Assembly: GCA_963707635.1 (NCBI GenBank)
Contig: OY970173.1
Coordinates: 2,912,001 to 2,976,000 of the forward strand
From: Candidatus Latescibacterota bacterium
GTDB taxonomy: Bacteria > Krumholzibacteriota > Krumholzibacteriia > WVZY01 > JAKEHA01
Reading direction: 5' to 3'
Length of the DNA stretch: 64,000 bases
Shown: piece after piece, positions 1-64,000 of the stretch
Numbering within the stretch: position 1 is the first letter of the stretch
How the letters are laid out: every line of letters begins with the position of its first letter
Notes under the pieces: generated by a model
The model's input: the letters and a program-made list of their open reading frames with translations, nothing else
Databases searched by the model: none
Told to the model about the DNA's origin: nothing
Program-made: the position numbers and the translations under genes

Positions 1-3000
1 ATGCGCACCAGGTGCTTGTCTCCCGGGCGTTCCCACCGGTACTCGTAGCCGCCGTCGACGAAATACGACCCCGGCCGGCGCGCGCCCAGGCCCGCGGACA
101 GCGATAGGTATTCTTCGTCTTCGCGACCGGAGAGCGAGGTAAACGTCTCGAAGCCGAGAGTCGCGCTAGTCGCCGGTCCCAGCCGGAGCCTCTGCCGAAT
201 CCCGCTCACCGCACCCATGCGCGCGTCGTCCGCCGCGCGGTCCATCGCGTAGCGCGTGTAGGCCTGGGTGCCGCCGGGCGTGGTTCCTTCGACCCCGGCC
301 GTAATCTGATTGGTCGAGGGGCGGCCGCCCGCCGTGAGGTACTCGTGTGTCGCGATGGCGCGAACGCGCTTCGCGAGCGGCACTGCCAACACGGTCTTCA
401 AGCGGTTCGGGTAGTCGTCGACCACCTGGTCGCCCACGTTCTGCTCCCATGTGGTGGAGATCCCGGCGGTGCCGCGATTGCCGACGGTGATGCCGGTGAG
501 CACCAGGACTCCGTTCGCATCCTGCTGCGGCTCGTCGTGGCGCGCGAAGCGCAGCCCGGCCGACATCTCCAGCAAACGCCGGCGATAGTCGAGCGTGGCC
601 CGGGCGGTCTCGCGCTTTTCGTCGGTGCGCTGGAGTTCGTGCGTGTAGCCGTCGGCATTGAGCGCGAGCGACGGGGACAGGGCGAGGCGGCCGTCGAAGC
701 CCGCCTTGAGGCTCGCGAGCTCGCTGTCCGCCCCGCGGAACGACGGATTCACGAAGCCACCGTCGACGCGCCGCAGGTACATGTCGAGCTTGGAGGCCCC
801 GCGTTGCGCGCCGGCGCCGACCTTGTACGCGTTGCCGTTGCCCGTGAGGTCGTCTTCGCTGTGCGCGAACTCGCCGCTGAATCGAGCGGCGCCCAGACGC
901 GCGTCCCCGTCCACACCGAAGAGCGAGTAGCCGGGCGTGTCGCCCCCGTTCGCCACTGCGGTCACGCCGGCGCGATATCGGCTCCCCTGCACGACGTCGC
1001 CGCGCATGCCGTACAGGTACGCGCCGCTCACACCGGTCTCGGTCTCGTAGGTCACGGCAACGAAATTCGGGTTGAGCTCGCGGTCGGTCACCGCCACCGG
1101 CTCCATGAAGAGAATCGAGCCGTCGTAGGGGTTGATCGTGTAATCGCGCCGGCGAATCATGACCCGGGCCTCGAGGACTTCTTCCGTCTGGTAGCGATCG
1201 CGCGTCTCGACGATCACGCGCTCCGAGTTCTCGACGATCGGGGCGCTCGACAGGTAGTAGAACCCGCTGGTGCCGTCGGCGGGCATCTCGTCGGTGCGCG
1301 TGACGAAATCGGTTTCGGTCACGAACGCGCGCACGCTGTTCGCCCCGCTGGTGAGCGAAGCCGACAACCCCGTCACCACCTGGTGGTAGGTGAGAAACTC
1401 CCCGCGATCGATCGGGGTGGTGAAGTCGCCGTAGCGCAGGTACGATTGTTCGCGGTCGATCGACACGTAGTTGCCGCCGCGCGCGGGCGCGGCGTAGTGC
1501 ACCGACGACGCGTCGCCGTAGATCGGATACTGCTTCTCCGGATCGGGTTGCTTGAGCAACGGGTCGTCGTAACGCTTCTTGGTGTCGAGCCGGGCGGTGA
1601 CCTGGACCCCGCCCGGCGCGGCCCCCTGGACGAAGAGGCGCGACTCGGCTTCCACGTCGAAGCCATCGTGGTAGTTCGCCACCCCCTGCCCGCTGCCGTC
1701 GCCGCGCGTGTCGTACGCACCCATGGTGACGTCGACGATGCCGTCGGCCAGAAACGGACGCTCGGGGTTGACGAATACGACCTCCGTCTCCGCCCGCATT
1801 CCGTCCATCTCCACCGCCACCCGCCCACCGCCGGTCGCGTGCCGTGGCTTCAGGACCAGATTCACGATTCCCTCGCTGGTGGTCGCCTGCAGCCCGCGCT
1901 CGTCGGGCCGCGCGTCCGCGAGCGCGACCAGGTCCGCGCCCTCCGCGACCGTGACGACGATGCCGTCCATCACCGGCAGCCCGAACCCGTCGCGCACCGC
2001 GAAACGCAACGTGGTCGCGGTGTGGCCGTCCGCCGGAACCAGCGCGCGCGCGTCGAGCGGCACGAGCTCCGCCGGTTTCGACGAAAGCGCGACCCGCACG
2101 CTGTCGGACGCCTCGCCTCCGCGCAGCATGGTGGCGTGCGCGATCAGGTCATTCCAACCCGCGCGCACCCGCACGCCGAACCAGGTCGTGGTCTCTTCCT
2201 GGTGCGCGACGTCCACCGTGTGCTGCCCGACGCGGTCCTCGCCGACCAGTTCGTCGTTGACGCGCAACTCCACGCGGCTCCCGAGCGGATGGCGGACACG
2301 CACTGCCACCTGGTCCCGATCCCGCACGACCAAGCCGTCGTTCGGTTCGAGGATGGTGACGAGGCTGGCAGCCCCGGGTGGCGCCGGAGCGGGGTCCCCG
2401 GCGGGGACCAGGGCGATCTTCGCCGGGGCCGCGATTTCGGTCCACGAGAGCGCGTCGAACACCGCGCCCGGCGCGATCGCCGCGGTGCGCACGCCGGGTC
2501 GGACGACGGTCGTGTGCACGGAGCCCGAGTCGCCCGCCGCGGAATCGACCAGGGCAATCGCCGCGGTGACGTCGCGAACCAGGTGCGTATCCGGAGTCGC
2601 CGCGGTGAATGCGACCTGGCAATCGATGGCCCGTCCGCGTCTGAGCGACTCGAAGCTGAAGACGCCGCCGTCGGATGGCAGCGGGACCCGGTCGAGAAGC
2701 GCGCTGACGGTCACGTCCCCGAGCCCTTGCGGAACCTCGACCCGGAGGGTGCCGCGCTGGGTGTGTTCCGAGGTGGTGGTGAATCTCCAGCGCACGGTGG
2801 TGCGCGAGGAATCCGGCAACACCGAGAGATCGCGGACCGCGTGGCCGACGCGCAGCGTCGGGTCCGCGCCGTCGGCGGATGGCGGAATGAAACTCACCTC
2901 GACGCGGCGGTTGAAGCTGCGCCCGTCAGGCGTACCGTTGCCCGCCACCGGCCGGGTGTCCCCGTAACCGCGCACGACGATCCGGTCTCCGTCCACCCCC

Positions 3001-5138
3001 ATCGCGACGAGGGCGTCGCGCACCGCTTCGGCGCGCGCCACCGACAGCTCGTAGTTCGACGGGAAACGCCTGCTGCGCATCGGCGTGTTGTCGGTGTGGC
3101 CTTCGACCAGAGCCGCCCAGCCCGGACGGTCGAGCAGAAAGGCCGCCACCGGTCGCAGCCCCCGGTCCGCACCGACGACCAGCGACGCCTGGCCGAAGTC
3201 GAACTGCGAGCTTGGCAGCGTGAACTCGCCGAGCCGCACCCGTCGCGCGACGCTGACCCGCTCTTCGCACGCGAGCAGCGCGGTACGCGTGAGCGGCGGC
3301 ACCACCGGTTTGCGCAGCGGGAAGGCGACGCGCGCGTGGGCCGGAGCGATCAGGTGCACGAGACGCTCGTTGGGCCGGGGGGCGTGGCCGTCGCCCACAG
3401 CGGGTTCCACCAGTTCGACGCCGGCCGGGAGCGTTCCCTCGTCGAGGCGCACCAGGCGGTAGCCCTCGAACACGTGCGGAATCGAGAAGACTCCCAGCGA
3501 GTCGGTCACCGCGTACTCGCCGCTCTCGAGGTAGACCGAGACGTTCCCCACCCCGGGCTCGCCGGGGTCGCGGTCCCCGTCGCCGTCGTCGTCGATCCAC
3601 ACGTCACCGAGCAGAAAGCCCTCGATGCCAACTTCCTCGTTGTCGATGCGAATGGCGGCGACCACCGGCGCCGTTTCGACCGGATCGCCGGTCACTGCGC
3701 TGCCACGCGCCACCCCCGACACGCTGGCCCAGCCGTTGGGCTCGCGGCTGTTCACCGCGAACTTGACCGAGGTGGTGCGCGTCTCGCCGGGAGCCAGCGA
3801 CCCGACGGCCCACGAGAGCTGGTTCCCCGACCACGCCACCCCGCCCCCGGAGAGAAAATCGAGCGCCGGCGGCACCGACTCGGCGACGCGCACGTTGTCG
3901 ACGCGGATCGAGTCGGTGCGGTTGGTCGCGGTAACCACCATGGTCACGACGTCGCCCAACGACGCGGTCGCCTGCCGGAACGTCTGCTCGAGGCCGATCA
4001 TCGTGCGCGGATCGGGCACCGCCGCCAGGGCGAGCCGGCACGTCGTCCGGTTCGTGACCAGCGTGTCGAGGCGCGACTGCGCGGTGAAATCGAACGCGCG
4101 TATCGCGCCGAGCGCTGTGCGCAGCGGCGTCCCCGGGCTCGACACGACGAGGCGAAGCGACTTGATCTCTCCGGGCGCGAACGCGCCCACCAGGAACTTC
4201 CCGGGTTGCGGAGCCGGCGGGAACGGCACCCCGTTCACGTCCGTGCACACGACGCCGACGCCCGGCGGAAACGCGGCGGACGCGAATACCACCACGCTGT
4301 CGGCGTCGCCGGCGTTCTCGATGTCACCCGCGAAGGTCACGGTGTCATCCAGCACGCCGATGCCGACGGTTGACGCGTCGTCGGGCGATCCCTCGCCCCC
4401 GGGCAACGCGCGCGGGTTTCCCGCCGGCCCGAAGAACACCGCGGACACGAGCGCGCGACTGGTCACACGCACCACGGTCGCATCCGTCACGGGGGCCTGC
4501 GGCGCGAAAGCGGCGGCCGCGACACCGGGATCCCACGCGGAGGTCGCGCGCAGCTCGACGTACGCATCTCCCGCCGGGGCGGGCAGCACGAGTGCGACAT
4601 CCACCGGTGTCGAGAGACCCGCGCCGACCACGAGGAACGACGGGTTGTCTTCGCCCGCATCCAGCCGCCCATTCGCGTTGGCATCGCGGAAGAAGATCAC
4701 CGTCGCGGGCGAGATGGTCGAGGGTGGGAGACTCGTGGTCGACATCGCGACCGAGTCGGGCGCGTTGCCGAGGTTGTCGAGCGACAGCCGGCAGTAGACC
4801 GTATCGAACGGAGCCGCCTGCAGCGCGTACGCGGGCGTTGCCACCGTTCCCGGCGGAGTGATACGCAGGCCAAAGATCGTGAGTACGGGCGTGGAGACGG
4901 TGTTCGAGCCCGTCGCATTCACGTTCCCGGTGTCGGTGAAGACCGTCTGGGCGGTGTTCCGGATGTCGGTACCGCCGGGTGTGACCTGAGCGTGTGCGGG
5001 TTTCGAAGGCCAAAAAGCCAGCACGAACAGCAGCGCGAACAAGACGTAACGCGTTGCAGAAAAACGAAAAACGGCGAGTCCCCCCGCCGCGTTTACTGCC
5101 CGCCGCCAGTCGAAATTCTGCCGCGCTAGAGCCTTCAT
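1..5138 (-). CDS. Very large outer-membrane protein (>=1712 aa, 3' end outside window): signal peptide, N-terminal TPGGTDIRNTA extension, Ig/DUF11-like domains, SdrD-B-like domain, OmpA-C peptidoglycan-binding domain, C-terminal putative beta-barrel
   Basis: Hand translation from ATG 5138 (MKALARQNF...FALLFVLAFWPSKPAHA-QVTPGGTDIRNTA); the frame is still open at position 3 (...KHLVR). Motifs: GDVWIDDDGDGDRDPGEPGV (SdrD-B-like), VEGHTDN...SNYELSVARAEAV...GYGDTRP...NRRVEV (OmpA-C), YPIYGDAS...YGDF and alternating beta-strand patterns downstream. Absent from the ORF track because there is no stop; the + strand ORF 345..4373 is its antisense shadow. Start codon uncertain. Confidence 0.85.
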   Translation of the reverse strand, partial: MKALARQNFDWRRAVNAAGGLAVFRFSATRYVLFALLFVLAFWPSKPAHAQVTPGGTDIRNTAQTVFTDTGNVNATGSNTVSTPVLTIFGLRITPPGTVATPAYALQAAPFDTVYCRLSLDNLGNAPDSVAMSTTSLPPSTISPATVIFFRDANANGRLDAGEDNPSFLVVGAGLSTPVDVALVLPAPAGDAYVELRATSAWDPGVAAAAFAPQAPVTDATVVRVTSRALVSAVFFGPAGNPRALPGGEGSPDDASTVGIGVLDDTVTFAGDIENAGDADSVVVFASAAFPPGVGVVCTDVNGVPFPPAPQPGKFLVGAFAPGEIKSLRLVVSSPGTPLRTALGAIRAFDFTAQSRLDTLVTNRTTCRLALAAVPDPRTMIGLEQTFRQATASLGDVVTMVVTATNRTDSIRVDNVRVAESVPPALDFLSGGGVAWSGNQLSWAVGSLAPGETRTTSVKFAVNSREPNGWASVSGVARGSAVTGDPVETAPVVAAIRIDNEEVGIEGFLLGDVWIDDDGDGDRDPGEPGVGNVSVYLESGEYAVTDSLGVFSIPHVFEGYRLVRLDEGTLPAGVELVEPAVGDGHAPRPNERLVHLIAPAHARVAFPLRKPVVPPLTRTALLACEERVSVARRVRLGEFTLPSSQFDFGQASLVVGADRGLRPVAAFLLDRPGWAALVEGHTDNTPMRSRRFPSNYELSVARAEAVRDALVAMGVDGDRIVVRGYGDTRPVAGNGTPDGRSFNRRVEVSFIPPSADGADPTLRVGHAVRDLSVLPDSSRTTVRWRFTTTSEHTQRGTLRVEVPQGLGDVTVSALLDRVPLPSDGGVFSFESLRRGRAIDCQVAFTAATPDTHLVRDVTAAIALVDSAAGDSGSVHTTVVRPGVRTAAIAPGAVFDALSWTEIAAPAKIALVPAGDPAPAPPGAASLVTILEPNDGLVVRDRDQVAVRVRHPLGSRVELRVNDELVGEDRVGQHTVDVAHQEETTTWFGVRVRAGWNDLIAHATMLRGGEASDSVRVALSSKPAELVPLDARALVPADGHTATTLRFAVRDGFGLPVMDGIVVTVAEGADLVALADARPDERGLQATTSEGIVNLVLKPRHATGGGRVAVEMDGMRAETEVVFVNPERPFLADGIVDVTMGAYDTRGDGSGQGVANYHDGFDVEAESRLFVQGAAPGGVQVTARLDTKKRYDDPLLKQPDPEKQYPIYGDASSVHYAAPARGGNYVSIDREQSYLRYGDFTTPIDRGEFLTYHQVVTGLSASLTSGANSVRAFVTETDFVTRTDEMPADGTSGFYYLSSAPIVENSERVIVETRDRYQTEEVLEARVMIRRRDYTINPYDGSILFMEPVAVTDRELNPNFVAVTYETETGVSGAYLYGMRGDVVQGSRYRAGVTAVANGGDTPGYSLFGVDGDARLGAARFSGEFAHSEDDLTGNGNAYKVGAGAQRGASKLDMYLRRVDGGFVNPSFRGADSELASLKAGFDGRLALSPSLALNADGYTHELQRTDEKRETARATLDYRRRLLEMSAGLRFARHDEPQQDANGVLVLTGITVGNRGTAGISTTWEQNVGDQVVDDYPNRLKTVLAVPLAKRVRAIATHEYLTAGGRPSTNQITAGVEGTTPGGTQAYTRYAMDRAADDARMGAVSGIRQRLRLGPATSATLGFETFTSLSGREDEEYLSLSAGLGARRPGSYFVDGGYEYRWERPGDKHLVR

Positions 5139-5152
5139 CGCATATAACACGT

Positions 5153-5205
5153 TCGGCCGGCGCACGCGGGGGAGCCGTGTGGGCTCCACCCGCATGCGCG
5201 GCCGA
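5153..5205 (-). terminator. Strong intergenic stem-loop between the fibre-subunit gene and the outer-membrane protein gene
   Basis: Pairings tcggcc/ggccga, gcgca/tgcgc, gcggg/cccgc and ggagcc/ggctcc around a 5-nt loop; the C/A mismatch becomes a G-U pair in the minus-strand RNA. No clear U-tail, so it may be a stabiliser or attenuator. Confidence 0.55.
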
Positions 5206-5234
5206 CGTAAGGGGCCGCTATCGAAAGAAAGCGG

Positions 5235-7935
5235 CTACTGAATCCGGACTGTGAACCCGACCCCGGAGGTCGAGCTCGCACCGGCCAGGAGACTCCCCGT
5301 GAACACCCAGCGCACGTTGGTCACGTTCGCGTCGTATCCCGCCGGAGCTCCCCCGCCGCCGCTCGCCGGCGCGTAGGTCCAGGTGGCTCCGCTGTCGTCG
5401 GAATACTCGATCGCGATGGCGGTGACCGACGCCGGCGCCGTGCCGCTCGTCGCCGAACCCACCTGGAATTGCGTCCAGGTCGGAACCGCGTCGTAGATGG
5501 CGATCGTCGTGAGCGTCGAGCTGCCGAGGTTCTGGTAGTCCACGGTGTATGCGAGATCGGTCCCCGGCGCCTGAGCGCCCGCCGGGCTCACCGCCTTCGT
5601 CAACACCAGGTTGCCCGCCACGATGGTCGTGACGTCGGTGGCGTTGTCGGAGGCGAGGGTGACCTGACCGGTCGCCGTGAGCACCCCGATCTCGACCGTC
5701 CCCACCGTCGCCCCGGCCGGCACCGTGAGGCGCGCGGTCACGCTCGCACTCGCGCCCGGCGCGAGAGTCACGCTCGAAATCGGCGTGCTCGTCACGTCGA
5801 GGAACACGTAGCTCCAGCCCTGCGAGGAGACGTAGGTCAGGTCGAAGGTGTCACCGACATTGCCGTTGTTGGTCACCGTGTGCGCATACGTGATGGTCCC
5901 GCCGGCGGTGGTGTTGCCCGCGTTGTCGGGGTCGAAGAGCACCGACGCCAGCGTGTTCACCGTCACCGTGTTGGCGATGGTGTCGCTTTGCGTCGCGTTG
6001 ACCGTCGACGTGGCCGTAAACGAGGTTCCGTTGACGCCCGGCGCGGTGCCCGCGGGCACCGCCACGCGCGCGATGAGGTTGGTCTCGGCTCCGGAAGCAA
6101 CCACACCCGTCGAGGTGATCGGCGACACTTCGCCGGCGTCGAGGATGCCGTTGCCGTTCGCGTCGAGATAGAACACGACCGTCCAACCCGCGGGGACGGA
6201 CGAGGACAGCGTGAAGTTGTCGCTCGAACCGCCGCCGTTGATCACGTCGAGCGCGAAGTCGACCGACGCGCCCGGGTTGGTGTTCTGATTCACCGACGCG
6301 TTGTTGGTGGTTCCCGCCGCGCCGTCATAGTTGCCGATGTCCACCGTCGCGGGCAGTACCGCGTCGATGCGATCGGTGGTCAGGTTGTCCTCGGCCGGGG
6401 TGTTCGCGGACTGCGCGCGCACCACGGCGGCGAACGGGCCACCGGCCCCCTGCGAACCGGGAATGACCACCCGCACGACGATGTCGATCGACGCTCCCGT
6501 CGCGAGCGGGCCCACGTCGACGTTGCCGTCGAAGTCGGAATCCGAAAGCGGCGTGATGCCGTCATTGTGATAGAACAGCACCGACCACGAGCCGGGCACC
6601 GTCGACGAGCCATCGAGCACCACGTTGACCGCGTCGTTCGTGTTGCCGTCGTTGCGAATCGTGTTGGTGAAGTCGACCGACGTGTTGGCGTACGCGCTGG
6701 CGACACTCTGCAGGTCGTCGTCGTAGTTCGGCGGCGTTCCGGCGTCGGGGACGCCGGCCGGGCCGATCACCACTCCCGCGAGGATGCCGACGGTCACCGG
6801 CGCGTTGTTCGACGTGACGATGGTCGGGTTCGGCGTCACCACGTTGTTGTCGACGTAGGCCAGCGCCGCGGTGTTGTTCAACACGCCCGGCGTCATCCCC
6901 GCGACCACCGTGACCTGGTACGAGAACGAGTAGCTCTGCCCCGGCACGATGGCGCCGTTGGTCACGTACGCCACCGCGATGTCGCCGAAACCCGCCGCCA
7001 GCGACCAGTTCCACGTCTCAGGGCTCCCGGCGGTCGAGCTTCCGCTGGGCAGGTACAGGACCGTCCCGCCCGCGGGCGAGCCCGTCGGCGCCCCGAAGAC
7101 CGGGAGTGGATTGCCCGAGCCCGGATTCAGCGGGATCACGTCGTACATCAGAACACCCGTGAGGGCGACCGACCCGACGGTGACGCCGTTGGCGTTGTTG
7201 GTTCCGGAGTTCGATGCCCGTGAAGGTGTAGCTGATCTGGTCGCCGTCGTAGACCAGCGCGGGGGCACCCGTGAGGTTGGCCGTCATGACGGCGTCGTCC
7301 ACCACCGTGGTGCGGTGGTAGTTGCGCGTATCGATCTGACCCGCGTCACCCACGGACGTGCCCTGCACGCCGACGTAGGCGAGCTGGCCCGCGGTCGCGG
7401 TGCCCGGCACCGCGTAGGTGACGATAAGGCTCACCGACGTGCTGGCCGCGACCGGACCGAGGACGCCCGGTACCCCGCCGACGCTGATCGCCGGCTCGCC
7501 GCCGTCGACCACGCCGTTGCCGTTGATGTCGTGATAGATCGACACGTTCGCCAGCGCGATGGTCATGGTCGTGTTGACCGCATCGACCAGCGGCGCCAGC
7601 GTGTAGCTGTCGTTGTCGTTACCGGTGTTGGTGAGCGTATAGCTGTAGAACAGCGTCTGTCCGCCGATCGCGTTCTGGCTCATCGCCGGCGTGACCGGTG
7701 GCGTCTCTCCCGAATCGTCGGGAAGGATCGAGATGCCGTAGACCGGCAGCACCACTGTAATGACTTCGTTCGAAAGCGCGGTGTAGCTGTTGCCGACCAG
7801 GTCCTCGTAGGTCGCGGACGCGCGATTGCGAATCTGCGTCCCCGCCGGCGTCGTCTGCGCGAACGCAGCCGCCACGGAGAGCACGAGCACGAGGGTCAGG
7901 ACGAGCGGGAGGATCAGAAGGTGTCTGGTTTTCAT
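5235..7935 (-). CDS. Secreted multi-Ig-domain DUF11 (conserved repeat domain) protein, ~899 aa after correcting a +1 frameshift at 7217-7219; candidate fibre subunit
   Basis: ORFs 7018..7935 (signal peptide MKTRHLLILPLVLTLVLVLSVAAAFA-QTTPAGTQIRNRASATY) and 5235..7268 join as ...QISYTFT(A)SNSGTNN... if one G of ACGGGCA is removed. Repeated Y/FxxTxxNxGNxxDxxxL modules, DxNGNGxxDxGE Ca-binding-type loops, two DUF11-like domains. SD AGGAGG overlaps the upstream stop codon. Confidence 0.85.
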
Positions 7936-7947
7936 CTTCGGTTCCTC

Positions 7948-8433
7948 CTACTTGACCGTGGCCCGGTACGAGAACGTGATCTCGTCTTCGGGCTTCAGGC
8001 CGCCGGACAGCGTCCAGCGAATGTGGGTGATCATGTCCGGCGTCGCGTCCGCCCAGACCTCACGACCGTCGGCCGCCGCTTTCTTGAAGCGAACGGGCCA
8101 GGCGTGGAAGGTCTTGCCGCTGTCGATGCTGAACTGCACCGAACCTGCAGCCGGAGCCTTCGCGGTCTTTTCGACGTACTGGACGCCGGCGGGAACCGGG
8201 TCGACGATTGACACGTTGTGGACGGCCTCGGCGCCACCGTTGGCGTACGTCAGCCGGTATTCGATGACGTCCTGCGGACGGGCTTCGTCTGCAGGCAGGT
8301 AGACTTCCTCGCCGCGCTCGCCGACGATGACCTTCCGGGCTTCGATGGTGCCCGTGACAGGACCGGCGGCAGTGGCAGCGAGCGACGTGATCAGTCCGCC
8401 AACAAGGGCGAACAGGAAGAAAACGCGACGCAA
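7948..8433 (-). CDS. Small secreted single DUF11-like domain protein (161 aa), C-terminally truncated domain
   Basis: TTG start at 8433 with AGGAGG 7 nt upstream; signal peptide; PQDVIEYRLTYANGG...VSIVDPVPAGVQYV...THIRWTL...FSYRATVK-stop. Confidence 0.85.
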   Translation of the reverse strand: MRRVFFLFALVGGLITSLAATAAGPVTGTIEARKVIVGERGEEVYLPADEARPQDVIEYRLTYANGGAEAVHNVSIVDPVPAGVQYVEKTAKAPAAGSVQFSIDSGKTFHAWPVRFKKAAADGREVWADATPDMITHIRWTLSGGLKPEDEITFSYRATVK

Positions 8434-8845
8434 GGTGGAACCTCCTGAGTATCGAGAAGCCCACGCATCGGCGCGGGCGCACTCCTCCCATGCAAACCCG
8501 CGCGTCGGGCGCAGGCGCAACTTCTCGCGGGAGCCCGGGGGCAAGGGACGTTCCAGTCGTGGCCGGAAAGGGCGGGATGTTCCCGATGGAAGCGGATGAG
8601 GGAGGAATGTGGCGTCGCGGCGCGGCTTACGCGCGGTGACGGAGTGGCCGTCGGTGCCGCCACCGGGCGCATGACGGACTATCGCGCCCGCGAATGGTTG
8701 TCACTCCGCAATGCGGGCGCAGGGGGCCTTGCAATGTGCAATTCTTCCCAGTCGGGGGTGGCGCGCCAGGTGAGTCGGGACCAGCACGTCGTTCTCCGAG
8801 GAGCGCCGGGGGTCAACCTACAATATTCTAACGGCTTATGAATTG

Positions 8846-8875
8846 TTGAAAATTATACATAGCCTGTCCTATATT
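8846..8875 (+). promoter_or_regulatory. Sigma70-like promoter for the two-component operon
   Basis: TTGAAA-N18-TATATT in an AT-rich patch; ATG 8882 follows 6 nt after the -10 box. Confidence 0.5.
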
Positions 8876-8881
8876 CTGCAC

Positions 8882-9961
8882 ATGCCGGGCTCGCCTTCCA
8901 AACGCTGGCAGGTGGTCACACTCGTGGTGATCGGCGCCGCCACCGTATCGTTCCACTACGGCTTCTTGCTCCCTCGATCCATCGGGCATGGCAGCCTCGT
9001 CCACGTCATCCACGGGCGCCTGTGTTATGTGCCCATCATTCTGGCGGCGATCTGGTTCGGGGTACGAGGCGGACTCGCGCTTTCGCTCTCGATCACGGCG
9101 CTCACCCTGCCCTACCCGCGCCTGCGCGGGATTACCGACCACCACACGTTGATCGGCGAATACACCGAAATGGTGTTCTACGTGGCGATCGGCCTGATGA
9201 CCGGTGTCCTGATCGAACGCCAGTGGCGCGAGCGGGCGCGCGGCGAAGCCCTCCAGCGCGAGCTCGCGCGCCGCGAGCGCCTCTCGTCGCTCGGGCAGAT
9301 GGCCGCCGGCCTCGCGCACGAGATCAAGAATCCGCTCGGGTCCATCCAGGGCGCGGCCGAGATTCTGGGCGACGACGCGCCGGCCGATTCCCGCAGGCGG
9401 GAGCTGTTCGAGATCCTGCGCAAGGAATCGAAGCGGCTCGGGACCGTGGTCGACGACTTTCTCACCTTCGCGCGCCCGCGTCCGCTGTCGCTCTCTCCGC
9501 TCGACCTCGGTGCGGTGGCGGAGCGCGCCGCCGCGCAGATGAACATCGACGCCTCCGCGCGCGGCATCACCATCGAGCTCCAGCGCGCGCCCGACCTGCC
9601 CCGGGTGGCCGGCGACACCGAGCGGCTCCACCAGGTATTCTTGAATCTGCTCTTGAACGCGCTCGCCACCAGCGCGGACGGGGGCCGGGTGGTGGTGTCC
9701 TCGTTTCCCGCCGAGCGCGACGGCGCCGCGTGCGCCGCCGTGTCGGTGCGCGATTTTGGCTCCGGCATTGCGCCCGACGCACTCCCGCGCGTGTTCGACC
9801 CGTTCTTCACCACGCGGGAAAACGGGGTCGGCCTGGGCCTCTCGATATCGCACACCATTGTGCAGGAACACGGCGGCTGGATCGACGTCGACAGCGCGCC
9901 GGGTGCCGGCACCACGGTCACCGTCGTCCTCCCCGTCGATCGCACTCGCCATGGCGCATAG
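8882..9961 (+). CDS. Membrane sensor histidine kinase (NtrB/ZraS-like)
   Basis: Several TM helices, H-box LAHEIKNPL, N-box QVFLNLLLNA, DFGSGI, FDPFFTT, GVGLGL. Confidence 0.9.
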   Translation: MPGSPSKRWQVVTLVVIGAATVSFHYGFLLPRSIGHGSLVHVIHGRLCYVPIILAAIWFGVRGGLALSLSITALTLPYPRLRGITDHHTLIGEYTEMVFYVAIGLMTGVLIERQWRERARGEALQRELARRERLSSLGQMAAGLAHEIKNPLGSIQGAAEILGDDAPADSRRRELFEILRKESKRLGTVVDDFLTFARPRPLSLSPLDLGAVAERAAAQMNIDASARGITIELQRAPDLPRVAGDTERLHQVFLNLLLNALATSADGGRVVVSSFPAERDGAACAAVSVRDFGSGIAPDALPRVFDPFFTTRENGVGLGLSISHTIVQEHGGWIDVDSAPGAGTTVTVVLPVDRTRHGA

Positions 9962-11303
9962 TCGCATCCTGCTCGTGGATGACGACGAGAGCATCCGCAA
10001 GGTCCTCGGCTATATGCTCGAGGAGGCCGGCTACGCGGTCGAGTCCGCGCCGGGAGCCGACGCCGGGCTGCGACTCGCGGCCGAGCGGCGCCCCGACCTG
10101 GTCTTGAGCGACATCAAGATGCCGGGCAAGGACGGGCTCGAGCTGTTGCGCGAGCTCCGGGCTTTCGATCCGTCGATCCCGGTGATCATCCTCACCGCGT
10201 TCGGCACGGTGGGGACCGCCGTCGAGGCGATGAAGCACGGCGCGTCCGACTACCTCACCAAACCGATCGCGCGCGACGATCTATTGCTGACGGTGGCGAA
10301 GACGCTCAAGCTCCACCGCCTCGAGGCGGAAAACGAGGATCTGCGGGAGACGCTCCGCGACCGCTTCCGCTTCGAGAGCATGGTCGGGCTTTCGCCGGCG
10401 ATGACAGAGGTGTTCGCCACGCTGCGCAAGGTGGCGACCACCGAAGCCACCGTGCTAATTACCGGAGAGAGCGGGACGGGCAAAGAGCTCATCGCGCGCG
10501 CGATCCATTTCAACAGCCCGCGGCGCTCGCAGCGCATGGTCACGATCAACTGTGCCGCGATTCCGCACGACCTGCTCGAGAGCGAGCTGTTCGGTCACGT
10601 GCGCGGGTCGTTTACCGGCGCGATTCGTGACAAAGTCGGCAAGTTCGAACAGGCGCACGGCGGCACGCTCTTTCTCGACGAGATCGGGGCCACGCCGCTG
10701 GTGCTGCAGGTGAAGCTGCTGCGCGCCCTGCAGGAGCGGGAGGTCGAGCGGGTTGGCGGCGACGCGCCCATCCAGGTCGACGTGCGCATCGTCGCCGCCA
10801 CCAATCGGGCGCTGGCGACGCTGGTCGCCGCGGGCGAATTTCGCGAGGACCTCTTCTACCGGCTCAACGTCGTGCCGGTCCGGGTGCCGCCGCTGCGCGA
10901 GCGCGCGGGCGACCTCCCGCTCCTGGTCCGCCACTTCCTGGCGAAGTTCGCCGACGGCAAGGTCACCCTGACCCCGGAGGCGCTCGCGGCCCTCGAGCGT
11001 TATCGCTGGCCGGGGAACGTCCGCGAGCTGGAGAACTTCTGCGAGCGCATGGCGCTGATGCGCTCCCGCGACGTCATCGACGCCGCAGCCGTCGCCGCCG
11101 AGCTGGCGACGCTGGAGCGCGAGGCTCCGGCGGCGATCGGAGCCACCCTGCACGAAATCGAGCGCACCGCCATCGTCGAGGCGCTGCGCGCCAGCGGCTG
11201 GAATCGGTCCCGCGCCGCCCGCCGGCTCGGCGTCGCGCGCCACATCCTGCTCTACCGCATGAAGAAGTTCGACATTCGCGACGAGGGCGAGTCGGTGCGT
11301 TGA
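9951..11303 (+). CDS. Sigma54-dependent response regulator (NtrC/ZraR family; REC-AAA+-HTH)
   Basis: ILLVDDD...DIKMPG receiver; [32 protein letters not shown]-terminal Fis-type HTH. Confidence 0.95.
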
Positions 11304-11313
11304 GGGTGGTGGC

Positions 11314-11398
11314 GGGATGCACTCCCTCTACCGCCGTCCTCCCGCGCACAAAATTGAAATGCGCGGCTGCGGATTGGCGGTGCGAGGGAGTGCATCCC
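11314..11398. repeat. 85-nt long hairpin / REP-doublet-like inverted repeat
   Basis: Perfect 15-bp inverted repeat GGGATGCACTCCCTC (11314-11328) / GAGGGAGTGCATCCC (11384-11398), with further internal pairing (accgcc/ggcggt, ccgcgca/tgcgcgg). Confidence 0.7.
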
Positions 11399-11418
11399 AC
11401 CTTGAGGCAGAGCCCCTC

Positions 11419-11434
11419 TGGCAACCGCGGTGCG
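11419..11434 (+). promoter_or_regulatory. Possible sigma54 -24/-12 promoter
   Basis: TGGCAACCGCGGTGCG has GG-N10-GC spacing; 70 nt upstream of ATG 11504 and directly downstream of a sigma54 activator gene. Confidence 0.35.
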
Positions 11435-11503
11435 TTCGTGCTAACCTCCCCAACTTGCGCGCGCGGCAGCGTGCGTGATCGTGTTTCCAGCCAGGGAGTG
11501 AAC

Positions 11504-14437
11504 ATGCGGCGCGCAGCGATCATCGCGGCATCTCTTCTTGCGGGCGCCGTCCCCGTCCACGGCGCTGACTACTTCCAACAGTTCGTGCATACCACCATCC
11601 GGGTGACACTCGACACCGAGCGCAAGTGGATTTCGGGCACGGAATCCATTCTCTACGTCAATAACTCGCCGGACACGCTGCGCCAATTCTATCTGCACCT
11701 CTATCCCAACGCCTTTCGCGACAACGACACCGCGTTCATGAAGAACCGGAACCGCCAGTACAACTGGACGCTCCTGGGCCTCCCGGATGCGAACCGAAGC
11801 TGGCTCGACCTTTCCAACGCGCGCGTGGACGGGACGCCGGTGGACGTGCGCGTCGACGACACCATCGCGAGCATGGCGTTGCCGCGGCCGCTCGCCCCGG
11901 GCGACTCCATGCGGGTCGAGTTCGCGTTCGACGGGAAAGTGCGCCAGGCGTTCGACCGCGCCGGCTACCGCGGCGACCACTACGACTTCGCCCAGTGGTA
12001 CCCGAAGGTGGTCGTGTACGACGAGCGCGGGTTCCACCCCGACAAGTTCCAGGCCGGCGAGTTCTACGGCGAATTCGGGACCTTCGACGTCCACATCGAG
12101 CTGCCGCAGCGTTTCGTGGTGGTCGCGACCGGCGTCGTCGAGAGCGGCGACCCCGGATGGGACTACAACCCGCCGCACCGGAAGCGCGGCGCGAAGACGG
12201 GCGCCGGCAAGACGCCGCCCGCGTCGGGGAGCAAGACCATCCACTTCCACGCCGAGAAGGTGCACGACTTCGCGTGGTGCGCGGATCCGACCTACGTCGT
12301 CCAGGACACGCTCCTCGACGGCATCGAGATCCGAAGCGCGTATCGGCGCCGGAGCGCGTCGACCTGGGAGGACTCGACCCTCGCGCACGCGATCCGCGCC
12401 GTCACCTGGCTGAACCGTCGCGTCGGCAAGTACCCGTATCCGCACATCACCGTCGCCGAGATGTTGCGTATGGGCGGGATGGAATACCCGATGCTCGCGA
12501 TGGACGGCCGCGCGACCGAGGGGCTCGCCTTGCACGAGATCGGCCACATGTACTTCTACGGGATACTAGCCAACAACGAGCGCACGGAGGCGTGGCTCGA
12601 TGAAGGCTTCACCACCTTCCAGACCCGGTGGTATCAGGAGCGGCACTACGGCCCGTGGGGCGACACCAGCCGGCGGAACTGGTACCAGCGCATCACCCCG
12701 CAATACCGGCTGTGGGAAGAGTACCAGCGGGACATCGTGGACCTGCACCGCCGTGGTTACGGCGAGCGGGTGTCGTACCGGGCAGAGGACTACCTCCACT
12801 CGTACCGGGTGAACGTGTATCAGAAGGCGGCCCTCGTCGTCCGCGCGCTGCGCTTCGCCGCCGGCGACGACGCGTTCGACCAGATTCTGCACCGCTACTA
12901 CGATGAGTGGCAGTTCAAGCACGTGAACGAGGCGCGTTTCCGCGCGGTGTGCGAGGACGTCGCGAAGCGCGACCTGTCCCGCCAGTTCGAGCAGTGGCTG
13001 CACACCAAGAAGGCGGTCGACTACGCGCTGACGCGCGTGCACTCGACGCCGGCCGCGAACGGCGTGTCGACCGACGTGGAGATCCAGCGCATCGGCGAGC
13101 TGTACTGTCCGATCGAGGTCGCCTTCACCCTCCCCGACGGGCGCGTCGAGAAGCGCCGCTTCGACGCGCGCGATCGCACGATCCGCCAGAAGGTGGAGTT
13201 GCCGGCAAAGCCGGTCCGAACCCAGATCAACCCGGACAACGAGATCATGGATATCGATCCATCGAATAACGTGACGCCCCGCCAGCGCGACTTCCAGATC
13301 GACTGGCCCAACAACTACTACTATCCCGCCGACGCCTACCAGATCCGCCATCGTCCCGCGATCTGGTACAACGACGTGGACGGCGCGAAGGTCGGCTACC
13401 ATTTGTCCGGGAGTCTCCAGGGCTGGAAGCACCGCGCGAACCTCGGCGTCTACTACGGCGTCGAGAGCGGCGAAACGGATTTTTCAGCGTCGCTGGACGA
13501 GCCGCTGCGCCTGCTGGGGAGCAACGCGACCCTGCACGCCTCGGGCTACAAGATGGAGGGCCGCGCGGACTGGAAGCTCGACCTGCGCCTGACCCGACGG
13601 TCGCATCTGCTCGACCCGCCCACGCACGAGTTGTTGATCGGCTACGGATACCACGAATTGCGCGACCCGCGGTACCTGACCAGCCCGGAGATCTACGACA
13701 CGCTGCAGGCGGACTCCGGCCCGTACTTCGGCTACACCGTCGACCCCCAGCTCGACATCGCGTCGATTCGCTTCGAGGCGAATCTGACGATGGGAAACCA
13801 GTGGTTCGCGGGCGAATACGACTACGAGCGTTTCGCGGCGAGTCTCACCCTGCAGTCGCGACCGAGCGTCGTGAAGGTGGATGCGCGACTGCGGGGGTTC
13901 GCGGGGTTCGCGGGAGGCGGCACCGCCACCTCGCGGAAGTTCAACCTGGCGGGGGCGGGACCGCTGCGCGCCGAGGAGCGATTCTGGCTCCGCTCACCGG
14001 GCGCCGTGCCGGAGGGCCTGCACTATCTGGAGCCCGGCGACGGCAACCTGCGCGGATACGCGGCGGGGACGTTCGGCGTGAACCAGCTGATGGCGCTGAA
14101 CGCCGAACTGGGAGGTCCGCTCGCGCTCCCGGGAATCAAGAAACTGCAGAAGTGGATCGGAACCCCGTCGCTGTACGGGTTCTACGACGTGGGATGGATT
14201 TTCGACAGCGTGAACCCGATCTCGACGAGCGCGCGGGTCGGGGCGCTGGTGGACGGCGGAATCCTGGACGACGTGCTCCAGGACGCGGGACTCGGGATTC
14301 GCTCCGCGGTGGCGTGGCCGTTCTGGAACTTCACCTGGCGTTTCGACGTGCCATTCTATGTAACGAATCCGGAAGTCAACGCCGAGAGCGAAACCATCGA
14401 CTGGCGGTACCTCTTCAGTCTGACGGCGACGTTCTAG
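11504..14437 (+). CDS. Secreted M1-family zinc metallopeptidase with C-terminal putative outer-membrane beta-barrel region
   Basis: Signal peptide; GGMEYP, HEIGH-x18-E (WLDEGF), YQKA; C-terminal ~370 aa of amphipathic strands with NLRGY motif, ending YLFSLTATF. Confidence 0.85.
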
Positions 14438-14576
14438 TCAACGATACGGACCGAGCACGACCTGGTCGACGCGATTTCACGAGGCGCGCTTTCAACCATC
14501 GCGCGCGAAGTGCATGAGCGGAGAGCAGGTCGTGCTCGGGCCTCAGTGTTGGCCGAGACAGGACCCGCGGCGGTTG

Positions 14577-15677
14577 TTACGCCACCGACGCGATCACCGC
14601 GGCGGCGACCTCGTCGACCATCGCGTCGGTCATCTCGGCGTACATCGGCAGCGACACGATCTGCGCCACCACCTTCTCCGCCACCGGAAAGGCCCCCCGC
14701 TTCAGTCCCAGATGCGCATACGCCGGCTGCAGGTGCAACGGAACCGGGTAGTGGATGCCCGTCCCGATGCCGCGCCCTTTGAGCTGCGCGATCGTGCGGT
14801 CGCGATCCGGCACGCGGACCACGTAGAGGTGGTAGACATGCGTGCGACCGCTCGCGCAGCGAATCGGGGTCACGCGCGTGCCCGCGAGCGCCGTGTCGTA
14901 GCGCGCGGCGTGCTGGCGGCGCGACGCCGTCCATCGATCCAGGTGTTTCAACTTCACGTCGAGGATCGCCGCTTGAATCGCGTCCAGCCGGTAGTTCCAG
15001 CCTTCGTAGAGGTGGTGGTATTTCTCCTTGCTCCCGTGGTCGCCGAGCGCGCGCAGGTAGACGGCAGCTTCCGCGTCGTCGGTGGCAACGAGGCCGGCGT
15101 CGCCGGCGGCTCCGAGGTTCTTGCCCGGGTAGAAGCTGAAGGCGGTGGTGTCGCCCAGCGTCTTCACGCGATCGCCGTCGATCGCCGCGCCGTGCGACTG
15201 GGCCGCGTCCGCGACCACGCGCAGCCGGCGCCGGGTCGCGATCTCGCGGATCGCCGCCATGTCGGCGGGCTGGCCGTAGAGGTGCACCGGAACGATGGCC
15301 CGCGTGCGCGGCGTGATCGCCGCCTCGACCCGCTCGGGGTCGATCAATTGCGTCGCCTCGTCGACGTCGACGAGCACCGGGCGCGCGCCCGCGTGCGTGA
15401 TCGCTTCCGTCGTCGCGATGAAGGTGTTGCAGGCGGTGATGACTTCGTCGCCCCGCTTGACGCCGACGCCGAGCAATGCCAGGTGGAGCGCCGACGTCCC
15501 GCTGCACGTCCCGACCGCGTGGGCGGCGCCGGCATAGGCCGCGAAGTTCGATTCGAATCGGCGTAGCGCCTCGCCGCCGATGAAATGGCAGCTCTCGAGC
15601 ACGCCGAATACGGCGGCGTCGATTTCGGGCTTGATGGAGGCGTACTGCGCCTTCAGGTCGAGAAACGGGATCGGCAT
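14577..15677 (-). CDS. DegT/DnrJ/EryC1/StrS family sugar aminotransferase
   Basis: IPFLDLKAQY, SGTSAL, VHLYGQ, DAAQSHG, SFYPGKNLG (PLP Lys), IHYPVPLH. Confidence 0.95.
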   Translation of the reverse strand: MPIPFLDLKAQYASIKPEIDAAVFGVLESCHFIGGEALRRFESNFAAYAGAAHAVGTCSGTSALHLALLGVGVKRGDEVITACNTFIATTEAITHAGARPVLVDVDEATQLIDPERVEAAITPRTRAIVPVHLYGQPADMAAIREIATRRRLRVVADAAQSHGAAIDGDRVKTLGDTTAFSFYPGKNLGAAGDAGLVATDDAEAAVYLRALGDHGSKEKYHHLYEGWNYRLDAIQAAILDVKLKHLDRWTASRRQHAARYDTALAGTRVTPIRCASGRTHVYHLYVVRVPDRDRTIAQLKGRGIGTGIHYPVPLHLQPAYAHLGLKRGAFPVAEKVVAQIVSLPMYAEMTDAMVDEVAAAVIASVA

Positions 15678-15819
15678 GTGCAAGAACCTCGAGGGATTCA
15701 GGGTGTCTGCAATCGAGAGCGGGCTACGTCGCAGAAAAAACGCCGCTGGAGCTTGGGTCGCAATGCGCGTTCATGCTACCACAGCCGCGAGCGAACGGGC
15801 AATAGTGGCGCCGCGCCCG

Positions 15820-15849
15820 TTGACACCACGCGGCCGGCGTCCGTACACT
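15820..15849 (+). promoter_or_regulatory. Sigma70-like promoter
   Basis: TTGACA-N18-TACACT upstream of GGAGG and TTG 15890. Confidence 0.6.
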
Positions 15850-15889
15850 GCACGCGTCGCCCGCTGCCCGGGCGCGGAGGATCTCTCGC

Positions 15890-17059
15890 TTGACCCTTGA
15901 CCGCCGAACGCTCCTCGCGCTTTTCTCACTCGCGTTCGGGTTGCGCATCCTGTACGCGGCTCTGCTCGGTTCGTCGCCGGAGATGATGGCGATGCACGAG
16001 ACCTACGACTATCGAACCGCCGCCAAGATGGCGGCCGGGGTCAACTGGCTGACCACGCCGGTCTCGCCGTCGGCGCCCGGATACCGCGCCCTGCTCGCGG
16101 CCGCCTTCAAGCTGGTGGGAACGTCCTGGTGGACCGCCGTGATCCTGAATGCGCTGCTGGGGGCTGCCACCACCCTCTTCCTCTACCGCATCGGAGAGCA
16201 ACGGCTGGGCCGGCGGGTCGGCCTGGTGGCGGCGCTGTGGCTCGGCCTGTATGCAAACCAGATTTACTTCGCGAGCGTGGTGGGGCGCCACGTGCTGGTG
16301 ACGTTCCTGTTCGTGTGGTTCGTGCACTCGCTCGTCAAGCCGTTCCACCGCATGCGCAGCGCGGTGTGGTCCTCGATCCTCTACGTCGCGCTCACCTACA
16401 CCGAGCCCATGTTCCTCCTGCTCCTGCCGCTCATCCTGGCCTATCTGGTCGTGTGGGCGACCCACCACCGCGCCTTGAGCATCCAGTACGCGTTCCTGTT
16501 TCTGACGGCAGTGGTCTTGCTGAACATCCCGTGGACGGTTCGCAACTACATCGTTCGGCGCGACATCATGCTGATCAGCCTGGAGGCCAGCCAGTACACG
16601 GGTCCGATCGCGCGTCTCCTGCGTGACTCGCCGCCCGAGCCGCCGCTGGCTCCAGGGGCCGCCACCATCGAACGGCCCGGCTTCGGGTACGAGACCCGCG
16701 AATTCTGGCGCGTCGGGCGCTTCGCCGACGCACCCGGCGATCCGCAGCACGGCATCGCCCCCGAGCCCGCGTGGTCGTTTCGCCACAACGCCACCAGCGT
16801 GGTCAACTTCGGCGTGCTGTTGCCCCTGTTCGCGGTCGGGGTGGTGGTAGCGTGCAAACGCCGGCATCGCGCCGCGCTCGTCCTGACCGGGGCGATCGTG
16901 AGCTATGCGGTGCTGCGCGGGTTCTACGGGGCGGCAGAGCGCGCCCGGCTGCCGGTGGAGCCGCTCATCATCCTGGTCGCTTTCTACGGCGCGAAAGTAC
17001 TGCTCGACGCACGCCGCTCCGGCGGACAACCGGCCGCCGCCCCGGCTCCGGAGACTTAG
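15890..17059 (+). CDS. GT-C fold membrane glycosyltransferase (ArnT/PMT-like)
   Basis: Multi-TM; LRILY, PGY, PWTVRNY and RARLPVEP motifs typical of this group. Confidence 0.7.
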   Translation: MTLDRRTLLALFSLAFGLRILYAALLGSSPEMMAMHETYDYRTAAKMAAGVNWLTTPVSPSAPGYRALLAAAFKLVGTSWWTAVILNALLGAATTLFLYRIGEQRLGRRVGLVAALWLGLYANQIYFASVVGRHVLVTFLFVWFVHSLVKPFHRMRSAVWSSILYVALTYTEPMFLLLLPLILAYLVVWATHHRALSIQYAFLFLTAVVLLNIPWTVRNYIVRRDIMLISLEASQYTGPIARLLRDSPPEPPLAPGAATIERPGFGYETREFWRVGRFADAPGDPQHGIAPEPAWSFRHNATSVVNFGVLLPLFAVGVVVACKRRHRAALVLTGAIVSYAVLRGFYGAAERARLPVEPLIILVAFYGAKVLLDARRSGGQPAAAPAPET

Positions 17060-18600
17060 CGGGAGGCGCGGAGGTCGCGCCCCGTCATCTCGGCCGGCAG
17101 TTCGATCCCCAGATAATTGAGAATCGTGGGCGCGATGTCGCGCAGCGACCCGTCATCGATCAACGCGCCCCGATAATCCGCATCCACCAGGATGCAGGGA
17201 ACGGGATTGGTGGTGTGCGCGGTGTGGGGGCCGCCGGTGACGGGGTCGACCATCAGCTCGGCGTTGCCGTGGTCGGCGATGATGATCGCGACCTGACGGT
17301 CGAGGTCGAGAGCGGCGACCGCGCTGCCGACACACTCGTCCACGACCTCGCACGCCCGGATCGCCGCCGCGAGCACGCCGGTGTGGCCCACCATGTCGGG
17401 ATTTGCGAAATTGCAGACGATGTAGTCGTGCCGTCTCGCGCGGATTGCTTCCACCAGCACATCGCGCACCTGGTATGCGCTCATCTCGGGCTGGAGGTCG
17501 TAGGTCGCCACCCTGGGCGACGGAATCAGCCGGCGGGTCTCACCCGGAAATTCCTGTTCTTCGCCTCCGTTGAAGAAATAGGTGACGTGAGCGTACTTTT
17601 CGGTCTCGGCGAGCCGAAGCGTCGTCTTCCCCCGCGCCGCGGCGGTGTCCACCAGGATATTGGTGCGCAACTCGGGAGAAAACACGACCGGTCGATCGAT
17701 GGTATCGTCGTAGCGGCTCATGCACACGTAGTGCACGCGCGGATGCGCGACCCGTTCGAACGCCGGAAACGTCTCGTCGATGAAGGCGTGCGTGATCTGG
17801 CGCGCGCGGTCCGCGCGAAAGTTGTAGAACACCACCGAGTCGCCGTCGCGCACGAGCCCGCGCGGCGCGCCCGCGCCGTCCGCGATCACGACCGGTTCCA
17901 CGAATTCATCGGTGACCCCGGCCTGGTAGGAGCGGCGGACCGCCTCCCGGGCGGAGGCGGCGCGCAGGCCCTCGCCGCGCGTGAACAGGTCGTAGGCGCG
18001 GCGGGTTCGCTCCCAGCGTTTGTCGCGGTCCATCGCATAGTAGCGCCCCACGACGGTGGACACGGCGCCGAGCCCGATCGATTCCATGCGCGTCTCGAGC
18101 GCGGCCAGGTAGTTCTCCCCGCCGTCGGGAGCGGTGTCGCGTCCGTCGAGGATCGCGTGCACCCACAGCTCGCGCACGCCCCGGCGTTTGGCCATCTCGA
18201 TCAGCGCGTACAGGTGCTGCTGGTGGCTGTGCACGCCGCCGTCGGAGAGCAGCCCCATCAGGTGGAGCGCGCCGCGGTCGCGAACGCGGTCCATCGCCCC
18301 GGTCAGCGCCGCCATCCGCTCGAAGGAACCGTCGGCAATCGCGCGGTCGATGCGCACGATGTCCTGGTAGACCACGCGGCCGGCCCCGATGTTGAGATGA
18401 CCCACCTCGCTGTTGCCCATCTGTCCTTCCGGCAACCCCACCCACGGACCCGAGGCCTGGATCAGCGTGTGGGGATAGCGCTCCCACAGGCCATCCACGT
18501 TGGGCGTGCGCGCCTGCCGGACGGCGTTGGCCTCGACCTGGTCGCGCCAGCCCCAGCCGTCCATGATGATCAGCACGACCTGCTTCGAATGCGGTGTCAT
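17056..18600 (-). CDS. gpmI: 2,3-bisphosphoglycerate-independent phosphoglycerate mutase
   Basis: LIIMDGWG, GQMGNSEVGH, DGRDT, GRYYAMDRD, AETEKYAHVT, NPDMVGHTG, ADHGN. Confidence 0.97.
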   Translation of the reverse strand: MTPHSKQVVLIIMDGWGWRDQVEANAVRQARTPNVDGLWERYPHTLIQASGPWVGLPEGQMGNSEVGHLNIGAGRVVYQDIVRIDRAIADGSFERMAALTGAMDRVRDRGALHLMGLLSDGGVHSHQQHLYALIEMAKRRGVRELWVHAILDGRDTAPDGGENYLAALETRMESIGLGAVSTVVGRYYAMDRDKRWERTRRAYDLFTRGEGLRAASAREAVRRSYQAGVTDEFVEPVVIADGAGAPRGLVRDGDSVVFYNFRADRARQITHAFIDETFPAFERVAHPRVHYVCMSRYDDTIDRPVVFSPELRTNILVDTAAARGKTTLRLAETEKYAHVTYFFNGGEEQEFPGETRRLIPSPRVATYDLQPEMSAYQVRDVLVEAIRARRHDYIVCNFANPDMVGHTGVLAAAIRACEVVDECVGSAVAALDLDRQVAIIIADHGNAELMVDPVTGGPHTAHTTNPVPCILVDADYRGALIDDGSLRDIAPTILNYLGIELPAEMTGRDLRASR

Positions 18601-20825
18601 TGCCCTCCTCGAACGGCCGCGAGCCGCTTGAGATTTTCCTTCGCCGCCCCATTCTCCGGCTCGAGGCGCAGGGCTTCCTTGAACTCGCGCTCCGCGTCGT
18701 CATAGCGACGCGCGTTCGCATACAGGGCGCCGAGGGTGACCCGCGCGGTCACGTACCCGGGTTCGGTCTTGACGGCGCGCTCCGCGAACGGGATCCCTTC
18801 GTCGATCCGTTTGGTCTCGAGCATCATAACCGCCAGGTTGTTCATCGCGTGGACGTCGTCGGGCTTGAGCGCGACGCACTTTTTCAGGGCGGCTTCGGCC
18901 TGAGGGTATTGCTTCAGCCGTCCGTAGCACACCGCGAGATTGTTGTAGGCACTGTAGAAGTTCGGACGCAGCGCGATCGCCTGCCGGTACTGCTCGATCG
19001 CCTTCGCATACTCCCCCCGCTGCTCCCAGCGCTGCCCCAGGTTGTTCAGCGCGTCCGCGTTGTCCGGCGCCAGATATCCCAGCGCCTCCAGCTTCGCCAT
19101 CGTCTCCTTCGACGCACTGCTCACCGTCCCCGGATCCACCGGCGCCCGCGCCCGGTCCAGCGTGGCCACACTCTGCGCGCTGAACCTCGCCACCGCCTCA
19201 TCGGTAAACGCCGATCGCATCGCCTTGCCCGGCATGTCCTCCGCCCTCGGCAACCCCATCAGCGCCAGTACCGTCGGCGCCACGTCGATGATCGACGCCC
19301 CCTGGATCTCCGCTCCCCGCTTCACCCCCGCCCCCATCAACCCCACCATCCCCGTGAGTCGGTGCCACTCCGCCGCATTCCCCGCCCAGATCTCCGGCCG
19401 GTTCTTCAACCGCGACTCCCCGCTCTTGAACCCGTGGTCCGAGACCACCATCAACACCGTCTGCCCATCCATCTTCCCCATGACCTCGCCCAGGATCTCG
19501 TCCTGCAGCACGTACGCCTCCTCCACCGCGTCCCGGTAGCGCGCAAAGTCCGCCTCACTCACCTCCGCCGAGCGCGGCGGCGTGTGCAGCATGAACAAAT
19601 GACTCACCGCGTCCACCCACTCGAAGTACACCGCCTCCACATCCGGCCGGTCCGTCTCCCACACGTGCAACGCGATCCGCTTGAACGTCTGCGTCGACGC
19701 GTACAGATGCATCAACGCATTCACCGGATCCTTCGCGTCGAACTCCCCCCGATGCCGCGCCAGCTCCGCCGCACTCACGTGCACAAACCGCATCATCTCC
19801 GCATCCGACACCTCCCGCCCCTCCACCACCAACCCCCTCATCTCCCCCCACCGTTCCCTCGGATACAGACTCGTCGCCTCCGCCTGCGCCGTGTCCTTCG
19901 GCGCGTACGCCAGATACCCGAACTTGTCCGTCACCATCACCCCCTCGATCGCCTCCGCCGGGTCCGTCGCCAGCCACCCCACGATCGACACACTCCGTCC
20001 CGCATCCCCCAGCATGTTCCAGAACGCATCCACCTGGCGGTTCTGCCGCCCCACCGGCACCCGCGTCCCCGTCGCCACATCCACTACAAAAAAATCCAGG
20101 ATCCCGTGCTCCTCCGGCTCCCGCCCCGTCGCCATCGTCGTCCACAACAACGGCGAGAGCATCGGCTCCTCCGAACGCAACACCCCCGTCGTCCCCTCCC
20201 GCTTCAGCCGCGCAAAGTTCGGCAACCGACCCGCCTCCATCAGCGGCGTCAAGTTCGCCCAGTCCCCCCCGTCCACTCCCACAATGATCAACCGCCGCCG
20301 TTCTCCTCCTGTCTCCATCGTGCGATCGCCCCACTGCACCACCCGCACCTCCCCCACCGTGATCCCGTAGCCCGCCATCTCGTCGCGCACCCGCCCCGTC
20401 ACCGCGCCCCCAAACCCCTCCGGCCCCCTCGATGACTGGCTCCCCGCCGCCTCGATCTCCGCCGCCGCCACCACCAGCCGCCGAAACGCCGGCACAAACT
20501 CCCTCGAAAATCCCCGCTCCAGCGCCACCGACGAGCCCGCCGGGATCACGAGCCCCACCTCGAACGCCACCCCCAGCGAGTCCCCCTCTTCGAACAGCAC
20601 CGACGCCGACCCCACCGGCGGGATCCGGTACCTCTGCTCCCCGCTCGGGTAGCGTACCAGGCTCACCCCCGGCCCCACGTACGTCCACCCACGCACCACC
20701 GACACACTCCCGTCCCGCGTGATCCGCAACCCTTCCTCCCCACCCGGCACCCGCCGCAACCCCGCCGCCCCCGCCAACAGCCCCAGCGCCGCCAGCGCGA
20801 CCAGAATCAAGCGCGCGCGTTTCAC
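18597..20825 (-). CDS. Alkaline phosphatase superfamily (type I phosphodiesterase/sulfatase-like) protein with N-terminal TM/SPFH-like region and C-terminal TPRs, copy B (742 aa)
   Basis: IVGVDGGDW, SPLLWTTMATG, VVSDHGF, DVAPTVLALMG, LEALGY, then TPR repeats. Confidence 0.85.
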   Translation of the reverse strand: MKRARLILVALAALGLLAGAAGLRRVPGGEEGLRITRDGSVSVVRGWTYVGPGVSLVRYPSGEQRYRIPPVGSASVLFEEGDSLGVAFEVGLVIPAGSSVALERGFSREFVPAFRRLVVAAAEIEAAGSQSSRGPEGFGGAVTGRVRDEMAGYGITVGEVRVVQWGDRTMETGGERRRLIIVGVDGGDWANLTPLMEAGRLPNFARLKREGTTGVLRSEEPMLSPLLWTTMATGREPEEHGILDFFVVDVATGTRVPVGRQNRQVDAFWNMLGDAGRSVSIVGWLATDPAEAIEGVMVTDKFGYLAYAPKDTAQAEATSLYPRERWGEMRGLVVEGREVSDAEMMRFVHVSAAELARHRGEFDAKDPVNALMHLYASTQTFKRIALHVWETDRPDVEAVYFEWVDAVSHLFMLHTPPRSAEVSEADFARYRDAVEEAYVLQDEILGEVMGKMDGQTVLMVVSDHGFKSGESRLKNRPEIWAGNAAEWHRLTGMVGLMGAGVKRGAEIQGASIIDVAPTVLALMGLPRAEDMPGKAMRSAFTDEAVARFSAQSVATLDRARAPVDPGTVSSASKETMAKLEALGYLAPDNADALNNLGQRWEQRGEYAKAIEQYRQAIALRPNFYSAYNNLAVCYGRLKQYPQAEAALKKCVALKPDDVHAMNNLAVMMLETKRIDEGIPFAERAVKTEPGYVTARVTLGALYANARRYDDAEREFKEALRLEPENGAAKENLKRLAAVRGGQ

Positions 20826-23032
20826 TGCCGGCCTCTCGCCGCGTCGAGTTGCGCCAGGTTCTCCTTCGCCTCGGTATTGTCCGGCTCGAGGCGCAGGGCT
20901 TCCTTGAACTCGCGCTCCGCGTCGTCGTAACGACGGCTCAGCAGATACGCGGACCCGAGCGTCACGTGCCCGTTCGCGTTGCCGGGTTCAACCTCGACCG
21001 CTTGCTCGGCGACGCGCATTCCGTCCGCCACCTGTCCGGTTTCCAGATAGATCACGGCCAGATTACTCATCGCGAAATAGTTGCGCGGGTTTATCGAGAG
21101 ACTCTTCTTCAGGGCGGCTTCGGCCTGAGGGTATTGCTTCAGCCGTCCGTAGCACACCGCGAGATTGTTGTAGGCACTGTAGAAGTTCGGACGCAGCGCG
21201 ATCGCCTGCCGGTACTGCTCGATCGCCTTCGCATACTCCCCCCGCTGCTCCCAGCGCTGCCCCAGGTTGTTCAGCGCGTCCGCGTTGTCCGGCGCCAGAT
21301 ATCCCAGCGCCTCCAGCTTCGCCATCGTCTCCTTCGACGCACTGCTCACCGTCCCCGGATCCACCGGCGCCCGCGCCCGGTCCAGCGTGGCCACACTCTG
21401 CGCGCTGAACCTCGCCACCGCCTCATCGGTAAACGCCGATCGCATCGCCTTGCCCGGCATGTCCTCCGCCCTCGGCAACCCCATCAGCGCCAGTACCGTC
21501 GGCGCCACGTCGATGATCGACGCCCCCTGGATCTCCGCTCCCCGCTTCACCCCCGCCCCCATCAACCCCACCATCCCCGTGAGTCGGTGCCACTCCGCCG
21601 CATTCCCCGCCCAGATCTCCGGCCGGTTCTTCAACCGCGACTCCCCGCTCTTGAACCCGTGGTCCGAGACCACCATCAACACCGTCTGCCCATCCATCTT
21701 CCCCATGACCTCGCCCAGGATCTCGTCCTGCAGCACGTACGCCTCCTCCACCGCGTCCCGGTAGCGCGCAAAGTCCGCCTCACTCACCTCCGCCGAGCGC
21801 GGCGGCGTGTGCAGCATGAACAAATGACTCACCGCGTCCACCCACTCGAAGTACACCGCCTCCACATCCGGCCGGTCCGTCTCCCACACGTGCAACGCGA
21901 TCCGCTTGAACGTCTGCGTCGACGCGTACAGATGCATCAACGCATTCACCGGATCCTTCGCGTCGAACTCCCCCCGATGCCGCGCCAGCTCCGCCGCACT
22001 CACGTGCACAAACCGCATCATCTCCGCATCCGACACCTCCCGCCCCTCCACCACCAACCCCCTCATCTCCCCCCACCGTTCCCTCGGATACAGACTCGTC
22101 GCCTCCGCCTGCGCCGTGTCCTTCGGCGCGTACGCCAGATACCCGAACTTGTCCGTCACCATCACCCCCTCGATCGCCTCCGCCGGGTCCGTCGCCAGCC
22201 ACCCCACGATCGACACACTCCGTCCCGCATCCCCCAGCATGTTCCAGAACGCATCCACCTGGCGGTTCTGCCGCCCCACCGGCACCCGCGTCCCCGTCGC
22301 CACATCCACTACAAAAAAATCCAGGATCCCGTGCTCCTCCGGCTCCCGCCCCGTCGCCATCGTCGTCCACAACAACGGCGAGAGCATCGGCTCCTCCGAA
22401 CGCAACACCCCCGTCGTCCCCTCCCGCTTCAGCCGCGCAAAGTTCGGCAACCGACCCGCCTCCATCAGCGGCGTCAAGTTCGCCCAGTCCCCCCCGTCCA
22501 CTCCCACGATGATCAACCGCCGCCGTTCTCCTCCCGTCTCCATCGTGCGATCGCCCCACTGCACCACCCGCACCTCCCCCACCGTGATCCCGTAGCCCGC
22601 CATCTCGTCGCGCACCCGCCCCGTCACCGCGCCCCCGAACCCCTCCGGCCCCCTCGATGACTGGCTCCCCGCCGCCTCGATCTCCGCCGCCGCCACCACC
22701 AGCCGCCGAAACGCCGGCACAAACTCCCTCGAAAATCCCCGCTCCAGCGCCACCGACGAGCCCGCCGGGATCACGAGCCCCACCTCGAACGCCACCCCCA
22801 GCGAGTCCCCCTCTTCGAACAGCACCGACGCCGACCCCACCGGCGGGATCCGGTACCTCTGCTCCCCGCTCGGGTAGCGTACCAGGCTCACCCCCGGCCC
22901 CACGTACGTCCACCCACGCACCACCGACACACTCCCGTCCCGCGTGATCCGCAACCCTTCCTCCCCACCCGGCACCCGCCGCAACCCCGCCGCCCCCGCC
23001 AACAGCCCCAGCGCCGCCAGCGCGACCAGAAT
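18883..23032. repeat. Tandem direct repeat, 1925-bp units (18883-20807 and 21108-23032), period 2225 bp
   Basis: Manual comparison; three substitutions found (20283/22508, 20310/22535, 20412/22637), all synonymous. Confidence 0.92.
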
Positions 23033-23050
23033 GAGATGAATTCGTTTCAT
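20822..23050 (-). CDS. Same family, copy A (742 aa)
   Basis: ATG 23050 (MKRIHLILV...) gives the same length as copy B; protein identical except the first few and last ~93 residues. Confidence 0.85.
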   Translation of the reverse strand: MKRIHLILVALAALGLLAGAAGLRRVPGGEEGLRITRDGSVSVVRGWTYVGPGVSLVRYPSGEQRYRIPPVGSASVLFEEGDSLGVAFEVGLVIPAGSSVALERGFSREFVPAFRRLVVAAAEIEAAGSQSSRGPEGFGGAVTGRVRDEMAGYGITVGEVRVVQWGDRTMETGGERRRLIIVGVDGGDWANLTPLMEAGRLPNFARLKREGTTGVLRSEEPMLSPLLWTTMATGREPEEHGILDFFVVDVATGTRVPVGRQNRQVDAFWNMLGDAGRSVSIVGWLATDPAEAIEGVMVTDKFGYLAYAPKDTAQAEATSLYPRERWGEMRGLVVEGREVSDAEMMRFVHVSAAELARHRGEFDAKDPVNALMHLYASTQTFKRIALHVWETDRPDVEAVYFEWVDAVSHLFMLHTPPRSAEVSEADFARYRDAVEEAYVLQDEILGEVMGKMDGQTVLMVVSDHGFKSGESRLKNRPEIWAGNAAEWHRLTGMVGLMGAGVKRGAEIQGASIIDVAPTVLALMGLPRAEDMPGKAMRSAFTDEAVARFSAQSVATLDRARAPVDPGTVSSASKETMAKLEALGYLAPDNADALNNLGQRWEQRGEYAKAIEQYRQAIALRPNFYSAYNNLAVCYGRLKQYPQAEAALKKSLSINPRNYFAMSNLAVIYLETGQVADGMRVAEQAVEVEPGNANGHVTLGSAYLLSRRYDDAEREFKEALRLEPDNTEAKENLAQLDAARGRQ

Positions 23051-23106
23051 GAGTGGTGGTGAACAACGGGGGCGCGGAGCGGGACGCGCGTCGTGGTGCC
23101 ACACGA

Positions 23107-23135
23107 AGTCTAAGGCGCGCGTCCCGGAGCGTCAA
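23107..23135 (-). promoter_or_regulatory. Sigma70-like promoter for the duplicated genes and gpmI
   Basis: Minus strand TTGACG-N17-TAGACT. Confidence 0.55.
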
Positions 23136-23187
23136 GCCGCGCGGAACCCGATAGCGAGCACATGCACCCGCGGGTATAATGTCAGGC

Positions 23188-24078
23188 ATGCCGCCATCCT
23201 CCCCGCCCGCGGTTCCCACCGTCGCTGTCATCATTCTTACGTGGAACGGGAAGGAACTGACTCTCGACTGCCTGCGCTCCTTCGCGCGGGTCACGACACC
23301 GAATCTGCGCATCCTGGTGGTCGACAACGGCTCGACGGACGACACCGTGGCGATCGTGCGGGCGCTGGGCGATGCCCGCGTGACGATCATCGAAAACGGC
23401 GCCAACCTGGGCTACGCGGCCGGGAACAACGCGGGCATCCGCCAGGCACTCGACCACGGGGCCGACTTCATCCTCCTGCTCAACAACGACACCGTCGTCG
23501 ATCCCACCCTGGTGGACGATCTGCTCGCCGGAATGGCGCGGGAGCCGGACATCGGCATCGCGGGGCCGAAGATCTACTATTCCGACCCGCGCGATCGCAT
23601 CTGGTTCGCGGGCGGCGAGGTGTCACTGTGGCGGGGAAACGCACGGCACATCGGCATTCGGGAAACCGATCACGGGCAGTACGACACCGCGCGCGACGTC
23701 GACTACGTGAGCGGGTGCGCGCTGTTCGCGCGCCGGGAGGTCTTCGACCGGGTGGGAATGCTCGACGCCGGCTACCGGGCCTATTTCGAGGACGCCGATC
23801 TGTGCGCGCGCGCCGCGCAAGTTGGGTTTCGCATCCGTTACGTCCCGACGGCCCGAGTCTGGCACCGGATTTCCGCCAGCACCGGGGGACAACTCTCGCG
23901 GCGCAAGATCGTGCGCAAGCTCATCAGCGCACGACGGTTCTTCGCAGCGCACGCCAGGCCGTATCACTGGATCACCATTCCTTTATTTTTCGGCCTCGAT
24001 GTGGTACGAATAGGGCTTCTGGTGCTCACCGGACGGGTCCGCGACGCGGATCCTGGTTCACCTTATCCGACGTCCTGA
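23188..24078 (+). CDS. GT2 family glycosyltransferase (rhamnosyltransferase-like)
   Basis: VIILTWN, VVDNGSTD, NLGYAAGNN, LLNND, SGCALF, YFEDADL; TATAAT 7 nt before ATG 23188. Confidence 0.9.
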   Translation: MPPSSPPAVPTVAVIILTWNGKELTLDCLRSFARVTTPNLRILVVDNGSTDDTVAIVRALGDARVTIIENGANLGYAAGNNAGIRQALDHGADFILLLNNDTVVDPTLVDDLLAGMAREPDIGIAGPKIYYSDPRDRIWFAGGEVSLWRGNARHIGIRETDHGQYDTARDVDYVSGCALFARREVFDRVGMLDAGYRAYFEDADLCARAAQVGFRIRYVPTARVWHRISASTGGQLSRRKIVRKLISARRFFAAHARPYHWITIPLFFGLDVVRIGLLVLTGRVRDADPGSPYPTS

Positions 24079-24099
24079 ACGAAGGCGGTTCCCCTCGCC

Positions 24100-24996
24100 G
24101 TGAAGGTCGCGATCTTCGGGGTCAGCGGTCAACTCGGCCGCGACGTCGCCGCGGTCTTGTCCGACATGGACGCCGTGCCGCTCGACCACGCCCGCGTGGA
24201 CATTCGCGACGCTCCCGCCGTCATGAGCGCGGTCCGCACGGTGGGCCCGGCCTGGGTGATCAACTGCGCGGCCATGACCCACGTCGACCGCTGCGAGAGC
24301 GAAGCGCTTGCCGCCTTCGAAGCCAACGCGCTCGGCGCCGCCAACGTGGCCCGGGCGGCTCACGCCGCCGGCGCGCGCCTGCTGCAGGTCAGCACCGACT
24401 ACGTATTCGACGGCGCCCGCCCCGGCGCCTACGCCGAGTCCGACCCGCCCCGTCCGATCAATATCTACGGCATGAGCAAGCTGGCGGGAGAATGGGCCGC
24501 GCGCGCGGAGTGCGCCGGCGCGCGGGTCGTGCGCTCGAGCGGGCTCTACGGCCTCAATCCGTGCCGGGGCAAGGGCGGAAATTTCGTCGAGACGATGCTC
24601 GCGCGCGCGGCGGCGGGTCCGCTGCGGGTCGTCAGCGACGAAGTGCTGGCGCCGACGTTCACCGAAGACCTCGCGCGCAGAATGAGGGAGATACTCGAGC
24701 ACGACGCCCCGCCGGGCGTGTATCACGCGACCAACGCCGGGTCGTGCTCGTGGTTCGAATTCGCGCAGGAAATCGTCCGTCTCTCCGGTGCGGGCGCGAA
24801 GGTCGAACCCATTCGCGCGGCGGAGTGGAAGGCGGCGGCGCGGCGGCCGGCGAACTCGGTGCTCGAGAACCGCGCCTGCGCCGCCCTCGGATTCGACGCC
24901 ATGCCCCACTGGCGTGACGCGCTCGCCCGCTATCTGCGGCAGCGGGCCGGCGCACCGGCGGGCGGAAGCCAGGGCGCTCCACCCGGCTCCATCTAG
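24100..24996 (+). CDS. rfbD: dTDP-4-dehydrorhamnose reductase
   Basis: GVSGQLG, NCAAMTHVD, STDYVFDG, YGMSKLAGE, RPANSVL. Confidence 0.95.
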   Translation: MKVAIFGVSGQLGRDVAAVLSDMDAVPLDHARVDIRDAPAVMSAVRTVGPAWVINCAAMTHVDRCESEALAAFEANALGAANVARAAHAAGARLLQVSTDYVFDGARPGAYAESDPPRPINIYGMSKLAGEWAARAECAGARVVRSSGLYGLNPCRGKGGNFVETMLARAAAGPLRVVSDEVLAPTFTEDLARRMREILEHDAPPGVYHATNAGSCSWFEFAQEIVRLSGAGAKVEPIRAAEWKAAARRPANSVLENRACAALGFDAMPHWRDALARYLRQRAGAPAGGSQGAPPGSI

Positions 24997-25229
24997 AAGA
25001 GCGCGCGCAGCAGCAGGAACGCGGAGGCCACCGCCAGCGCGGCGGTCGCGAGCCCGATGAGGAACAGCAGGAACGGCACAACGAATACCGCCCCGATCAG
25101 ACCCTTGAACAGGATGAACCCGAGCTTGAACGGAAGCAGAATCAACCCCACCAGGACGTGTAGCATGAGCACTGTCAGGACCCACGCCACCAGGACGCCG
25201 AGAGCGCCCAGCACCAGGAATTCGATCAT
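24993..25229 (-). CDS. Small hydrophobic membrane protein (78 aa)
   Basis: GGAGG SD 6 nt upstream of ATG 25229; almost entirely hydrophobic (LILLPFKLGFILFKG). Confidence 0.65.
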   Translation of the reverse strand: MIEFLVLGALGVLVAWVLTVLMLHVLVGLILLPFKLGFILFKGLIGAVFVVPFLLFLIGLATAALAVASAFLLLRALF

Positions 25230-25269
25230 CGCCATCCTCCATCGAGCCGCGCAGAGCGGGCTCGACACG

Positions 25270-27951
25270 GTGTACACGCCGCGCGCGAATCCATTCGACG
25301 GCCTCCGCCGCCGGGTGCGCGCGCTGGCCCTGCCCCTGGCCTGCGCGGCCTGCGTGCCGGCCGGCGCCCTCGCCGCCGAGCCGCCCGCGCCCGGCTCGAT
25401 CGTGCCCGACCCGCTCCGCTACGTATCGCCGAGCCGGCCGTACCGGATCGCACACACGGCGCTGGACCTCGACGTCGATCTGGAGCGGCGGCGAATCGCC
25501 GGGAGCGTCGCCCACACGGTCAATTCCCTCCGCGACGATCTCTCCGAAATCTCGATGAACTGCGTCGGGCTCGTGGTCGATTCCGTGGCTGTCGACGGGG
25601 CGCGCGCGAGTTTCGACTATCCCGTCACGGCCGGGTCGAGCACGTCGTGGCTCGGCAGCGCGCCCGAGGCCGTCGCCGACGACCGCCTCGTCGTACACCT
25701 ATCGACACCACTCGCCCGCGGGGCGACGGCGGTCGTGACCGTCCACTACCGGGGCGAGCCGAAGATCGGCCTCTACTGGATTCGCCCCGAGAAGGGCATC
25801 CCGGAGAAGCGGCTCGAGGTCTGGTCGCAGGGCGAGGGCGAGGACAACCGGTACTGGATCCCGTGCAACGACTACCCCAACGACAAGTCGACGTTCGAAG
25901 GACGATTCCGGGTGCCGAAGGGTTACACGGCGATATCCAACGGCGCGCTGGTCGCGACCCGCGACGTGGGCGATCGCACCGAATTCTCCTGGAAGCTCGA
26001 CCAGCCGCAGGTGAGCTACCTCATCATGCTCGCAGTCGCGAAGTACCGGATCTACGAGCAGAAGGTGCACGACCTCCCGCTCATGTACGTGGTTCCGCCC
26101 GACGCCGACGACGCCACCATCCTGCGCGGCTACGGGCTCACGCCCGACATGATGGAGTTCTTCGAAAAAACCATCGGCATCGCCTATCCCTACGCCAAGT
26201 ACGCGCAGGTGTCGGTGCAGGATTTCATCTACGGCGGGATGGAGAATACGTCCGCCACGGTGATGAACATGCGCACCCTCTACGACGAGCGCACCGAACT
26301 CACCCGCAAGGAGCAAGGCCTCGTCGCGCACGAGCTCGCCCACCAGTGGTGGGGCGATATGGTCACGTGCCGCGAATGGAGCCACATGTGGCTCAACGAG
26401 GGCTTCGCCACCTACTACGCGTACCTGTACCGGGGGCACCACGACGGCGAGGATGCGTTTCGCTATCAGATGCGGGGCGCGCAGATGGACGTCGTGAACG
26501 GCGACAACACCGAGCCGCGGCCGATGGTGGTCGATTTTTTCAATCGCGCCGACGCGCGCAACAACGCCCAGGTCTACGTCAAGGGCGCGAGCGTGCTCCA
26601 CATGCTGCGTTTCCTGCTGGGCGACGCGCTCTACCACGAGACCATTCGTCACTACGGTGAGGCGCACAAATTCGACGTCGTGGAAACCCAGGACCTGATG
26701 CGGGCGGTCAAGGACGTCACCGGCGAGAACCTGGACTGGTTCTTCGAGCAGTGGGTCTTTCTGGCCGGGCACCCCAAGTTCAAGGTGACGAAATCGTGGG
26801 ACAAAGCCGCGAGCGTGCTGCGGCTGAAAGTCGAGCAGACCCAGAAGACGGGCGGGCTCGTCCCGGTGTTTCGCGTCCCGCTGGACATCGAGATCACCTG
26901 GGAGGGCGGCCACGCGCTGCACCGCGTGACCATCGAACAGGCGACCCAGGATTTCTATTTCCAGGTGCCGGCGGAACCGAAGATGGTCGTATTCGACAAG
27001 GGTGACTGGATCTTGAAGACGCTGGAGTTTCCAAAACTGACCGGCGAGCTCGTCTACGACCTCGAGCACGGCGACACCATGACGCGAATCCGCGCGGTGG
27101 AGGCGCTGGCGTCGAAGGGATCCGACGAGCGCACCGTGCCGGCGCTGCGCTCGGCGCTGGCGGCCGAGGGCCACTACGGCCTGCGGCGCGAGGCGGCGCT
27201 CGCGCTGGGCAAGGTGGGCACGCCGGCCGCCCTGGCCGCGCTGGTCGAGGGTCTCGAGATTACCGACGCGATGGTTCGCCTCGCGTGCGTCGAAGCGCTC
27301 GGCAGCTTCTATGGCAACGAGTCGGCGGCCGCGCCTCTGGAAAAAATCGTCGAGAACGATCGTGCCTACGGCGTGCGCGCGGAGGCGCTCACGAGCCTCG
27401 TCAAGATTCGTTCGGAGCGGGCGGCGCGCGTGTGCACGAAGGCACTCGGCCAGGAGTCCGACCGCAGCGTCGTTCGCAACGCCGCCATCAACGGGCTGGT
27501 GGAGCTGCAGGCCACCGACGCGATGCCGCGTATCAAGCCCTACTGCGCCGCGGGCAATCGGCGCGAGTTGCGCCACGTCGCGATCGCGGGATACGCCAAA
27601 CTGGCGAAGGTGCTTACCAAAGACGGCGAGCGCCGCCAGGCAGCGGAGACGCTCTCCCCCGGGCTCGACGACTGGTTTCTGCGCACGCGCGAGGCCACCA
27701 TCGACGCGCTCGCCACGATCTCGCATCCGGCGTCGGTTAACCCGCTGCGCCGCGTGGCGTCCGCGGACCCGCTCGCCGCGGTGCGCGAGCGCGCGCGCAA
27801 GGCCGCCGATCGCATCGAAGCCGACGCGCGAGCGGCCGTGGCCAGGACCGACCAGGGCGCGGATATCCAGGATCTCAAGCGGCGTGTCGAGGAGTTACAG
27901 AAGGAGCTGGACCGGATGCGCCCCCAGCACGCGACCCCGGTCGACCACTAG
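25270..27951 (+). CDS. M1 family aminopeptidase with C-terminal HEAT repeats and coiled coil
   Basis: GGMEN, HELAHQWWG, WLNEGFA, YVKGA; HEAT-like repeats; start approximate. Confidence 0.9.
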   Translation: MYTPRANPFDGLRRRVRALALPLACAACVPAGALAAEPPAPGSIVPDPLRYVSPSRPYRIAHTALDLDVDLERRRIAGSVAHTVNSLRDDLSEISMNCVGLVVDSVAVDGARASFDYPVTAGSSTSWLGSAPEAVADDRLVVHLSTPLARGATAVVTVHYRGEPKIGLYWIRPEKGIPEKRLEVWSQGEGEDNRYWIPCNDYPNDKSTFEGRFRVPKGYTAISNGALVATRDVGDRTEFSWKLDQPQVSYLIMLAVAKYRIYEQKVHDLPLMYVVPPDADDATILRGYGLTPDMMEFFEKTIGIAYPYAKYAQVSVQDFIYGGMENTSATVMNMRTLYDERTELTRKEQGLVAHELAHQWWGDMVTCREWSHMWLNEGFATYYAYLYRGHHDGEDAFRYQMRGAQMDVVNGDNTEPRPMVVDFFNRADARNNAQVYVKGASVLHMLRFLLGDALYHETIRHYGEAHKFDVVETQDLMRAVKDVTGENLDWFFEQWVFLAGHPKFKVTKSWDKAASVLRLKVEQTQKTGGLVPVFRVPLDIEITWEGGHALHRVTIEQATQDFYFQVPAEPKMVVFDKGDWILKTLEFPKLTGELVYDLEHGDTMTRIRAVEALASKGSDERTVPALRSALAAEGHYGLRREAALALGKVGTPAALAALVEGLEITDAMVRLACVEALGSFYGNESAAAPLEKIVENDRAYGVRAEALTSLVKIRSERAARVCTKALGQESDRSVVRNAAINGLVELQATDAMPRIKPYCAAGNRRELRHVAIAGYAKLAKVLTKDGERRQAAETLSPGLDDWFLRTREATIDALATISHPASVNPLRRVASADPLAAVRERARKAADRIEADARAAVARTDQGADIQDLKRRVEELQKELDRMRPQHATPVDH

Positions 27952-28040
27952 TTTATAACGTGTTATTCTTCAATTTATTATATCCATGCTCATTTGTGGG
28001 GTTGATTTTGATAAACGTTTCACATAGTCTATTATCGGTT
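27952..28040 (+). promoter_or_regulatory. AT-rich promoter region of the atp operon
   Basis: Sharp AT-rich island; TTGATT-N17-TAGTCT (28002-28030) or TTGATA-N16-TATTAT (28008-28035). Confidence 0.5.
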
Positions 28041-28135
28041 GCTGCCGGAGGGTGGTTCGGATACAGTCGGGCAACTTTGTGTGATGCGCCCATCGGCCCG
28101 CCCGCCGCATCGGAAAGCGCCCTGGGATCTGCCCC

Positions 28136-28396
28136 GTGAAGACGGACAAGGACCGATACCGGGGGGCGCGGCAGGCGGGGCTCCTGACGACGATCCCATT
28201 TCTGATGGCCGTGCCGCCGATCGCCGGTCTTCTGATCGGCCGATATCTCGACAACAGATTCAATCTACAACCGCTCTTCACCATCGTCTTCATGCTGCTG
28301 GGATTCGCGGCGGGCGTGCGCGAGGTGAGGCTCGTCCTGAAGAAGGCAAACGCCCCGGACGAGGACGGAGAGAAGCGTGACGGAAAGACGCCATAA
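28136..28396 (+). CDS. AtpZ/AtpI family two-TM protein
   Basis: GLLIGRYLD...LLGFAAG pattern; first gene of the atp operon. Confidence 0.85.
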   Translation: MKTDKDRYRGARQAGLLTTIPFLMAVPPIAGLLIGRYLDNRFNLQPLFTIVFMLLGFAAGVREVRLVLKKANAPDEDGEKRDGKTP

Positions 28397-28826
28397 CGCC
28401 GCGGGCGCCGTGTGGTCGGCCGCCGATCCCGGACTCCTGCGCCGCGTGCGCAAGACCGCGGTCGTGCTCGGAATCGCCGTCGCCGCCCCGATTGCGACCT
28501 ACCAGGGACTCCTGCCGGCGGCGGGCTGGTTGCTCGGCGTCGGCTGGTCCGTCGTCAATCTGGCGGCGACCGAATCCATCGCGCAGCTGGTCTTGACGCT
28601 GGAGCCGCGCAGCAAGGCGCGGATCGCACGCCGGCTCGCCGTCAAGTTCGGCCTCCTCTACGGCGTCGCGGTGGTGCTGCTCGCAGTCGTGCGCGTGCCG
28701 GCGCTGTGGTGGGCGGCCGGGTTCACCTGGCCCCTGTTCGTGGCCATCATGAAAGCGATCGGCCGTACCTATCTCGGACTCGACGCGCTGCCCGGAATGT
28801 CGGGCACGCCGCGGCGGATACCGTAA
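28377..28826 (+). CDS. atpI: ATP synthase protein I (four TM)
   Basis: Four hydrophobic helices, located immediately before atpB. Confidence 0.7.
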   Translation: MTERRHNAAGAVWSAADPGLLRRVRKTAVVLGIAVAAPIATYQGLLPAAGWLLGVGWSVVNLAATESIAQLVLTLEPRSKARIARRLAVKFGLLYGVAVVLLAVVRVPALWWAAGFTWPLFVAIMKAIGRTYLGLDALPGMSGTPRRIP

Positions 28827-28838
28827 TCTATTCGAGCC

Positions 28839-29699
28839 ATGGTCTGGACCAATCTGATCGAACACCTCGGCGGGGCTCCTCTCCACCTGGCGAACACCGA
28901 AGCGGCGGCGCATGCGGAGGGGGCGCACGAGGCGGTGCATGAGCTCCCCAGCCTGATCAAACTCGTCACGGCCTTCATGGACGAGTCGCCGCTGAAAAAT
29001 TTCCTGCTCGAGTGGGAGGGAATGATCTACGCGTTCGTGATCGCCGGGCTCCTGATCCTGGTCGCGCACATGGCGGCCCGGAACCCGCGCATGATCCCGG
29101 GCCGCCTCCAGAACGTCGTCGAAATGGTGGTCGAGGGTCTGTCGAATTTCATCGTCGGAGTCCTGGGTCCCGAGGGTCGCGGCTTCGTGCCCTTCCTCGG
29201 CACGCTGTTCGTCTATATCCTCGCCATGAATCTCTCCGGCGTGCTGCCGCTCGGGAAATCGCCGACCTCGAGCCCGAACACGACCGTCGCGCTGGCGCTG
29301 TGCGTGTTCGCGTACGTCCACTTCATCGGACTCACGCGCAACGGGCCGCTGGGGTACCTCAAGCACCTGGCGGGGAACCCGAAGAGCCTCGTCGAATGGC
29401 TGTTCGTCCCGCTGATGTTGCCCATCCACGTGATCGGCGAGATCGCCCGACCGGTAAGTCTTTCGCTCCGACTCTTTGGCAACGTGACCGGCGAGGACGT
29501 GTTGTTGTTCGCGTTCTGCAGCCTGGGCGTCACCACCCTGGCGGCGATCGGCTCGCCGGTCGGCATCCCGTTCCAGGTCCCGTTCATTCTGCTCGCATTC
29601 ATGACCAGTTTCATCCAGGCACTCGTGTTCACGCTCTTGAGCACGATCTACATCCTGCTGTGGCTGCCCCACGACCACGCGGAGGAAGCGCACCACTAA
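28839..29699 (+). CDS. atpB: F0 subunit a
   Basis: PGRLQN, RPVSLSLRLFGN, IQALVFTLL. Confidence 0.97.
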   Translation: MVWTNLIEHLGGAPLHLANTEAAAHAEGAHEAVHELPSLIKLVTAFMDESPLKNFLLEWEGMIYAFVIAGLLILVAHMAARNPRMIPGRLQNVVEMVVEGLSNFIVGVLGPEGRGFVPFLGTLFVYILAMNLSGVLPLGKSPTSSPNTTVALALCVFAYVHFIGLTRNGPLGYLKHLAGNPKSLVEWLFVPLMLPIHVIGEIARPVSLSLRLFGNVTGEDVLLFAFCSLGVTTLAAIGSPVGIPFQVPFILLAFMTSFIQALVFTLLSTIYILLWLPHDHAEEAHH

Positions 29700-29728
29700 C
29701 CGTCCCAACCCGTAAGGAGGAAGAAAGA

Positions 29729-29962
29729 ATGGATACTTCATCGGCACTCAGTCTGGCACTTCCGATCGGCCTCGGTCTCGCGGCGATCGGCTCGGGCATT
29801 GGCTTCCAGGGCGCCATCGGCAAGGCCATGGAAGCGATCGGCCGCCAGCCGGAAGCGTCGGGCAAGATTCAGACGGCCATGATCATCGGTGCCGGTCTGA
29901 TCGAAGCGCTGACGATCTACGCCTTCGTGACCGTGTTCCTGTTGATGGGCAAGATCCAGTAA
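29729..29962 (+). CDS. atpE: F0 subunit c (77 aa)
   Basis: AAGGAGG SD; RQPEA loop; LIEALTIY. Confidence 0.97.
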   Translation: MDTSSALSLALPIGLGLAAIGSGIGFQGAIGKAMEAIGRQPEASGKIQTAMIIGAGLIEALTIYAFVTVFLLMGKIQ

Positions 29963-30025
29963 GACAGCCGGGGCCGAATCGCCGGGCGTGCTGTGCGCCC
30001 CGGCGTCGCGCCCGAGGAGCGTGAG

Positions 30026-30520
30026 ATGGAACTCCAGTGGAAAGCGTTACTGACCCAGGTCGTCGGGTTCCTGATCGTGATGTGGCTCCTGCGCAAGTAC
30101 GCGTGGGGAAAGCTGCTCGCGTTCACCGAGAAGCGACGGCAACACATCGCGTCCGAGTTCGAGTCCATCGACCGGGCGCGAGCGGACGCCGAGGGCCTTC
30201 GCCGCAAGTACGACGAGGAGCTCGCCGGCATCGAAACGACGCGCCGCGTGCGCATCGAGAAAGCCGTCCACGAGGCGAGTGCGGTCGCCAGCCAGCTCCG
30301 GGATGAAGCCAGGCGCGAGGCGGTGGCCATGCGCGTCAAGGCGACCCGGGACATCGAGCTGGAAATGGACAAGGCCAACCTGGTCTTCCGCGACCACATG
30401 GTCAGTTCGGTGATCGGCGCGACGGAGAAGATCATCCGGCAGCGGCTGGATGACGCGCAGCACCGCCGGCTGATCACCGAGTTTCTGGACGAGGTTGCCT
30501 CTCGTCCCGTGGAGCGGTAG
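30026..30520 (+). CDS. atpF: F0 subunit b
   Basis: N-terminal TM then coiled coil; operon position. Confidence 0.93.
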   Translation: MELQWKALLTQVVGFLIVMWLLRKYAWGKLLAFTEKRRQHIASEFESIDRARADAEGLRRKYDEELAGIETTRRVRIEKAVHEASAVASQLRDEARREAVAMRVKATRDIELEMDKANLVFRDHMVSSVIGATEKIIRQRLDDAQHRRLITEFLDEVASRPVER

Positions 30521-30523
30521 ACC

Positions 30524-31066
30524 GTGGCGCTCGGCGGCATCGGCAGACGTTACGCGCGCGCGCTGTTCGACGCGGCCAAGGCGGAAGACGTCGTGGAGCA
30601 GGTCCACGACGACGTGGTGAGTTTCGCCCGGCTGGTCGAGAGCGACGCGGCGTTCCGCCGCTTTCTCTCGTCGCTGCGCATCACCAAGGACGAGAAGAAG
30701 GACCTGATCGCGCGCGCCATCGGCGATCGCGCTTCGGGGCTGTTCGTGAAGTTCGTCCTGCTCTTGATCGACACCAAGCGCATGGACAAGTTCGACGATA
30801 TCTCCGATGCCTTCGTCGAGCTTTACGAGGAGCACGCGGGGATCATCCGCGTGGGTGTCGTTACCGCGGTCGAGCTCGACTCCGCGCTCGAACGCAAGGC
30901 GAAGGAGACGATCGAGCGCCGCACGGGAAAGCGCGCCAGGTTCGTCAAGCGCGTGGACCCGGAAATCATCGGCGGCATGATCATGATCGCCGGCGGCCGC
31001 ATCATCGACGGAAGCATCCGCAACCAACTGAGCGAGTTGCGCAAGCAGTTGCTGGAAACGCATTAG
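30524..31066 (+). CDS. atpH: F1 subunit delta
   Basis: RRYARALF...VDPEIIGG...IDGS. Confidence 0.95.
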   Translation: MALGGIGRRYARALFDAAKAEDVVEQVHDDVVSFARLVESDAAFRRFLSSLRITKDEKKDLIARAIGDRASGLFVKFVLLLIDTKRMDKFDDISDAFVELYEEHAGIIRVGVVTAVELDSALERKAKETIERRTGKRARFVKRVDPEIIGGMIMIAGGRIIDGSIRNQLSELRKQLLETH

Positions 31067-31091
31067 TCAAATCGACTCCGAGGAGTGAGCA

Positions 31092-32618
<1,527 letters not shown>

Positions 32619-32634
32619 CCAGAGAGTCCGAGCC

Positions 32635-33546
32635 ATGGCAACCCTTCTGGACCTGAAACAGCGGATTCGAGCGGTCGAGAACATCCGCAAGATCACGCGA
32701 GCGATGCAGCTGGTGGCGGCGGCGAAGCTCAACCGCGCGCAGACCCGGGCCCACGCGGTGCGCCCGTTCGCCGAGGAGCTGGATCGCGTGCTGGGGGGCC
32801 TCGCCGGCGGCGGCGTCGACGAGGCGGCCGACGTCCAGATCGAGTTCACCTTCGCGGACGCCACCCCCCCGGTGCGCACGACGCTGGGTCGCATCTTCTC
32901 GCAGCACGACGTGCGCAGGCCCGGTATCGTGCTGGTGACGTCGGACCGCGGGCTGTGCGGGGCGTTCAACACCAACCTGATTCGCGCGGCACAGAACTTC
33001 ATCAAGGAAAATTCCGACAAAGAGTGCAAGCTGGTCGTGATCGGCAAGAAAGGACACGCGTTCTTTCGGCGGCGCCCGACCCCGATTCTCTACCACCGCA
33101 CCGGCATCAGCGACAAACTCGAGCTCGCGGAGATCAAGGAAGTGACCGGCAGGCTCGTCGAGCTCTACCACAGCGACCAGGTGGACGCACTCTACTTCAT
33201 CTACGCCAAGTCGATCCGGGCCGCGCTCTACCGGATCACGACCCAGCGGTTCTTGAGCATTCCGCCGGTCGAGGGCAAGCAGGCCGACGACAACTACCTG
33301 GTCGAACCCGGCCGCAACGAACTCTTCGCCGACCTCATTCCCCTCTTCGCCACGTCGCAGGTGTTCTCGGCGCTGGCAGATTCGTTCGCGTCGGAATACG
33401 GCGCGCGCATGGCGGCGATGCAGCAGGCCACGAAGAACGCGGATGAGCGATTGAACGATCTGGTCATCGACCGCAACCGGCTCCGCCAGGCGACCATTAC
33501 CAAGGAGCTCGCGGAAATCGTCGGCGGCGCCGAGGCGCTGAGATAG
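32635..33546 (+). CDS. atpG: F1 subunit gamma
   Basis: KITRAMQLVAAAK, DRGLCG, RQATITKEL. Confidence 0.98.
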   Translation: MATLLDLKQRIRAVENIRKITRAMQLVAAAKLNRAQTRAHAVRPFAEELDRVLGGLAGGGVDEAADVQIEFTFADATPPVRTTLGRIFSQHDVRRPGIVLVTSDRGLCGAFNTNLIRAAQNFIKENSDKECKLVVIGKKGHAFFRRRPTPILYHRTGISDKLELAEIKEVTGRLVELYHSDQVDALYFIYAKSIRAALYRITTQRFLSIPPVEGKQADDNYLVEPGRNELFADLIPLFATSQVFSALADSFASEYGARMAAMQQATKNADERLNDLVIDRNRLRQATITKELAEIVGGAEALR

Positions 33547-35025
<1,479 letters not shown>

Positions 35026-35040
35026 CGCCGGGGAACGACC

Positions 35041-35325
35041 ATGGTGACCGCCGCCACCTTCAACTTCAAGATGCTGACGCCGAACCGCACGGTGCTGGAC
35101 GGCGAGGTGGTGTCGATCGTGGTCCCCGGCGGCGCGGGCTATCTCGGTGTGCTCGCGCACCACGCGCCGCTCATCACGACTCTGATCGAGGGCGAGCTGA
35201 CGGTTCGTTTCCAGGACCACCGCGTCGCCCACTACCGCGTCGGGCGCGGCCTGCTCAAGGTCGCCCACAATCAGGCCGTGCTGCTCACCGAGTCGATCGA
35301 GGAATCGCCGGGCGAACGAGCCTGA
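35041..35325 (+). CDS. atpC: F1 subunit epsilon (short, 94 aa)
   Basis: LTP, GYLGVLAHHAPL; beta-sandwich domain only. Confidence 0.93.
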   Translation: MVTAATFNFKMLTPNRTVLDGEVVSIVVPGGAGYLGVLAHHAPLITTLIEGELTVRFQDHRVAHYRVGRGLLKVAHNQAVLLTESIEESPGERA

Positions 35326-35332
35326 TCCGGGC

Positions 35333-37090
35333 TCACGCGGACTCGGGCAGGTCGCCCCAGCCGGCGTCACCCCGCCCCTCCGCGGCCGTCGCGCGCGCTC
35401 CCGGGACGGCTCCATCCAACCACATCCTCGTCATTTCGTCGGTCTCGACCGGGATCGCAAACGTGAACGTGCTGCCGCGGCCGCTCTCGCTCTTGACCGA
35501 GATGCGGCCGCCGTGCAGTTCGACGATGTGTTTCGCGATCGCCAGCCCGATTCCGAGGCCTCCCCAGCGCCGCGTCGACGACCCGTCCAGCTGCCGGAAG
35601 GTGTCGAAGATCTTGGCCAGCTGATCCTTCGCGATCCCGGCCCCGGTATCGGCGACCTCGACCACCACGCAGCCATCCTCCCGCCGCGTGCTCAGTTCGA
35701 TTCTCCCGCCACGATCCGTGAACTTGATCGCGTTCTGGACCAGGCAGCTCACCACCTGGCTGATCCGGCGATTGTCGATGTACACCACCGGGATCTCGTA
35801 GCCCGGTTTGAACATCACTTCGATGCCCTTCGACGCCGCCGCTTCCGTCATCTTCGGCCACAGCGCGCGCACGACGTCGTGGATGTGCGATAGGCTGAAG
35901 CTCAGCATCGCACCGGTCATTTCCAGCTTCGACAGGTCCAGCAGGTCGTTGATCAGGCGCAGCAGGTGCTCGCCGTTCTCGGCGATCACGTCCAGGAAGT
36001 GCTTGCGGTCAGCGTCGTCGACCAGCCCGTCGCGCATGGCTTCCGTGTAGGCGATGATGACCGACAGGGGCGTGCGCAGTTCATGGCTGATGTTGGCGAG
36101 AAACTCGGTCTTCATCTGGTCGACTTCGCGCAGGCGCTGGTTGGCGTCCTGCAGGTTCTTGTTCTGCAGAATGATCTGCTGTTCGAGCATCTTGCGCTGG
36201 GAAATGTCGTGGACCAGCACCTGGATGAAGGTGTCGGACTTGATCTCCACCAGGCTCGCGCTGATATCCACGTACATGACGCCGCCGTCGCGCCCCGCCA
36301 TACGGCGGTCCACGAACGAGCGTGATTTCTGGCTCATGATGTTGATGAAGTCGCGGCGGGCCTGGAACTGATCCTCGGCGGGAAACAGGTCGAAGTACGA
36401 CTTGCGCAGCAGCTCCTCCTCGGTCAGCCCGAGCGCCGCGCTGGCCTGGCGATTGACTTCGACAATTCGTCCGCTGCTGCGATCCAGCAAAACGATGATG
36501 TCGCTGGCGTTGCGCTGGAGCGTGCGATACCGTTCTCCGAGGTCCTTCGCCTCGGCGAGCAGCATCGCGTGCTCGATCACGCCGCTGGCGATGTTCGCGC
36601 AGTTCACGAGTTTTTCCAGGTCGGTGTCGTCGAGGGTGTTGGGCGCGTGACATCCGATGTTCAAGGTGCCGATGACCTCGCCGTGCGCGATCAGCGGCGC
36701 CACCATGTCGCAGCCGAGTTTCTCGTCCGTCATCACCTCGAGGAAGCGCCCGTCGTTGGCGACATCGCGGCGCAGCATCGCGCGCCGCTTCAGGAACACC
36801 CATCCCACGACCGACTTCTCGTTCAGCGGGATCACGCGCCCTTCCCCGGCTCTCTCCCCGGCTCCATCGCGCTGGTGGATGTGCCTGAGCACCATCGATT
36901 CGCGGTCGGGAGTGAGCAGGGCCACGCTGGAGCGATCAAACTGGATCAACTGGGATACTTCGCGCGTGATGGCGGCGAGAATGTCGTCGAGGCGCGTATA
37001 CTGCAGGATGGTCCCGGCGATCCGGACCATGGCCAGGAGCTCCGCGTTGAGCCTCGCGGTGGTGGAAACGTTCTCGTGGTTTTTCGGCAT
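35333..37090 (-). CDS. Cytoplasmic GAF-PAS sensor histidine kinase
   Basis: GAF (APLIAHGEVIGTL), PAS, FLANISHELRTPL, NAIKFT, GGLGIGL. Confidence 0.92.
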   Translation of the reverse strand: MPKNHENVSTTARLNAELLAMVRIAGTILQYTRLDDILAAITREVSQLIQFDRSSVALLTPDRESMVLRHIHQRDGAGERAGEGRVIPLNEKSVVGWVFLKRRAMLRRDVANDGRFLEVMTDEKLGCDMVAPLIAHGEVIGTLNIGCHAPNTLDDTDLEKLVNCANIASGVIEHAMLLAEAKDLGERYRTLQRNASDIIVLLDRSSGRIVEVNRQASAALGLTEEELLRKSYFDLFPAEDQFQARRDFINIMSQKSRSFVDRRMAGRDGGVMYVDISASLVEIKSDTFIQVLVHDISQRKMLEQQIILQNKNLQDANQRLREVDQMKTEFLANISHELRTPLSVIIAYTEAMRDGLVDDADRKHFLDVIAENGEHLLRLINDLLDLSKLEMTGAMLSFSLSHIHDVVRALWPKMTEAAASKGIEVMFKPGYEIPVVYIDNRRISQVVSCLVQNAIKFTDRGGRIELSTRREDGCVVVEVADTGAGIAKDQLAKIFDTFRQLDGSSTRRWGGLGIGLAIAKHIVELHGGRISVKSESGRGSTFTFAIPVETDEMTRMWLDGAVPGARATAAEGRGDAGWGDLPESA

Positions 37091-37251
37091 GCTGGATTCG
37101 GAACGAACGCGGCCGTGGACTCCCCCCGGCGCGAAGCCGCGTGCACGAAGCGTTCCAACCCGGTCCGCGCGGGAGCGATTGTCCGCCGTGTAACCGTATG
37201 CTAGACTGGGACTTTACGTGACTGTCCCGTCATCAGCATGAGAACGTCGTC

Positions 37252-39405
37252 ATGACCCGTCGAAACAAGACTGCGCGCCCCGCCGCCACACCCGTCACGG
37301 GCCGCGCCCCGGCGCGCACCGCGTCGAATCTCGACCAGGCTCGTCCGTTTCGCTGGAGCGACGGCCAGGACCGGCTCCACCTCGGCATTGTGCTCGGCGT
37401 GGCGCTCGCGCTGCGGCTCGCGTACTTCTTCCTCAACCAGGCGTTCAACCCCACCTTCCGTTTCCCGATCATGGATTCGCTCTACCACCACGAGTGGGCC
37501 CTCGACCTGGTCGGGGGTGGAACGGCGGGAACGGACGCGTTCTTCCGCGGACCGCTGTACCCGTATTTCCTGGCCCTGCTCTACAAGATGAGCGGCAACA
37601 GCATTGCGTTCGCAATCCTCGTGCAGCACCTGCTCGGCACGCTGACGGCCGGGCTGGTCTATCTCACCGCCCGCCTGCTCTTCTCGCGGACGGTGGCACT
37701 CGTCGCGGGTCTCACCACCGCACTCTACTGGGTGCTCGTCTACATGGAAGGCGACCTGCTGGTCGAGACGACGTTCATTTTTTTCAATTCGCTGAGCCTG
37801 CTCCTGCTCACCATGGGAATGTCCCGGCATCGGATCGGGCTCCTCGCCGCCGGCGGGTTCGCCCTCGGGCTCGCCACCATCACCCGGCCCAGTGTTCTGG
37901 TGTTCGTGCCGGTGATTCCGCTCGCCATCTACCTGACCGCCCGCAAGCGCCCGCCGGAAACGCGCGGGTGGATCTCGCGGTCCATCGTGACCCTGGCGGC
38001 GTGCGCGATTCCGATCATGCCGGTGATGATTCGCAACTACCGCGTCGCCGGGGCAATCGTGCCGGTGGGCACGTCGGGCGGTGTCAACTTTTTCATCGGC
38101 AACAACCCCCTGTCGGACGGGTCGACCGCCATCGTCCCCGGCACGCGCGCGGACTGGTGGGGCGGTTACAACGACGCTATCGCCATCGCGGAGCGCGACC
38201 GGGGCCACAAACTCACGCTGGCGGAAGTGTCGGACTATTACTTCGACCGCGGGTTCGAGTTCATGCGAGCCCGACCGGAGCAGGCGCGCGCGCTGATGCT
38301 CAAGAAACTCCGGATGTTCTGGGGGGCTGGCGAACGCGCAAACGACAAGTTCATCTATTTTTTCTGGCACCTGGTGGGGATGAAGTACGTGTTGCTGCCC
38401 GGATTCTGGCTGGTGGCACCCCTCGGCATGCTCGGCGGAGTGCTGCTCTGGCGCCGGAGGAGCGAACTGGCGATGTTCTACCTGTTCATCGCCCTGTATT
38501 CGATCGGCGTCGTGGCGTTTTTCGTCAACGCGCGGTTCCGGCTGCCCATCATTCCGGTTCTCACGCTGTTCTCGGCGTACGCCAGCGTATACCTGGTCAG
38601 CGCGTTCCGCGAAAAGCGATTCGCGGTGCTCAAGGCGCTGCTGGTTCTGACGGTCGCGGCGGCGTTCGTGAACTCGGACTACATCTACCAGAAACAAATG
38701 CGAGCGTACTCAGACGCGTTTTCGAACTACACCCTCGCCAACGCCTACCTCAAGATGGGGCTCAAGAGCACCGCGCTCACCCACTACGCCCGGGCGGACG
38801 AGATCAACCGCGAGTCTCCCACCGACGCCTATCACTTGATTTCCCGGGACGTGGACTACAACCTGGGCGTGTTGCTCGCGGAACAAGGCCTGTGCTCGCG
38901 GGCGATCGAGGTCCTAGAGCGGGTCGGGGGCAACGACCAGTTCGCGGCGGATGCGCTCGACCGCCTGGGCGATTGCTACCTCAAGCGGCGCGACGTCGAA
39001 AGCGCCCGCCGGGTGTTCGAGAGCTTGCGTCAGGTCTCGCCAGCGGACGAGCGTGGAATCGTCGGCCTCGCGCGCTGCGCGGCCATGACGGGCGACTTCG
39101 CGCAGGCGGAGAAGATGCTCAATGAAATAGTCGATCCATCCAAGGCGGTGTACGCCCCCGCGTATGTGGTGCTTGCGGAGGTGCAGCGCGCGCAGGGGAG
39201 GATCGACGACGCCATCAAGAGCTACACTCACATCGCGCAGCTTACCGGCTACGAGCGGCAGGGATACATGGCGCTGGCTGAGCTCTATCACCAGAAGGGC
39301 GACAACAACGCGGCGCTGAAGGCGGTCGAGCAGGCGCAGATCTACTCGCCGCCCGACGACGCGGCAATCCGGGGCTTGCTGGCCACGATTCGCGCGCGGC
39401 CATGA
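37252..39405 (+). CDS. GT-C fold membrane glycosyltransferase with C-terminal TPRs
   Basis: DSLYHHEWA, PLYPYFLA, IRNY, NFFIGNN, RFRLP; TPR tail. Confidence 0.8.
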   Translation: MTRRNKTARPAATPVTGRAPARTASNLDQARPFRWSDGQDRLHLGIVLGVALALRLAYFFLNQAFNPTFRFPIMDSLYHHEWALDLVGGGTAGTDAFFRGPLYPYFLALLYKMSGNSIAFAILVQHLLGTLTAGLVYLTARLLFSRTVALVAGLTTALYWVLVYMEGDLLVETTFIFFNSLSLLLLTMGMSRHRIGLLAAGGFALGLATITRPSVLVFVPVIPLAIYLTARKRPPETRGWISRSIVTLAACAIPIMPVMIRNYRVAGAIVPVGTSGGVNFFIGNNPLSDGSTAIVPGTRADWWGGYNDAIAIAERDRGHKLTLAEVSDYYFDRGFEFMRARPEQARALMLKKLRMFWGAGERANDKFIYFFWHLVGMKYVLLPGFWLVAPLGMLGGVLLWRRRSELAMFYLFIALYSIGVVAFFVNARFRLPIIPVLTLFSAYASVYLVSAFREKRFAVLKALLVLTVAAAFVNSDYIYQKQMRAYSDAFSNYTLANAYLKMGLKSTALTHYARADEINRESPTDAYHLISRDVDYNLGVLLAEQGLCSRAIEVLERVGGNDQFAADALDRLGDCYLKRRDVESARRVFESLRQVSPADERGIVGLARCAAMTGDFAQAEKMLNEIVDPSKAVYAPAYVVLAEVQRAQGRIDDAIKSYTHIAQLTGYERQGYMALAELYHQKGDNNAALKAVEQAQIYSPPDDAAIRGLLATIRARP

Positions 39406-40367
39406 CGCGCCGGCGCAACGAGCCGCGCACCCGCCGACGCAACCCGCCCCCCTCACCCGTCGCCGTCATCGACATCGGGACCAATTCGACGAAGCTGCTC
39501 GTGGGCCGCGCGCGCGCGCGCCGCGTCGAGACCGTCTACTTCGCCCGCGAAACCACCCGTCTGGGCACGGGACTGGATAAGACAGGCCAGATCAGCGACG
39601 CCGCGACCACCCGCACCATTCGCGTCGTGCGCCGCTTCGCGGCCATCGCACGGCGACTGCACGCGAGTGAGATCACGGCGGTCGGGACGAACGCGTTCCG
39701 CGACGCCGCCAACGGCCGCGCCGTGGCCGCCCGCATCGCGCGTGCAACCGGGGTCCCGGTGCGCGTGCTCTCGGGACGCGAAGAAGCGATCTTCTCTTTC
39801 TATTCCGCGCGCTCGCGACTCGCGCGTCCCCGTGCCTACCTGGTGACGATCGACGTGGGCGGCGGGTCCACCGAGCTGGTGGTGGCGGAGCGCGACCGGG
39901 TGCGCCTGGCGCGCTCGCTCCCGCTCGGAGCCCTGCGGCTCACGGAGCGCCACCTGCACGCCGACCCGATTGCGCCGGAAGAGTACGGCGCGCTGACGCG
40001 GGAGGTCGACGCCGTGATGGTACGCGTGGGCGCGCGCCTCGCTGTGCTCCCGCCGCGAGCGGTCGACCTGGTCGCCTGCGGAGGGTCCGCCACCACGGCG
40101 CTCGACATGGTGCGCGGCCGCCAGCGCACGAGCCGCCGGAGCATGCAGGCCCTCACCCGCGCGCAGGTGCGGCGCCTCGAACAGACCTGCCTGCGCGCCT
40201 CGATCGACCAGCGCCGGCGAATGCCGGGCCTCCCCCCCGACCGCGCCGACATCATTCCGGCCGGAATCGCGGTGCTGGTCGCGTTCATGGTCCGCGCGCG
40301 CAAACGCTCGGTGTGGATCAGCGACGGCGGGATTCGAGAAGGCGTGATCCTGGCTCAGGCGAAGTAA
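39402..40367 (+). CDS. ppx: Ppx/GppA family exopolyphosphatase
   Basis: IDIGTNS, LSGREEA, DVGGGSTE, RADII, GIREG. Confidence 0.9.
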   Translation: MTRRRNEPRTRRRNPPPSPVAVIDIGTNSTKLLVGRARARRVETVYFARETTRLGTGLDKTGQISDAATTRTIRVVRRFAAIARRLHASEITAVGTNAFRDAANGRAVAARIARATGVPVRVLSGREEAIFSFYSARSRLARPRAYLVTIDVGGGSTELVVAERDRVRLARSLPLGALRLTERHLHADPIAPEEYGALTREVDAVMVRVGARLAVLPPRAVDLVACGGSATTALDMVRGRQRTSRRSMQALTRAQVRRLEQTCLRASIDQRRRMPGLPPDRADIIPAGIAVLVAFMVRARKRSVWISDGGIREGVILAQAK

Positions 40368-41053
40368 TCGGCGATCGCATCCGCGAATCGAGTCCACGGC
40401 GCGACCGGCGGCGGGGGCGCCGCCAGGATCACGGCCTCCTCGCGCACCGGGTGCGGGAATCGAAGCCTCGCGGCATGCAGCGCGATCGAGCGGTCGGCCA
40501 GCGGCTCGGGCGCCTTGTACTTGACGTCTCCCGCGACCGGATGACCCGCGGCCGACAGCTGCAGCCGGATCTGGTGGTGACGACCGGTGCGAGGGGTGAC
40601 CTCGAGGAGGCTCATTCCGCCCGCGCGCGCCAGCACACGGTACGCGAGTGTGGCCTGCTTCGAACGCGGGGTCGCGGCCGTGACCAGACGCGCCCGCATG
40701 TGCGCGCGTTCGAGATGTCCGTGTAACTCGCCCGTCGCGTCGCCCATCTCTCCCAGCACCACCGCGAGGTACACCTTCTCCACCTCGCGATCGTGAAACG
40801 ACCGCGAGAGGCGGGATGCGGCCTTGGACGTGCGCGCGAACACCATCACGCCCGACACCGGGCGGTCGAGCCGGTGCACGGCACCAAGGAACACGGCGCC
40901 TGGTTTGCGGTAGCGTACTTTCAGGTAGCGCTTCACGAGCTCGAGGGCGGTGGGATCTCCCGTTCGATCCCCCTGGGTCAGAAGTCCCGCCGGCTTGAAG
41001 ACGCCGAGGATATGGTTGTCCTCGTAGAGAATCTCGATCGACGCGTGCGACAC
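40355..41053 (-). CDS. RluA family pseudouridine synthase
   Basis: KPAGL, HRLDRPVSG, TGRHHQIR, LHA. Confidence 0.93.
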   Translation of the reverse strand: MSHASIEILYEDNHILGVFKPAGLLTQGDRTGDPTALELVKRYLKVRYRKPGAVFLGAVHRLDRPVSGVMVFARTSKAASRLSRSFHDREVEKVYLAVVLGEMGDATGELHGHLERAHMRARLVTAATPRSKQATLAYRVLARAGGMSLLEVTPRTGRHHQIRLQLSAAGHPVAGDVKYKAPEPLADRSIALHAARLRFPHPVREEAVILAAPPPPVAPWTRFADAIADYFA

Positions 41054-41109
41054 GGCAACAGCCCCCGGCGGCGAACCAACTCCGCGCTGGAAAGTTCAAC
41101 GGGGCGCGC

Positions 41110-41138
41110 TTGACCCGCGCCACCGCCTCGCCTATACT
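41110..41138 (+). promoter_or_regulatory. Sigma70-like promoter
   Basis: TTGACC-N17-TATACT upstream of ATG 41171. Confidence 0.6.
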
Positions 41139-41170
41139 GCCGAGTTCACCCGGTCAGGCAAGTGCGAGTC

Positions 41171-42098
41171 ATGATAGAAGTTACAAATCTAACCAAAAAC
41201 TTCGGGAAAGTCGAGGCGGTACGCGGGGTTTCCTTCTCCGTGCGCCCCGGCGAGGTGTTCGGCCTGCTGGGTCCCAACGGAGCCGGCAAGTCGACGACCA
41301 TCAACATCCTCTGCGGGCTGGTCGCCGCGTCGTCGGGAAGCGCGCGCGTGGGCGGGTTCGACATCGCCGCCGAGCCGACCCGAGGCCAAGCGCATCCTCG
41401 GCGTCGTGCCCCAGCAGTCCGTCGTCATCGAAGAGTTGAGCGCGCAGGCCAACTGCATGTTCTTCGGGTCGCTCTACGGCGTCGATGCGCGCACGCTGCG
41501 CGAACGCACCCGCACGCTGCTCGACTGGATCGAGCTCTCCGACCACGCGCGCAAGCCTGCGAGTGCGCTGTCGGGCGGGATGCTGCGCCGCCTGACGCTG
41601 GTGCTCGGCATCCTGCACGAACCCAGGGCGCTCATCCTGGACGAGCCCACCACCGGTCTCGACCCGCAGACGCGCCTCTTGCTGCTGGAACGGATTCGAG
41701 AAATCGCCTCGCGCGGCACGGCCGTGCTGCTCACCACCCACCACCTCGAGGAGGCGGAGCGTCTGTGCGACCGCATCGCCATCATCGACGAGGGACGCAT
41801 CGTCAAGGAAGGCACGCTGGAAAGCCTCCGCGCCGAGGTCCAGGACGCGCAGCTGTTCAGCCTGCGCGGAGAGTTCTCGCGCGAGCGCCTGCGCGGCGCG
41901 GTCGCGGCCCTCGCGGGCGCCGAAGTCCTCCTCGACGCTCCCGACGAAGTCGTGGTCTCGGTCCCGACCGGGAGCGGCCTCTCGGGCCGCCTGCTCGAAA
42001 TCGCCGCCTCGCTCGACCACGTCCGGGAAGTGACGATAAAGCCGCCTTCGCTCGAGAGCATGTTCATCCGCCTCACGGGCCGTGAGCTCCGGGAATGA
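41171..42098 (+). CDS. ABC-2 type exporter ATP-binding subunit (~308 aa), +1 frameshift at 41379-41381
   Basis: GPNGAGKS in ORF 41162; LSGG, ILDEPT, TTH and LESMFIRLTG in ORF 41406; the two join if one C of ACCCGAG is removed. Confidence 0.88.
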
Positions 42099-42102
42099 CT
42101 CG

Positions 42103-43353
42103 ATGACGCAGTTTCGCGTGGATTCGGAGGTCGGGAAGCTCCGCAAGGTGCTCGTGCACCGTCCCGACTTGAGTCTGCGCCGACTCACCCCGTCCAATCG
42201 CGAGGAGCTGCTGTTCGACGACGTGCTCTGGGTTCGCAAGGCCCGCGGCGAGCACGACAAGTTCGTCGCGCACCTGGAGCGCCGCGGCGTCGAAGTCTTC
42301 TACCTCGACGACATGCTCGCCGAGGTGCTCAAGAATCCCGAGGCGCGCTCATTCGTGATCGACAAGACCGTCACGCGCCTCACCGTCGGCCCGGCGCTGG
42401 TGAAGGACTTTCGCGCCTACCTGTTCGAAATGGACCCGCGCAGTCTCGCGACGATCCTGATCGGCGGCCTGGCGCGCGCGGAGCTCGACGACAGCCTGCT
42501 GCGCAAGCACTCCCTGACCTTGGTCACCATGGAGACCACCGATTTTCTGCTCCCGCCGCTGCCCAACTCGCTGTTCACGCGCGACGCGTCGTCGTGGATC
42601 TACAACGGCGTCTCGCTCAACCCGATGTACTTCGAGGCCCGGCAGCTGGAAGTCGTCCACGTCGCGGCCGTGTACAACTGGCACCCGATGTTCGCCGACG
42701 CCGATTTCGAGTTCTGGTACCCGGACCAGGACGAGCAGGGCCGCTTCGTGCAGGAGGACTGGGGCCGCGCCTCCCTCGAGGGCGGCGACGTGATGCCGAT
42801 CGGCAACAAGGCAGTGCTGGTCGGGATCGGAGAGCGCACCACCGCGCAGATGGTGGAGCGGCTGGCGCAGTCCCTGTTCCGCGCCGGCGCGGCGGACCGG
42901 GTGATCGCCTGCGTGATGTCGAAGGACCGGGCCCACATGCACCTGGACACCATCTTCACCATGGTCGACCGCGACGCCGTCACCGTCTACCCGCGGGTGT
43001 CGGAACGGATCCGCACCTTCAGCCTCCGGCCCGCCGACAAGAGCGGCCAGACGGAGCTCACGGAAGAAAAGAGCTTTCTCGATGCAGTCGCCGACGCGCT
43101 GGGCGTGCCCAAGCTGCGCGTGATCGGAACCGGCGGCGACGAGTACCAGTCGGAGCGCGAGCAATGGGACGACGGCAACAACCTGCTCGCGATCGAGCCG
43201 GGCGTGGTGGTCGCGTACTCGAAGAACGAATACACGAACAAGCGCCTGCGCAAGGCGGGCATCAAGGTCCTGACCATCGACGGTTCGGAACTCGGCCGGG
43301 GCCGCGGCGGCGGCCATTGCATGACGTGCCCGCTGCTGCGCGATTCGATCTGA
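42103..43353 (+). CDS. arcA: Arginine deiminase
   Basis: [35 protein letters not shown]. Confidence 0.97.
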
Positions 43354-43360
43354 TTGCCGC

Positions 43361-44272
43361 ATGGAACGACAACGCATCGTGATAGCCCTGGGCGGCAACG
43401 CGCTCCTGAAACGCGGCGAGCCGCTCACGGTGGAGAACCAGCGCCGCAACGTGCGCGCGGCGGCACGCGCGATCGCGCCGGTGACCGAGGGCAACGACAT
43501 CGTCATCTCGCATGGCAACGGCCCGCAGGTCGGATTGCTCGCGCTGCAGTCGGCCGCCTCGGGCCAGCACACGCCGCTCGACGTGCTGGGGGCGGAGACC
43601 GAGGGGATGATCGGCTACATGATCGAGCAGGAGCTGGGCAACCTGGTTCCGTTCGAACGTCCGTTCGCGACCATGCTCACCATGGTCGAAGTGGATCCCC
43701 GCGACCCGGCGTTCACGAATCCGACCAAGCCGATCGGTCCGATGTACACCGAGGACGCCGCCCGCAGCCTCGCCGCCGAACGGGGCTGGAACGTCGCGCC
43801 GGATGGCACCGGCTGGCGGCGAGTGGTACCTTCTCCGCTCCCGCGGCGAATCTTCGAGCTGCGTCCGATCCGCTGGTTGCTCGAGAAGAACACGATCGTC
43901 ATCTGCGCCGGCGGGGGAGGCATCCCGACCGTGTACGACTCCGGCGGCAGCCTCGTCGGAGCCGAGGTCGTGATCGACAAGGATCGCGCCAGCGCCGTGC
44001 TCGCGCGCGAGGTGGAGGCCGACCTGCTGGTCATGGCCACGGACGTGGCGGGCGTGTACGCGGACTGGGGAACGTCGAAGCACCGGCTGCTGCAGCGGGC
44101 CACGGCCACCGAGCTGCGCGCGCTGCGTTTCGCATCCGGGTCGATGGGGCCGAAGGTCGACGCCGCGATCGCGTTCGTCGAGGAGACGGGCGGCCGCGCG
44201 GCCATCGGGTCGCTGCAGGAAATCGGGGAGATCGTGGCCGGCCGCGCTGGGACGTCGGTCGTGCGCGGCTAG
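43361..44272 (+). CDS. arcC: Carbamate kinase
   Basis: [32 protein letters not shown]. Confidence 0.97.
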
Positions 44273-44286
44273 GCGCGCGGAGAATC

Positions 44287-45501
44287 ATGCACCTCTTTCG
44301 CATGTACTGGCAGCGTTCCCTTCTGCGGCCGGGCGCCATCCTGCTCTGGCTGTCGATTCCGTTCGTGTTCATGACGATCTATACGCTGGTATTCGGGCGC
44401 GACCCCGGGCAGACCCCGCGCACCAACCTCGCCGTGGTCGACCAGGACAGCTCGTTCGTCTCGCGGCTGGTGAAGGGCGCGTTCGCGCAGGGGCCGATCG
44501 GCGAGATGATCGCCGTCGTGGACGCCAAGGACCTCGGCGAGGTGGACGGCCTCTTCGCGGCGGAGGACGCGTCCGCCGCGCTCGTCATCCCGGACGGATT
44601 CGGCGACCGCCTGCTGCGCGGCGAGCCCGATTCGCTGGTGTTGTATCGGAACCCGCGCCACTTCATCGGGCCGGAGATCGCCGAAGGCGTGGTCGGCAGC
44701 ATGGTGGAGCTCGGCAACGGGCTGCTGGGACAATTCGCGTCGCCGATGAAAGAGGTGCGGGGCTCGCTCGACCGAGATGCCGAGCCGTCGCCGGATGAGA
44801 TCGCGAGCATCTCGAAATCGTTCTACACCGCCGGGCGCGACGCCCGCGGGCTCACGGCGATCCGGAACATCGAGGTCACCGTGGTGCAGAAGGAGGAGGA
44901 CGAGCGGGAGAAGGACTTCAACCTGGCCGCCCTCTTCTTTCCCGGGCTGGTGATGTTCGGCCTGATGTCGGTGTCGCTGCACCTCGAGCATCGCTTTCTC
45001 GTCGACCGCAACCACCACGTCACGCGGCGCATCGTGACCGCCCCGATTTCACCGTGGCAGGTCGTCGTCCAGCAGCGGGTCTATGCCGCTTCCTTCGTGT
45101 ACGTCGTCGGCGTACTGGCCGCCGTGGTGGGGGGACTGGCGTGGCGGATACCGCCGCACGGCCTCGCGACCGCCAACCTGATCACGATGGCGCTCGCGCT
45201 GTTCGTGGCCGGGATCAACGGCGTAATTTTTTCGTTGTCGAACTCGGTGCGCGCGGTCGGCGCCATCAGCTCCCTGGCGATGATCTTCCTGAATATTCTG
45301 GGCGGCGGCTTCTTCCCGGCCGAGTTCACGCCGCCGGCGTTTCAGGCCGTCATCAAGTGGATCCCCACCGGTATGGCCAACCTCGGTCTCACGCATTGTC
45401 TGACCGGGCGCGACGCCGGCATCTCCCTGCCCGTGCTGTTCGCTTACTGCGGGGCCTTCTTCGCCGCCGGAATGCTCGCCGGACGAAGGAGGATCGTGTA
45501 G
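44287..45501 (+). CDS. ABC-2 type permease
   Basis: N-terminal TM, extracytoplasmic domain (AVVDQD), five C-terminal TMs, LGGGFFP. Confidence 0.88.
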   Translation: MHLFRMYWQRSLLRPGAILLWLSIPFVFMTIYTLVFGRDPGQTPRTNLAVVDQDSSFVSRLVKGAFAQGPIGEMIAVVDAKDLGEVDGLFAAEDASAALVIPDGFGDRLLRGEPDSLVLYRNPRHFIGPEIAEGVVGSMVELGNGLLGQFASPMKEVRGSLDRDAEPSPDEIASISKSFYTAGRDARGLTAIRNIEVTVVQKEEDEREKDFNLAALFFPGLVMFGLMSVSLHLEHRFLVDRNHHVTRRIVTAPISPWQVVVQQRVYAASFVYVVGVLAAVVGGLAWRIPPHGLATANLITMALALFVAGINGVIFSLSNSVRAVGAISSLAMIFLNILGGGFFPAEFTPPAFQAVIKWIPTGMANLGLTHCLTGRDAGISLPVLFAYCGAFFAAGMLAGRRRIV

Positions 45502-46605
45502 GTGCAGTTCACGTGGTGGAAGATCGCCCGGCTCGAACTCACGCTGGCCTTTCGCGACCGCGAATCGCTGATGTGGTCGTTGATCGCACCGATCGCGATG
45601 GCGTGGATCTTCGGGTCGATGTTCGATTCGAAACCGCCCGCGCCAACCCGCGTCGCTGTGGACGGCGGCGCCAACCCCGCGTTCGTGAGCCGGGCGGTCG
45701 CCGACTTCCTGACCGCCGGCGGCATGGTGGTGGACGACGACGGCATCCGCGTCGTCCTGCCGGACAGCCTGCTGGACCGCCTCGCTGACGGCCGCAAGGC
45801 CGACGTGCGCGTGATCCAGGGAGACGCCCCGGACGTGCAGGCCCGCTCGATCAGCGCGCGCATGCGCCAGGCCGTCTATCGGCTTGCGTTTCGCGCGCCG
45901 GCGTTGCAGCGCGCGCCCGCGGACAGCGCCGCGCTGGACATGGGTTCGAGCGGACCGCTGGCCCTCGCGACCTCGACGCTCGGCAGCGCCCCGCGCGTCG
46001 CCAGCGGCAAGGAGCGCCAGCTGCCCGCGATGCTCATCATGTTCATCATGTTCCAGGTGATGACGTTCTTCCTGACGCTGTGGGTTGAAGACTTGCGTAC
46101 AGGCAAAATCAAGCGCATCGTCATGAGTCCGACCCGGCCGCGCGATCTGCTCGCCGGCCAGCTCGTCGCCCGGATGGTGTGGGCGTCGTTGCAGGTCGTC
46201 GTCATCCTCGGGGTCGGCTCGCTGGTGATGGGTGTGCGCCTCAACGTCCCGTGGGTGGGCTTCGGGGCCGTCATCGCCGCGTTCATGCTGACGGCGGCGT
46301 CGATCGGCATGCTGCTCGGGTCGTGCTTCAAGACCAGCGAGAAGGCCAACGCCGTCGGCGTGATCGTGTCGCTGGTGATGGCGGCGCTGGGCGGGTGCTG
46401 GTGGCCGATCGAGATCGTCCCCGGCGCGATGCGGGCGGTGGCCCGCGTGCTGCCGACGGGGCAGGCCATGGAGGCCATCGGGAACCTGATGGCGGTCGGG
46501 CCGGACGCGCCGTTCCCGTTGGTCAACGTCTTGATCCTCGTCGTCATGACGGCCGTCGTCCTGCCGGTCGCGGTCCGTCGGTTGAAGGCGCAGCTCGTCG
46601 GGTAA
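45502..46605 (+). CDS. ABC-2 type permease
   Basis: Same architecture; LGGCWWP. Confidence 0.88.
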   Translation: MQFTWWKIARLELTLAFRDRESLMWSLIAPIAMAWIFGSMFDSKPPAPTRVAVDGGANPAFVSRAVADFLTAGGMVVDDDGIRVVLPDSLLDRLADGRKADVRVIQGDAPDVQARSISARMRQAVYRLAFRAPALQRAPADSAALDMGSSGPLALATSTLGSAPRVASGKERQLPAMLIMFIMFQVMTFFLTLWVEDLRTGKIKRIVMSPTRPRDLLAGQLVARMVWASLQVVVILGVGSLVMGVRLNVPWVGFGAVIAAFMLTAASIGMLLGSCFKTSEKANAVGVIVSLVMAALGGCWWPIEIVPGAMRAVARVLPTGQAMEAIGNLMAVGPDAPFPLVNVLILVVMTAVVLPVAVRRLKAQLVG

Positions 46606-46634
46606 CCGGGCCGCGCAGGAACAAGGAGACGCCA

Positions 46635-48290
46635 ATGCGTGTCATGAGAATCGTCGCGTGCCTCGTGCTCGCGGGCGCGGGCGCCGCCAGCATGCGCGCC
46701 GCCGCGGACGACGAGTTGATCTCGCAGGAACGCATGCGCCATCACATCGAATTTCTCGCGTCGGATGACCTGGCCGGCCGCGCACCGGGCACGCCGGGGG
46801 AGAAGACGGCGGTCGCCTACCTCGCACGCACGCTGAAGGAAATGGGCTGCGAACCGGGCAACCCGAACGGCGCGTTCACGCAGCCGGTCCCGCTCTTCGG
46901 GTTCACCGTCACCAATGCGCCTTCCTTCGACCTCAAGAAGACCGACGGCGCGGCGGTGAGGTCGCTTTCCAGCGGGAGCGAGTTCGTCGGGTGGACGCTC
47001 CACCAGGGCGCCGGCACGAGCGTGAAGGACGCCGAGCTCGTGTTCGTCGGCTACGGCGTGGAAGCGCCCGAATACGCGTGGAACGACTATAAGGACGTGG
47101 ATGTGCGCGGCAAGATCATCGTGATGCTGGTGAACGACCCTCCCCTGGCGGACTCGTTGCTCTTTGGCGGGCGGGCGATGACCTACTACGGGCGCTGGAC
47201 CTACAAGTTCGAGAAGGCGGCCGAGAAGGGCGCGGCAGGCGCCGTGCTGGTGCATACGACCACCGACGCCGGCTATCCGTGGGCGGTGGTGGAGAACAGC
47301 TGGTCGGGCGAGCAGTTCGACGTGGTCCGCGCGGACCTGGGCGCATCGCGCTGCAGCTTCGAATCCTGGGTGACCGAGGACGCCGCCCGGGCGATGTTTG
47401 CGGCTACCGGACGTTCGCTCGATGCGGCGCGGCTCCAGGCGACGTCACCCGACTTTCGCCCGTACTCGATCGGGCTGCTGGGATCGGTCGAGGTGAAACT
47501 GCGTTCCCGCATCATCACGTCGTCCAATGTCGTCGCCCGACTGCCCGGCACGGACAAGAGCCACGCGGACGAGACGATCGTGTACACCGCGCACTGGGAC
47601 CACCTCGGCATCGGCAAGCCGGCCGACGGGGATTCCATCTACAACGGCGCTATCGACAACGCGTCGGGGGTGGCGGGCGTGCTCGAGATCGCGCACGCGC
47701 TCGCGGCCCGGCGCGCCGAGCTGCATCGCTCCGTGCTTTTCCTGTTCACGACCGGAGAAGAAAGTGGCCTGCTCGGCTCGACGCACTACACCAACCAGCC
47801 GCTCTTTCCGCTGGAAAAGACCATCGCGGAGATCAACGTGGACGCGCTCAACGTCTGGGGTCGAACCGAAGAGATGATCGTGGTCGGCTTCGGACAGTCC
47901 GACCTCGATCAGATGCTGGCCGAAGCAAACGCGCCGCTCCAGCGGCGCGTCGAGCCGGACGGCGAACCCGAGAAAGGGTATTACTACCGCTCGGATCACT
48001 TCCCCTTCGCCAGGATGGGGGTGCCCTCGCTCTACTCCGACAGCGGTGTCGAGCACCGGGGCCGGCCCAAGGGCTGGGGTGCGGAGCGGCGCCGGGAATA
48101 CGTGGCGCAACGCTACCACAAGCCCCAGGACGAGTACGACGCGACCTGGGACCTGTCGGGAGCGGCGGAGGACATGGAAGCGCTGTTCCGCGTGGGCTAT
48201 CTGCTGGCGACCACGGATCGCACACCGCAGTGGAGCGACAAGAGTGAATTCAAGCGCGTGCGCGACGAGATGCTCCGCGGTGGAGAGTGA
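46635..48290 (+). CDS. Secreted M28 family peptidase with PA domain
   Basis: Signal peptide; FVGYG, AHWDH, GAIDNASG, GEESGLLGS, RSDH, YHKPQD. Confidence 0.93.
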   Translation: MRVMRIVACLVLAGAGAASMRAAADDELISQERMRHHIEFLASDDLAGRAPGTPGEKTAVAYLARTLKEMGCEPGNPNGAFTQPVPLFGFTVTNAPSFDLKKTDGAAVRSLSSGSEFVGWTLHQGAGTSVKDAELVFVGYGVEAPEYAWNDYKDVDVRGKIIVMLVNDPPLADSLLFGGRAMTYYGRWTYKFEKAAEKGAAGAVLVHTTTDAGYPWAVVENSWSGEQFDVVRADLGASRCSFESWVTEDAARAMFAATGRSLDAARLQATSPDFRPYSIGLLGSVEVKLRSRIITSSNVVARLPGTDKSHADETIVYTAHWDHLGIGKPADGDSIYNGAIDNASGVAGVLEIAHALAARRAELHRSVLFLFTTGEESGLLGSTHYTNQPLFPLEKTIAEINVDALNVWGRTEEMIVVGFGQSDLDQMLAEANAPLQRRVEPDGEPEKGYYYRSDHFPFARMGVPSLYSDSGVEHRGRPKGWGAERRREYVAQRYHKPQDEYDATWDLSGAAEDMEALFRVGYLLATTDRTPQWSDKSEFKRVRDEMLRGGE

Positions 48291-48380
48291 GCTGACCGTA
48301 CCGCGAATCCAGGCTCGAGCGGGTGGCGCCGACGGGCTGTCGGCGACAGGACCCGCGGAGCCGACAGGACCCGCGGGGGT

Positions 48381-49232
48381 CTACTGACTCATCGCCAGAA
48401 CGCGCGCGTTTTCTTCCAGCTTGATCTCCGCCATCGCGAAGCCCGCGTTCACCGCGGCGTCTAGCTTCGAATAGTCTTCGATCTTGAGGTCCGGTGAAAG
48501 TGACGGGCGAATCAGCACCTCGGGCGGGTTGAGCGACAGCCGAATCGAATTGAGAGGCGCCTGCGGGATGTCGATCGCCTTCATCATCATTTCGAACAGG
48601 AGCGGTCGCTTGCCCTCCAGCAGCGGCTTGCGCAACTTCTCCCACAACGAGCGCTCGTCGGTAAACACCAGCTCACGGTCCGCCGGCGCGCTGGTGTCGA
48701 CCGCCACCACCGGGGCCGTCGTCAGGGTTCGAATCACGTCGACCGGGAGATTGTTGAGGAGCGCTCCATCGACCAGCACCCTTCCGCGGTGACGCACGGC
48801 CGCAAACAGTCCGGGCAACGCGCTGGTCGCGCGCAACGCGGGCAACAGTTCGCCCTCGTTCAAGACCACCAGCTTGCCGCGCTGCACGTCGACCGAGGTC
48901 ACGCTCAGCGGGAGGGCGAGCTCTTCGAACGTGCCCGGGAGGTACTTCTCCAGGTGGCGCGTGATTCCCCGCCCGCCGATCAGTCCACCCATGCGGCCCG
49001 GGTCGAGGAGGCGTATCACGTCGAAGCCGCGGAAGATCTCGTGAATGCGCTCGGATCCGTAGCCGGCGGCGTGCAGCGCGCCGATGATCCCGCCCATCGA
49101 ACACCCCGCGACGGCCGTGACCTCGAAGCCGCGCCCCTCCAGCGAGCGCAGCACGCCGATGTGGGCAAACCCGCGCGCGCCGCCGCCGCCGAGCACGAGT
49201 CCTATTTTCAGCTTCGCGGTTTCGGAACCCAT
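48381..49232 (-). CDS. Patatin-like phospholipase
   Basis: GGGGARG, GCSMG, DGA. Confidence 0.92.
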   Translation of the reverse strand: MGSETAKLKIGLVLGGGGARGFAHIGVLRSLEGRGFEVTAVAGCSMGGIIGALHAAGYGSERIHEIFRGFDVIRLLDPGRMGGLIGGRGITRHLEKYLPGTFEELALPLSVTSVDVQRGKLVVLNEGELLPALRATSALPGLFAAVRHRGRVLVDGALLNNLPVDVIRTLTTAPVVAVDTSAPADRELVFTDERSLWEKLRKPLLEGKRPLLFEMMMKAIDIPQAPLNSIRLSLNPPEVLIRPSLSPDLKIEDYSKLDAAVNAGFAMAEIKLEENARVLAMSQ

Positions 49233-49243
49233 GGAGTCCCGAT

Positions 49244-49272
49244 AGTGTGGCGACGAAACGCGGCGCTGTCAA
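49244..49272 (-). promoter_or_regulatory. Sigma70-like promoter for the patatin gene
   Basis: Minus strand TTGACA-N17-CACACT, 11 nt before the ATG. Confidence 0.5.
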
Positions 49273-49370
49273 ACTCCCCTCGCGGGTGCGGCTCTGTTTT
49301 CCCTTGCGCGGCCTTCCCGCGCTTTGCTACTGTCGGTCTCCCGGGCCGGGGACCGCAGTTCCCCCTTTCG

Positions 49371-49916
49371 ATGCAAGCAAGTCTCCTGTTGGGATTGGGC
49401 CTCGCTGCCCTTGCGGCGTGTTCGTCGGTCGAGGTGCACAACGACTTCGACGTCGAAGCGAACTTCGCCGCCTACCATACCTATGCGTGGATTCCTCAGC
49501 CGGTGAACGCCACCGGGAGCGTGAAGTCCGCACAGGAGCGCAATACGCTGCTGGACAAGCGCATCCGCAGCGCGGTCGATGCGCAGATGGCCGCCAGGGG
49601 GTTTCGCGTCGACGCATCGGCCCCCGACCTGCTCGTGGTCTATCACACGGGCCTCGCCGACAAGGTATCCGTGACCGACTGGGGTTACACCTACGCGGGC
49701 AACTACTGGGGATGGGCCGGACGCGACATCGACGTGTCCACGTACACGGAAGGGACGCTCATCGTCGACCTGGTCGAGGTGGCCAGCAAGGAACTGGTGT
49801 GGCGGGGTTCCGCGACCGGCACGGTGGATCCGTCCGCTTCTCCGGAGAAACGCGAACAGCGCCTGAACGACGCGGTCGCACGCATGTTCGAGAAGTATCC
49901 ACCGCATCAAGACTAG
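49371..49916 (+). CDS. DUF4136-like lipoprotein
   Basis: Lipobox LAAC; FAAYHTYAW, YTEGTLIVDL, LVWRG, MFEKYPP; start approximate. Confidence 0.8.
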   Translation: MQASLLLGLGLAALAACSSVEVHNDFDVEANFAAYHTYAWIPQPVNATGSVKSAQERNTLLDKRIRSAVDAQMAARGFRVDASAPDLLVVYHTGLADKVSVTDWGYTYAGNYWGWAGRDIDVSTYTEGTLIVDLVEVASKELVWRGSATGTVDPSASPEKREQRLNDAVARMFEKYPPHQD

Positions 49917-49956
49917 CGGCGAATCGACAGCCAACCACCCGCAGACGAGGTTCCGA

Positions 49957-50598
49957 ATGATTCGCAGACTGGCAGCATGGGTCGTCGTCGTCCTGGCCGT
50001 ATCCGCCACCGGCGCCGCCGCGCAGCAGATGAAGGTGTACCGCTACAACGACCGCGCCGCCAGCCGTTTCGAAGTCGTCCCCTTCGGCGGATACGTCTGG
50101 TCGTTCGGGAAGGATTTCTATTACTCCGCTGCGGGGCAACTCGACTTCAAGGACACGGGCTACTTCGGCGTGAGCCTCGACGTCGGCGTCCACCCGGGCA
50201 CCCAGCTCCGGCTGCTGTACCGGCGGCAGGATACCGAGCTCGAATTCCGCACCGTCTTGAATCTACAGACGGTCACCGGCGCGATCGAGTACTGGCACAT
50301 CGGCGGCCTCACCGGCGTACAACGCGGCAACGTGCTACCCTACGGAATGCTCACCCTCGGTGGCACCCGCTACCTCGCGCAGGACGACGACGTGTGGAAG
50401 TTTTCCATGATCTTCGGCCTCGGGGCCAAGATCTACGCCAGCGGCAAGTTCGGCCTCCAGATTCAGGGCAGCCTCCCGTTCACCTTTGTCGACGGCGGCG
50501 GCTCGATCAGTTGCGGCGGGGGAGGTTGCTTCAGCTCGGTGGGGGGAACCGGCCTCGGCCAGATCGACGTCAGTGGTGGTCTCATTATCGGTCTCTAA
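49957..50598 (+). CDS. Small outer-membrane beta-barrel protein
   Basis: Signal peptide; FEVVPFGGY and alternating strands. Confidence 0.7.
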   Translation: MIRRLAAWVVVVLAVSATGAAAQQMKVYRYNDRAASRFEVVPFGGYVWSFGKDFYYSAAGQLDFKDTGYFGVSLDVGVHPGTQLRLLYRRQDTELEFRTVLNLQTVTGAIEYWHIGGLTGVQRGNVLPYGMLTLGGTRYLAQDDDVWKFSMIFGLGAKIYASGKFGLQIQGSLPFTFVDGGGSISCGGGGCFSSVGGTGLGQIDVSGGLIIGL

Positions 50599-50620
50599 AC
50601 CTCGAAAAGGAGTCAAACGC

Positions 50621-51085
50621 ATGTTGAAGAGAATCGTTCTATTGCTGTCTTTCCTGTCCGTCGTGGGTGCGACCGCGCCGAGCTTCGCGCAGGCGGACCT
50701 GGTCGAGCTGATGCGTTCGGACCTGCGCACGCAGAAGAAAGCCATCCTCACCCAGGCCATGCAGTTGACCGAGGCGCAGTCCGAGGCGTTCTGGCCGGTC
50801 TACAACGAATACGAAGGGGAGCTCATGAAGCTCAACGATGCCCGCCTGGCGCTCATCAAGGACTACGCGTCCAACTACAGCACGATGACCGACGCGGTCG
50901 CGAAGGACCTGGTCAAGCGTTCGTTCAAGTGGCAGGAGGGAAACACCAAGCTGCTGAAGAAGTACTATGGGAAAATGGAGAAGGCGTTGTCGCCGATCGT
51001 CGCGGCGCGCTGGGTCCAGGCCGAGCACGCCATCGACGCCATGATCGACGTCCAGGTCGCGTCGGAAATTCCGCTGATGCCGTAG
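50621..51085 (+). CDS. Conserved secreted alpha-helical hypothetical protein
   Basis: AGGAG SD; signal peptide; LTEAQSEAFWPVYNEY motif. Confidence 0.75.
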   Translation: MLKRIVLLLSFLSVVGATAPSFAQADLVELMRSDLRTQKKAILTQAMQLTEAQSEAFWPVYNEYEGELMKLNDARLALIKDYASNYSTMTDAVAKDLVKRSFKWQEGNTKLLKKYYGKMEKALSPIVAARWVQAEHAIDAMIDVQVASEIPLMP

Positions 51086-51110
51086 TCGTTCCAGTGAACC
51101 AGGAGTGGGC

Positions 51111-51764
51111 ATGAACGGCCTCGCACGGACACTCGCCCGCGTCGCGGCGTGCGCGGCGGCAGCCGGGTTCGCCGTCCTGATGGCGTCCTGCACGCCGGGG
51201 TCCGAGATCACCGCGGCCGAGTCGGACCTCGTGGCGACTCGGTACGAAGGGGCGTTCGACTTCGGAGCGGTCCAGAGCTATGCGCTTCCGGATTCCATCG
51301 TACACATCACGGGGGATACCACCGACGCCGACTCGCGGCTCCTCTCCCGCGACTACGACGATGAAATCATCGCGCAAGTTGCCGGCGAGCTGGACGCTCT
51401 GGGGTGGACGCGGGTCACGGACCCGGGCACGGCGGATATGGTCGTACTCGTGGGAGCCACCGCGCGGGTCGATCTCGCGTCCTATTCTCCCTGGTACGGG
51501 TACTGGGGCTGGTATTACCCGTACCCGGGCGGGTGGGGCTGGTATTACCCGTATCCGGTGGTGTCGTACAACTACACGATCGGCACGCTCGTGATTCTCA
51601 TGAGCGATCCGGATTCGGCCGACCCGAATACCGAGACCTACGAGGTACCATGGGTGGCCGCGATCAACGGCGTTTTGGACGACGCCACCGCCGACAAGCA
51701 GGCTCGGATTTCACACGGCATTGCACAGGCCTTCGATCAGTCGCCCTACTTGTCGGGCGACTAG
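51111..51764 (+). CDS. DUF4136-like lipoprotein
   Basis: Lipobox MASC; W/Y/G-rich loop; YTIGTLVI; QAFDQSPYL. Confidence 0.78.
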   Translation: MNGLARTLARVAACAAAAGFAVLMASCTPGSEITAAESDLVATRYEGAFDFGAVQSYALPDSIVHITGDTTDADSRLLSRDYDDEIIAQVAGELDALGWTRVTDPGTADMVVLVGATARVDLASYSPWYGYWGWYYPYPGGWGWYYPYPVVSYNYTIGTLVILMSDPDSADPNTETYEVPWVAAINGVLDDATADKQARISHGIAQAFDQSPYLSGD

Positions 51765-51780
51765 CCGGACGGAGACCCCG

Positions 51781-52395
51781 ATGGGAAGACCGGTGCTTGC
51801 CTTCGTTCTGCTGGGTGTGTGCCTGCCCGCCGCCGCGTTCGCGCAGGAGAAGATGGCGGGAGTGACCTATACCATGTCGCTGCCCGGGTCCAACATGGAA
51901 GTGTACATCGACGAGACCAGCTTCCGGGGGGTTCAGGTCTTCGTCCGCGGGACCGCGTGGCGCGGCCGGCCCATCATGGTAGGCGCGACCATGGGCTGGG
52001 AGGTATTCAGCTTCGAGACCAGCGAGCCGATCCAGCTCGACAGCGGGACCATCTCCGGCCAGCAGCGCCGGTACCTCAACGCGGTGCCACTCCTGGCCAC
52101 GCTCCACTACTACCTGGGAAACCAGGACTCGTGGCGGGTGCTCGTCGGCCTCGGCGTGGGTACCATCTACATGCTTCAGACCTTCGAACTCGGCGTCTAC
52201 TCGTTCGACAATGGGACCTGGCAATTCGGGTTGGTACCCGAGGTGGGCGTGCAGATTCCGGTGAGTTCCACGACCGACCTCTATCTGGCCGGCCACTACG
52301 ATTACGCGTTCGAAGCCGGCGAGTCGCTCAACGGAGAAGGAGTGGCGTGGAACTACTGGAGCCTCGACGTCGGGTTCGCCTGGACGGGATGGTAA
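51781..52395 (+). CDS. Small outer-membrane beta-barrel protein (OmpW/OmpA-TM-like)
   Basis: Signal peptide; eight-strand-like pattern with aromatic C-terminus. Confidence 0.72.
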   Translation: MGRPVLAFVLLGVCLPAAAFAQEKMAGVTYTMSLPGSNMEVYIDETSFRGVQVFVRGTAWRGRPIMVGATMGWEVFSFETSEPIQLDSGTISGQQRRYLNAVPLLATLHYYLGNQDSWRVLVGLGVGTIYMLQTFELGVYSFDNGTWQFGLVPEVGVQIPVSSTTDLYLAGHYDYAFEAGESLNGEGVAWNYWSLDVGFAWTGW

Positions 52396-52410
52396 CGCGG
52401 CGCCTCGCGG

Positions 52411-53886
52411 TCACAGGCCGAACACCCAGCGTCCCCACGTATAGACCAGCACCGTCACGACGACGATGCCGATCCAGTCGAGCACGAACCCGGCGCGCAC
52501 CATGTCCGCGGTGCGCACGCGCCGGGTGCCGAACACGATCGCGTTGGGCGGCGTGGCCACCGGCAGCATGAAGCCGCACGACGCCGCCAGTGTCGCCGGC
52601 ACCATGAGAAACAGCGGGTGGATCCCGGTCGCGCCGGCCATCGACGCCAGCACCGGCAGCATCACCTGCGCGAGCGCCGTGTTGGACGCGAGCTCGCTCA
52701 AGAAACACACGGCCGCGGTCACCACCGCCAGCACCACGATCGGCGGCGCACCCGCGACACCACCGAGCTGCTTCCCCAGGTATTCCGATAGCCCCGACAC
52801 CTGAAACGCCTCTGCCAGCGCGAAGCCGCCCCCGAAGAGGATGACAATCTCCCAGGGCAGCTTCTGAAGGGCGGCGCCGTCCAGCACGAAGCCGGGCTGC
52901 GACCGCGATGGCGTCAGGAACAGCACCAACGACATCCCGATCGCCACCACCCCGTCCGACATCCGCTCCCCGAGTCCCAGCCGCGTCGCCCAGCCGCGCA
53001 CGGTCGTCTCGCCGAACACCGCGTCGGCGCGGGTGACAATCAAGGCCACGAAGAGGACGAAGACCGACAGCACGACGCGCTGCTCGAAGGTGATGGGGCC
53101 CAGCGCGCGATGCTCGTCCCGGATCAGTCCACGGTCGATCGGGACGTTGCAACGTCGCAGCACGGTGACGCGAAAATAGGCGTACAACAGGAGCAGCATC
53201 GTGGTCGAAACCGGGACGGCAGCCGCCATCCAGGCGAGAAACGTCACCGGCGGGGCGTCGGGAAACGCCCCCGAGTAGACGCGCAGAAACACGAGATTGG
53301 GCGCAGTGCCGATCAGCGTCGCCATTCCGCCGATCGACGCCGCGTAGGCCACCCCGAGCAGCATTGCGGTGGTAAGCCGCGCCGCGTCCACGCCGCCGCG
53401 TTCTTCCAGTTTCACCATCAACGACATGACGATGGGCAGCATCATCAGCGTCGTCGCGGTATTGTTGACCCACCACGAAATGAACCAGGTCGCGGCCATG
53501 ACACCGAGGAGCAGCGTGGCCGCGTTCCGCCCGATCCACAGCAGGATGCGAAGCGCGATGCGGCGGTGGAGACCCCACTCCTGCATCGCGATGGCCAGGA
53601 GGAAGCCTCCGATGAACATGAACATCAGGTCGTTCATGTACTCGGAGGCGGTGGCGGAAGGGCTCATGACGCCGAGCAAGGGCAGGAGCACCACCGGGAG
53701 CAACGCGGTCACTCCCATCGGGAGCGCTTCCGTGAGCCAGTAGCACGCCATGAGCACCGCTACCGCGAGCGTCCTTCCCACCGCCGGTTTCTCCGGCACC
53801 GGGTCCGCGCCGAACAGGACGGCGAAGAACAACAACGCCCCCGCGGCGAGGGCGATTCGCGCGCGAACCTCGCGGCGCACCGTCAT
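52411..53886 (-). CDS. SLC13/DASS family anion:sodium symporter
   Basis: NNTAT, SIGGMATLIGTAPN, SNTA, MLPVATPPNAI. Confidence 0.93.
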   Translation of the reverse strand: MTVRREVRARIALAAGALLFFAVLFGADPVPEKPAVGRTLAVAVLMACYWLTEALPMGVTALLPVVLLPLLGVMSPSATASEYMNDLMFMFIGGFLLAIAMQEWGLHRRIALRILLWIGRNAATLLLGVMAATWFISWWVNNTATTLMMLPIVMSLMVKLEERGGVDAARLTTAMLLGVAYAASIGGMATLIGTAPNLVFLRVYSGAFPDAPPVTFLAWMAAAVPVSTTMLLLLYAYFRVTVLRRCNVPIDRGLIRDEHRALGPITFEQRVVLSVFVLFVALIVTRADAVFGETTVRGWATRLGLGERMSDGVVAIGMSLVLFLTPSRSQPGFVLDGAALQKLPWEIVILFGGGFALAEAFQVSGLSEYLGKQLGGVAGAPPIVVLAVVTAAVCFLSELASNTALAQVMLPVLASMAGATGIHPLFLMVPATLAASCGFMLPVATPPNAIVFGTRRVRTADMVRAGFVLDWIGIVVVTVLVYTWGRWVFGL

Positions 53887-53901
53887 GCGGCACGGCCGCG
53901 G

Positions 53902-54552
53902 TTAGAGTCCGTCATAGCTCCGCCACAGATAGAGGGTGCCGATCGTGCGGTAGGGGCGCCACGCGTCGGCGATGCGATGGTATCGGCTGGCGCGCACGTT
54001 TCGGCGCAACCCGTACCGCGCCGCCATCGCCTTGCGCAGCCCCAGGTCGCCCACCGGAAACACGTCGAGGCGGTTGAGCGCGAAAATGAGGAACATGTGC
54101 CCGGACCACTCCCCCACCCCCTTGATCGCGGTGAGGGTCTGCATGACGCCCTCGTCGTCGGTGCGCGCGAGCGAGCGCCGGTCGAAACGGCGGGACGCAA
54201 ACGCGGCGGCGACATTTCGGGCGTAGACGACCTTCGACCGCGACAGGCCGCACGCGAGCAGTTCCGCGTCGGAAAGTGCGAGGACCGATGCGGCGGTGGG
54301 GGCGCGCCCGCCGGCCGCGGCGGCGAGGCGGCGATAGATCGCGCGGGCGGCGTGCGTGCTCAACTGCTGGGACACGATCGTCTCCAGCATCACCTGAAAC
54401 GCGCTGCGAGTTCCACGCAGCTCGTACGGGCCGAAGCGATCGATGAGCGCGCGAACCACGGGATCGCGCCGTCGCAGGTGGCGAACGGCCGCGCGAACTT
54501 CCCGGTCGAGTTCGGCAACCCGTGACGAATTGCGGCCGTCGAGCCACGCCAT
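53902..54552 (-). CDS. alkA: DNA-3-methyladenine glycosylase (AlkA/HhH-GPD family)
   Basis: IVSQQLS, IKGVGEWS, FPVGDLG, WRPYRT; TATAAT 6 nt before ATG 54552. Confidence 0.85.
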   Translation of the reverse strand: MAWLDGRNSSRVAELDREVRAAVRHLRRRDPVVRALIDRFGPYELRGTRSAFQVMLETIVSQQLSTHAARAIYRRLAAAAGGRAPTAASVLALSDAELLACGLSRSKVVYARNVAAAFASRRFDRRSLARTDDEGVMQTLTAIKGVGEWSGHMFLIFALNRLDVFPVGDLGLRKAMAARYGLRRNVRASRYHRIADAWRPYRTIGTLYLWRSYDGL

Positions 54553-54652
54553 GGCGTCATTATATACGTCCCGCACCCGCCCACAACCGCCGTTCTGCCT
54601 CGCAACCCTATTGATGTGCCGGGCGCCGTTCTGATAGCGTGAGGCATCCACC

Positions 54653-55885
54653 ATGTCGGCACCCGGCGAAGACAATCTCATCCACGACTGGAACCCGCCC
54701 GTCGCGGCCCCGCGTTACCCGCTCAAGCTCAACGACGAAACCCTGCGCGACGGCTTGCAGTCGCCGTCGGTGTTCAACCCCAGCGTCGCGGAGAAGCTCG
54801 AAATCCTGCATTTCATGGAGGGTCTGGGGATGTCTTCGGCCGCGATCGGCCTGCCGGCAGCCGGGCCCCACGCGTTCAACGACGTGCTCGCCATCGCGGG
54901 GGAAATCGCGCGCGCGCGGATGAAGATCTACCCCTACTGCGCCGCGCGCACGCACCCCAACGACATCACCCCGATCATCGAGATCCAGCAGAAGACGGGC
55001 ATCAAGGTGCAGGCGGCGCTGTTCATCTTCTCCAGTCCGATCCGCCAGCTGGCCGAGGACTGGACGGTCGACAAGATGCTCAAGGTGAGCGAGGCCGCGA
55101 TCGAATTCGCGCACAACAACGAGGTCCCGGTCATGTATGTGACCGAAGACACCACGCGCTCGCGACCCGACACCCTTGCGCGCCTCTATCAGATGGCCAT
55201 CGACCACGACGTCGAGCGCCTGTGCATTTCCGACACGGTCGGCCACGCGACGCCGTCGGGAGCGGACGCGGTGGTCCGGTTCATTCGCGGGCTGGTGGAG
55301 AAGGCGGGCAAGCCGATCGGAGTGGACTGGCACGGCCATCGCGACCGCGACCTCGCGGTCGCCAACTCGATCGCCGCCCACCTGGCCGGCGCCGATCGGA
55401 TCCACGGGTCGATGCTGGGTATCGGCGAGCGCGTCGGCAACACGCCCATCGACACGCTGATGGTGAATTTCAAACTTATGGGCCTGTTCGACCACGACCT
55501 GACCAGCCTGCCGGCGTACGCGCGCAAGGTCTCGCAGGCGTGCCGCGTTCCGATCCCCGACAACTACCCGGTGCTCGGGCGCGACGCATTTCGGACCCAG
55601 ACCGGCGTGCACGCGGACGCGATCGTCAAGGCCTACCGCAAGGGCAACGCGTGGCTGGCGAATCGGGTCTACAGCGGCGTCCCCGCGGACGAGCTGGGTC
55701 TGGAGCAGGTGATCGAAGTGGGACCGATGAGCGGAAAATCAAACGTTCGCTACTGGCTCGAGTCGCGCCGCATCGACGCGACCGACGCGCTGGTCGAGCG
55801 CATCTTCGAGCGCGCCAAGCAGGCGGATCACATCCTCACCGACGATGAGATTCGCGCCATCGTCCGGGCGAACGCGGCGGAATAG
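54653..55885 (+). CDS. LeuA/homocitrate synthase family (DRE-TIM) enzyme lacking the C-terminal regulatory domain
   Basis: DETLRDGLQ, DTVG, HGH, GIGERVGN; only 410 aa. Confidence 0.85.
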   Translation: MSAPGEDNLIHDWNPPVAAPRYPLKLNDETLRDGLQSPSVFNPSVAEKLEILHFMEGLGMSSAAIGLPAAGPHAFNDVLAIAGEIARARMKIYPYCAARTHPNDITPIIEIQQKTGIKVQAALFIFSSPIRQLAEDWTVDKMLKVSEAAIEFAHNNEVPVMYVTEDTTRSRPDTLARLYQMAIDHDVERLCISDTVGHATPSGADAVVRFIRGLVEKAGKPIGVDWHGHRDRDLAVANSIAAHLAGADRIHGSMLGIGERVGNTPIDTLMVNFKLMGLFDHDLTSLPAYARKVSQACRVPIPDNYPVLGRDAFRTQTGVHADAIVKAYRKGNAWLANRVYSGVPADELGLEQVIEVGPMSGKSNVRYWLESRRIDATDALVERIFERAKQADHILTDDEIRAIVRANAAE

Positions 55886-55895
55886 CGCGCGGCGC

Positions 55896-56576
55896 CTATC
55901 GGTACAGAGACTTGACCTTGCCCCAAGTCGTGGGGGCAACGGGTACGACGGCGTTGAGGGCCAGGATACCGAATCGTGGCGTTCCCTGAAACGCGCCGTC
56001 GCCGTTCTTGTCGGAGAACGCAATCACGCGCATGACCGGCGCGCCCGTCCACGAGCATGCCACCGCCCGAGTATCCGAGTAGAAGCCGGGCGCCACCATC
56101 GTAACGACGTCGAGAGCGGGAAGCGGCGTCGTCCAGCGTTGCAGCGGAAGGCCGTTTACTTCGATCTCCACCACCGCGGATCCAGACTCGGGCCAGAAGC
56201 GCAGACACAGACTCCCCAGCGTGCGCGGAGTGGATGCGAAGCCGTCGACGACCACCTCGAAATCGTTGCGAAACGTCACGAACTCGCTGTTGCCGCTCGG
56301 CGACGGCTCGAAGCCGATGAGGTCGGGCGCCTGGTAGACCTCGAGTGGCAGTCGGTTCTCCGCCCGATCCCAGAGCATCTGGCCACCGATCGCGTAGCCC
56401 TCTTGAAACTTGGGATCCAACGGGGTGAGCAACTGGTAGCGCCCGCTGTCGTATCGGAAGACCGCGGGGCTGCTGGGATAGATGAGAAACGACGGCTCGG
56501 CCGCCGCGGCCACCGCCGACGACGAGCCCAACGGGAGCCACAGGAGAGCGAGCACGATGCCCTTTTTCGTGCCCAT
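55896..56576 (-). CDS. Secreted hypothetical protein with C-terminal PTTWGKVKSLYR motif
   Basis: GGAGG SD; signal peptide; DKNGDG loop; terminal motif. Confidence 0.75.
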   Translation of the reverse strand: MGTKKGIVLALLWLPLGSSSAVAAAAEPSFLIYPSSPAVFRYDSGRYQLLTPLDPKFQEGYAIGGQMLWDRAENRLPLEVYQAPDLIGFEPSPSGNSEFVTFRNDFEVVVDGFASTPRTLGSLCLRFWPESGSAVVEIEVNGLPLQRWTTPLPALDVVTMVAPGFYSDTRAVACSWTGAPVMRVIAFSDKNGDGAFQGTPRFGILALNAVVPVAPTTWGKVKSLYR

Positions 56577-56797
56577 ATCGGACTACCTCCGCGCGAGACG
56601 CGATATCGAATGAAGCGACCGCCGACGCATCGAAATCGAAGCACCGGCGGATACACGGCGGCGGTTGCCAGCTGCCGCCCGCGCACGTTCTGCACAACTC
56701 GCTGCCAGAGTATACCATAGCCCCGGGGTGGTCGGGAAGTAGCCACCTGCGCCGGAGACGCTGGATGTGGATCCGGGGTCCTTACTAATTCATTTAC

Positions 56798-56810
56798 AAT
56801 CAGTTAGTTG
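56798..56810 (+). promoter_or_regulatory. IHF-type binding site in a divergent promoter region
   Basis: AATCAGTTAGTTG matches WATCAR-N4-TTR and is preceded by an AT-rich tract. Confidence 0.45.
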
Positions 56811-56923
56811 ATCCGCTCGCCTCGCGCACTTTAGAGGCCTTGGTGCTTCTCGCCGGGCACACCCGGTGCTACACTGCCGACCACGCACGGGGACTCGTGG
56901 TCCGGGGAACCAAGGAGAGGCAC

Positions 56924-58591
56924 ATGCGGCGCAGTTTTCGTCTGGTCGTTTCGATCGTCGCGCTCACGGCCGCCATCGCCGGATGCGGCGGCGGCGGGGA
57001 CGGGTCCTCGAAGAACGCGGCGCCGCCCGACGGCGTCGCCGCCACCGAGCCCCGCTCCGGCGGGACCGTGATTCGCCGGCTGGAGTCCGAGTGCAAGACG
57101 CTGAACTGGGTCCTGTACACGACCCAGTACGAGATCTTCGTCTTGCGGCACATCTACGATCCCATCGTCGATTTCAACGAGGCGGGGGAGATGATCCCGG
57201 TGCTCGCGGCGGCGCTGCCGACCGTGAGCCCCGACCACCTTCGCATCACCGTCAAGCTGCGCAAGGACATCCACTGGCAGGACGGGACGCCCATCACGGC
57301 GCGCGACGTCCAATTCACCCTCGATAAGATCCGGGACCCCAAGATCCCCGCGATCAACAAGGAAGCCTACTTCGAGAAACTCGACCACCTCGAGATCGTC
57401 GACGATCAGACGGTGGTATTCGTCTGGAAGGAGCCGTTCGCTCCCTCGCTCTACGCGATCTCGCAGTTGTGGCCGATTCCGGAGCACGTCTACTCGCAAG
57501 GCGACTTCATGACCAACCCCGCCAACCGCAAGCCGGTCGGCAGCGGGCCGTTCATGCTCGAGGAGTGGAGCTCGTCGCAGTACATCAAACTGGTTCGCTA
57601 CGACGGATACCACGGCAAGAAGGCGTACCTCGACCGGATCATCTTCAAGGTGGTGGAAGACGACGCCGTCGCCCTCAACATGCTCAAGGCGGGCGAACTC
57701 GACGAGATGCGCGCGACCCAGATCCAGTGGGAGAGGCAGACCAGCGACCCGGAGTTCGCGGCGCGATTCGAGAAATATCACTACTACGCCCCGTCGTATA
57801 ACTACATCGGTTGGAACTGCCGGTCGGTCTGGTTTTCCGACGCGCGCGTTCGGCGCGCCATGACGATGCTCTTCGACCGCGAAAGCATCAACACCAAGAT
57901 GTACTCGGGATTCGCGCGGTTGGTCAGCGGGCCGTTCTACATCAACTCGTGGGCCTACGACAAGACGGTCAAGCCCCTCCCGTTCGACCCCCAGGCGGCC
58001 AGGCAGCTCCTCGACGAGGCCGGCTGGTCGGACTCCGACCGCGACGGCATTCGCGACAAGGGCGGAAAGAAATTCGATTTCGAGCTGTTGATCGCGGGCG
58101 GCAGCAATACCGCGGCGCAGTTTTCGCAGCTCCTGCAGGAGGAGTGCGGAAAGGTCGGGATACGCGTGCGCATCCGCCAGGTCGAGGGCTCGACGCTGTT
58201 CGACCGGATCGAAAAGGGCGACTTCGACGCCTCAATGTCGGGGTGGCGGCTCGACCTCGACCCCGACGTGTTCGACACTTTCCACTCCAGCATGACCCCG
58301 CCGAACGGACTGAATCATGGCTTCTACAGCAACCCCACGGTGGACAGCCTGCTGGTGGCCGGGCGGCGCGAATTCGACCCCGCCGCGCGCGAGCGGATCT
58401 ACCACCAGGTGCACCGGATCATCGCCGAGGAACAACCCTACACCTTCATCAACGCCGTGCCGGAAAAGCGCCCGATCGCGCGCAAGATCCACGGCGTGGT
58501 GATCTCCTTCAACGGCCCCTACGATTTCTGGCCGGGCGCCAACTACTGGTGGATCGGCGATGGCGACGGGACGGTCGCCACGGAGCATTGA
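56924..58591 (+). CDS. oppA: Oligopeptide ABC transporter substrate-binding lipoprotein (family 5)
   Basis: Lipobox IAGC; WQDGTPITARDVQFT, PVGSGPF. Confidence 0.88.
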   Translation: MRRSFRLVVSIVALTAAIAGCGGGGDGSSKNAAPPDGVAATEPRSGGTVIRRLESECKTLNWVLYTTQYEIFVLRHIYDPIVDFNEAGEMIPVLAAALPTVSPDHLRITVKLRKDIHWQDGTPITARDVQFTLDKIRDPKIPAINKEAYFEKLDHLEIVDDQTVVFVWKEPFAPSLYAISQLWPIPEHVYSQGDFMTNPANRKPVGSGPFMLEEWSSSQYIKLVRYDGYHGKKAYLDRIIFKVVEDDAVALNMLKAGELDEMRATQIQWERQTSDPEFAARFEKYHYYAPSYNYIGWNCRSVWFSDARVRRAMTMLFDRESINTKMYSGFARLVSGPFYINSWAYDKTVKPLPFDPQAARQLLDEAGWSDSDRDGIRDKGGKKFDFELLIAGGSNTAAQFSQLLQEECGKVGIRVRIRQVEGSTLFDRIEKGDFDASMSGWRLDLDPDVFDTFHSSMTPPNGLNHGFYSNPTVDSLLVAGRREFDPAARERIYHQVHRIIAEEQPYTFINAVPEKRPIARKIHGVVISFNGPYDFWPGANYWWIGDGDGTVATEH

Positions 58592-58598
58592 CGGCGCG

Positions 58599-59576
58599 AT
58601 GCTCCATTACACGTTGCGGCGTCTGCTGTACCTGATCCCGACGCTGCTCGGAATCACCATCGTCACGTTCGTGGTGGTGAGCCTGGCTCCGGGTGATCCG
58701 GTCGAGTTGATCAATCGCGGCCAGATGGACGCGCGCATCTCTCCCGAATCCTACCGCCAGATGCTCCACCTCTATGGTCTCGACGACCCGGTGCACGTCC
58801 GCTACCTGGTGTGGCTGAAACGGCTGGCGACGCTGGATTTTGGCCGCTCCTTTCTCGACCAGCGCCCGGTGATCGAGAAGATCCTCGAGCGCCTGCCCGC
58901 GACCATGGCGCTGAATGCGGCCTCCCTCGTGATTTCGCTCGTGCTCGCGATTCCGCTCGGCCTGTATGCGGCGGTCCGGCAGCATTCGAAGCTGGACAAG
59001 CTGGGTGGGACGGCGCTCTACCTCCTCTACTCGCTGCCCGAGTTCTGGGTGGCACTGCTGCTCATCATGCTCTTCGGGGTCAAACTCAAGTTGCTGCCCT
59101 TTCACGGCATGGAGTCCGTCGACGCGCGCGACCTGGGATTCTTCGGCTACTGGTGGGATCGCCTTGTGCACATGGTCCTGCCCACCTTCTGCCTCACCTA
59201 CGGATCGCTCGCATTCCTGTCGCGATTCGTACGAGGGTCGTCGCTCGAGGTGATTCGCCAGGATTACATCCGCACCGCGCGCGCCAAGGGGCTAGACGAG
59301 AAACGCATCGTGTACCACCACGTGTTCCGCAACACGATGATTCCCGTGCTGACGCTGCTCGGGCTCCTGCTGCCCACGCTGGTCAGCGGCAGCATCATCC
59401 TCGAGTCCATCTTCTCGTGGCCCGGGATCGGCAACCTGTTCTTCACCGCCGTGCTGGCGCGCGACTATCCCGTGGTCATGGGGTTGAGTTTCGTCACCGC
59501 CGTCCTGATTCTCCTGAGCACGCTCGTCGCCGACCTGCTCTACGCGTGGGCCGATCCCCGGGTGACCTACCGATGA
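58599..59576 (+). CDS. oppB: Oligopeptide ABC transporter permease
   Basis: APGDP, DFGRS, YIRTARAKGL, RDYPVV, DPR. Confidence 0.92.
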   Translation: MLHYTLRRLLYLIPTLLGITIVTFVVVSLAPGDPVELINRGQMDARISPESYRQMLHLYGLDDPVHVRYLVWLKRLATLDFGRSFLDQRPVIEKILERLPATMALNAASLVISLVLAIPLGLYAAVRQHSKLDKLGGTALYLLYSLPEFWVALLLIMLFGVKLKLLPFHGMESVDARDLGFFGYWWDRLVHMVLPTFCLTYGSLAFLSRFVRGSSLEVIRQDYIRTARAKGLDEKRIVYHHVFRNTMIPVLTLLGLLLPTLVSGSIILESIFSWPGIGNLFFTAVLARDYPVVMGLSFVTAVLILLSTLVADLLYAWADPRVTYR

Positions 59577-60649
59577 ATCCGCCCGCCGAGTCACCCACGA
59601 ACCCTCCGTTCCCGCGCGCCCCGACGGACGCGAAGCGCGCCGGGTACGCCCGCATCGTGTGGCGCGGCCTGCTCCGGGACCGATACGCGCTGGCGGGACT
59701 GGTCGTGATCGGGTTTCTGTTCGCGGTATCGTGGCTGGCGCCGGTGCTCGCCAACAACCGGCCCCTCGTCATGCGGTGGGACGACCGCATCATCTACCCC
59801 GCGATCGCGGAGCTGATTCCGCTTCGCTACGTGATCAAGTACCCGGGGTTGTCGAGCCTGGATTTCGACGTGCTGAAGCACGACGCGGGCGTGGCCCTGG
59901 TGATGCCGCCGATCCCGTACTCCGCGGTCTCCACCGAGCTCGACCATCGCTTGCAGGAGCCGGGACACACGCACCTGCTGGGGACCGACGAACTGGGGCG
60001 CGACGTGCTCGCCCGCCTGATCCACGGCGCGGGCGTCTCGCTCAAGGTCGGACTCGTGGCCACCGGCATCTCACTCGTGATCGGGCTCCTGATCGGCGCG
60101 ATCGCGGGGTACTACGGCGGGGGCGTGGACATGGTGTTATCGCGTCTGATCGAGATCGTGATCTGCTTTCCGTTTCTGTTCCTGATCCTGGCGGTGATCG
60201 CCTTTCTCCCGCCGAGCATCTACAACATCATGATCGTGATCGGCATCACCCGCTGGACCGACATCGCGCGCTACACCCGCGCCGAATTCATGCGGCTGAA
60301 AGCGCGCGAGTTCACCGAAGCCGCGCGCGCACTCGGGGTCAACGATCGCACCATCATCTTCCGCCACATCCTGCCCAACTCGCTGGCGCCCGTGCTGGTG
60401 ACCGCCACCTTCGGGGTTGCGAACGCGATTCTGATCGAGGCCGCCTTGAGTTTTCTCGGTCTCGGCACCCAGCCGCCGATGCCGAGCTGGGGCGGGCTGC
60501 TCGCCAGCGCCCGCGAACAGGATTTCGCCTGGTGGCTGACGACGTTCCCCGGGTTCGCGATCTTCGTCAGCGTGACCGCCTATAACCTGCTGGGCGAGGG
60601 ACTGCGCGACGCGAGCGACCCGCGGATTGCGTACGGAGCGAAGGACTGA
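59573..60649 (+). CDS. oppC: Oligopeptide ABC transporter permease
   Basis: HLLGTDELGRD, EAARALG, EAALSFLGLG, GEGLRDASDP. Confidence 0.92.
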   Translation: MNPPAESPTNPPFPRAPTDAKRAGYARIVWRGLLRDRYALAGLVVIGFLFAVSWLAPVLANNRPLVMRWDDRIIYPAIAELIPLRYVIKYPGLSSLDFDVLKHDAGVALVMPPIPYSAVSTELDHRLQEPGHTHLLGTDELGRDVLARLIHGAGVSLKVGLVATGISLVIGLLIGAIAGYYGGGVDMVLSRLIEIVICFPFLFLILAVIAFLPPSIYNIMIVIGITRWTDIARYTRAEFMRLKAREFTEAARALGVNDRTIIFRHILPNSLAPVLVTATFGVANAILIEAALSFLGLGTQPPMPSWGGLLASAREQDFAWWLTTFPGFAIFVSVTAYNLLGEGLRDASDPRIAYGAKD

Positions 60650-61475
60650 CGCCGCGCGGCCGGGCCTGGCAACCCGGGCAGAAGTGCGTGCCGCGCTGCG
60701 CCACTTCGATGCGCGCGATGGCGCGCCCGCACTCGGGGCACGGTTCGCCCTCCCGGCCGTACACGGCGAGCCGTTGCTGGAACTCCCCGCGCGAGCCGTC
60801 GGGGCGGCGATAGTCGCGGAGCGTCGTGCCGCGGGAACGAATCGCCCTGTCCAGGATTCGGCGCGCCGCCCCCAGGATGCCGGCGGCGCCGGCGGCCGCG
60901 CGGTCGCCGGTCGTGAGCGGATGGACCCGCGCCGCGTGCAGGGACTCGTCGACGTAGATGTTTCCCAGCCCGGAGATGATCCGCTGGTCGAGCAAGAGCG
61001 ACTTGATCGGCGCGCGGCGCCCGCGCAGCGCGCGCGCCAGATCCTCGGCGCCGATTTCGAACGGATCGGGTCCGATACGGAGCGACTCGTTCGTCCGGGC
61101 GGCGTCGCCCACGAAGATGAAGCCGAACCGGCGCGGGTCGATATAGACGAGCCGGGATCCGTCCTGAAAACTCCAGCGCGCGTGCAGGTGGGTGTGCCCG
61201 GCGCCGCCGCGAGCGGGCGCCGCCTCGCCCCACAACAGCTGCCCGGTCATGCCGAGATGGACGACGAGTCGGATGTCACCGGGACCGCAGCGCACGACGA
61301 TCGCTTTTCCGCGGCGCTGGACGTCGAGAACGCGCGCGCCCACCAGCGCCGACACGTTACGGCTCCCGGCACGGTAGAGGTCGCGCGCGGTGAGGGAGGC
61401 GCGCGCAATCACGCGGCCGGGCAGCACGGCGCGCAGCTCGCGGACCACGGTCTCGACTTCGGGGAGTTCGGGCAT
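60567..61475 (-). CDS. mutM: Formamidopyrimidine-DNA glycosylase
   Basis: MPELPEVE, RRGK, HLGMTG, GLGNIYVDE, C-terminal CxxC...CxxC zinc finger. Confidence 0.96.
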   Translation of the reverse strand: MPELPEVETVVRELRAVLPGRVIARASLTARDLYRAGSRNVSALVGARVLDVQRRGKAIVVRCGPGDIRLVVHLGMTGQLLWGEAAPARGGAGHTHLHARWSFQDGSRLVYIDPRRFGFIFVGDAARTNESLRIGPDPFEIGAEDLARALRGRRAPIKSLLLDQRIISGLGNIYVDESLHAARVHPLTTGDRAAAGAAGILGAARRILDRAIRSRGTTLRDYRRPDGSRGEFQQRLAVYGREGEPCPECGRAIARIEVAQRGTHFCPGCQARPRGVSPSLRTQSAGRSRRAVPRPAGYRRSR

Positions 61476-61573
61476 CGCGGACGAGTATACTCCACGTGAC
61501 AGCCGCCCGTGGACAGGGTAGAATGCCGCGATAAGCAGACCGTCGCGCGCGAAGGGCATGAGCGGAGGGCAGC

Positions 61574-63364
61574 GTGACGGCCCCAAGAGAAAGAACCGTG
61601 AACAAAACCATTCGCGACATACTCTTCGACGAAGTCCTTCCGCGCGTGCAGAAGCCCGGGCAGTACGCGGGCGGCGAGCGCAACCTCATCGTGAAGGACC
61701 ATGCGTCCGTCGATATCAAGGTGGCGCTCGCGTTTCCGGACACTTACGCGATCGGGATGTCGCACCTCGGGATGCGCATCCTCTACCACGTGATCAATGG
61801 CCGCGAGGACGCCTGCGCGGAGCGCGTCTTCGCGCCGTGGGTCGACATGGAGGACGAGCTGCGCCGTCGCGAGCTGCCGCTGGTCACACTCGAGACCTTC
61901 ACGCCCCTCGACCGCTTCGACGTGATCGGCTTTTCGATGCAGTACGAGCTCGGCTTCACCAACCTGCTCAACATGCTCGAACTGGCCCGCGTGCCGCGCC
62001 TCACCGAGGACCGCGGCATCAGCGACCCCGTCATTCTCGGCGGCGGTTCCATCACGCTCGCGATGGAACCGGTGGCGCCGTTCTTCGACGCCATCCTGGT
62101 CGGCGACGCCGAGGACGTCATCCACCGCGCGCTGGACGTGATCAAGGATTGGCGGCGCAGTGGCCGGACGCGCCCGGAGCTGCATCGCGCGCTGTGCACG
62201 ATTCCGGGCATGTACGTGCCCTCGCTCTACCGGGTCGACTACCACGACGACGGAACCATCGCGCGGATCGAGAACCTTCCGCCGGCGCCCGCCAGCATCC
62301 CCAAGACCACGGTCTGGGACCTGGAGAACGCGCCGTTTCCGACCCGGCCCGTGATCCCGAACGTCGAGGTCATCCACGACCGCATCAACATCGAGATCAT
62401 GCGCGGGTGCCCGAACCAGTGTCGCTTCTGCCAGGCGGTGCAGCACTATCGCCCGCTGAAGATGCGCACGATCGAAAAAGTTCTCGCGCTGGCCGAGGCT
62501 TCCTATGTCGAAACCGGCTACGACGAGATCAGCCTCACGAGCCTATCGACCGCGGACTACCCGGGCATCATCGAGCTCCTGCAGGCGGTCGGGGAGCGCT
62601 TCCGCGCGCGGCGCGTCAACGTGTCACTGCCGTCGCTGCGCGTCGGACCGGAGCTCAAGCGGCTGCCGGGTCTGACCAGCACCGTGCGCAAGTCGGGACT
62701 CACGATGGCGCCGGAAGTTGCGACCGATCGCCTGCGCGAAGTGATCCGCAAGCCGATCAGGAACGAAGATTTGATGGCCGGGTGCGCGGCCGCTTTCGAA
62801 TCCGGCTACCGGCTGGTGAAGTTCTACTTCCTGATCGGAGCCCCGACCGAGCGCGACGAGGATCTGCGCGGCATCGTCGACCTGGCGGATGCCGCGAGCC
62901 GCATGCGCCGCGAGATGTTCGGCCAGCGCGCCCAGATCAACTGCTCGATCTCGTCGCACATCCCGAAGCCGCACACCCCGTTCCAGTGGGAGGCGATGGA
63001 CACGCGCGAGGAGCTGCTCGCCAAGCAGCGCGTCATCAAGAAGTACAACCGGTCCTCCCACGTGCAGCTCAAGTTCCACGACGTCGACGTGAGCTACCTG
63101 GAAGCGGTGTTCTCGCGCGGCGATCGCCGGCTCGCGGATTCACTCCTGAAGGCGCGCGAGGCGGGGCTGCGCATGGACGCGTGGTCGGAGTGCTTCGACA
63201 TGCGTCGCTGGGACGACGTGTTTCGCGACGCCGGGGTCGACCCCGACTGGTACGCGCTGCGCGCGCGGCCGACCGACGAGATCCTCCCGTGGGACATGAT
63301 CGGGCTGAAGATTCCCACCGCCCACCTCGCCAAGGAGCACGCGCGCGCCCACGCGATGGCGTAA
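61574..63364 (+). CDS. B12-binding-domain radical SAM protein (TIGR03960-like)
   Basis: KPGQYAGGE, FPDTYAIGMSHLG, CPNQCRFC, PKPHTPFQW. Confidence 0.9.
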   Translation: MTAPRERTVNKTIRDILFDEVLPRVQKPGQYAGGERNLIVKDHASVDIKVALAFPDTYAIGMSHLGMRILYHVINGREDACAERVFAPWVDMEDELRRRELPLVTLETFTPLDRFDVIGFSMQYELGFTNLLNMLELARVPRLTEDRGISDPVILGGGSITLAMEPVAPFFDAILVGDAEDVIHRALDVIKDWRRSGRTRPELHRALCTIPGMYVPSLYRVDYHDDGTIARIENLPPAPASIPKTTVWDLENAPFPTRPVIPNVEVIHDRINIEIMRGCPNQCRFCQAVQHYRPLKMRTIEKVLALAEASYVETGYDEISLTSLSTADYPGIIELLQAVGERFRARRVNVSLPSLRVGPELKRLPGLTSTVRKSGLTMAPEVATDRLREVIRKPIRNEDLMAGCAAAFESGYRLVKFYFLIGAPTERDEDLRGIVDLADAASRMRREMFGQRAQINCSISSHIPKPHTPFQWEAMDTREELLAKQRVIKKYNRSSHVQLKFHDVDVSYLEAVFSRGDRRLADSLLKAREAGLRMDAWSECFDMRRWDDVFRDAGVDPDWYALRARPTDEILPWDMIGLKIPTAHLAKEHARAHAMA

Positions 63365-63392
63365 GCCCGTACGGCCGCATCCCGCAAGCAAG

Positions 63393-63420
63393 AGGGGCCA
63401 CCCGCGATCGGGTGGCCCCT
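63393..63420. terminator. Stem-loop terminator between convergent genes
   Basis: Perfect 12-bp stem AGGGGCCACCCG-CGAT-CGGGTGGCCCCT. Confidence 0.8.
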
Positions 63421-63451
63421 TGTACTTAAGGTGAAAACGGGAAAGCAGCCG

Positions 63452-64000
63452 TTACATTGCCGAGCGCTTCATCGTCAATTCGATCATCTTGACGTCCTTG
63501 CCATCCGGGCCCGGGCTGGACATTTCCATCGTCACCGTATTGTCGTCGACCAGCCTGGTCACGCTCTTCATCGTGACCTTCTTGCCAGTCATCGGGTCGA
63601 TGCTATCGCCGGTCATCGTCCACGTCGTCCCCTTGCCGTCGCACTGGCCGTGGGAGACCATGATGCCCGTCCCCATGTTGTCGATCCAGGTCATCACGTA
63701 TTCCTTCGCCAGGTTGTCGTAGGCCATGATGCTCATGCCTTCGAACGGCATGCCCATGAACGACCCCGTGATCTTCTCCTGCAGATAGCGACCGCCGAGG
63801 AGGAACTCGGCGGTGCGCTTGCCCGTCGACTCCGTCGGCGGCATCGAGGGGTCCATCCACATCTTGATCGTGTAGTCGAAATTCCCCGCCAGCTTCTTCA
63901 TGTGCTCGTGGTGCACGCCCGGGGTCATCGCCTGCATCATCGCCTGCTGGGCGGCAGCGTCCGTGGCGGGGGGCGCCTTCTTCTCGTCGCCTGCGAACGC
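63452..64000 (-). CDS. DUF1579-like secreted protein (5' end outside window)
   Basis: PGVHHEHMKKLAG, LGGRYL, MGMPFEG, YDN, WIDNMGT; frame open to the window edge (AFAGDEKKAPP...). Confidence 0.82.
   Translation of the reverse strand, partial: AFAGDEKKAPPATDAAAQQAMMQAMTPGVHHEHMKKLAGNFDYTIKMWMDPSMPPTESTGKRTAEFLLGGRYLQEKITGSFMGMPFEGMSIMAYDNLAKEYVMTWIDNMGTGIMVSHGQCDGKGTTWTMTGDSIDPMTGKKVTMKSVTRLVDDNTVTMEMSSPGPDGKDVKMIELTMKRSAM

Follow-up and report, generated by a model that had tools for sequence, protein, structure and literature searches.

The window, a 64,000-nucleotide stretch of a contig from a Candidatus Latescibacterota bacterium, carries three genes (i, ii, and iii) of a four-gene operon that probably encodes a self-contained pilus pathway (probability about 0.6). 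From the sequences and models described below, its subunits would join by the head-to-tail completion of a CLIPPER (DUF11) domain that is cut in two, would be locked by spontaneous interchain Lys-Asn isopeptide bonds, and would leave the cell through the barrel of protein iii, which would also hold them. No description of such a pilus was found in the literature.

Genes i, ii, and iii, all on the minus strand (Table 1), lie in the same orientation, as the initial annotation had stated in describing a three-gene operon. A fourth gene, iv, which had been overlooked, lies just beyond the window edge, and the stop of iii overlaps the start of iv, making this an operon of four genes. The order i-ii-iii was found in 19 of the 21 relatives fetched, the contig ending first in the remaining two, and an iv-like gene lies downstream in 20 of the 21. 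Protein iii, first described as longer than 1700 residues, has 1936 when counted from the first ATG; its start was placed at or below 5195, the true start being uncertain. The signal peptides were assigned by eye, the N-termini resembling ordinary Sec signals, and a promoter scan gave one weak site, at 8852-8825 on the minus strand.

Table 1. Features of the four-gene operon; positions refer to the window unless prefixed G000:C1
Feature	Position	Strand	Comment
Gene i, 161 aa, TTG start	7948..8433	-	Signal peptide and one incomplete CLIPPER/DUF11 domain, acceptor only; likely chaperone or cap
Gene ii, ~899 aa read across the frameshift	5235..7935	-	Signal peptide followed by the donor hairpin, then five Ig-like domains and, at the C-terminus, an incomplete CLIPPER domain; likely shaft
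Donor beta-hairpin of ii, about residues 27-66, TTPAGTQIRNRASATY...SNEVITVV	7740..7857	-	Predicted isopeptide Asn37 at 7827-7825
Frameshift site in ii, one extra base	7214..7219	-	Probably assembly error
Acceptor domain of ii	5238..5625	-	Lys codon from 5597, Asp codon from 5492; stops where the donor hairpin would start
Gene iii, window part	1..5195	-	Complete gene at G000:C1:2911385-2917195 (1936 aa counted from the first ATG)
Donor hairpin of iii, VTPGGTDIRNTAQ...SNTVSTPV	4870..4985	-	Asn80 at 4958
Gene iv, 1319 aa, wholly outside the window	G000:C1:2907426-2911385	-	Likely tip adhesin
Parts of iv			Signal peptide and Ig-like repeats; incomplete CLIPPER domain at the C-terminus (Lys1208, Asp1242); no donor motif

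As assembled, the 2701 bases of gene ii (7935-5235) are split near 7214-7219 into two open reading frames of 305 and 677 aa, and the chain of Ig-like domains of about 899 residues that had been proposed is obtained when the gene is read across the frameshift. Because ii is a single frame of about 900 aa in all 19 relatives from which it was fetched whole, the one-base frameshift is probably an assembly error. Three covering contigs from one sample have one base fewer at this site; a contig of a second run spans it, with no deletion listed at 7214.

Proteins i and ii end abruptly, with FSYRATVK and VGFTVRIQ (the latter at 5235), respectively, and the mature proteins ii (TTPAGTQIRNRA) and iii (VTPGGTDIRNTA) begin with a shared motif. 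Both observations of the initial annotation are thereby confirmed, and the shared motif corresponds to the missing end of the DUF11/CLIPPER isopeptide domain. In hhalign comparisons with the intact internal domain 2 of ii, the acceptor profile aligned to positions 1-133 (P 99.1, E 1e-18), protein i to positions 10-133 (P 97.2), and the donor profile to positions 132-174 (P 90.8, E 1e-6). The donor profile did not align with the acceptor or with i (P <1). Its alignment with another set of intact CLIPPER repeats, of low diversity, was not significant either (P 0.14), a point against the proposed pathway. In i, ii, and iv alike, the C-terminal domain matches positions 1-133 of the intact internal copy and stops before the Asn strand, and the N-terminal hairpin of ii matches positions 132-174. 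In addition, the donor profile matched within the first 160 residues in 54 of 120 iii homologues, compared with none of 120 shuffles.

PF01345 was matched above the Pfam cut-off in i, iii, and iv, and i, already described as a lone DUF11-like domain, also exceeded the cut-off of TIGR01451; the second half of ii scored 21.5 bits in the window, against the PF01345 cut-off of 24.6, and 36.9 in an intact relative. A sequence search of ii against the PDB gave no match. In VIA searches, which were used for the fold comparisons of models, domain 2 of ii showed the same CnaA fold as the isopeptide domains of pilins (BcpA, Z 13.5, rmsd 2.2, 128 aligned; SpaD, Z 12.2). The donor was modelled in the ii monomer as a low-confidence hairpin on a low-confidence linker beside well-folded domains, and ii is predicted to be a chain of six domains whose N-terminal hairpin is free.

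The isopeptide triad is divided in the same manner, with Lys and Asp/Glu in the acceptor and Asn in the donor, in 74 of 89 distant homologues (N-K-D in 69, N-K-E in 5); the homologues counted are kin of one another. Lys and Asp/Glu were both present in 42 of 44 proteins of the ii type, a class defined using the donor profile, and in 31 of 35 acceptor-only proteins, compared with 29 of 60 of the i type. K779 of ii is the sole Lys of the mature reference protein and does not vary in 17 of 17 relatives. In 67 of the 89 homologues, domain 2 of ii unites all three residues (Lys, Asp, and Asn) within a single chain, and the profile positions are the same. Such a one-chain set is missing from the incomplete terminal domain of i, ii, and iv, and from domain 2 of ii in Krumholzibacteria, where Lys is lost in 17 of 17 (Leu in 13, Met in 4) and Asn is still kept. 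Because this Lys-less domain keeps its Asn, Asn conservation alone is weak evidence. Conservation of the donor is stronger in ii than in iii. In 10 of 18 sequences from Krumholzibacteria, Ser or Gly takes the place of the donor Asn of iii, which means that anchoring cannot always be covalent.

According to the accessible part of PMC12617251, the crystal structure of a CLIPPER domain contains a Lys-Asn isopeptide bond with an Asp nearby. The initial annotation overlooked the frameshift and the division of the triad itself between subunits; its donor/acceptor logic is backed by profile alignment and residue conservation, and none of its refuting outcomes that could be checked came about. Judged by sequence, iv and i hold the acceptor only, ii both halves, and iii the donor only. 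This division of domain and triad argues for iv as the tip, ii as the shaft, and iii as the base, and, with one small adhesin domain cut in two, the proteins likely plug together head to tail.

Protein iii consists, in order, of the donor hairpin, Ig-like domains, a DUF11 domain (402-485), an SdrD_B-like region (530-584), an OmpA-like domain (665-763), an invasin-like Ig domain (1041-1144), and a predicted barrel (1149-1922) with an inserted beta domain (about 1297-1386). The DUF11 and OmpA assignments made at first stand, whereas SdrD_B is sub-threshold. The names TssL and MotB were rejected for iii, being due to the OmpA-like domain alone and below cut-offs. In a sequence search against the PDB, only OmpA-like domains were found for iii among the best 60 of 116 entries, and the barrel gave one chance match only.

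The model of residues 1041-1936 (pLDDT 80, pTM 0.66) has consecutive long antiparallel strands, about 38 by count, and its closest solved folds are membrane barrels, including ushers, which is consistent with the membrane barrel proposed earlier. An outer-membrane barrel of very large size, with a domain inserted into it, is predicted for the C-terminal part of iii. The usher matches (FimD, Z 13.0, rmsd 11.9, 360 aligned; PapC, Z 12.7), with rmsd values of 7-12 for Z 12.7-13.0, are level with those of the unrelated barrels Tom40 and OmpM1, and SprA was absent among the 50 fold matches listed. At the profile level, the inserted domain and its flanking strands aligned with SprA over about 200 residues (197 columns, P 97.6, E 3e-12), and the rest of the barrel gave no significant alignment (P 3.7 and <1). 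TIGR04189 and PF14349, the SprA families, were matched by 0 of 25 members of the barrel family. A separate, true SprA is encoded in the genome (TIGR04189, 491.5 bits, cut-off 200); a PF14349 profile search of the genome gave no match, and no control match either, though SprA is present, and such searches can miss.

The same barrel family is also found fused to giant adhesins (2077 to 6790 aa) or beside them, without i or ii, so that the barrel may be an anchor and not an assembly machine. The donor of iii lies N-terminal to the periplasmic OmpA-like domain and must therefore act in the periplasm or thread through the barrel.

Protein i, judged by its sequence, is likely a chaperone or a cap. 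It carries two hairpin-like insertions and no adhesin domain. A single small gene encodes it in each operon of Krumholzibacteria, Marinimicrobia, Thermus, D. ficus, cyanobacteria, and both Proteobacteria. This genome retains Lys34 and Asp78, at positions that are relaxed across the family: Lys is found in 47 of 60 sequences and both residues in 29, including this genome and most Marinimicrobia, so that a covalent cap fits as well as a chaperone. It is possible, though doubtful, that i serves not as a chaperone but, in place of iv, as a minimal cap or initiator at the distal end, attached covalently where Lys and Asp are kept. The acceptor-only character that i shares with iv and the Lys and Asp counts are compatible with such a role; conversely, one of the two residues is substituted in 31 of 60, and the constancy of the single small gene across groups, together with the insertions and the missing adhesin domain, speaks against it.

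Operons with their parts arranged in this way were also found in Marinimicrobia, Thermus, Deinococcus, two cyanobacteria, Acinetobacter, and Pacificitalea, with an intact five-gene copy on the megaplasmid of Thermus thermophilus HB8 (TTH_RS10905-RS10925); the expected conservation of the gene triplet is thus borne out across several phyla. The profile of ii retrieved 6616 representatives at 50% identity, 860 of them at E <1e-30, many matching only via the repeated Ig domains. The corresponding old locus tags are presumably TTHB179-183 and DR_B0037-39. DR_B0037, a putative counterpart of ii, appears in a mass-spectrometry table in the accessible part of PMC5382914.

In the proposed pathway, the subunits would cross the inner membrane by Sec, and protein i would reversibly cover the donor hairpins in the periplasm and deliver the subunits to iii. 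Protein iv would go first, as the tip, and each new ii would put its hairpin into the preceding subunit, giving iv-(ii)n-iii, in which the donor hairpin of iii would hold or terminate the base. The OmpA-like domain of iii, where present, would tie the machine to peptidoglycan. The job of the fibre is likely adhesion.

The same chemistry might instead produce a short adhesin of fixed composition (e.g., iv-ii-iii, or with a few ii), that is, a fibrillar adhesin made in pieces, and no long pilus. The subunits are big multi-domain chains, and the barrel family serves single giant CLIPPER adhesins, either fused or adjacent, as in Phyllobacterium. However, ii holds both halves and the strictest triad, nothing in the sequence bars ii-ii repetition, and the donor is better conserved in ii than in iii; we therefore regard a short adhesin as unlikely. 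The tiling and the triad alone would fit one chain as well as two, and the N-terminal hairpin of ii could fold into its own C-terminal domain, yielding a closed, circularly permuted monomer and no chain. The acceptor-only i and iv and the donor-only iii make sense only in trans, and in the best ii monomer model the hairpin region has pLDDT <50 whereas the acceptor is confident, which makes self-completion highly improbable.

It is also conceivable, but improbable, that the subunits polymerise by themselves outside the cell after general export (type IX or type II), with iii serving only as a wall-tied anchor that displays its donor hairpin. The SprA translocon of this genome would allow such a route, and BsaA, in the accessible part of its description, polymerises without an usher (10.1101/2024.11.04.621531). 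Against it, i and ii have nothing beyond the last acceptor strand, and neither matched a type IX sorting family (NCBIfam); the barrel gene is present in the operons fetched far enough, and about 38 strands would be far beyond the need of an anchor. In addition, Thermus, Deinococcus, cyanobacteria, and Proteobacteria carry the operon, although type IX secretion is not known from these groups.

Chaperone-usher pili are composed of a tip (FimH), a rod (FimA), a terminator (FimI/PapH), a chaperone (FimC/PapD), and an usher (FimD/PapC) whose barrel has 24 strands. Type 1 and P pili likewise contain an incomplete Ig domain completed by the N-terminus of the next subunit, and they resemble the proposed pilus in having an acceptor-only tip, a two-sided shaft, and a donor-bearing base; the usher is a barrel with a domain inserted after the first strands, as is predicted for iii. 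In contrast, the donor here is a two-stranded hairpin, the subunits are six-domain chains with a split isopeptide triad, about 38 strands are predicted in iii, the base donor lies within the barrel protein or in an adjoining gene, and the candidate chaperone i is an acceptor and not a strand donor. Usher, PapD (PF00345), and sortase (PF04203) families had no match in the 96%-complete genome, with positive controls (three for sortase). The usher family PF00577, which came up as an Atlas lead only (0.84), was matched neither in iii, nor in 25 barrel homologues, nor in the genome, the E. coli control being positive. Compared with the sortase-assembled Gram-positive pili (BcpA, SpaD, and RrgB), whose CnaA isopeptide fold is that of ii domain 2, the present proteins have no LPXTG tail, belong to a diderm host, and end in a beta strand.

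The CLIPPER domain of fibrillar adhesins shares the family match (PF01345), the Lys/Asp/Asn arrangement, and the CnaA-like fold; as far as the available portion of PMC12617251 goes, it is complete there, with an intrachain bond, whereas here the terminal domains are split, with Asn on another chain. Similar chemistry is reported, in the accessible part of 10.1101/2024.11.04.621531, for Clostridium perfringens BsaA of the TasA family, in which a donor-strand Asn bonds a receiver Lys and a receiver acid catalyses, with support from mutations. The same donor Asn, receiver Lys, and acid are seen here by conservation only (74 of 89). BsaA differs in belonging to the TasA family, in its monoderm host with a SipW peptidase, in using a single donor strand, and, in the description available, in lacking an outer-membrane barrel; no TasA-family or SipW Pfam match was found in i, ii, iii, or a relative of iv, and there is no extra gene among the four. 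The archaeal thread Saci_0406, in the accessible part of PMC9715654, also combines donor-strand complementation with an intersubunit isopeptide bond, without sortase, but bonds Asn57 to the N-terminal amine of subunit n+2, without Lys and without a barrel. The type IX translocon SprA/Sov, a 36-stranded barrel in the available part of PMC10994853, is similar in size to the predicted barrel of iii and alike in one segment of about 200 residues; unlike there, the operon contains no other type IX genes.

Several further candidates were rejected. The DUF11 wording for Tat-fimbriae refers, in the text available, to DUF1102; CryoSeek TLP-1, as far as its accessible description goes, has a small single-domain subunit with an n+4 donor, and TLP-IPT, likewise, is glycan-linked. 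The NCBIfam match of FapC on ii reached 15 bits versus 195 and covered mostly the signal peptide.

More tentatively than the pathway itself, we propose that the operon represents a class of diderm pilus that is widespread, has not been described before, and has a secretion pathway of its own. It would combine multi-domain subunits, a tag-and-catcher CLIPPER domain split between chains, a decoy-acceptor chaperone, and folded threading through a barrel of about 38 strands that would exceed SprA in size and have a module or ancestry in common with it. Such sharing would link type IX secretion to a system spread across many phyla. The system is directly testable because of the intact copy in T. 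thermophilus HB8. If the pathway proposed above is correct, the barrel would be among the largest outer-membrane barrels and possibly linked to the type IX translocon, and the donor and acceptor would form a natural split isopeptide pair useful for protein engineering. Gram-negative-type bacteria would then have a pilus pathway that is covalently locked and needs no sortase, and thousands of proteins now labelled DUF11, OmpA family, or hypothetical would gain a function.

The initial annotation's three minus-strand genes i, ii and iii were present with the ends, domains and common start motif that it gave, and its operon held for these three; the count did not, since a fourth gene, iv, was found beyond the window. 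The ~899-aa chain that it read for ii is not a single frame as assembled, where one extra base near 7214-7219 disrupts the reading frame, but occurs as a single ~900-aa frame in 19 of 19 relatives. Three contigs of one sample lack one base at this place; together with the intact frames of the relatives, this makes an assembly error likely. By its named homologues, the source organism falls within the Krumholzibacteria.

Features of the operon and of related loci
Feature	Location	Strand	Length	Remarks
Gene i	7948..8433	-	161 aa	
Gene ii	5235..7935	-	~899 aa	read across frameshift
Gene iii	1..5195, and part outside the window	-	1936 aa	counted from first ATG
Gene iv	G000:C1:2907426-2911385 (source genome), beyond the window		1319 aa	start overlapped by stop of iii
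Sensor histidine kinase and sigma-54-type response regulator	8843-11303			transcription directed away from operon; 400-base gap to operon, with A+T-rich patch at about 8820-8880
M1-type aminopeptidase-like protein	11300-14437			HEIGH motif; long beta-rich C-terminus, outer-membrane-barrel look by eye
SprA/Sov type IX translocon homologue	L107:5804-12034 = G000:C1 about 1295800-1302030	+	2077 aa	TIGR04189 over cut-off
Distant barrel gene	L029:6979-19999 (G056:C6)			two small ORFs before/overlapping it; large secreted-looking protein after
Acinetobacter haemolyticus plasmid p4	L103:7609-10443			ii in several frames (decay or sequencing error)
D. radiodurans MP1	L104:15335-21316			donor-only gene and barrel in several frames (decay or sequencing error)
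Phyllobacterium locus	L106:197-14682			barrel-family gene, annotated as TonB-dependent receptor, adjoins 3550-aa DUF11 protein

For the intact internal domain of ii (residues about 213-384), the model adopted the CnaA fold of isopeptide-bearing pilins, and the fold search matched it to BcpA (Z 13.5, rmsd 2.2, 128 aligned). The profiles drew on 89 distant homologues: of 150 listed proteins, those of 750-1200 aa were used and the 61 outside this range were omitted. In the profile alignments, the C-terminal domain of ii covered positions 1-133 of the internal domain and then ended, protein i covered 10-133, and the first 40 residues of mature ii covered 132-174. The incomplete C-terminal domain is here called the acceptor, and the N-terminal two-stranded hairpin the donor.

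A crystallographic report on CLIPPER describes a Lys-Asn bond with an Asp nearby (PMC12617251). Lys, Asp and Asn occurred together in the internal domain of ii in 67 of the 89 homologues; Asn was present in 67/69 sequences with Lys versus 6/20 without, although the 20 include poor alignments. Across the termini of ii, the same three positions read N-K-D in 69/89 and N-K-E in 5/89 distant homologues, with the Asn aligned on the N-terminal hairpin, and both the Lys and the acidic residue on the C-terminal domain. As a caveat, the Krumholzibacteria internal domain has lost the Lys (17/17) and still keeps the Asn. A model of an ii relative of ~80% identity (pLDDT 83) contained six confident domains; its hairpin and linker were not confident. 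A further caveat is that the donor gave no significant profile alignment with 26 near-identical intact repeats of one giant adhesin. In addition, invariant DxNxNG..D/.GE loops at about residues 135-146 and 590-601 of ii recur in iii and iv; we take them to resemble calcium-binding loops.

Lys and acid were retained in 42/44 ii-type proteins and 31/35 acceptor-only proteins (a class that takes in a few ii fragments) but in 29/60 i-type proteins, all of these sequences being kin, not independent. Among the i-type proteins, Arg replaced Lys in 10/60 and Gly replaced Asp in 16/60; the i of the source genome keeps both Lys and Asp. The donor Asn was found in 43/44 ii-type proteins, a class defined with the donor profile, but in 8/18 Krumholzibacteria iii. 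Within a set of 120 iii homologues, the donor itself was detected in 54, and 49 of these had the Asn; it was detected in 0/120 shuffled sequences. A search of the sequence of iv found no donor motif. This distribution of donor and acceptor halves therefore suggests the subunit order iv-ii-iii. Subunit iv would lie at the tip, ii would be repeated next and iii would form the base, while i would act as a reversible cover or cap. We infer these roles of i, ii, iii and iv from sequences that are kin rather than independent cases.

A partial match to iii was present in 44 of 61 searched genomes: the source genome, 37 with a strong match, of which 21 had the neighbourhood examined, and 6 with a weak match, all of them examined. 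The neighbourhood search proposed with the initial annotation bore out the triplet: the order i-ii-iii was kept in 19/21 strong-match relatives, the contigs of the remaining two ending first. A downstream acceptor-bearing or iv-like gene was found in 20/21. The six weak matches were single large proteins with no hits to i or ii around them. The same set of parts was found in Marinimicrobia and Lentisphaeria-labelled contigs, Thermus thermophilus HB8, Deinococcus ficus, two cyanobacteria and Pacificitalea, and a broken form in Acinetobacter haemolyticus and D. radiodurans, with no gene i detected in the D. radiodurans operon. In Thermus, Deinococcus, the cyanobacteria and Marinimicrobia, iii is divided over two genes, one for an N-terminal part, which carries the donor where the profile detects one, and one for a barrel part; an OmpA-like domain was undetected in the barrel proteins of Thermus and D. 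ficus.

In the Marinimicrobia stretches (L076-L098), the leading gene is acceptor-only, about 600 aa long, and usually has Glu in place of Asp. Their ii is shorter, at about 550-640 aa, and several additional DUF11 repeats are found in their donor-only protein. Three metagenome assemblies (L015, L039, L040) have iii in several frames, through decay or sequencing error. The small ORFs of L029 end in the acceptor-like strands LFTVSVQ and VRFQVRVN, and this locus may be a diverged operon whose subunits are small.

Polar and hydrophobic residues alternate along residues 1149-1922 of iii. The model of residues 1041-1936 (63 sequences, pLDDT 80, pTM 0.66) predicts an Ig domain and then, by our count, 7 long strands and 31 further ones, with a beta domain inserted between the two groups. 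Its nearest folds were membrane barrels, as the initial annotation had anticipated for this C-terminus. FimD (Z 13.0, rmsd 12) and PapC (Z 12.7, rmsd 8) were tied with Tom40 and OmpM1, and the Ig domain matched invasin or intimin. The barrel is covered by no known family: Pfam gave no hits in this region, and weak barrel-family matches in a few of 25 barrel relatives; in the Atlas the barrel fell into unnamed clusters, for which usher (0.84) and SprA (0.85) served only as leads.

A barrel-profile search of the source genome returned one other protein, SprA. Profile-profile alignment joined iii about 1246-1458 to SprA about 617-857 (197 columns, P 97.6, E 3e-12). None of the remaining segments aligned significantly. 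The likeness of the aligned segment may reflect common ancestry, or a common small domain followed by generic strands. The SprA barrel has 36 strands (PMC10994853). The 2077-aa SprA, which a PF14349 search of the source genome failed to find, has 879 homologues, and several of these carry a Krumholzibacteria or Latescibacterota label; the lineage therefore likely has a type IX-like system. Giant adhesin-like proteins, with open frames of 6790, 4157 and >2322 aa, end in the same barrel family (L031/L032, G037:C4; L034, G050:C27; L036, G047:C113); the 26 tandem complete CLIPPER repeats were taken from the 6790-aa frame (L031/L032).

Searches of the genome for usher, PapD and sortase were empty with positive controls. 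The predicted pilus resembles the chaperone-usher pilus in layout and BsaA in the lock, but is a member of neither. A chaperone-guided Gram-positive pilus is reportedly the subject of a 2026 preprint (10.64898/2026.10.17.759780). No published description of the operon was found in a search of mostly non-subscription literature; the nearest candidate mention presents Anabaena All3289 as possibly an anchored surface protein (PMC9705863).

Overall, the initial observation held in part, and the initial reading of the operon was supported and sharpened. We put at about 0.62 the probability of the whole mechanism, a donor-strand pilus whose parts come from no pilus family described so far, in which subunits would complete each other's split domain, lock covalently and be exported via the barrel of iii; complementation in trans, taken alone, is more probable still. 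For CLIPPER adhesins, the barrel family might serve as a general means of export or display.

Follow-up and report, generated by a model that had tools for sequence, protein, structure and literature searches.

A pilus with a division of roles like that of the operon described here is the Elr (WxL) pilus of Enterococcus faecalis, in which ElrA is an acceptor-only tip, ElrD the shaft and ElrB a donor-only base, the role of ElrB being itself a predicted one (bioRxiv 10.64898/2026.10.17.759780). Both systems would combine an acceptor-only tip, a shaft with donor and acceptor, and a donor-only base carrying an envelope anchor. The Elr pilus is, however, Gram-positive, with a WxL fold, a single strand, a sortase/LPxTG anchor and a membrane chaperone, whereas the operon has an OmpA/barrel base of about 1900 aa and predicted isopeptide bonds. 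A search of the operon for WxL, LPxTG and DUF916 gave no WxL or LPxTG match and one weak WxLIP_PGBD match, on an internal shaft domain (15.2 bits against a cut-off of 27.3). Chaperone-usher pili (FimH/FimA/FimI, FimC, FimD) have incomplete Ig domains that the N-terminus of the next subunit completes, as is proposed for the operon, along with a tip adhesin and an outer-membrane barrel; the available part of the source describes termination by a separate subunit, FimI or PapH, and non-covalent links (PMC11001860). No usher or PapD family was found among the Pfam or NCBIfam matches of the operon, whose four genes gave DUF11-type and related Ig matches only. The usher is not known to carry a donor strand and is built of 24 strands, in contrast to the approximately 39 strands of the barrel described here, which were counted in a predicted model.

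A lock like the one proposed here is found in Clostridium perfringens BsaA (TasA family), where, in the text available, donor-strand exchange is sealed by a spontaneous Asn-Lys isopeptide bond with an acidic catalyst (N35, K74, E56; bioRxiv 10.1101/2024.11.04.621531). The operon likewise has Asn on the donor and Lys plus an acid on the acceptor, the lock being in this case predicted from the sequence, whereas BsaA has a TasA-type fold, belongs to a SipW operon and lacks a barrel; DUF11 and OmpA are not named in the accessible portion of its text. No TasA-family domain was matched by the operon proteins, and there is no SipW among the flanking ORFs, which comprise a histidine kinase/sigma-54 regulator pair and a PEP carboxykinase-like ORF. 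For the CLIPPER/DUF11 domain of fibrillar adhesins (9IFR), the Lys-715/Asp-748/Asn-806 bond is described as intramolecular only, and the word 'donor' is absent from the main text, the part of that source available (PMC12617251). The operon presents the same fold and triad, with the difference that here the domain would be divided between two chains. Donor-strand complementation and isopeptide bonds are reportedly combined in the Sulfolobus thread filament, which is archaeal and has no outer-membrane barrel. The Pam pilus was set aside, as it is reported to be exclusive to CPR bacteria in the part of the source available (PMC13278184). Having no WxL, TasA, PapD or usher family match, the putative fibre belongs, as judged by these searches, to none of the Elr, BsaA or chaperone-usher systems, and no description of the operon was found in a literature search that covered mainly openly accessible papers and, for PMC12617251, the main text. 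We propose, with a probability of roughly 0.6, that the barrel protein is the donor-only base of a head-to-tail donor-strand fibre, which it would tether to a predicted outer-membrane pore.

The operon and its open acceptor domains

The operon consists of four co-oriented genes, coding for a small DUF11 protein, the shaft subunit, the barrel protein and a protein of 1320 aa, the last of them lying outside the window (the whole stretch of 64,000 nucleotides analysed), with its start overlapping the barrel stop (Table 1). The order small protein-shaft-barrel was found in 18 of the 20 relative regions examined, and the N-terminal profile finds matches in 87 of the phylum's 208 genomes. In this assembly the shaft gene is interrupted by a one-base frameshift at about 7214-7216. 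It is a single ORF of about 900 aa in 18 relatives, and the contigs of related strains spanning these positions, from all four runs (three samples), are without one base there; the frameshift is likely an assembly error, and may otherwise be a strain-specific mutation.

Table 1. Features of the barrel protein and neighbouring genes, with positions in the window.
Feature	Position	Strand	Basis or remark
Barrel start and signal peptide ending AHA, residues 1-69	4989..5195	-	hydrophobic stretch at residues 40-61
Barrel donor hairpin, residues 70-106 (37 aa), Asn80 AAC at 4958-4956	4878..4988	-	
Barrel Ig-like D1, residues 107-250, homologous to shaft D1 and internal shaft D4	4446..4877	-	hhalign, AF2
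Barrel Ig-like D2, residues 251-391, homologous to shaft D3	4023..4445	-	hhalign probability 99.3
Barrel own complete DUF11/CLIPPER domain, residues 392-520	3636..4022	-	PF01345 and 9IFR fold match
Barrel SdrD_B-like domain, residues 530-584	3444..3608	-	weak, under Pfam cut-off
Barrel OmpA-like peptidoglycan-binding domain, residues 665-770	2886..3203	-	PF00691, E 1.4e-16 (match to residues 665-763)
Barrel C-terminal beta-barrel, residues 1146-1936	1..1760, then 615 nt beyond window	-	
Strong RNA stem-loop at the junction of the shaft and barrel genes	5155..5202	-	dG -42 kcal/mol, z -4.8
Shaft subunit gene, about 898 aa in relatives	5235..7935	-	split into 7935-7018 and 7268-5235
Shaft donor hairpin, residues 27-63, Asn37 at 7827-7825	7747..7857	-	
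Shaft C-terminal open acceptor domain, Lys 5597-5595, Asp 5492-5490	5238..5621	-	stops where donor-like strands would start
Small secreted open-acceptor DUF11 protein, without donor	7948..8544	-	

Distant barrels supplied 156 intact CLIPPER domains for a reference profile of 134 positions (Lys in 146, Asp in 148, Asn in 148). The last domain of the shaft matches positions 3-98 of it, with a probability of 98.3, and then ends, in agreement with the open C-terminal domain that the preliminary description had assigned to the subunit. The small protein likewise stops at position 98, and the shaft, tip-like and small proteins all end in a CLIPPER (DUF11) domain without its last 36 or so residues, the piece that holds the isopeptide Asn. 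Only three of the 15,035 ORFs of the genome gave significant acceptor matches, all of them in the operon, and within the operon the donor peptide occurs in the shaft and barrel proteins only. By sequence, the shaft is thus donor and acceptor, the tip-like and small proteins are acceptors only, and the barrel is donor only. The residues of the lock are present in the shaft, with Asn on its donor (112 of 112 N-complete homologues among 120) and Lys plus an acid on its acceptor (Lys and Asp invariant in 89 of 89 rows). The 1320-aa protein, which has no donor at its N-terminus and whose C-terminal open acceptor keeps Lys and Asp in 13 of 13 among the rows listed, is the candidate tip. Around the gammaproteobacterial loci no large acceptor-only tip was found within 10 kb; the five-protein alignment used as locus query returned almost only MAGs of Gammaproteobacteria/Pseudomonadota. 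No relative was found in viral contigs, and PDB sequence searches with the shaft profiles gave no meaningful match.

The 37-residue donors and the consensus of the missing CLIPPER piece both show the pattern G-x-x-I/V-x-N-x-A...S-N. Homology between the donor and the C-terminal strands of CLIPPER is nevertheless statistically weak, with an hhalign probability of 1.7, out of register, and a median of 3.8 versus 0.5 bits.

The N-terminal arm of the barrel protein

The barrel protein is encoded on the minus strand by an ORF of 1936 aa (5195 to 3, running 615 nt past the window edge). Translation may in fact begin at the ATG at 5138, which would give an extended signal peptide of about 50 aa; close homologues begin 50-70 aa ahead of the donor peptide. 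The OmpA-like domain carries the motifs GHTD and RRV in 64 of 72 homologues, and is missing from several distant barrels. Domains of this type bind peptidoglycan, the Asp and the Arg being the wall-binding residues. The C-terminal 791 residues are predicted to form a barrel (pLDDT 85.6, pTM 0.80) of about 39 long strands by manual count, interrupted behind strand 8 by the insertion of a small beta domain. All structural neighbours of the model are distant membrane barrels (best TM 0.26), with no usher among the matches listed, and in a second fold search SlpA (Z 14.5), FimD (Z 12.6, rmsd 6.9, 313 aligned) and PapC (Z 12.4) were returned, the ushers ranking among porins. The nearest ESM Atlas clusters are nameless or called 'outer membrane protein', and close homologues are named Candidatus Krumholzibacteria or Latescibacterota. 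The family is large, with 2146 clusters at 50% identity (E <= 0.001), and at this best TM it is without a close solved structure.

The preliminary description had noted in this protein a donor peptide and domains like those of the subunit, and the strings that it quoted are all found on the ORF, the peptide following AHA at residue 70 (4988). LDNLGNAPDSV (4781-4749), FRDANANGRLDAGED (4691-4647) and VFFGPAGNP (4439-4413) have as counterparts in the shaft LTNTGNDNDSY (7635-7603), YHDINGNGVVDGGEP (7536-7492) and VVIGPAGVP (6773-6747). The likeness is above chance by two approaches. In pairwise alignment the peptide scored 69 (shuffled 22.4+/-4.6), the peptide with D1 176 (shuffled 39.8+/-6.6) and D2 83 (shuffled 37.4+/-7.0), scores that none of 1000 shuffles reached in any of the three cases; profile-profile probabilities were 99.0 for peptide against peptide, 99.3 for D1 against shaft D1 (98.0 against shaft D4) and 99.3 for D2 against shaft D3. 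A donor HMM trained on subunits, 92 of whose 111 training rows are gammaproteobacterial, gave the barrel peptide only 4.9 bits (E 23), below two chance matches among the 15,035 genome ORFs. The peptide is therefore clear in pairwise and lineage-matched comparison, but is missed by a generic profile.

In the AF2 model of residues 70-530 (pLDDT 91, pTM 0.59) the strands of the hairpin, 8-34, are followed by three separate Ig domains; a Foldseek search with the N-terminal model returned generic Ig chains only. The protein's own DUF11 domain is matched by PF01345 at residues 402-485 (E 1.5e-9, 38.6 bits against a cut-off of 24.6), and its model covers the whole of 9IFR (Z 12.9, rmsd 2.7, 116 of 123 aligned) as a complete CnaA-like fold. 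The isopeptide triad is absent from it, with Q, E and S at the positions aligned to K, D and N, which bears out the earlier reading of Q for Lys (GLEQTF, 3995-3978) and no NTA. This domain is complete, and the internal shaft domain to which D1 is similar lacks a preceding hairpin, so that the peptide would have no home in cis. Both the model and the profile alignments place it outside a complete first domain, counter to the possibility, raised at the outset, that it folds entirely within D1, although the hairpin may pack on D1.

These data bear on the reading of the peptide as a fusion relic of the 5' part of a subunit gene, folded on its own domains or partnerless. D1 and D2 are clearly shaft-derived, the DUF11 domain without its triad demonstrates that relics do occur in the protein, and the monomer model shows an ordered hairpin with high confidence (pLDDT 83-91). 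A relic would nevertheless be a most improbable explanation, as the peptide persists beside an unrelated next domain in 51 of 67 donor-bearing representatives (the barrel-type D1 adjoins it in the other 16) and the Asn is kept in most lineages. Of greater weight against folding in cis is the portability of the donor, which in distant barrels sits at the mature N-terminus whatever domain comes next. Among 88 such proteins (the members of at least 1450 aa of 137 new 50%-identity representatives) the strict Asn motif was found in 52, against 0.9% in shuffles, with another residue in 8 and no call in 28. An acceptor at the C-terminus was seen in none of the 88 in the analysis that also gave the 67 donor-bearing representatives; the donor HMM of that analysis was partly trained on the proteins it scored, and its counts are not independent. 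With 19 of 19 aligned operons and 35 of 35 sister-family loci also keeping the peptide, it is conserved in orthologues.

Proposed docking and its optional lock

The Asn of the barrel donor, singled out in the preliminary description, is not essential. Its position is occupied by Asn in 38, Ser in 28, Gly in 3 and Ala in 2 of the 71 close homologues scored (of 104 in all, the remaining 33 being mostly truncated), that is, by Ser, Gly or Ala in 33 of 71. In the sister families f5, f8 and f9 all 35 loci lack Asn (Ser 31, Ala 2, Gly 2), as counted from 40 regions after 3 same-genus and 2 f3 regions were left out, and the shafts of the same families keep Asn, Lys and Asp in all 34 recovered. A tree of 73 barrels implies at least four changes of the donor Asn, this being a quick tree with long branches flagged. 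The source genome is of the Asn type. In the proteobacterial set (79 loci, 81 barrel ORFs, 64 with the N-terminal region), calls by the subunit-trained HMM and the motif gave 51 Asn, 1 Ser and 12 missed, so that gammaproteobacterial barrels keep Asn in 51 of the 52 called. Replacement of the Asn in about half of the orthologues of the phylum, through four or more changes on the tree, makes covalent locking optional at the base; and since the hairpin persists even where an isopeptide bond is impossible, docking appears to be the conserved function and the lock to depend on lineage. What is newly seen is a repeated Asn-to-Ser change that, in this phylum, where it was tested, appears confined to the barrel donor.

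A reversible decoy would also favour what is seen here, namely that small residues have replaced Asn again and again in an otherwise preserved hairpin pattern. The barrel could in that case be an assembly platform that unites the roles of usher and chaperone, with the hairpin as a temporary holding strand, filling the groove of the newest subunit in the periplasm until displaced by the donor of the next. The position of the arm ahead of a periplasmic OmpA domain and the inserted plug-like domain of the barrel would suit such a role. We nonetheless consider it unlikely, given that Asn is retained in nearly all gammaproteobacterial barrels called and in most distant ones, and that the shaft keeps Lys and Asp intact, with which a lock rather than an exchange is to be expected.

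The hairpin might instead have the small open-acceptor protein as its partner, which would cap it until assembly or permanently; in a variant of this reading it pairs with the tip protein itself. The small protein, a candidate non-covalent cap or chaperone, is cut at the same CLIPPER position as the shaft and is present in the operon of both lineages, and its catalytic Asp is usually replaced, by Gly in 31 of 33 cases in f5, f8 and f9 and by Asn in 38 of 44 gammaproteobacterial ones, which is what a reversible cap would be expected to show. A covariation between the barrel Asn and the Lys of the small protein, suggested by the first 19 operons, was however rejected, having vanished in 35 more, where Lys is found without Asn in 32 of 33 (the register of this Lys in the alignment is uncertain). 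With capping being, in addition, compatible with later binding of the shaft, it is quite improbable that the small protein stands in place of the shaft as the partner.

A putative fibre base at the outer membrane

If the barrel is the donor-only base proposed above, the shaft subunit at the bottom of the fibre would receive the barrel's N-terminal hairpin in its open CLIPPER domain, at the C-terminus, giving the chain order tip <- shaft(n) <- barrel. The links between shafts would be sealed by isopeptide bonds that form spontaneously between Lys and Asn under catalysis by Asp, the chemistry of intact CLIPPER domains, and Asn80 could be locked likewise in the source organism; docking itself would not need the Asn, given that entire sister families have Ser there and still retain the hairpin. 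The OmpA-like domain, predicted to bind peptidoglycan, lies between arm and barrel, so that the arm would most simply start in the periplasm; reaching the outside would require threading through the pore. The wide barrel may take up the arm at the very end of assembly, while OmpA grips the wall. The preliminary description had considered both attachment and priming of polymerisation, and the end state is identical whether the hairpin primes or terminates. On the course of assembly, a high-affinity donor in the periplasm could stop polymerisation at the first subunit unless shielded.

We see about an even chance that the operon represents a widespread and undescribed class of diderm pilus, whose secretion pore would itself form the first or last link of the chain: a barrel of about 39 strands, with a donor hairpin completing the CLIPPER domain of the basal subunit, would be pore, base subunit and cell-wall anchor at once, the link being covalent in most lineages and reversible in those with Ser. 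If the proposal is true, the missing strands come from the pore itself, and the fibre would need neither sortase nor lipid anchor nor a separate terminator subunit to stay on the cell; donor and acceptor would form a ligation pair of peptide and domain, of natural origin, for which reversible variants already exist. The occurrence of both Asn and Ser forms in nature offers a direct handle on whether the link at the base must be covalent.

The terminator-like site at 5090-5071 does not exceed chance expectation (3 such sites versus 2.2+/-1.6). Behind the shaft stop, all 19 of the 19 operons have a strong RNA hairpin of varying sequence, with z from -2.7 to -7.6 against 25 shuffles per operon. 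We infer that this conserved hairpin would fit more shaft than barrel message, as in the pap operon, and many shafts per barrel.

Tip-like and barrel proteins

The gene for the 1320-aa tip-like protein and the barrel gene are translationally coupled through TGATG. In the tip-like protein, an N-terminal domain with a weak match to NTTRR-F1 is followed by numerous Ig repeats and then by an open acceptor at the C-terminus; at one locus of a relative (L035), a 423-aa protein occupies its place. The barrel proteins of the source genus, together with many gammaproteobacterial ones, carry N-terminal leaders of 50-80 residues; these may represent extended signal peptides or artefacts of how the start was called.

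Shaft gene and flanking elements

The one-base frameshift of the shaft gene, inside a short G run, was not found in 18 relatives, nor in related contigs from 4 runs, and is probably an assembly error. The intergenic RNA hairpin is present in all 19 of 19 operons, with its predicted structure kept and its sequence varying, and is a candidate mRNA stabiliser or attenuator. The divergent regulatory pair may possibly control the fibre operon.

Coordinates of features in the source contig, the window and relatives (L, loci of relatives)
Feature	Coordinates	Strand	Remark
Tip-like protein	G000:C1:2907426-2911385 (source contig)		immediately left of window
Barrel leader	window 4989-5195	-	
RNA hairpin	window 5155-5202	-	between shaft and barrel genes
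Shaft frameshift	window 7214-7216		
Histidine kinase, sigma-54 response regulator	window 8843-11303	+	divergent from fibre operon
First subunit genes, Ser or Gly for donor Asn	L079:7095-8114, L089:7183-8166, L100:7125-8147, L169:8813-9901		

Variant operons

In two-subunit operons, Ser or Gly sometimes replaces the donor Asn in the first subunit gene, as expected if that donor is the distal end and is unused or capped. Some genomes of the same phylum (L168 and L169, family f3) carry the short, two-domain, gammaproteobacterial-type operon instead. At L049 (G037:C4:5000-24999), from another family of the same class, one ORF has an open frame of 6790 aa with OmpA-like and barrel-like matches and is possibly a fused fibre-plus-barrel form.

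Follow-up and report, generated by a model that had tools for sequence, protein, structure and literature searches.

The window, that is, the whole 64,000-nucleotide stretch of DNA analysed here, holds a gene (B) whose predicted product seems to carry one part of an Ig-like domain at its N-terminus and the remainder of the same domain at its C-terminus. The question raised by this locus is whether the two parts join, whether they would do so within one chain or between chains, and whether the junction would be covalent. The features of gene B on which the answer depends are given below; residue numbers follow P0001, a homologue that is 91% identical to the window's B, has the same donor stretch, and served as the reference for both numbering and folding.

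5235 to 7935, minus strand: gene B, predicted shaft subunit of about 899 aa, with a signal peptide, a donor hairpin, five Ig-like domains and an acceptor; frameshifted near 7215
7858 to 7935, minus strand: signal peptide of B, residues 1–26, ending in A-F-A (sequence; helix 8–21 in the model)
7744 to 7857, minus strand: donor hairpin, residues 27–64, predicted second-last and last strands of a CLIPPER/CnaA domain (conservation, complex model, fusions and SpaD register)
7825 to 7827 (AAT), minus strand: Asn37, predicted isopeptide partner, present in 116/116 close and 77/79 distant homologues, assigned by its probable register
7214 to 7216, minus strand: one extra base that shifts the frame of B (comparison with relatives)
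6780 to 7296, minus strand: internal complete DUF11-like domain, with Leu in place of Lys (7273–7275) and with Asp (7140–7142) and Asn (6873–6875) kept
5238 to 5615, minus strand: C-terminal acceptor domain, residues 774–899, without the last two strands (Pfam DUF11 E 2.6e-4, below the cut-off; conservation; model)
5595 to 5597 (AAG), minus strand: Lys780, predicted nucleophile, in 116/116 close and 72/79 distant homologues
5490 to 5492 (GAC), minus strand: Asp815, predicted catalytic acid, in 116/116 close homologues; Asp in 72 and Glu in 5 of 79 distant ones

Gene B starts with the ATG at 7935 and encodes the mature N-terminus QTTPAG, the Gln codon of which occupies 7855–7857 on the minus strand; Ala26 is found in 114 of 116 close homologues. 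In this assembly, the 5′ and 3′ halves of B lie in different frames, a defect that the first-pass annotation missed, although the split domain and the residues that it described were borne out. The extra base near 7215 was located by comparison with relatives, from which rows L004 and L005 were left out because of their wrong orientation. Related contigs of three runs (two samples) do not have it, and it is thus an assembly error or a private mutation in the window; the B copy of this genome would work only in the former case. Intact relatives of B measure 897–904 aa, and the close set comprises 116 of the 120 listed homologues (402 found), each of 880–910 aa, after the exclusion of four shorter sequences, including the window's own fragment. 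The source names of the B homologues point to Candidatus Krumholzibacteria/Latescibacteria, and of 61 related genomes, counting that of the window, 38 contain a B match. B or C also lies in two frames or pieces in G003:C375, L034, L039 and P0395/P0400, which reflects either assembly errors or phase-off alleles.

The first-pass annotation gave the codons of Lys, Asp and Asn the positions listed above, let the C-terminal domain stop at the equivalent of YQVTV in the internal domain (GFTVRIQ and the stop, 5235), saw no Lys at the first-strand position of the internal domain, where Leu stands (7273–7275), and counted five Ig-like domains between the two halves; all of these readings hold, the last by the strand pattern of the full-length model. 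Among the 116 close homologues, 35 different C-termini occur, all but one lying at most three residues from the YQVTV-equivalent strand, and 89 of these 116 mature proteins contain no Lys other than Lys780. A more distant set came from 6566 representatives (50% identity): of the 150 best, 88 have a length of 740–1130 aa, and 79 of these 88 combine a donor at the start with a truncated acceptor at the end. The Asn is present in 77 of the 79, the Lys in 72, and an Asp or a Glu in 77. The acceptor of B reaches 21.7 bits against PF01345 (cut-off 24.6) and covers profile positions 2–61 only; its chain ends before the Asn strand, and the Asn is located 743 residues upstream. Judged by sequence, the split of a CnaA-type domain across the chain ends of B is real and strongly conserved, and the predicted Lys-Asp-Asn triad in the CnaA register is present only when donor and acceptor are combined.

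The proposal that the N-terminal peptide supplies the part missing from the acceptor gains support from conservation, natural fusions, the register of SpaD D2 and the complex model. A family profile of 72 homologues gave one PDB sequence match, domains 2–3 of SpaD (4HSQ, E 0.0018), and placed the Lys, Asp and Asn of the internal domain on 4HSQ chain positions 8, 45 and 120, which have the same spacing as Lys187, Asp224 and Asn299 (the residue offset was worked out in this analysis). The donor profile matches the tail of the internal domain weakly (E 0.22), with Asn aligned on Asn. In 54 other proteins, all 16 donor-like stretches past residue 100 directly follow an acceptor-like domain, so that 16 of 121 internal acceptor-like matches are followed by a donor, compared with about 0.8 expected; the tails of the remaining 105 are below the donor threshold or badly placed. 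The SpaD register and the fusions together point to the donor as the second-last and last CnaA strands, and to Asn37 as the probable bonding residue. Asn56 was rejected for this role, because it aligns with the last-strand motif and not with SpaD Asn299.

Further searches of the PDB returned little. Single-sequence searches with both halves of B yielded 0 matches, the CLIPPER structure 9IFR was not matched by any PDB sequence or profile search here, and the matches of the donor profile were short, fell on unrelated repeat proteins and were judged to be chance. The acceptor profile matched only Asp-box stretches of sialidases and lectin-like proteins; Asp-box-like motifs occur in the acceptors themselves (SDDSGATW in B, at about 5380–5403 on the minus strand, and SIDSGKTF in A) and are the source of these weak sialidase matches. 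A Foldseek search with the full-length model returned generic multi-Ig proteins in its top 50 ranks (TM-score by query at most 0.21, identity at most 13%), with no solved relative among them.

The complex prediction that had been suggested as a check docks the donor (residues 27–66) in the groove of the acceptor (residues 772–899) with a score of 0.91 (best control 0.00), a mark that is reached by 116 of 157 solved complexes and by 2 of 215 mismatched pairs, although these counts are only rough with the alignment used. Contact agreement between runs is at least 98%, and the partner pLDDT is at least 91. Strand 39–43 contacts 810–814, strand 53–56 contacts 778–780, and Leu778 contacts residues 39 and 41. 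The listed interface includes each of Lys780, Asp815 and Asn37, but the Lys780–Asn37 pair is not among the best 25 contacts; in the model, the contacts of Leu778 would put Lys780 near Asn37. Since the two partners are halves of a known fold, the docking may succeed through their resemblance to CnaA domains of solved structure. The full-length model (pLDDT 89.6, pTM 0.69) consists of the hairpin, five Ig-like domains and the acceptor; its donor confidence is 87–95, the linker 771–774 is the only mature segment under pLDDT 50, and domain 5 is the weakest. A donor modelled so confidently in a single chain may indicate ring closure, perhaps strained. The covariation between donor and acceptor is weak and noisy (173 sequences, effective number 54), with a mean z of 0.44 over 25 predicted contacts (rough p 0.016) and 0 of the top 25 pairs among them, and it was given no weight.

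The argument for chemistry, as opposed to folding, is carried by Lys. In the internal domain, the Lys position is occupied by Leu or Phe in 116/116 close homologues and by Lys in 62/71 distant ones, while the Lys-less domain of the close homologues keeps Asp in 116/116 and Asn in 115/116. Because Asp and Asn persist even there, only Lys argues for a bond; its loss from the internal domain indicates that the fold can do without Lys, so that a Lys still kept by the terminal acceptor points to a bond.

The first-pass annotation recognised the split domain of B and missed its four-gene context. The gene order is A-B-C-D, with a small acceptor-only protein (A), the shaft (B), a donor-only barrel protein (C) and an acceptor-only protein (D); A, C and D pass the PF01345 cut-off.

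8540 to 8555, minus strand: sigma-54-type −24/−12 promoter-like site upstream of A (sequence motif)
7948 to 8433, minus strand: gene A, a 161-aa exported acceptor-only domain, with Lys (8332–8334) and Asp (8200–8202) kept here
5148 to 5209, minus strand: GC-rich RNA hairpin between B and C (z −7.8)
1 to 5138, minus strand: gene C, donor-only, running past the window start to G000:C1:2911385; mature chain of 1867 aa, presumed start codon at 5138
G000:C1 2911385 down to about 2907426, outside the window and after C: gene D, 1319 aa, with a C-terminal acceptor

Twenty of the best-matching related loci, which are kin and not independent, were examined; A-B-C is present in 20/20, and a readable D end in 16. 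Gene C comprises a donor hairpin (Asn 4956–4958), Ig domains, DUF11, an SdrD-B-like domain, an OmpA domain and a predicted large outer-membrane barrel. The last 800 aa of C have no Pfam match, and its C-terminal region has 37 alternating segments against 19 ± 3 in alignment-based shuffles, as for a large barrel. The nearest named Atlas clusters of this barrel region (window 1–1790, minus strand) are Porin_4 (0.88, 33% of members) and SprA_N (0.87, 79%), both leads only, and its first part, which is the most conserved across phyla, may be a plug. At the donor position of C, the 20 related loci divide into 7 with Asn, 11 with Ser and 2 with Gly; the residue is Asn in the window and in 10/10 copies from other phyla, L083 and L093 included. 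The acceptor of D keeps Lys and Asp in all 16 readable ends of the 20 related loci, and Lys in 7/7 from other phyla.

Gene A behaves differently. Lys and Asp are both present in the window copy and in 100 of 120 close homologues, and one or both are missing from 14 of 20 related loci (19 aligned, one read directly) and, by differing substitutions, from 13/13 copies of other phyla, two of which are close kin, one from a second cluster and one poorly aligned. Such repeated loss would suit a protein that holds donor hairpins reversibly or caps them non-covalently, and A is likely, on its sequence, to be one or the other. The Lys and Asp kept in the window's lineage sit badly with a reversible role there, where A may be a covalent cap; its Lys and Asp and the C Asn co-occur in the window's close kin. 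Covalent A–C pairing as a general rule was rejected, since the C Asn is present in 10/10 copies from other phyla and both A residues in 0/13.

The sigma-54-type site upstream of A recurs in 17 of 20 related loci (0.67 expected). A sensor kinase and a sigma-54-dependent response regulator are encoded at window 8843–11303 (plus strand) and transcribed away from the operon; an activator motif was seen inside 6 of the 20 related loci, and 9 genes of this kind occur in the genome, so that a link to the operon's promoter is no more than possible. Further on, window 11300–14437 (minus strand) contains a long ORF with an HEXXH metallopeptidase-like motif and a barrel-like C-terminus. A strong hairpin (z at most −2) follows B in 20 of 21 loci and in 7 of 10 from other phyla, compared with 3/19 (other phyla 1/9) after A and 1/18 (other phyla 2/10) after C, imperfect controls in that they are mostly coding sequence. 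The hairpin after B is likely to be a transcript end or a stabiliser that raises A and B over C and D, and, by analogy with other pilus operons, it suggests that B is made in excess.

Pairing between molecules had originally been favoured on the number of intervening domains; donor-only and acceptor-only partners, a natural concatemer and the retention of B Lys where C has no Asn now support it better. C only donates, and A and D only accept; pairing between molecules is therefore built into the operon. The concatemer, P0285 (3865 aa), is a single unreplicated sequence made of B-like units that are 43% identical to each other; its junctions are complete Lys-Asp-Asn domains without signal peptides, one of which is spanned by Pfam DUF11 (profile 16–98). 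P0285 also starts with a free donor and ends in DUF7933 domains and a dockerin-like stretch, and its searches against the PDB matched only dockerins. B keeps Asn, Lys and Asp in 20/20 related loci, in 13 of which the C donor lacks Asn. In five Ser-type genomes, a non-exhaustive search, which missed C itself in two, found no near-full-length donors other than B and C. With no Asn in C and no further donor found, the Lys of B has only the Asn of B as a partner, which fits a chain or a ring and not a single spacer.

On balance, B is probably the shaft subunit of a four-gene surface fibre, D-(B)n-C, in which hairpin donation would be locked by a Lys780–Asn37 isopeptide bond. In this mechanism, the subunits would be exported through their signal peptides, and A would reversibly hold, or cap, the free donor hairpins. 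D would form the tip, behind which several copies of B would be added, the N-terminal hairpin of one B completing the C-terminal CLIPPER domain of another, and the isopeptide bond would form by itself with Asp815 as the catalyst. The hairpin of C would end and anchor the chain, covalently where its Asn is kept, as here, while the barrel and OmpA domain of C would serve as an outer-membrane base and possibly as the exit pore. The product would be D-(B)n-C with n of at least 2.

The length of B, which alone is already six domains long, also agrees with a short fixed stalk D-B-C, a fibrillar adhesin made in pieces with covalent links, a single B spacer and no B–B bonds. Several operons of other phyla have two B paralogues, as in an ordered chain, and the C donor keeps its Asn here and in those ten other-phylum copies; however, B Lys would be left without an Asn partner in the 13 of 20 loci with Ser or Gly in C and is nevertheless kept in all 20, the hairpin after B suggests an excess of B, and P0285 has its B units in tandem, which together make the stalk an unlikely reading. 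It is still harder to credit that the hairpin of B completes its own last domain to give a covalent ring or a circularly permuted monomer, since C, with a donor only, and A and D, with acceptors only, have to pair in trans, the fused junctions run head to tail, and the model is poorest in the linker before the acceptor and in domain 5; what a ring does account for is a B triad without partners and the confidence of the single-chain model over the donor.

The bond itself might be dispensed with if complementation were non-covalent only, as in chaperone-usher pili, and the triad structural or vestigial. Asp and Asn do persist in the Lys-less internal domain, and many lineages have lost the Asn of C or the Lys or Asp of A; against this, Lys has been lost where a bond seems unneeded (the internal domain and A) and is kept in B, and D has it at each of the 16 ends that could be read among the 20 related loci, and in 7/7 from other phyla. 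This reading is considered the least probable of all.

The proposed fibre resembles several known systems. According to the available text on CLIPPER/DUF11 (PF01345, PDB 9IFR), this domain has a CnaA-like Ig fold with Lys715, Asp748 and Asn806 and, like B, combines a first-strand Lys, a catalytic Asp about 33–35 residues on and a late-strand Asn (PMC12617251). CLIPPER domains are described there from surface proteins of Gram-negative bacteria, one of which has an anchor of the OmpA type, and their bond lies within one chain of tandem stalk repeats, whereas the B system splits the domain across chain ends and genes; the terms "donor strand" and "complementation" do not appear in the available part of that paper (PMC12617251). 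SpaD D2 of Corynebacterium diphtheriae (4HSQ) is likewise a CnaA domain, with Lys187 and Asn299 on its first and second-last strands and Asp224 as the catalyst; unlike in B, the bond, as far as the accessible text describes it, is intramolecular, and the pilus is polymerised by sortase (PMC4014117). B, A and D have no sortase-type C-terminal sorting signal with membrane anchor, and each ends at a beta strand.

A functional parallel is BsaA of Clostridium perfringens, a member of the TasA family, in which, in the part of the source at hand, an N-terminal donor Asn locks to a receiver Lys through an autocatalytic isopeptide bond, giving oligomers that resist SDS and heat, with mutants tested (10.1101/2024.11.04.621531). 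B is predicted to lock its donor Asn to an acceptor Lys in the same manner, with Asp instead of Glu. BsaA differs, by the same account, in its TasA fold, Glu catalyst, single short donor strand (residues 28–38), small single-domain subunit, SipW peptidase, monoderm host and lack of a barrel, and "DUF11" is absent from the available text (10.1101/2024.11.04.621531); no TasA/camelysin or SipW family matched the four operon proteins. B thus works like BsaA by prediction and is built from CLIPPER, and it is a member of neither as defined. The archaeal thread protein Saci_0406 similarly polymerises head to tail by donor strands, with its subunits joined by isopeptide bonds, and a putative cap gene lies next to its own; it is, however, a different, archaeal protein, in which Asn57 bonds to the N-terminal amine of subunit n+2, as given in the accessible part of the source (PMC9715654). 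CryoSeek TLP-1 fibres (PMC11494351) and haloarchaeal tafi (PMC11821415) were set aside as parallels, both being described in the available texts with single-strand donors and no isopeptide bond.

The general layout of tip, shaft, barrel and helper is shared with chaperone-usher pili. These diderm pili (type 1/P) have a tip with a C-terminal acceptor, a shaft with an N-terminal donor, an outer-membrane barrel and a small periplasmic helper. By model and sequence only, the N-terminal donor of B would likewise complete the incomplete Ig fold of a neighbour, with two strands and not one. Chaperone-usher pili are, in contrast, non-covalent, with a one-strand donor and single-domain pilins, and in them the chaperone covers the groove of the acceptor, where in the B system it is the donor that A would cover (in part, background in the accessible parts of PMC11821415 and PMC9715654). 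No usher or PapD family matched the operon proteins, and A matches DUF11. Exchange-and-lock is therefore already known from BsaA and the archaeal threads; a split DUF11/CLIPPER or split-CnaA fibre in diderms was not found in the literature covered, which consisted mostly of titles and the starts of abstracts, with subscription journals largely missing.

Among 301 genomes of the class to which a Granulosicoccus record belongs, 7 gave strong B matches, as did 3 of 201 genomes from the phylum of an Opitutales record, and the gammaproteobacterial and verrucomicrobial loci examined have the same gene order and types. Allomeiothermus silvanus, which can be cultured, has a homologue of 916 aa. The look-alike clusters in the Atlas come most often from Deinococcota, Pseudomonadota and Acidobacteriota, as leads only. 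In L077, L085, L086 and L088, C is flanked on its two sides by B-type genes that differ from each other, possibly ordered adaptor and shaft subunits. Beside its full operon, L088 has a second small cluster (424–3641, minus strand) with an A-like gene and two short frames, one of 434 codons with donor and acceptor and one of 377 codons with an acceptor only; the cluster offers a much shorter shaft candidate. The chances are about even that these loci together represent an undescribed multi-phylum class of diderm pili, defined by an enzyme-free covalent polymer of approximately 900-residue subunits joined through a split CnaA domain, by a very large barrel protein of its own, which also provides the terminating donor, and by an inverted chaperone that shields the donor and not the groove.

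Textbooks describe covalent polymerisation of pili for Gram-positive bacteria, where it depends on sortase. If the proposal is true, a covalent fibre that needs no enzyme and has an outer-membrane base of its own would add a class of pilus to the diderms, and it would give a function to many entries named "TIGR01451 repeat protein" (6566 representatives match at E up to 0.001, some of them with a different architecture). It would also show how adhesin stalks made of a single chain can turn into pili and back, P0285 being an intermediate. Together, the donor of 38 residues and the acceptor of 126 form a candidate protein-ligation pair, and the family as a whole would, if the proposal is true, constitute a natural library of tag/catcher pairs.

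Follow-up and report, generated by a model that had tools for sequence, protein, structure and literature searches.

A lysine-free, acceptor-only DUF11 protein encoded ahead of a putative self-crosslinking pilus subunit: a candidate reversible holder of donor hairpins

Introduction

The triad of the CLIPPER (DUF11) domain consists of Lys715, Asp748 and Asn806 (PMC12617251). According to the accessible sections of the same paper some DUF11 domains have no isopeptide bond, and its supplement lists such bond-less domains, which may bear on the protein considered here; no split or acceptor-only form of the domain is described in those sections. In RrgB the known isopeptide lysine is Lys193 (PMC2886109). 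Among pilus chaperones FimC and PapD lend a strand to the subunit groove (PMC11821415), and the WxL chaperone ElrE (DUF916/DUF3324) is dedicated to a donor-strand pilus outside the chaperone-usher class (10.64898/2026.10.17.759780). When SpyCatcher is deprived of a triad residue it becomes SpyDock, which binds its tag reversibly (Kd 0.07–0.75 uM; PMC6465384). The DUF11 grappling hooks of Litorilinea (10.1101/2025.08.19.671072) and the haloarchaeal tafi (PMC11821415) were also considered and, as far as their accessible text goes, are different systems. A literature search combining DUF11/CLIPPER with isopeptide, donor strand and pilus, which covered few subscription papers, returned no description of the operon or of the gene (gene A) that are analysed below. 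They were found in a 64,000-nt stretch of a Candidatus Latescibacterota genome, referred to throughout as the window.

Results

An operon that holds the DUF11 domain in halves

The operon lies on the minus strand and comprises four genes in the order A, B, C, D (Table 1). The starts of B and C match positions 88–122 of a profile built from full DUF11 repeats, that is the last two strands with the Asn, while the ends of B and D match this profile from position 2 and stop near position 85. By these profile matches the operon holds the domain in two halves: B and C carry plugs, B and D carry locking sockets, and A comes in addition. Coupling analysis of 3790 complete repeats ranked the Asp–Asn, Lys–Asp and Lys–Asn pairs 1, 2 and 5. 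The long C-terminal region of C is probably an outer-membrane beta-barrel; a Pfam scan of the 1731 residues of C that lie within the window (all but the last 218) matched OmpA, DUF11 and SdrD_B, and none of the matches was to an usher family. Internally C has a complete DUF11 domain (about 3630–3990, minus strand) that by eye shows Gln and Glu/Ser near the Lys and Asp places, so that no bond would be expected there.

In this assembly the shaft gene B is split by one extra base near 7214–7216, a point absent from the preliminary description. This base is absent from contigs that are approximately 90–96% alike from three runs (two samples), and B is whole in most relatives, which points to an assembly error or a strain defect; breaks at other places of the same gene occur in two further loci (L006 and L031). 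Whether plugs are specific becomes a question in view of other operons, which have two or three distinct shaft-type genes; in one (L111:4241-5858, genome G228) two A-type genes in tandem are followed by three shaft-type genes.

Table 1. Features of the operon, numbered on the 64,000-nt window unless stated otherwise (residues of A are those of the predicted mature chain)
Feature	Position	Strand	Remarks
Gene A, exported lone DUF11/CLIPPER acceptor half (predicted)	7948..8433	-	161-aa ORF, TTG start behind GGAGG
Signal peptide of A, 23 aa, ending A-T-A-A	8365..8433	-	basic-hydrophobic-AxA leader, by eye
Ile7 of A, modelled at the place of the isopeptide-forming Lys	8344..8346	-	model superposition
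Lys11 of A, not at the reactive position in the model	8332..8334	-	Lys in 43, Arg in 21, other in 19 of 83 relatives
Extra hairpin 1 of A (12–24)	8293..8331	-	in all 83 relatives, by length; missing in the shaft acceptor of this operon
Asp55 of A, catalytic Asp place	8200..8202	-	Asp in only 33 of 83 relatives
Extra hairpin 2 of A (91–107)	8044..8094	-	insertion of hairpin length in all 83 relatives
Overlap of the A stop codon with the B Shine-Dalgarno (TAGGAGG), 12 nt before the ATG	7936..7950	-	sequence
Gene B, likely shaft	5235..7935	-	donor hairpin first, Lys/Asp acceptor last; intact copies of this lineage have 897–925 aa
Donor hairpin of B, Asn at 7825–7827	7750..7857	-	Asn invariant in 36/36 B starts; hairpin matches positions 88–111 of a full DUF11 profile
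C-terminal acceptor of B, Lys at 5595–5597, Asp at 5490–5492	5235..5618	-	both invariant in 32/32 aligned shaft acceptors
Gene C, runs off the window	1..5195	-	donor hairpin 4988–4884, internal DUF11, SdrD_B-like, OmpA domain, long C-terminal region
Gene D, acceptor-only with Lys and Asp, likely tip	G000:C1 about 2907426–2911400, outside the window	-	ends in a DUF11 domain

Identity, export and fold of A

Of the 159 candidates that searches with A produced, 117 are relatives at E ≤ 0.001. Almost all of these have 153–165 aa, and those with names came from Candidatus Krumholzibacteria/Latescibacteria; judged by these 117 sequences of similar length, A is a genuine gene. It scores above the cut-offs of both DUF11 (PF01345; 28.3 bits, cut-off 24.6) and TIGR01451 (37.5 bits, cut-off 24) and thus belongs to the family. 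A Pfam scan of residues 10–161, taken to E 0.1, found DUF11, DUF7507 and bMG10 alone; A has no extra domain, such as the adhesive one that is usual in tip subunits, which stay on the fibre. The mature chain, numbered from residue 1 at window position 8364, has 138 residues. No lipobox was found in a pattern scan of the 83 different A-type proteins collected from all fetched loci, and with its leader A has the features expected of a soluble protein exported by Sec.

AlphaFold2 modelled A alone with a pLDDT of 94.8 (135 sequences) and the last domain of B alone with 97.9 (32 sequences). The model of A superposes on the CLIPPER structure 9IFR with Z 8.2 and rmsd 2.0 over 88 residues, tied with other CnaA/Ig-like folds, and A is accordingly predicted to be a CnaA-like beta-sandwich. 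A solved member of the A family was not found by the wide VIA structure search, in which the top Z was 9.1 among common sandwiches, and Foldseek returned nothing at E ≤ 0.001. Against PDB sequences the A profile had no match and the single A sequence one weak, unrelated match. The ESM Atlas holds unnamed DUF11 clusters of 122–148 aa to which no function is attached. A search of 50%-identity representatives was dominated by long tandem-DUF11 adhesins, and the 7995 candidates scored for longer fused forms of A yielded generic DUF11 matches alone, which is weak evidence that such forms are absent.

Truncation point and position of the missing lysine

The preliminary description likened A to the C-terminal domain of the shaft subunit and considered both to be truncated at the same strand. 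Profile–profile comparison gives the resemblance a probability of 97.5–97.8% (E 5e-12 and 9e-13), and the motif pairs that had been quoted are all present in the two sequences. The truncation point could be placed by superposition: in 22/22 PDB entries that occur in both VIA lists (about 12 different proteins) the models of A and of the B acceptor end on the identical residue, e.g. 109 of 9IFR, 307 of RrgB and 372 of BcpA, and both stop before the reactive Asn (Asn318 in RrgB). The absence of a donor peptide is borne out as well, in that the mature chain opens at strand A, 66/83 relatives end one residue past the last core Val and the longest C-terminal tail beyond this Val among the 83 is 12 residues. 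In models and sequences A therefore is an acceptor without a donor of its own, as is the tip subunit of a donor-strand pilus. An isopeptide-bonded CLIPPER domain has in one chain a Lys in strand A, an Asp, and an Asn in the penultimate strand; A is not of this kind, with Ile at the Lys place, the Asn strand absent and the Asp present in this genome.

The Ile had been assigned to the reactive-Lys position with an uncertain register and a structural superposition had been suggested to settle it; in the models Ile7 is placed there. The start of A is offset from that of the B acceptor by exactly one residue in 22/22 shared entries. RrgB provides a positive control, since residue 2 of B falls on 187 and Lys8 of B hence on Lys193, and residue 1 of A also falls on 187; it is this control together with the one-residue offset that equates Ile7 with Lys193 of RrgB. 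On 9IFR residue 1 of B falls on 20 and residue 1 of A on 21, and if, as we assume, the entry counts a 19-residue tag then 27 is Lys715 and 118 is Asn806, which again aligns Lys8 of B and Ile7 of A with the reactive lysine. VIA reports the first and last aligned residues alone and the register assumes an ungapped first strand; the strand limits in the models (A 3–14/33–42, B 4–11/21–30) agree with Ile7 and with the K:I pairing, which comes from the coupling analysis of full DUF11 repeats of long adhesins. As the Z scores (7–8) reflect the common sandwich rather than kinship they were used for the register alone.

Sequence alone would also allow Lys11 to be the counterpart of the B lysine, and the profile–profile alignment of A with the B acceptor did not reach strand A. 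If Lys11 were the reactive residue A would act covalently, as a cap or terminator. The beginnings of A and B can indeed be aligned by eye with coinciding lysines, Lys11 is Lys in 91/135 close relatives and Asp55 is kept in this genome, but position 11 is Arg in 40/135 and other residues in distant relatives, the Asp is lost in 50/83, and the models place Ile7 at the site with a control that works; we regard this register as highly improbable. Covariation within the A family (206 sequences, effective 105) is noisy and broad over registers 45–49, with anti-diagonals 45, 47 and 49 raised (0.75, 0.96 and 0.77), and does not single out Ile7; the third candidate that it admits, Ala9, is also not a Lys. 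The models thus support an acceptor-only anatomy for A, its truncation point and the loss of its reactive lysine.

Conservation of A across phyla

The 83 A-type proteins comprise 36 from the Krumholzibacteria/Latescibacteria lineage, three from Marinimicrobia, 12 from Balneolota and 32 from Pseudomonadota. None of them has Lys at position 7 (Ile 26, Leu 19, Val 18, Met 16, Ala 3, Asn 1; hydrophobic in 82/83, a few distant rows possibly being misaligned by two), and Asp55 is replaced by Leu, Asn, Gly and others in 50 of the proteins. By simple patterns the C-terminal acceptors of the same loci have the Lys motif in 75/82 and the Asp motif in 80/82. A quick tree built from 45 of the 83 A-type proteins and 45 of 74 neighbouring acceptors separated the two sets by one branch (SH-aLRT 93; the branch was not starred). 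This split, with the lost Lys, the often lost Asp and the kept outline, suggests that A represents an old, dedicated subfamily that has lost its chemistry.

At 15/16 chosen core- or slot-facing positions the A family is hydrophobic in 83–100% of its members. Slot position 5 is Gly/Ser in 57/83 A-type proteins versus Leu/Ile/Val in the shaft acceptors (comparison made without rows 135 and 137, which are off by two residues), and this small residue could mean a weaker fit or a lost site. It is one of the points that favour a different role for A, in which it no longer binds hairpins, its slot being closed or covered by its own extra hairpins, and serves as a soluble accessory of the barrel (a plug or docking factor) or has a job of its own. 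The two family-specific hairpins found in 83/83 relatives, the confident model of the monomer and the solo copies of A in genomes where a barrel was not found (see below) would all fit such a role. The end point of A is nevertheless precisely that of true acceptors and hardly any tail follows it, its extra hairpins are short and charged, and its aligned length on 9IFR (88 residues, versus 89 for the B acceptor) gives no sign of extra strands replacing the missing ones. We consider a role of this kind rather unlikely.

Linkage and co-occurrence

The operon occurs in Krumholzibacteriota/Latescibacterota, Balneolota, Marinimicrobia and Pseudomonadota. In 74/83 loci the gene directly after A is of the donor type, i.e. 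it bears a hairpin. In the 151 genomes of its own phylum full-length A was found in 65, the barrel region (E<1e-70) in 70 and both in 63; 67 genomes were listed for A but two (G087 and G146) were dropped as partial matches in other frames. Two of the seven genomes with the barrel only were inspected; in one the contig starts inside B and the other (G064) has neither A nor B. The latter is a one-contig genome in which the barrel and tip genes are kept and A and B are missing upstream (L136, G064:C1:2882000-2901999). Among 401 Pseudomonadota genomes 30 have A, 28 the barrel (E<1e-100) and 25 both, and the three cases with a barrel only are all cut by contig ends. No operon with an intact shaft gene but without A was found among the loci examined. 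These counts come from related, draft genomes and no statistic is claimed for them. In 14 genomes of the Pseudomonadota sample the barrel region has only a remote counterpart (E 1e-16 to 1e-69), in frames that are mostly 1100–1700 aa long, and A has no match; these perhaps represent a second system.

A without the barrel was found in 4/30 of the A-bearing Pseudomonadota sample genomes (G266, G279, G416 and G547; genome completeness not stated), and one query detected no shaft gene in them. In the family of G266 (61 genomes) 38 have A, 32 the barrel, 29 both and nine A only, and several genomes hold a second, more distant copy of A away from the operon. A is far from shaft and barrel in G549 and G346. 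A-type genes also stand alone among housekeeping genes at L124:8185-8781, L127:11793-12311 and L117:9440-10582. A donor-profile search of five genomes with a solo or detached A gave no match, but as it also missed the shaft gene of G549 this shows nothing. The proposal made in the preliminary description, that A binds donor peptides reversibly and prevents premature polymerisation, does not account for the A genes of genomes in which a barrel was not found.

Gene order also bears on the possibility that A is a non-covalent end cap or initiator, which would bind whichever hairpin is left free at the fibre end, that of the first or of the last shaft subunit, and stay on the fibre. The acceptor-only anatomy resembles that of a tip subunit, two operons (L122 and L123) have no other acceptor-only gene nearby, and in G419 A is the last gene of the operon. 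Several operons, the present one included, have a Lys-bearing acceptor-only gene with large extra domains (D here, and L113, L125, L126, L128 and L143), and with D at hand the role of a loose cap would be redundant here. In a covalent fibre a cap without a bond would moreover be the weakest link, extra domains are absent from A, and in the 74 loci noted above it precedes a shaft-type gene. We consider it unlikely that A is such a cap.

Stop/Shine-Dalgarno overlap and neighbouring genes

The overlap of the stop codon of A with the Shine-Dalgarno of the subunit gene is present as first described, with its 12-nt gap. The translational coupling that had been read from it finds support in 24/36 loci of this lineage, which share the overlap, but not beyond, where the gap between A and B is mostly 36–370 nt and a single locus (L090) has the overlap. 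Coupling was therefore rejected as a family trait, the overlap being specific to the lineage, and since A is also detached in some genomes it is not taken as part of the mechanism. A sigma-54 consensus was not found upstream of A in the window, and a loose pattern detected sigma-54-like sites upstream in 8/83 loci. Divergent from the operon (8843–11303, plus strand) lie genes for a histidine kinase and a sigma-54-dependent response regulator, and similar frames are found upstream in L006 and L013.

Two features elsewhere in the window may be recorded. At about 11500–14437 (plus strand) an M1 peptidase is fused to a long C-terminal region with no Pfam match, and 18597–23104 (minus strand) holds two tandem phosphodiesterase/sulfatase-like plus TPR genes that share an identical 1400-nt block, either a very recent duplication or an assembly artefact.

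Discussion

We prefer, with about as much confidence as doubt, the reading that A is a putative reversible periplasmic holder of donor hairpins. A self-welding fibre needs protection from welding in the periplasm. B would polymerise by plug-in-socket insertion with a spontaneous Lys–Asn bond, and as its subunits would react wherever a plug meets a socket, a soluble socket without the Lys is what a reversible block would need; SpyDock is an engineered example (PMC6465384). D would cap one end of the fibre. C, the one protein with a plug but no socket, would terminate the chain at the membrane, much as if the platform had its own built-in terminator, a comparison drawn from chaperone-usher pili. 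After export by Sec, A would shield two hairpins, that of B and that of the barrel protein C, which is tethered, and subunits would in this way be kept from locking prematurely to each other or to themselves. The hairpin would then pass from A to a Lys-bearing socket at the outer-membrane platform. Given that the Lys–Asn bond is irreversible this exchange would be one-way and A would be freed. From the topology of the chain the two extra hairpins of A would be situated at the pole from which the protein that bears the plug runs on, and they may hold on to this protein or serve for docking to the platform.

The shared truncation, the loss of the lysine as placed with its control, the position of A before a donor-type gene, the co-occurrence with the barrel, the separate branch of the A subfamily, the hydrophobic core- and slot-facing positions, the engineered precedent of SpyDock and the presence in this operon of a Lys-bearing acceptor-only gene for the tip all count in favour of a holder. 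Counted against it are the A genes in genomes where a barrel was not found, the confident fold of A on its own, which would also suit a closed fold (although the B acceptor models likewise), the Gly/Ser at slot position 5, the L122 and L123 operons, which leave a cap role open, and the covariation that does not single out Ile7.

Taken further, and with somewhat more doubt than confidence, A could be an inverse pilus chaperone, a natural non-reactive catcher that would cap the Asn plugs of all subunits, that of the platform-tethered one among them. It would so determine when a self-crosslinking pilus of two-membrane bacteria, widespread and as yet undescribed, is assembled and how long it becomes, and the covalent bond would be the ratchet that displaces A. 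The barrel occurs in 28/401 sampled Pseudomonadota genomes and in as many as 32/61 in one family. With the operon present in four phyla a test of the holder idea is within reach, the materials being a 15-kDa protein and a 36-residue peptide. If it is true, A solves the problem of premature welding by hiding the plug, where the pilus chaperones considered here lend a strand to the groove, and the operon provides a natural pair of tag and catcher that join covalently, along with a partner for their reversible capture.

How A compares with known systems can be stated as follows. Like FimC and PapD it is small, predicted to be periplasmic and encoded with strand-exchanging subunits and a large outer-membrane protein, and like them it would stop subunits from joining before they reach the platform. 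The polarity would be reversed, as A lacks an Asn-bearing hairpin and any strand that it could lend, and would instead receive the hairpin of the subunit. PapD and FimC are two-domain (PapD_N/PapD_C) proteins, whereas A is a single DUF11 domain of 138 residues without a Pfam chaperone match, and in contrast to chaperone-usher pili its fibre is predicted to be locked covalently. ElrE, unlike A, is membrane-anchored and primes its subunits by donor-strand complementation, and in the accessible text it is confined to Bacillota and a sortase-anchored fibre (10.64898/2026.10.17.759780). BsaA of Clostridium perfringens (PMC11580942) and the archaeal threads (PMC9715654, 10.1101/2022.04.26.489512) combine donor strands with intermolecular isopeptide bonds, as predicted for B, but have TasA-like or thread folds and belong to monoderms and archaea; no lysine-free acceptor or outer-membrane barrel was found described for them in the accessible sections of these papers. 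With 9IFR, A shares the CnaA-like fold, a Pfam match above the cut-off and the same layout of strands A–E, but 9IFR is a complete stalk repeat of one long adhesin with an intramolecular Lys715–Asn806 bond (PMC12617251), whereas A is a free protein that lacks the last two strands and the Lys. SpyDock (PMC6465384) and DogTag/DogCatcher (PMC8878318) are, like the system of A, split isopeptide domains; these were engineered from Gram-positive adhesins, and A would be their natural counterpart without the Lys and often without the acid.
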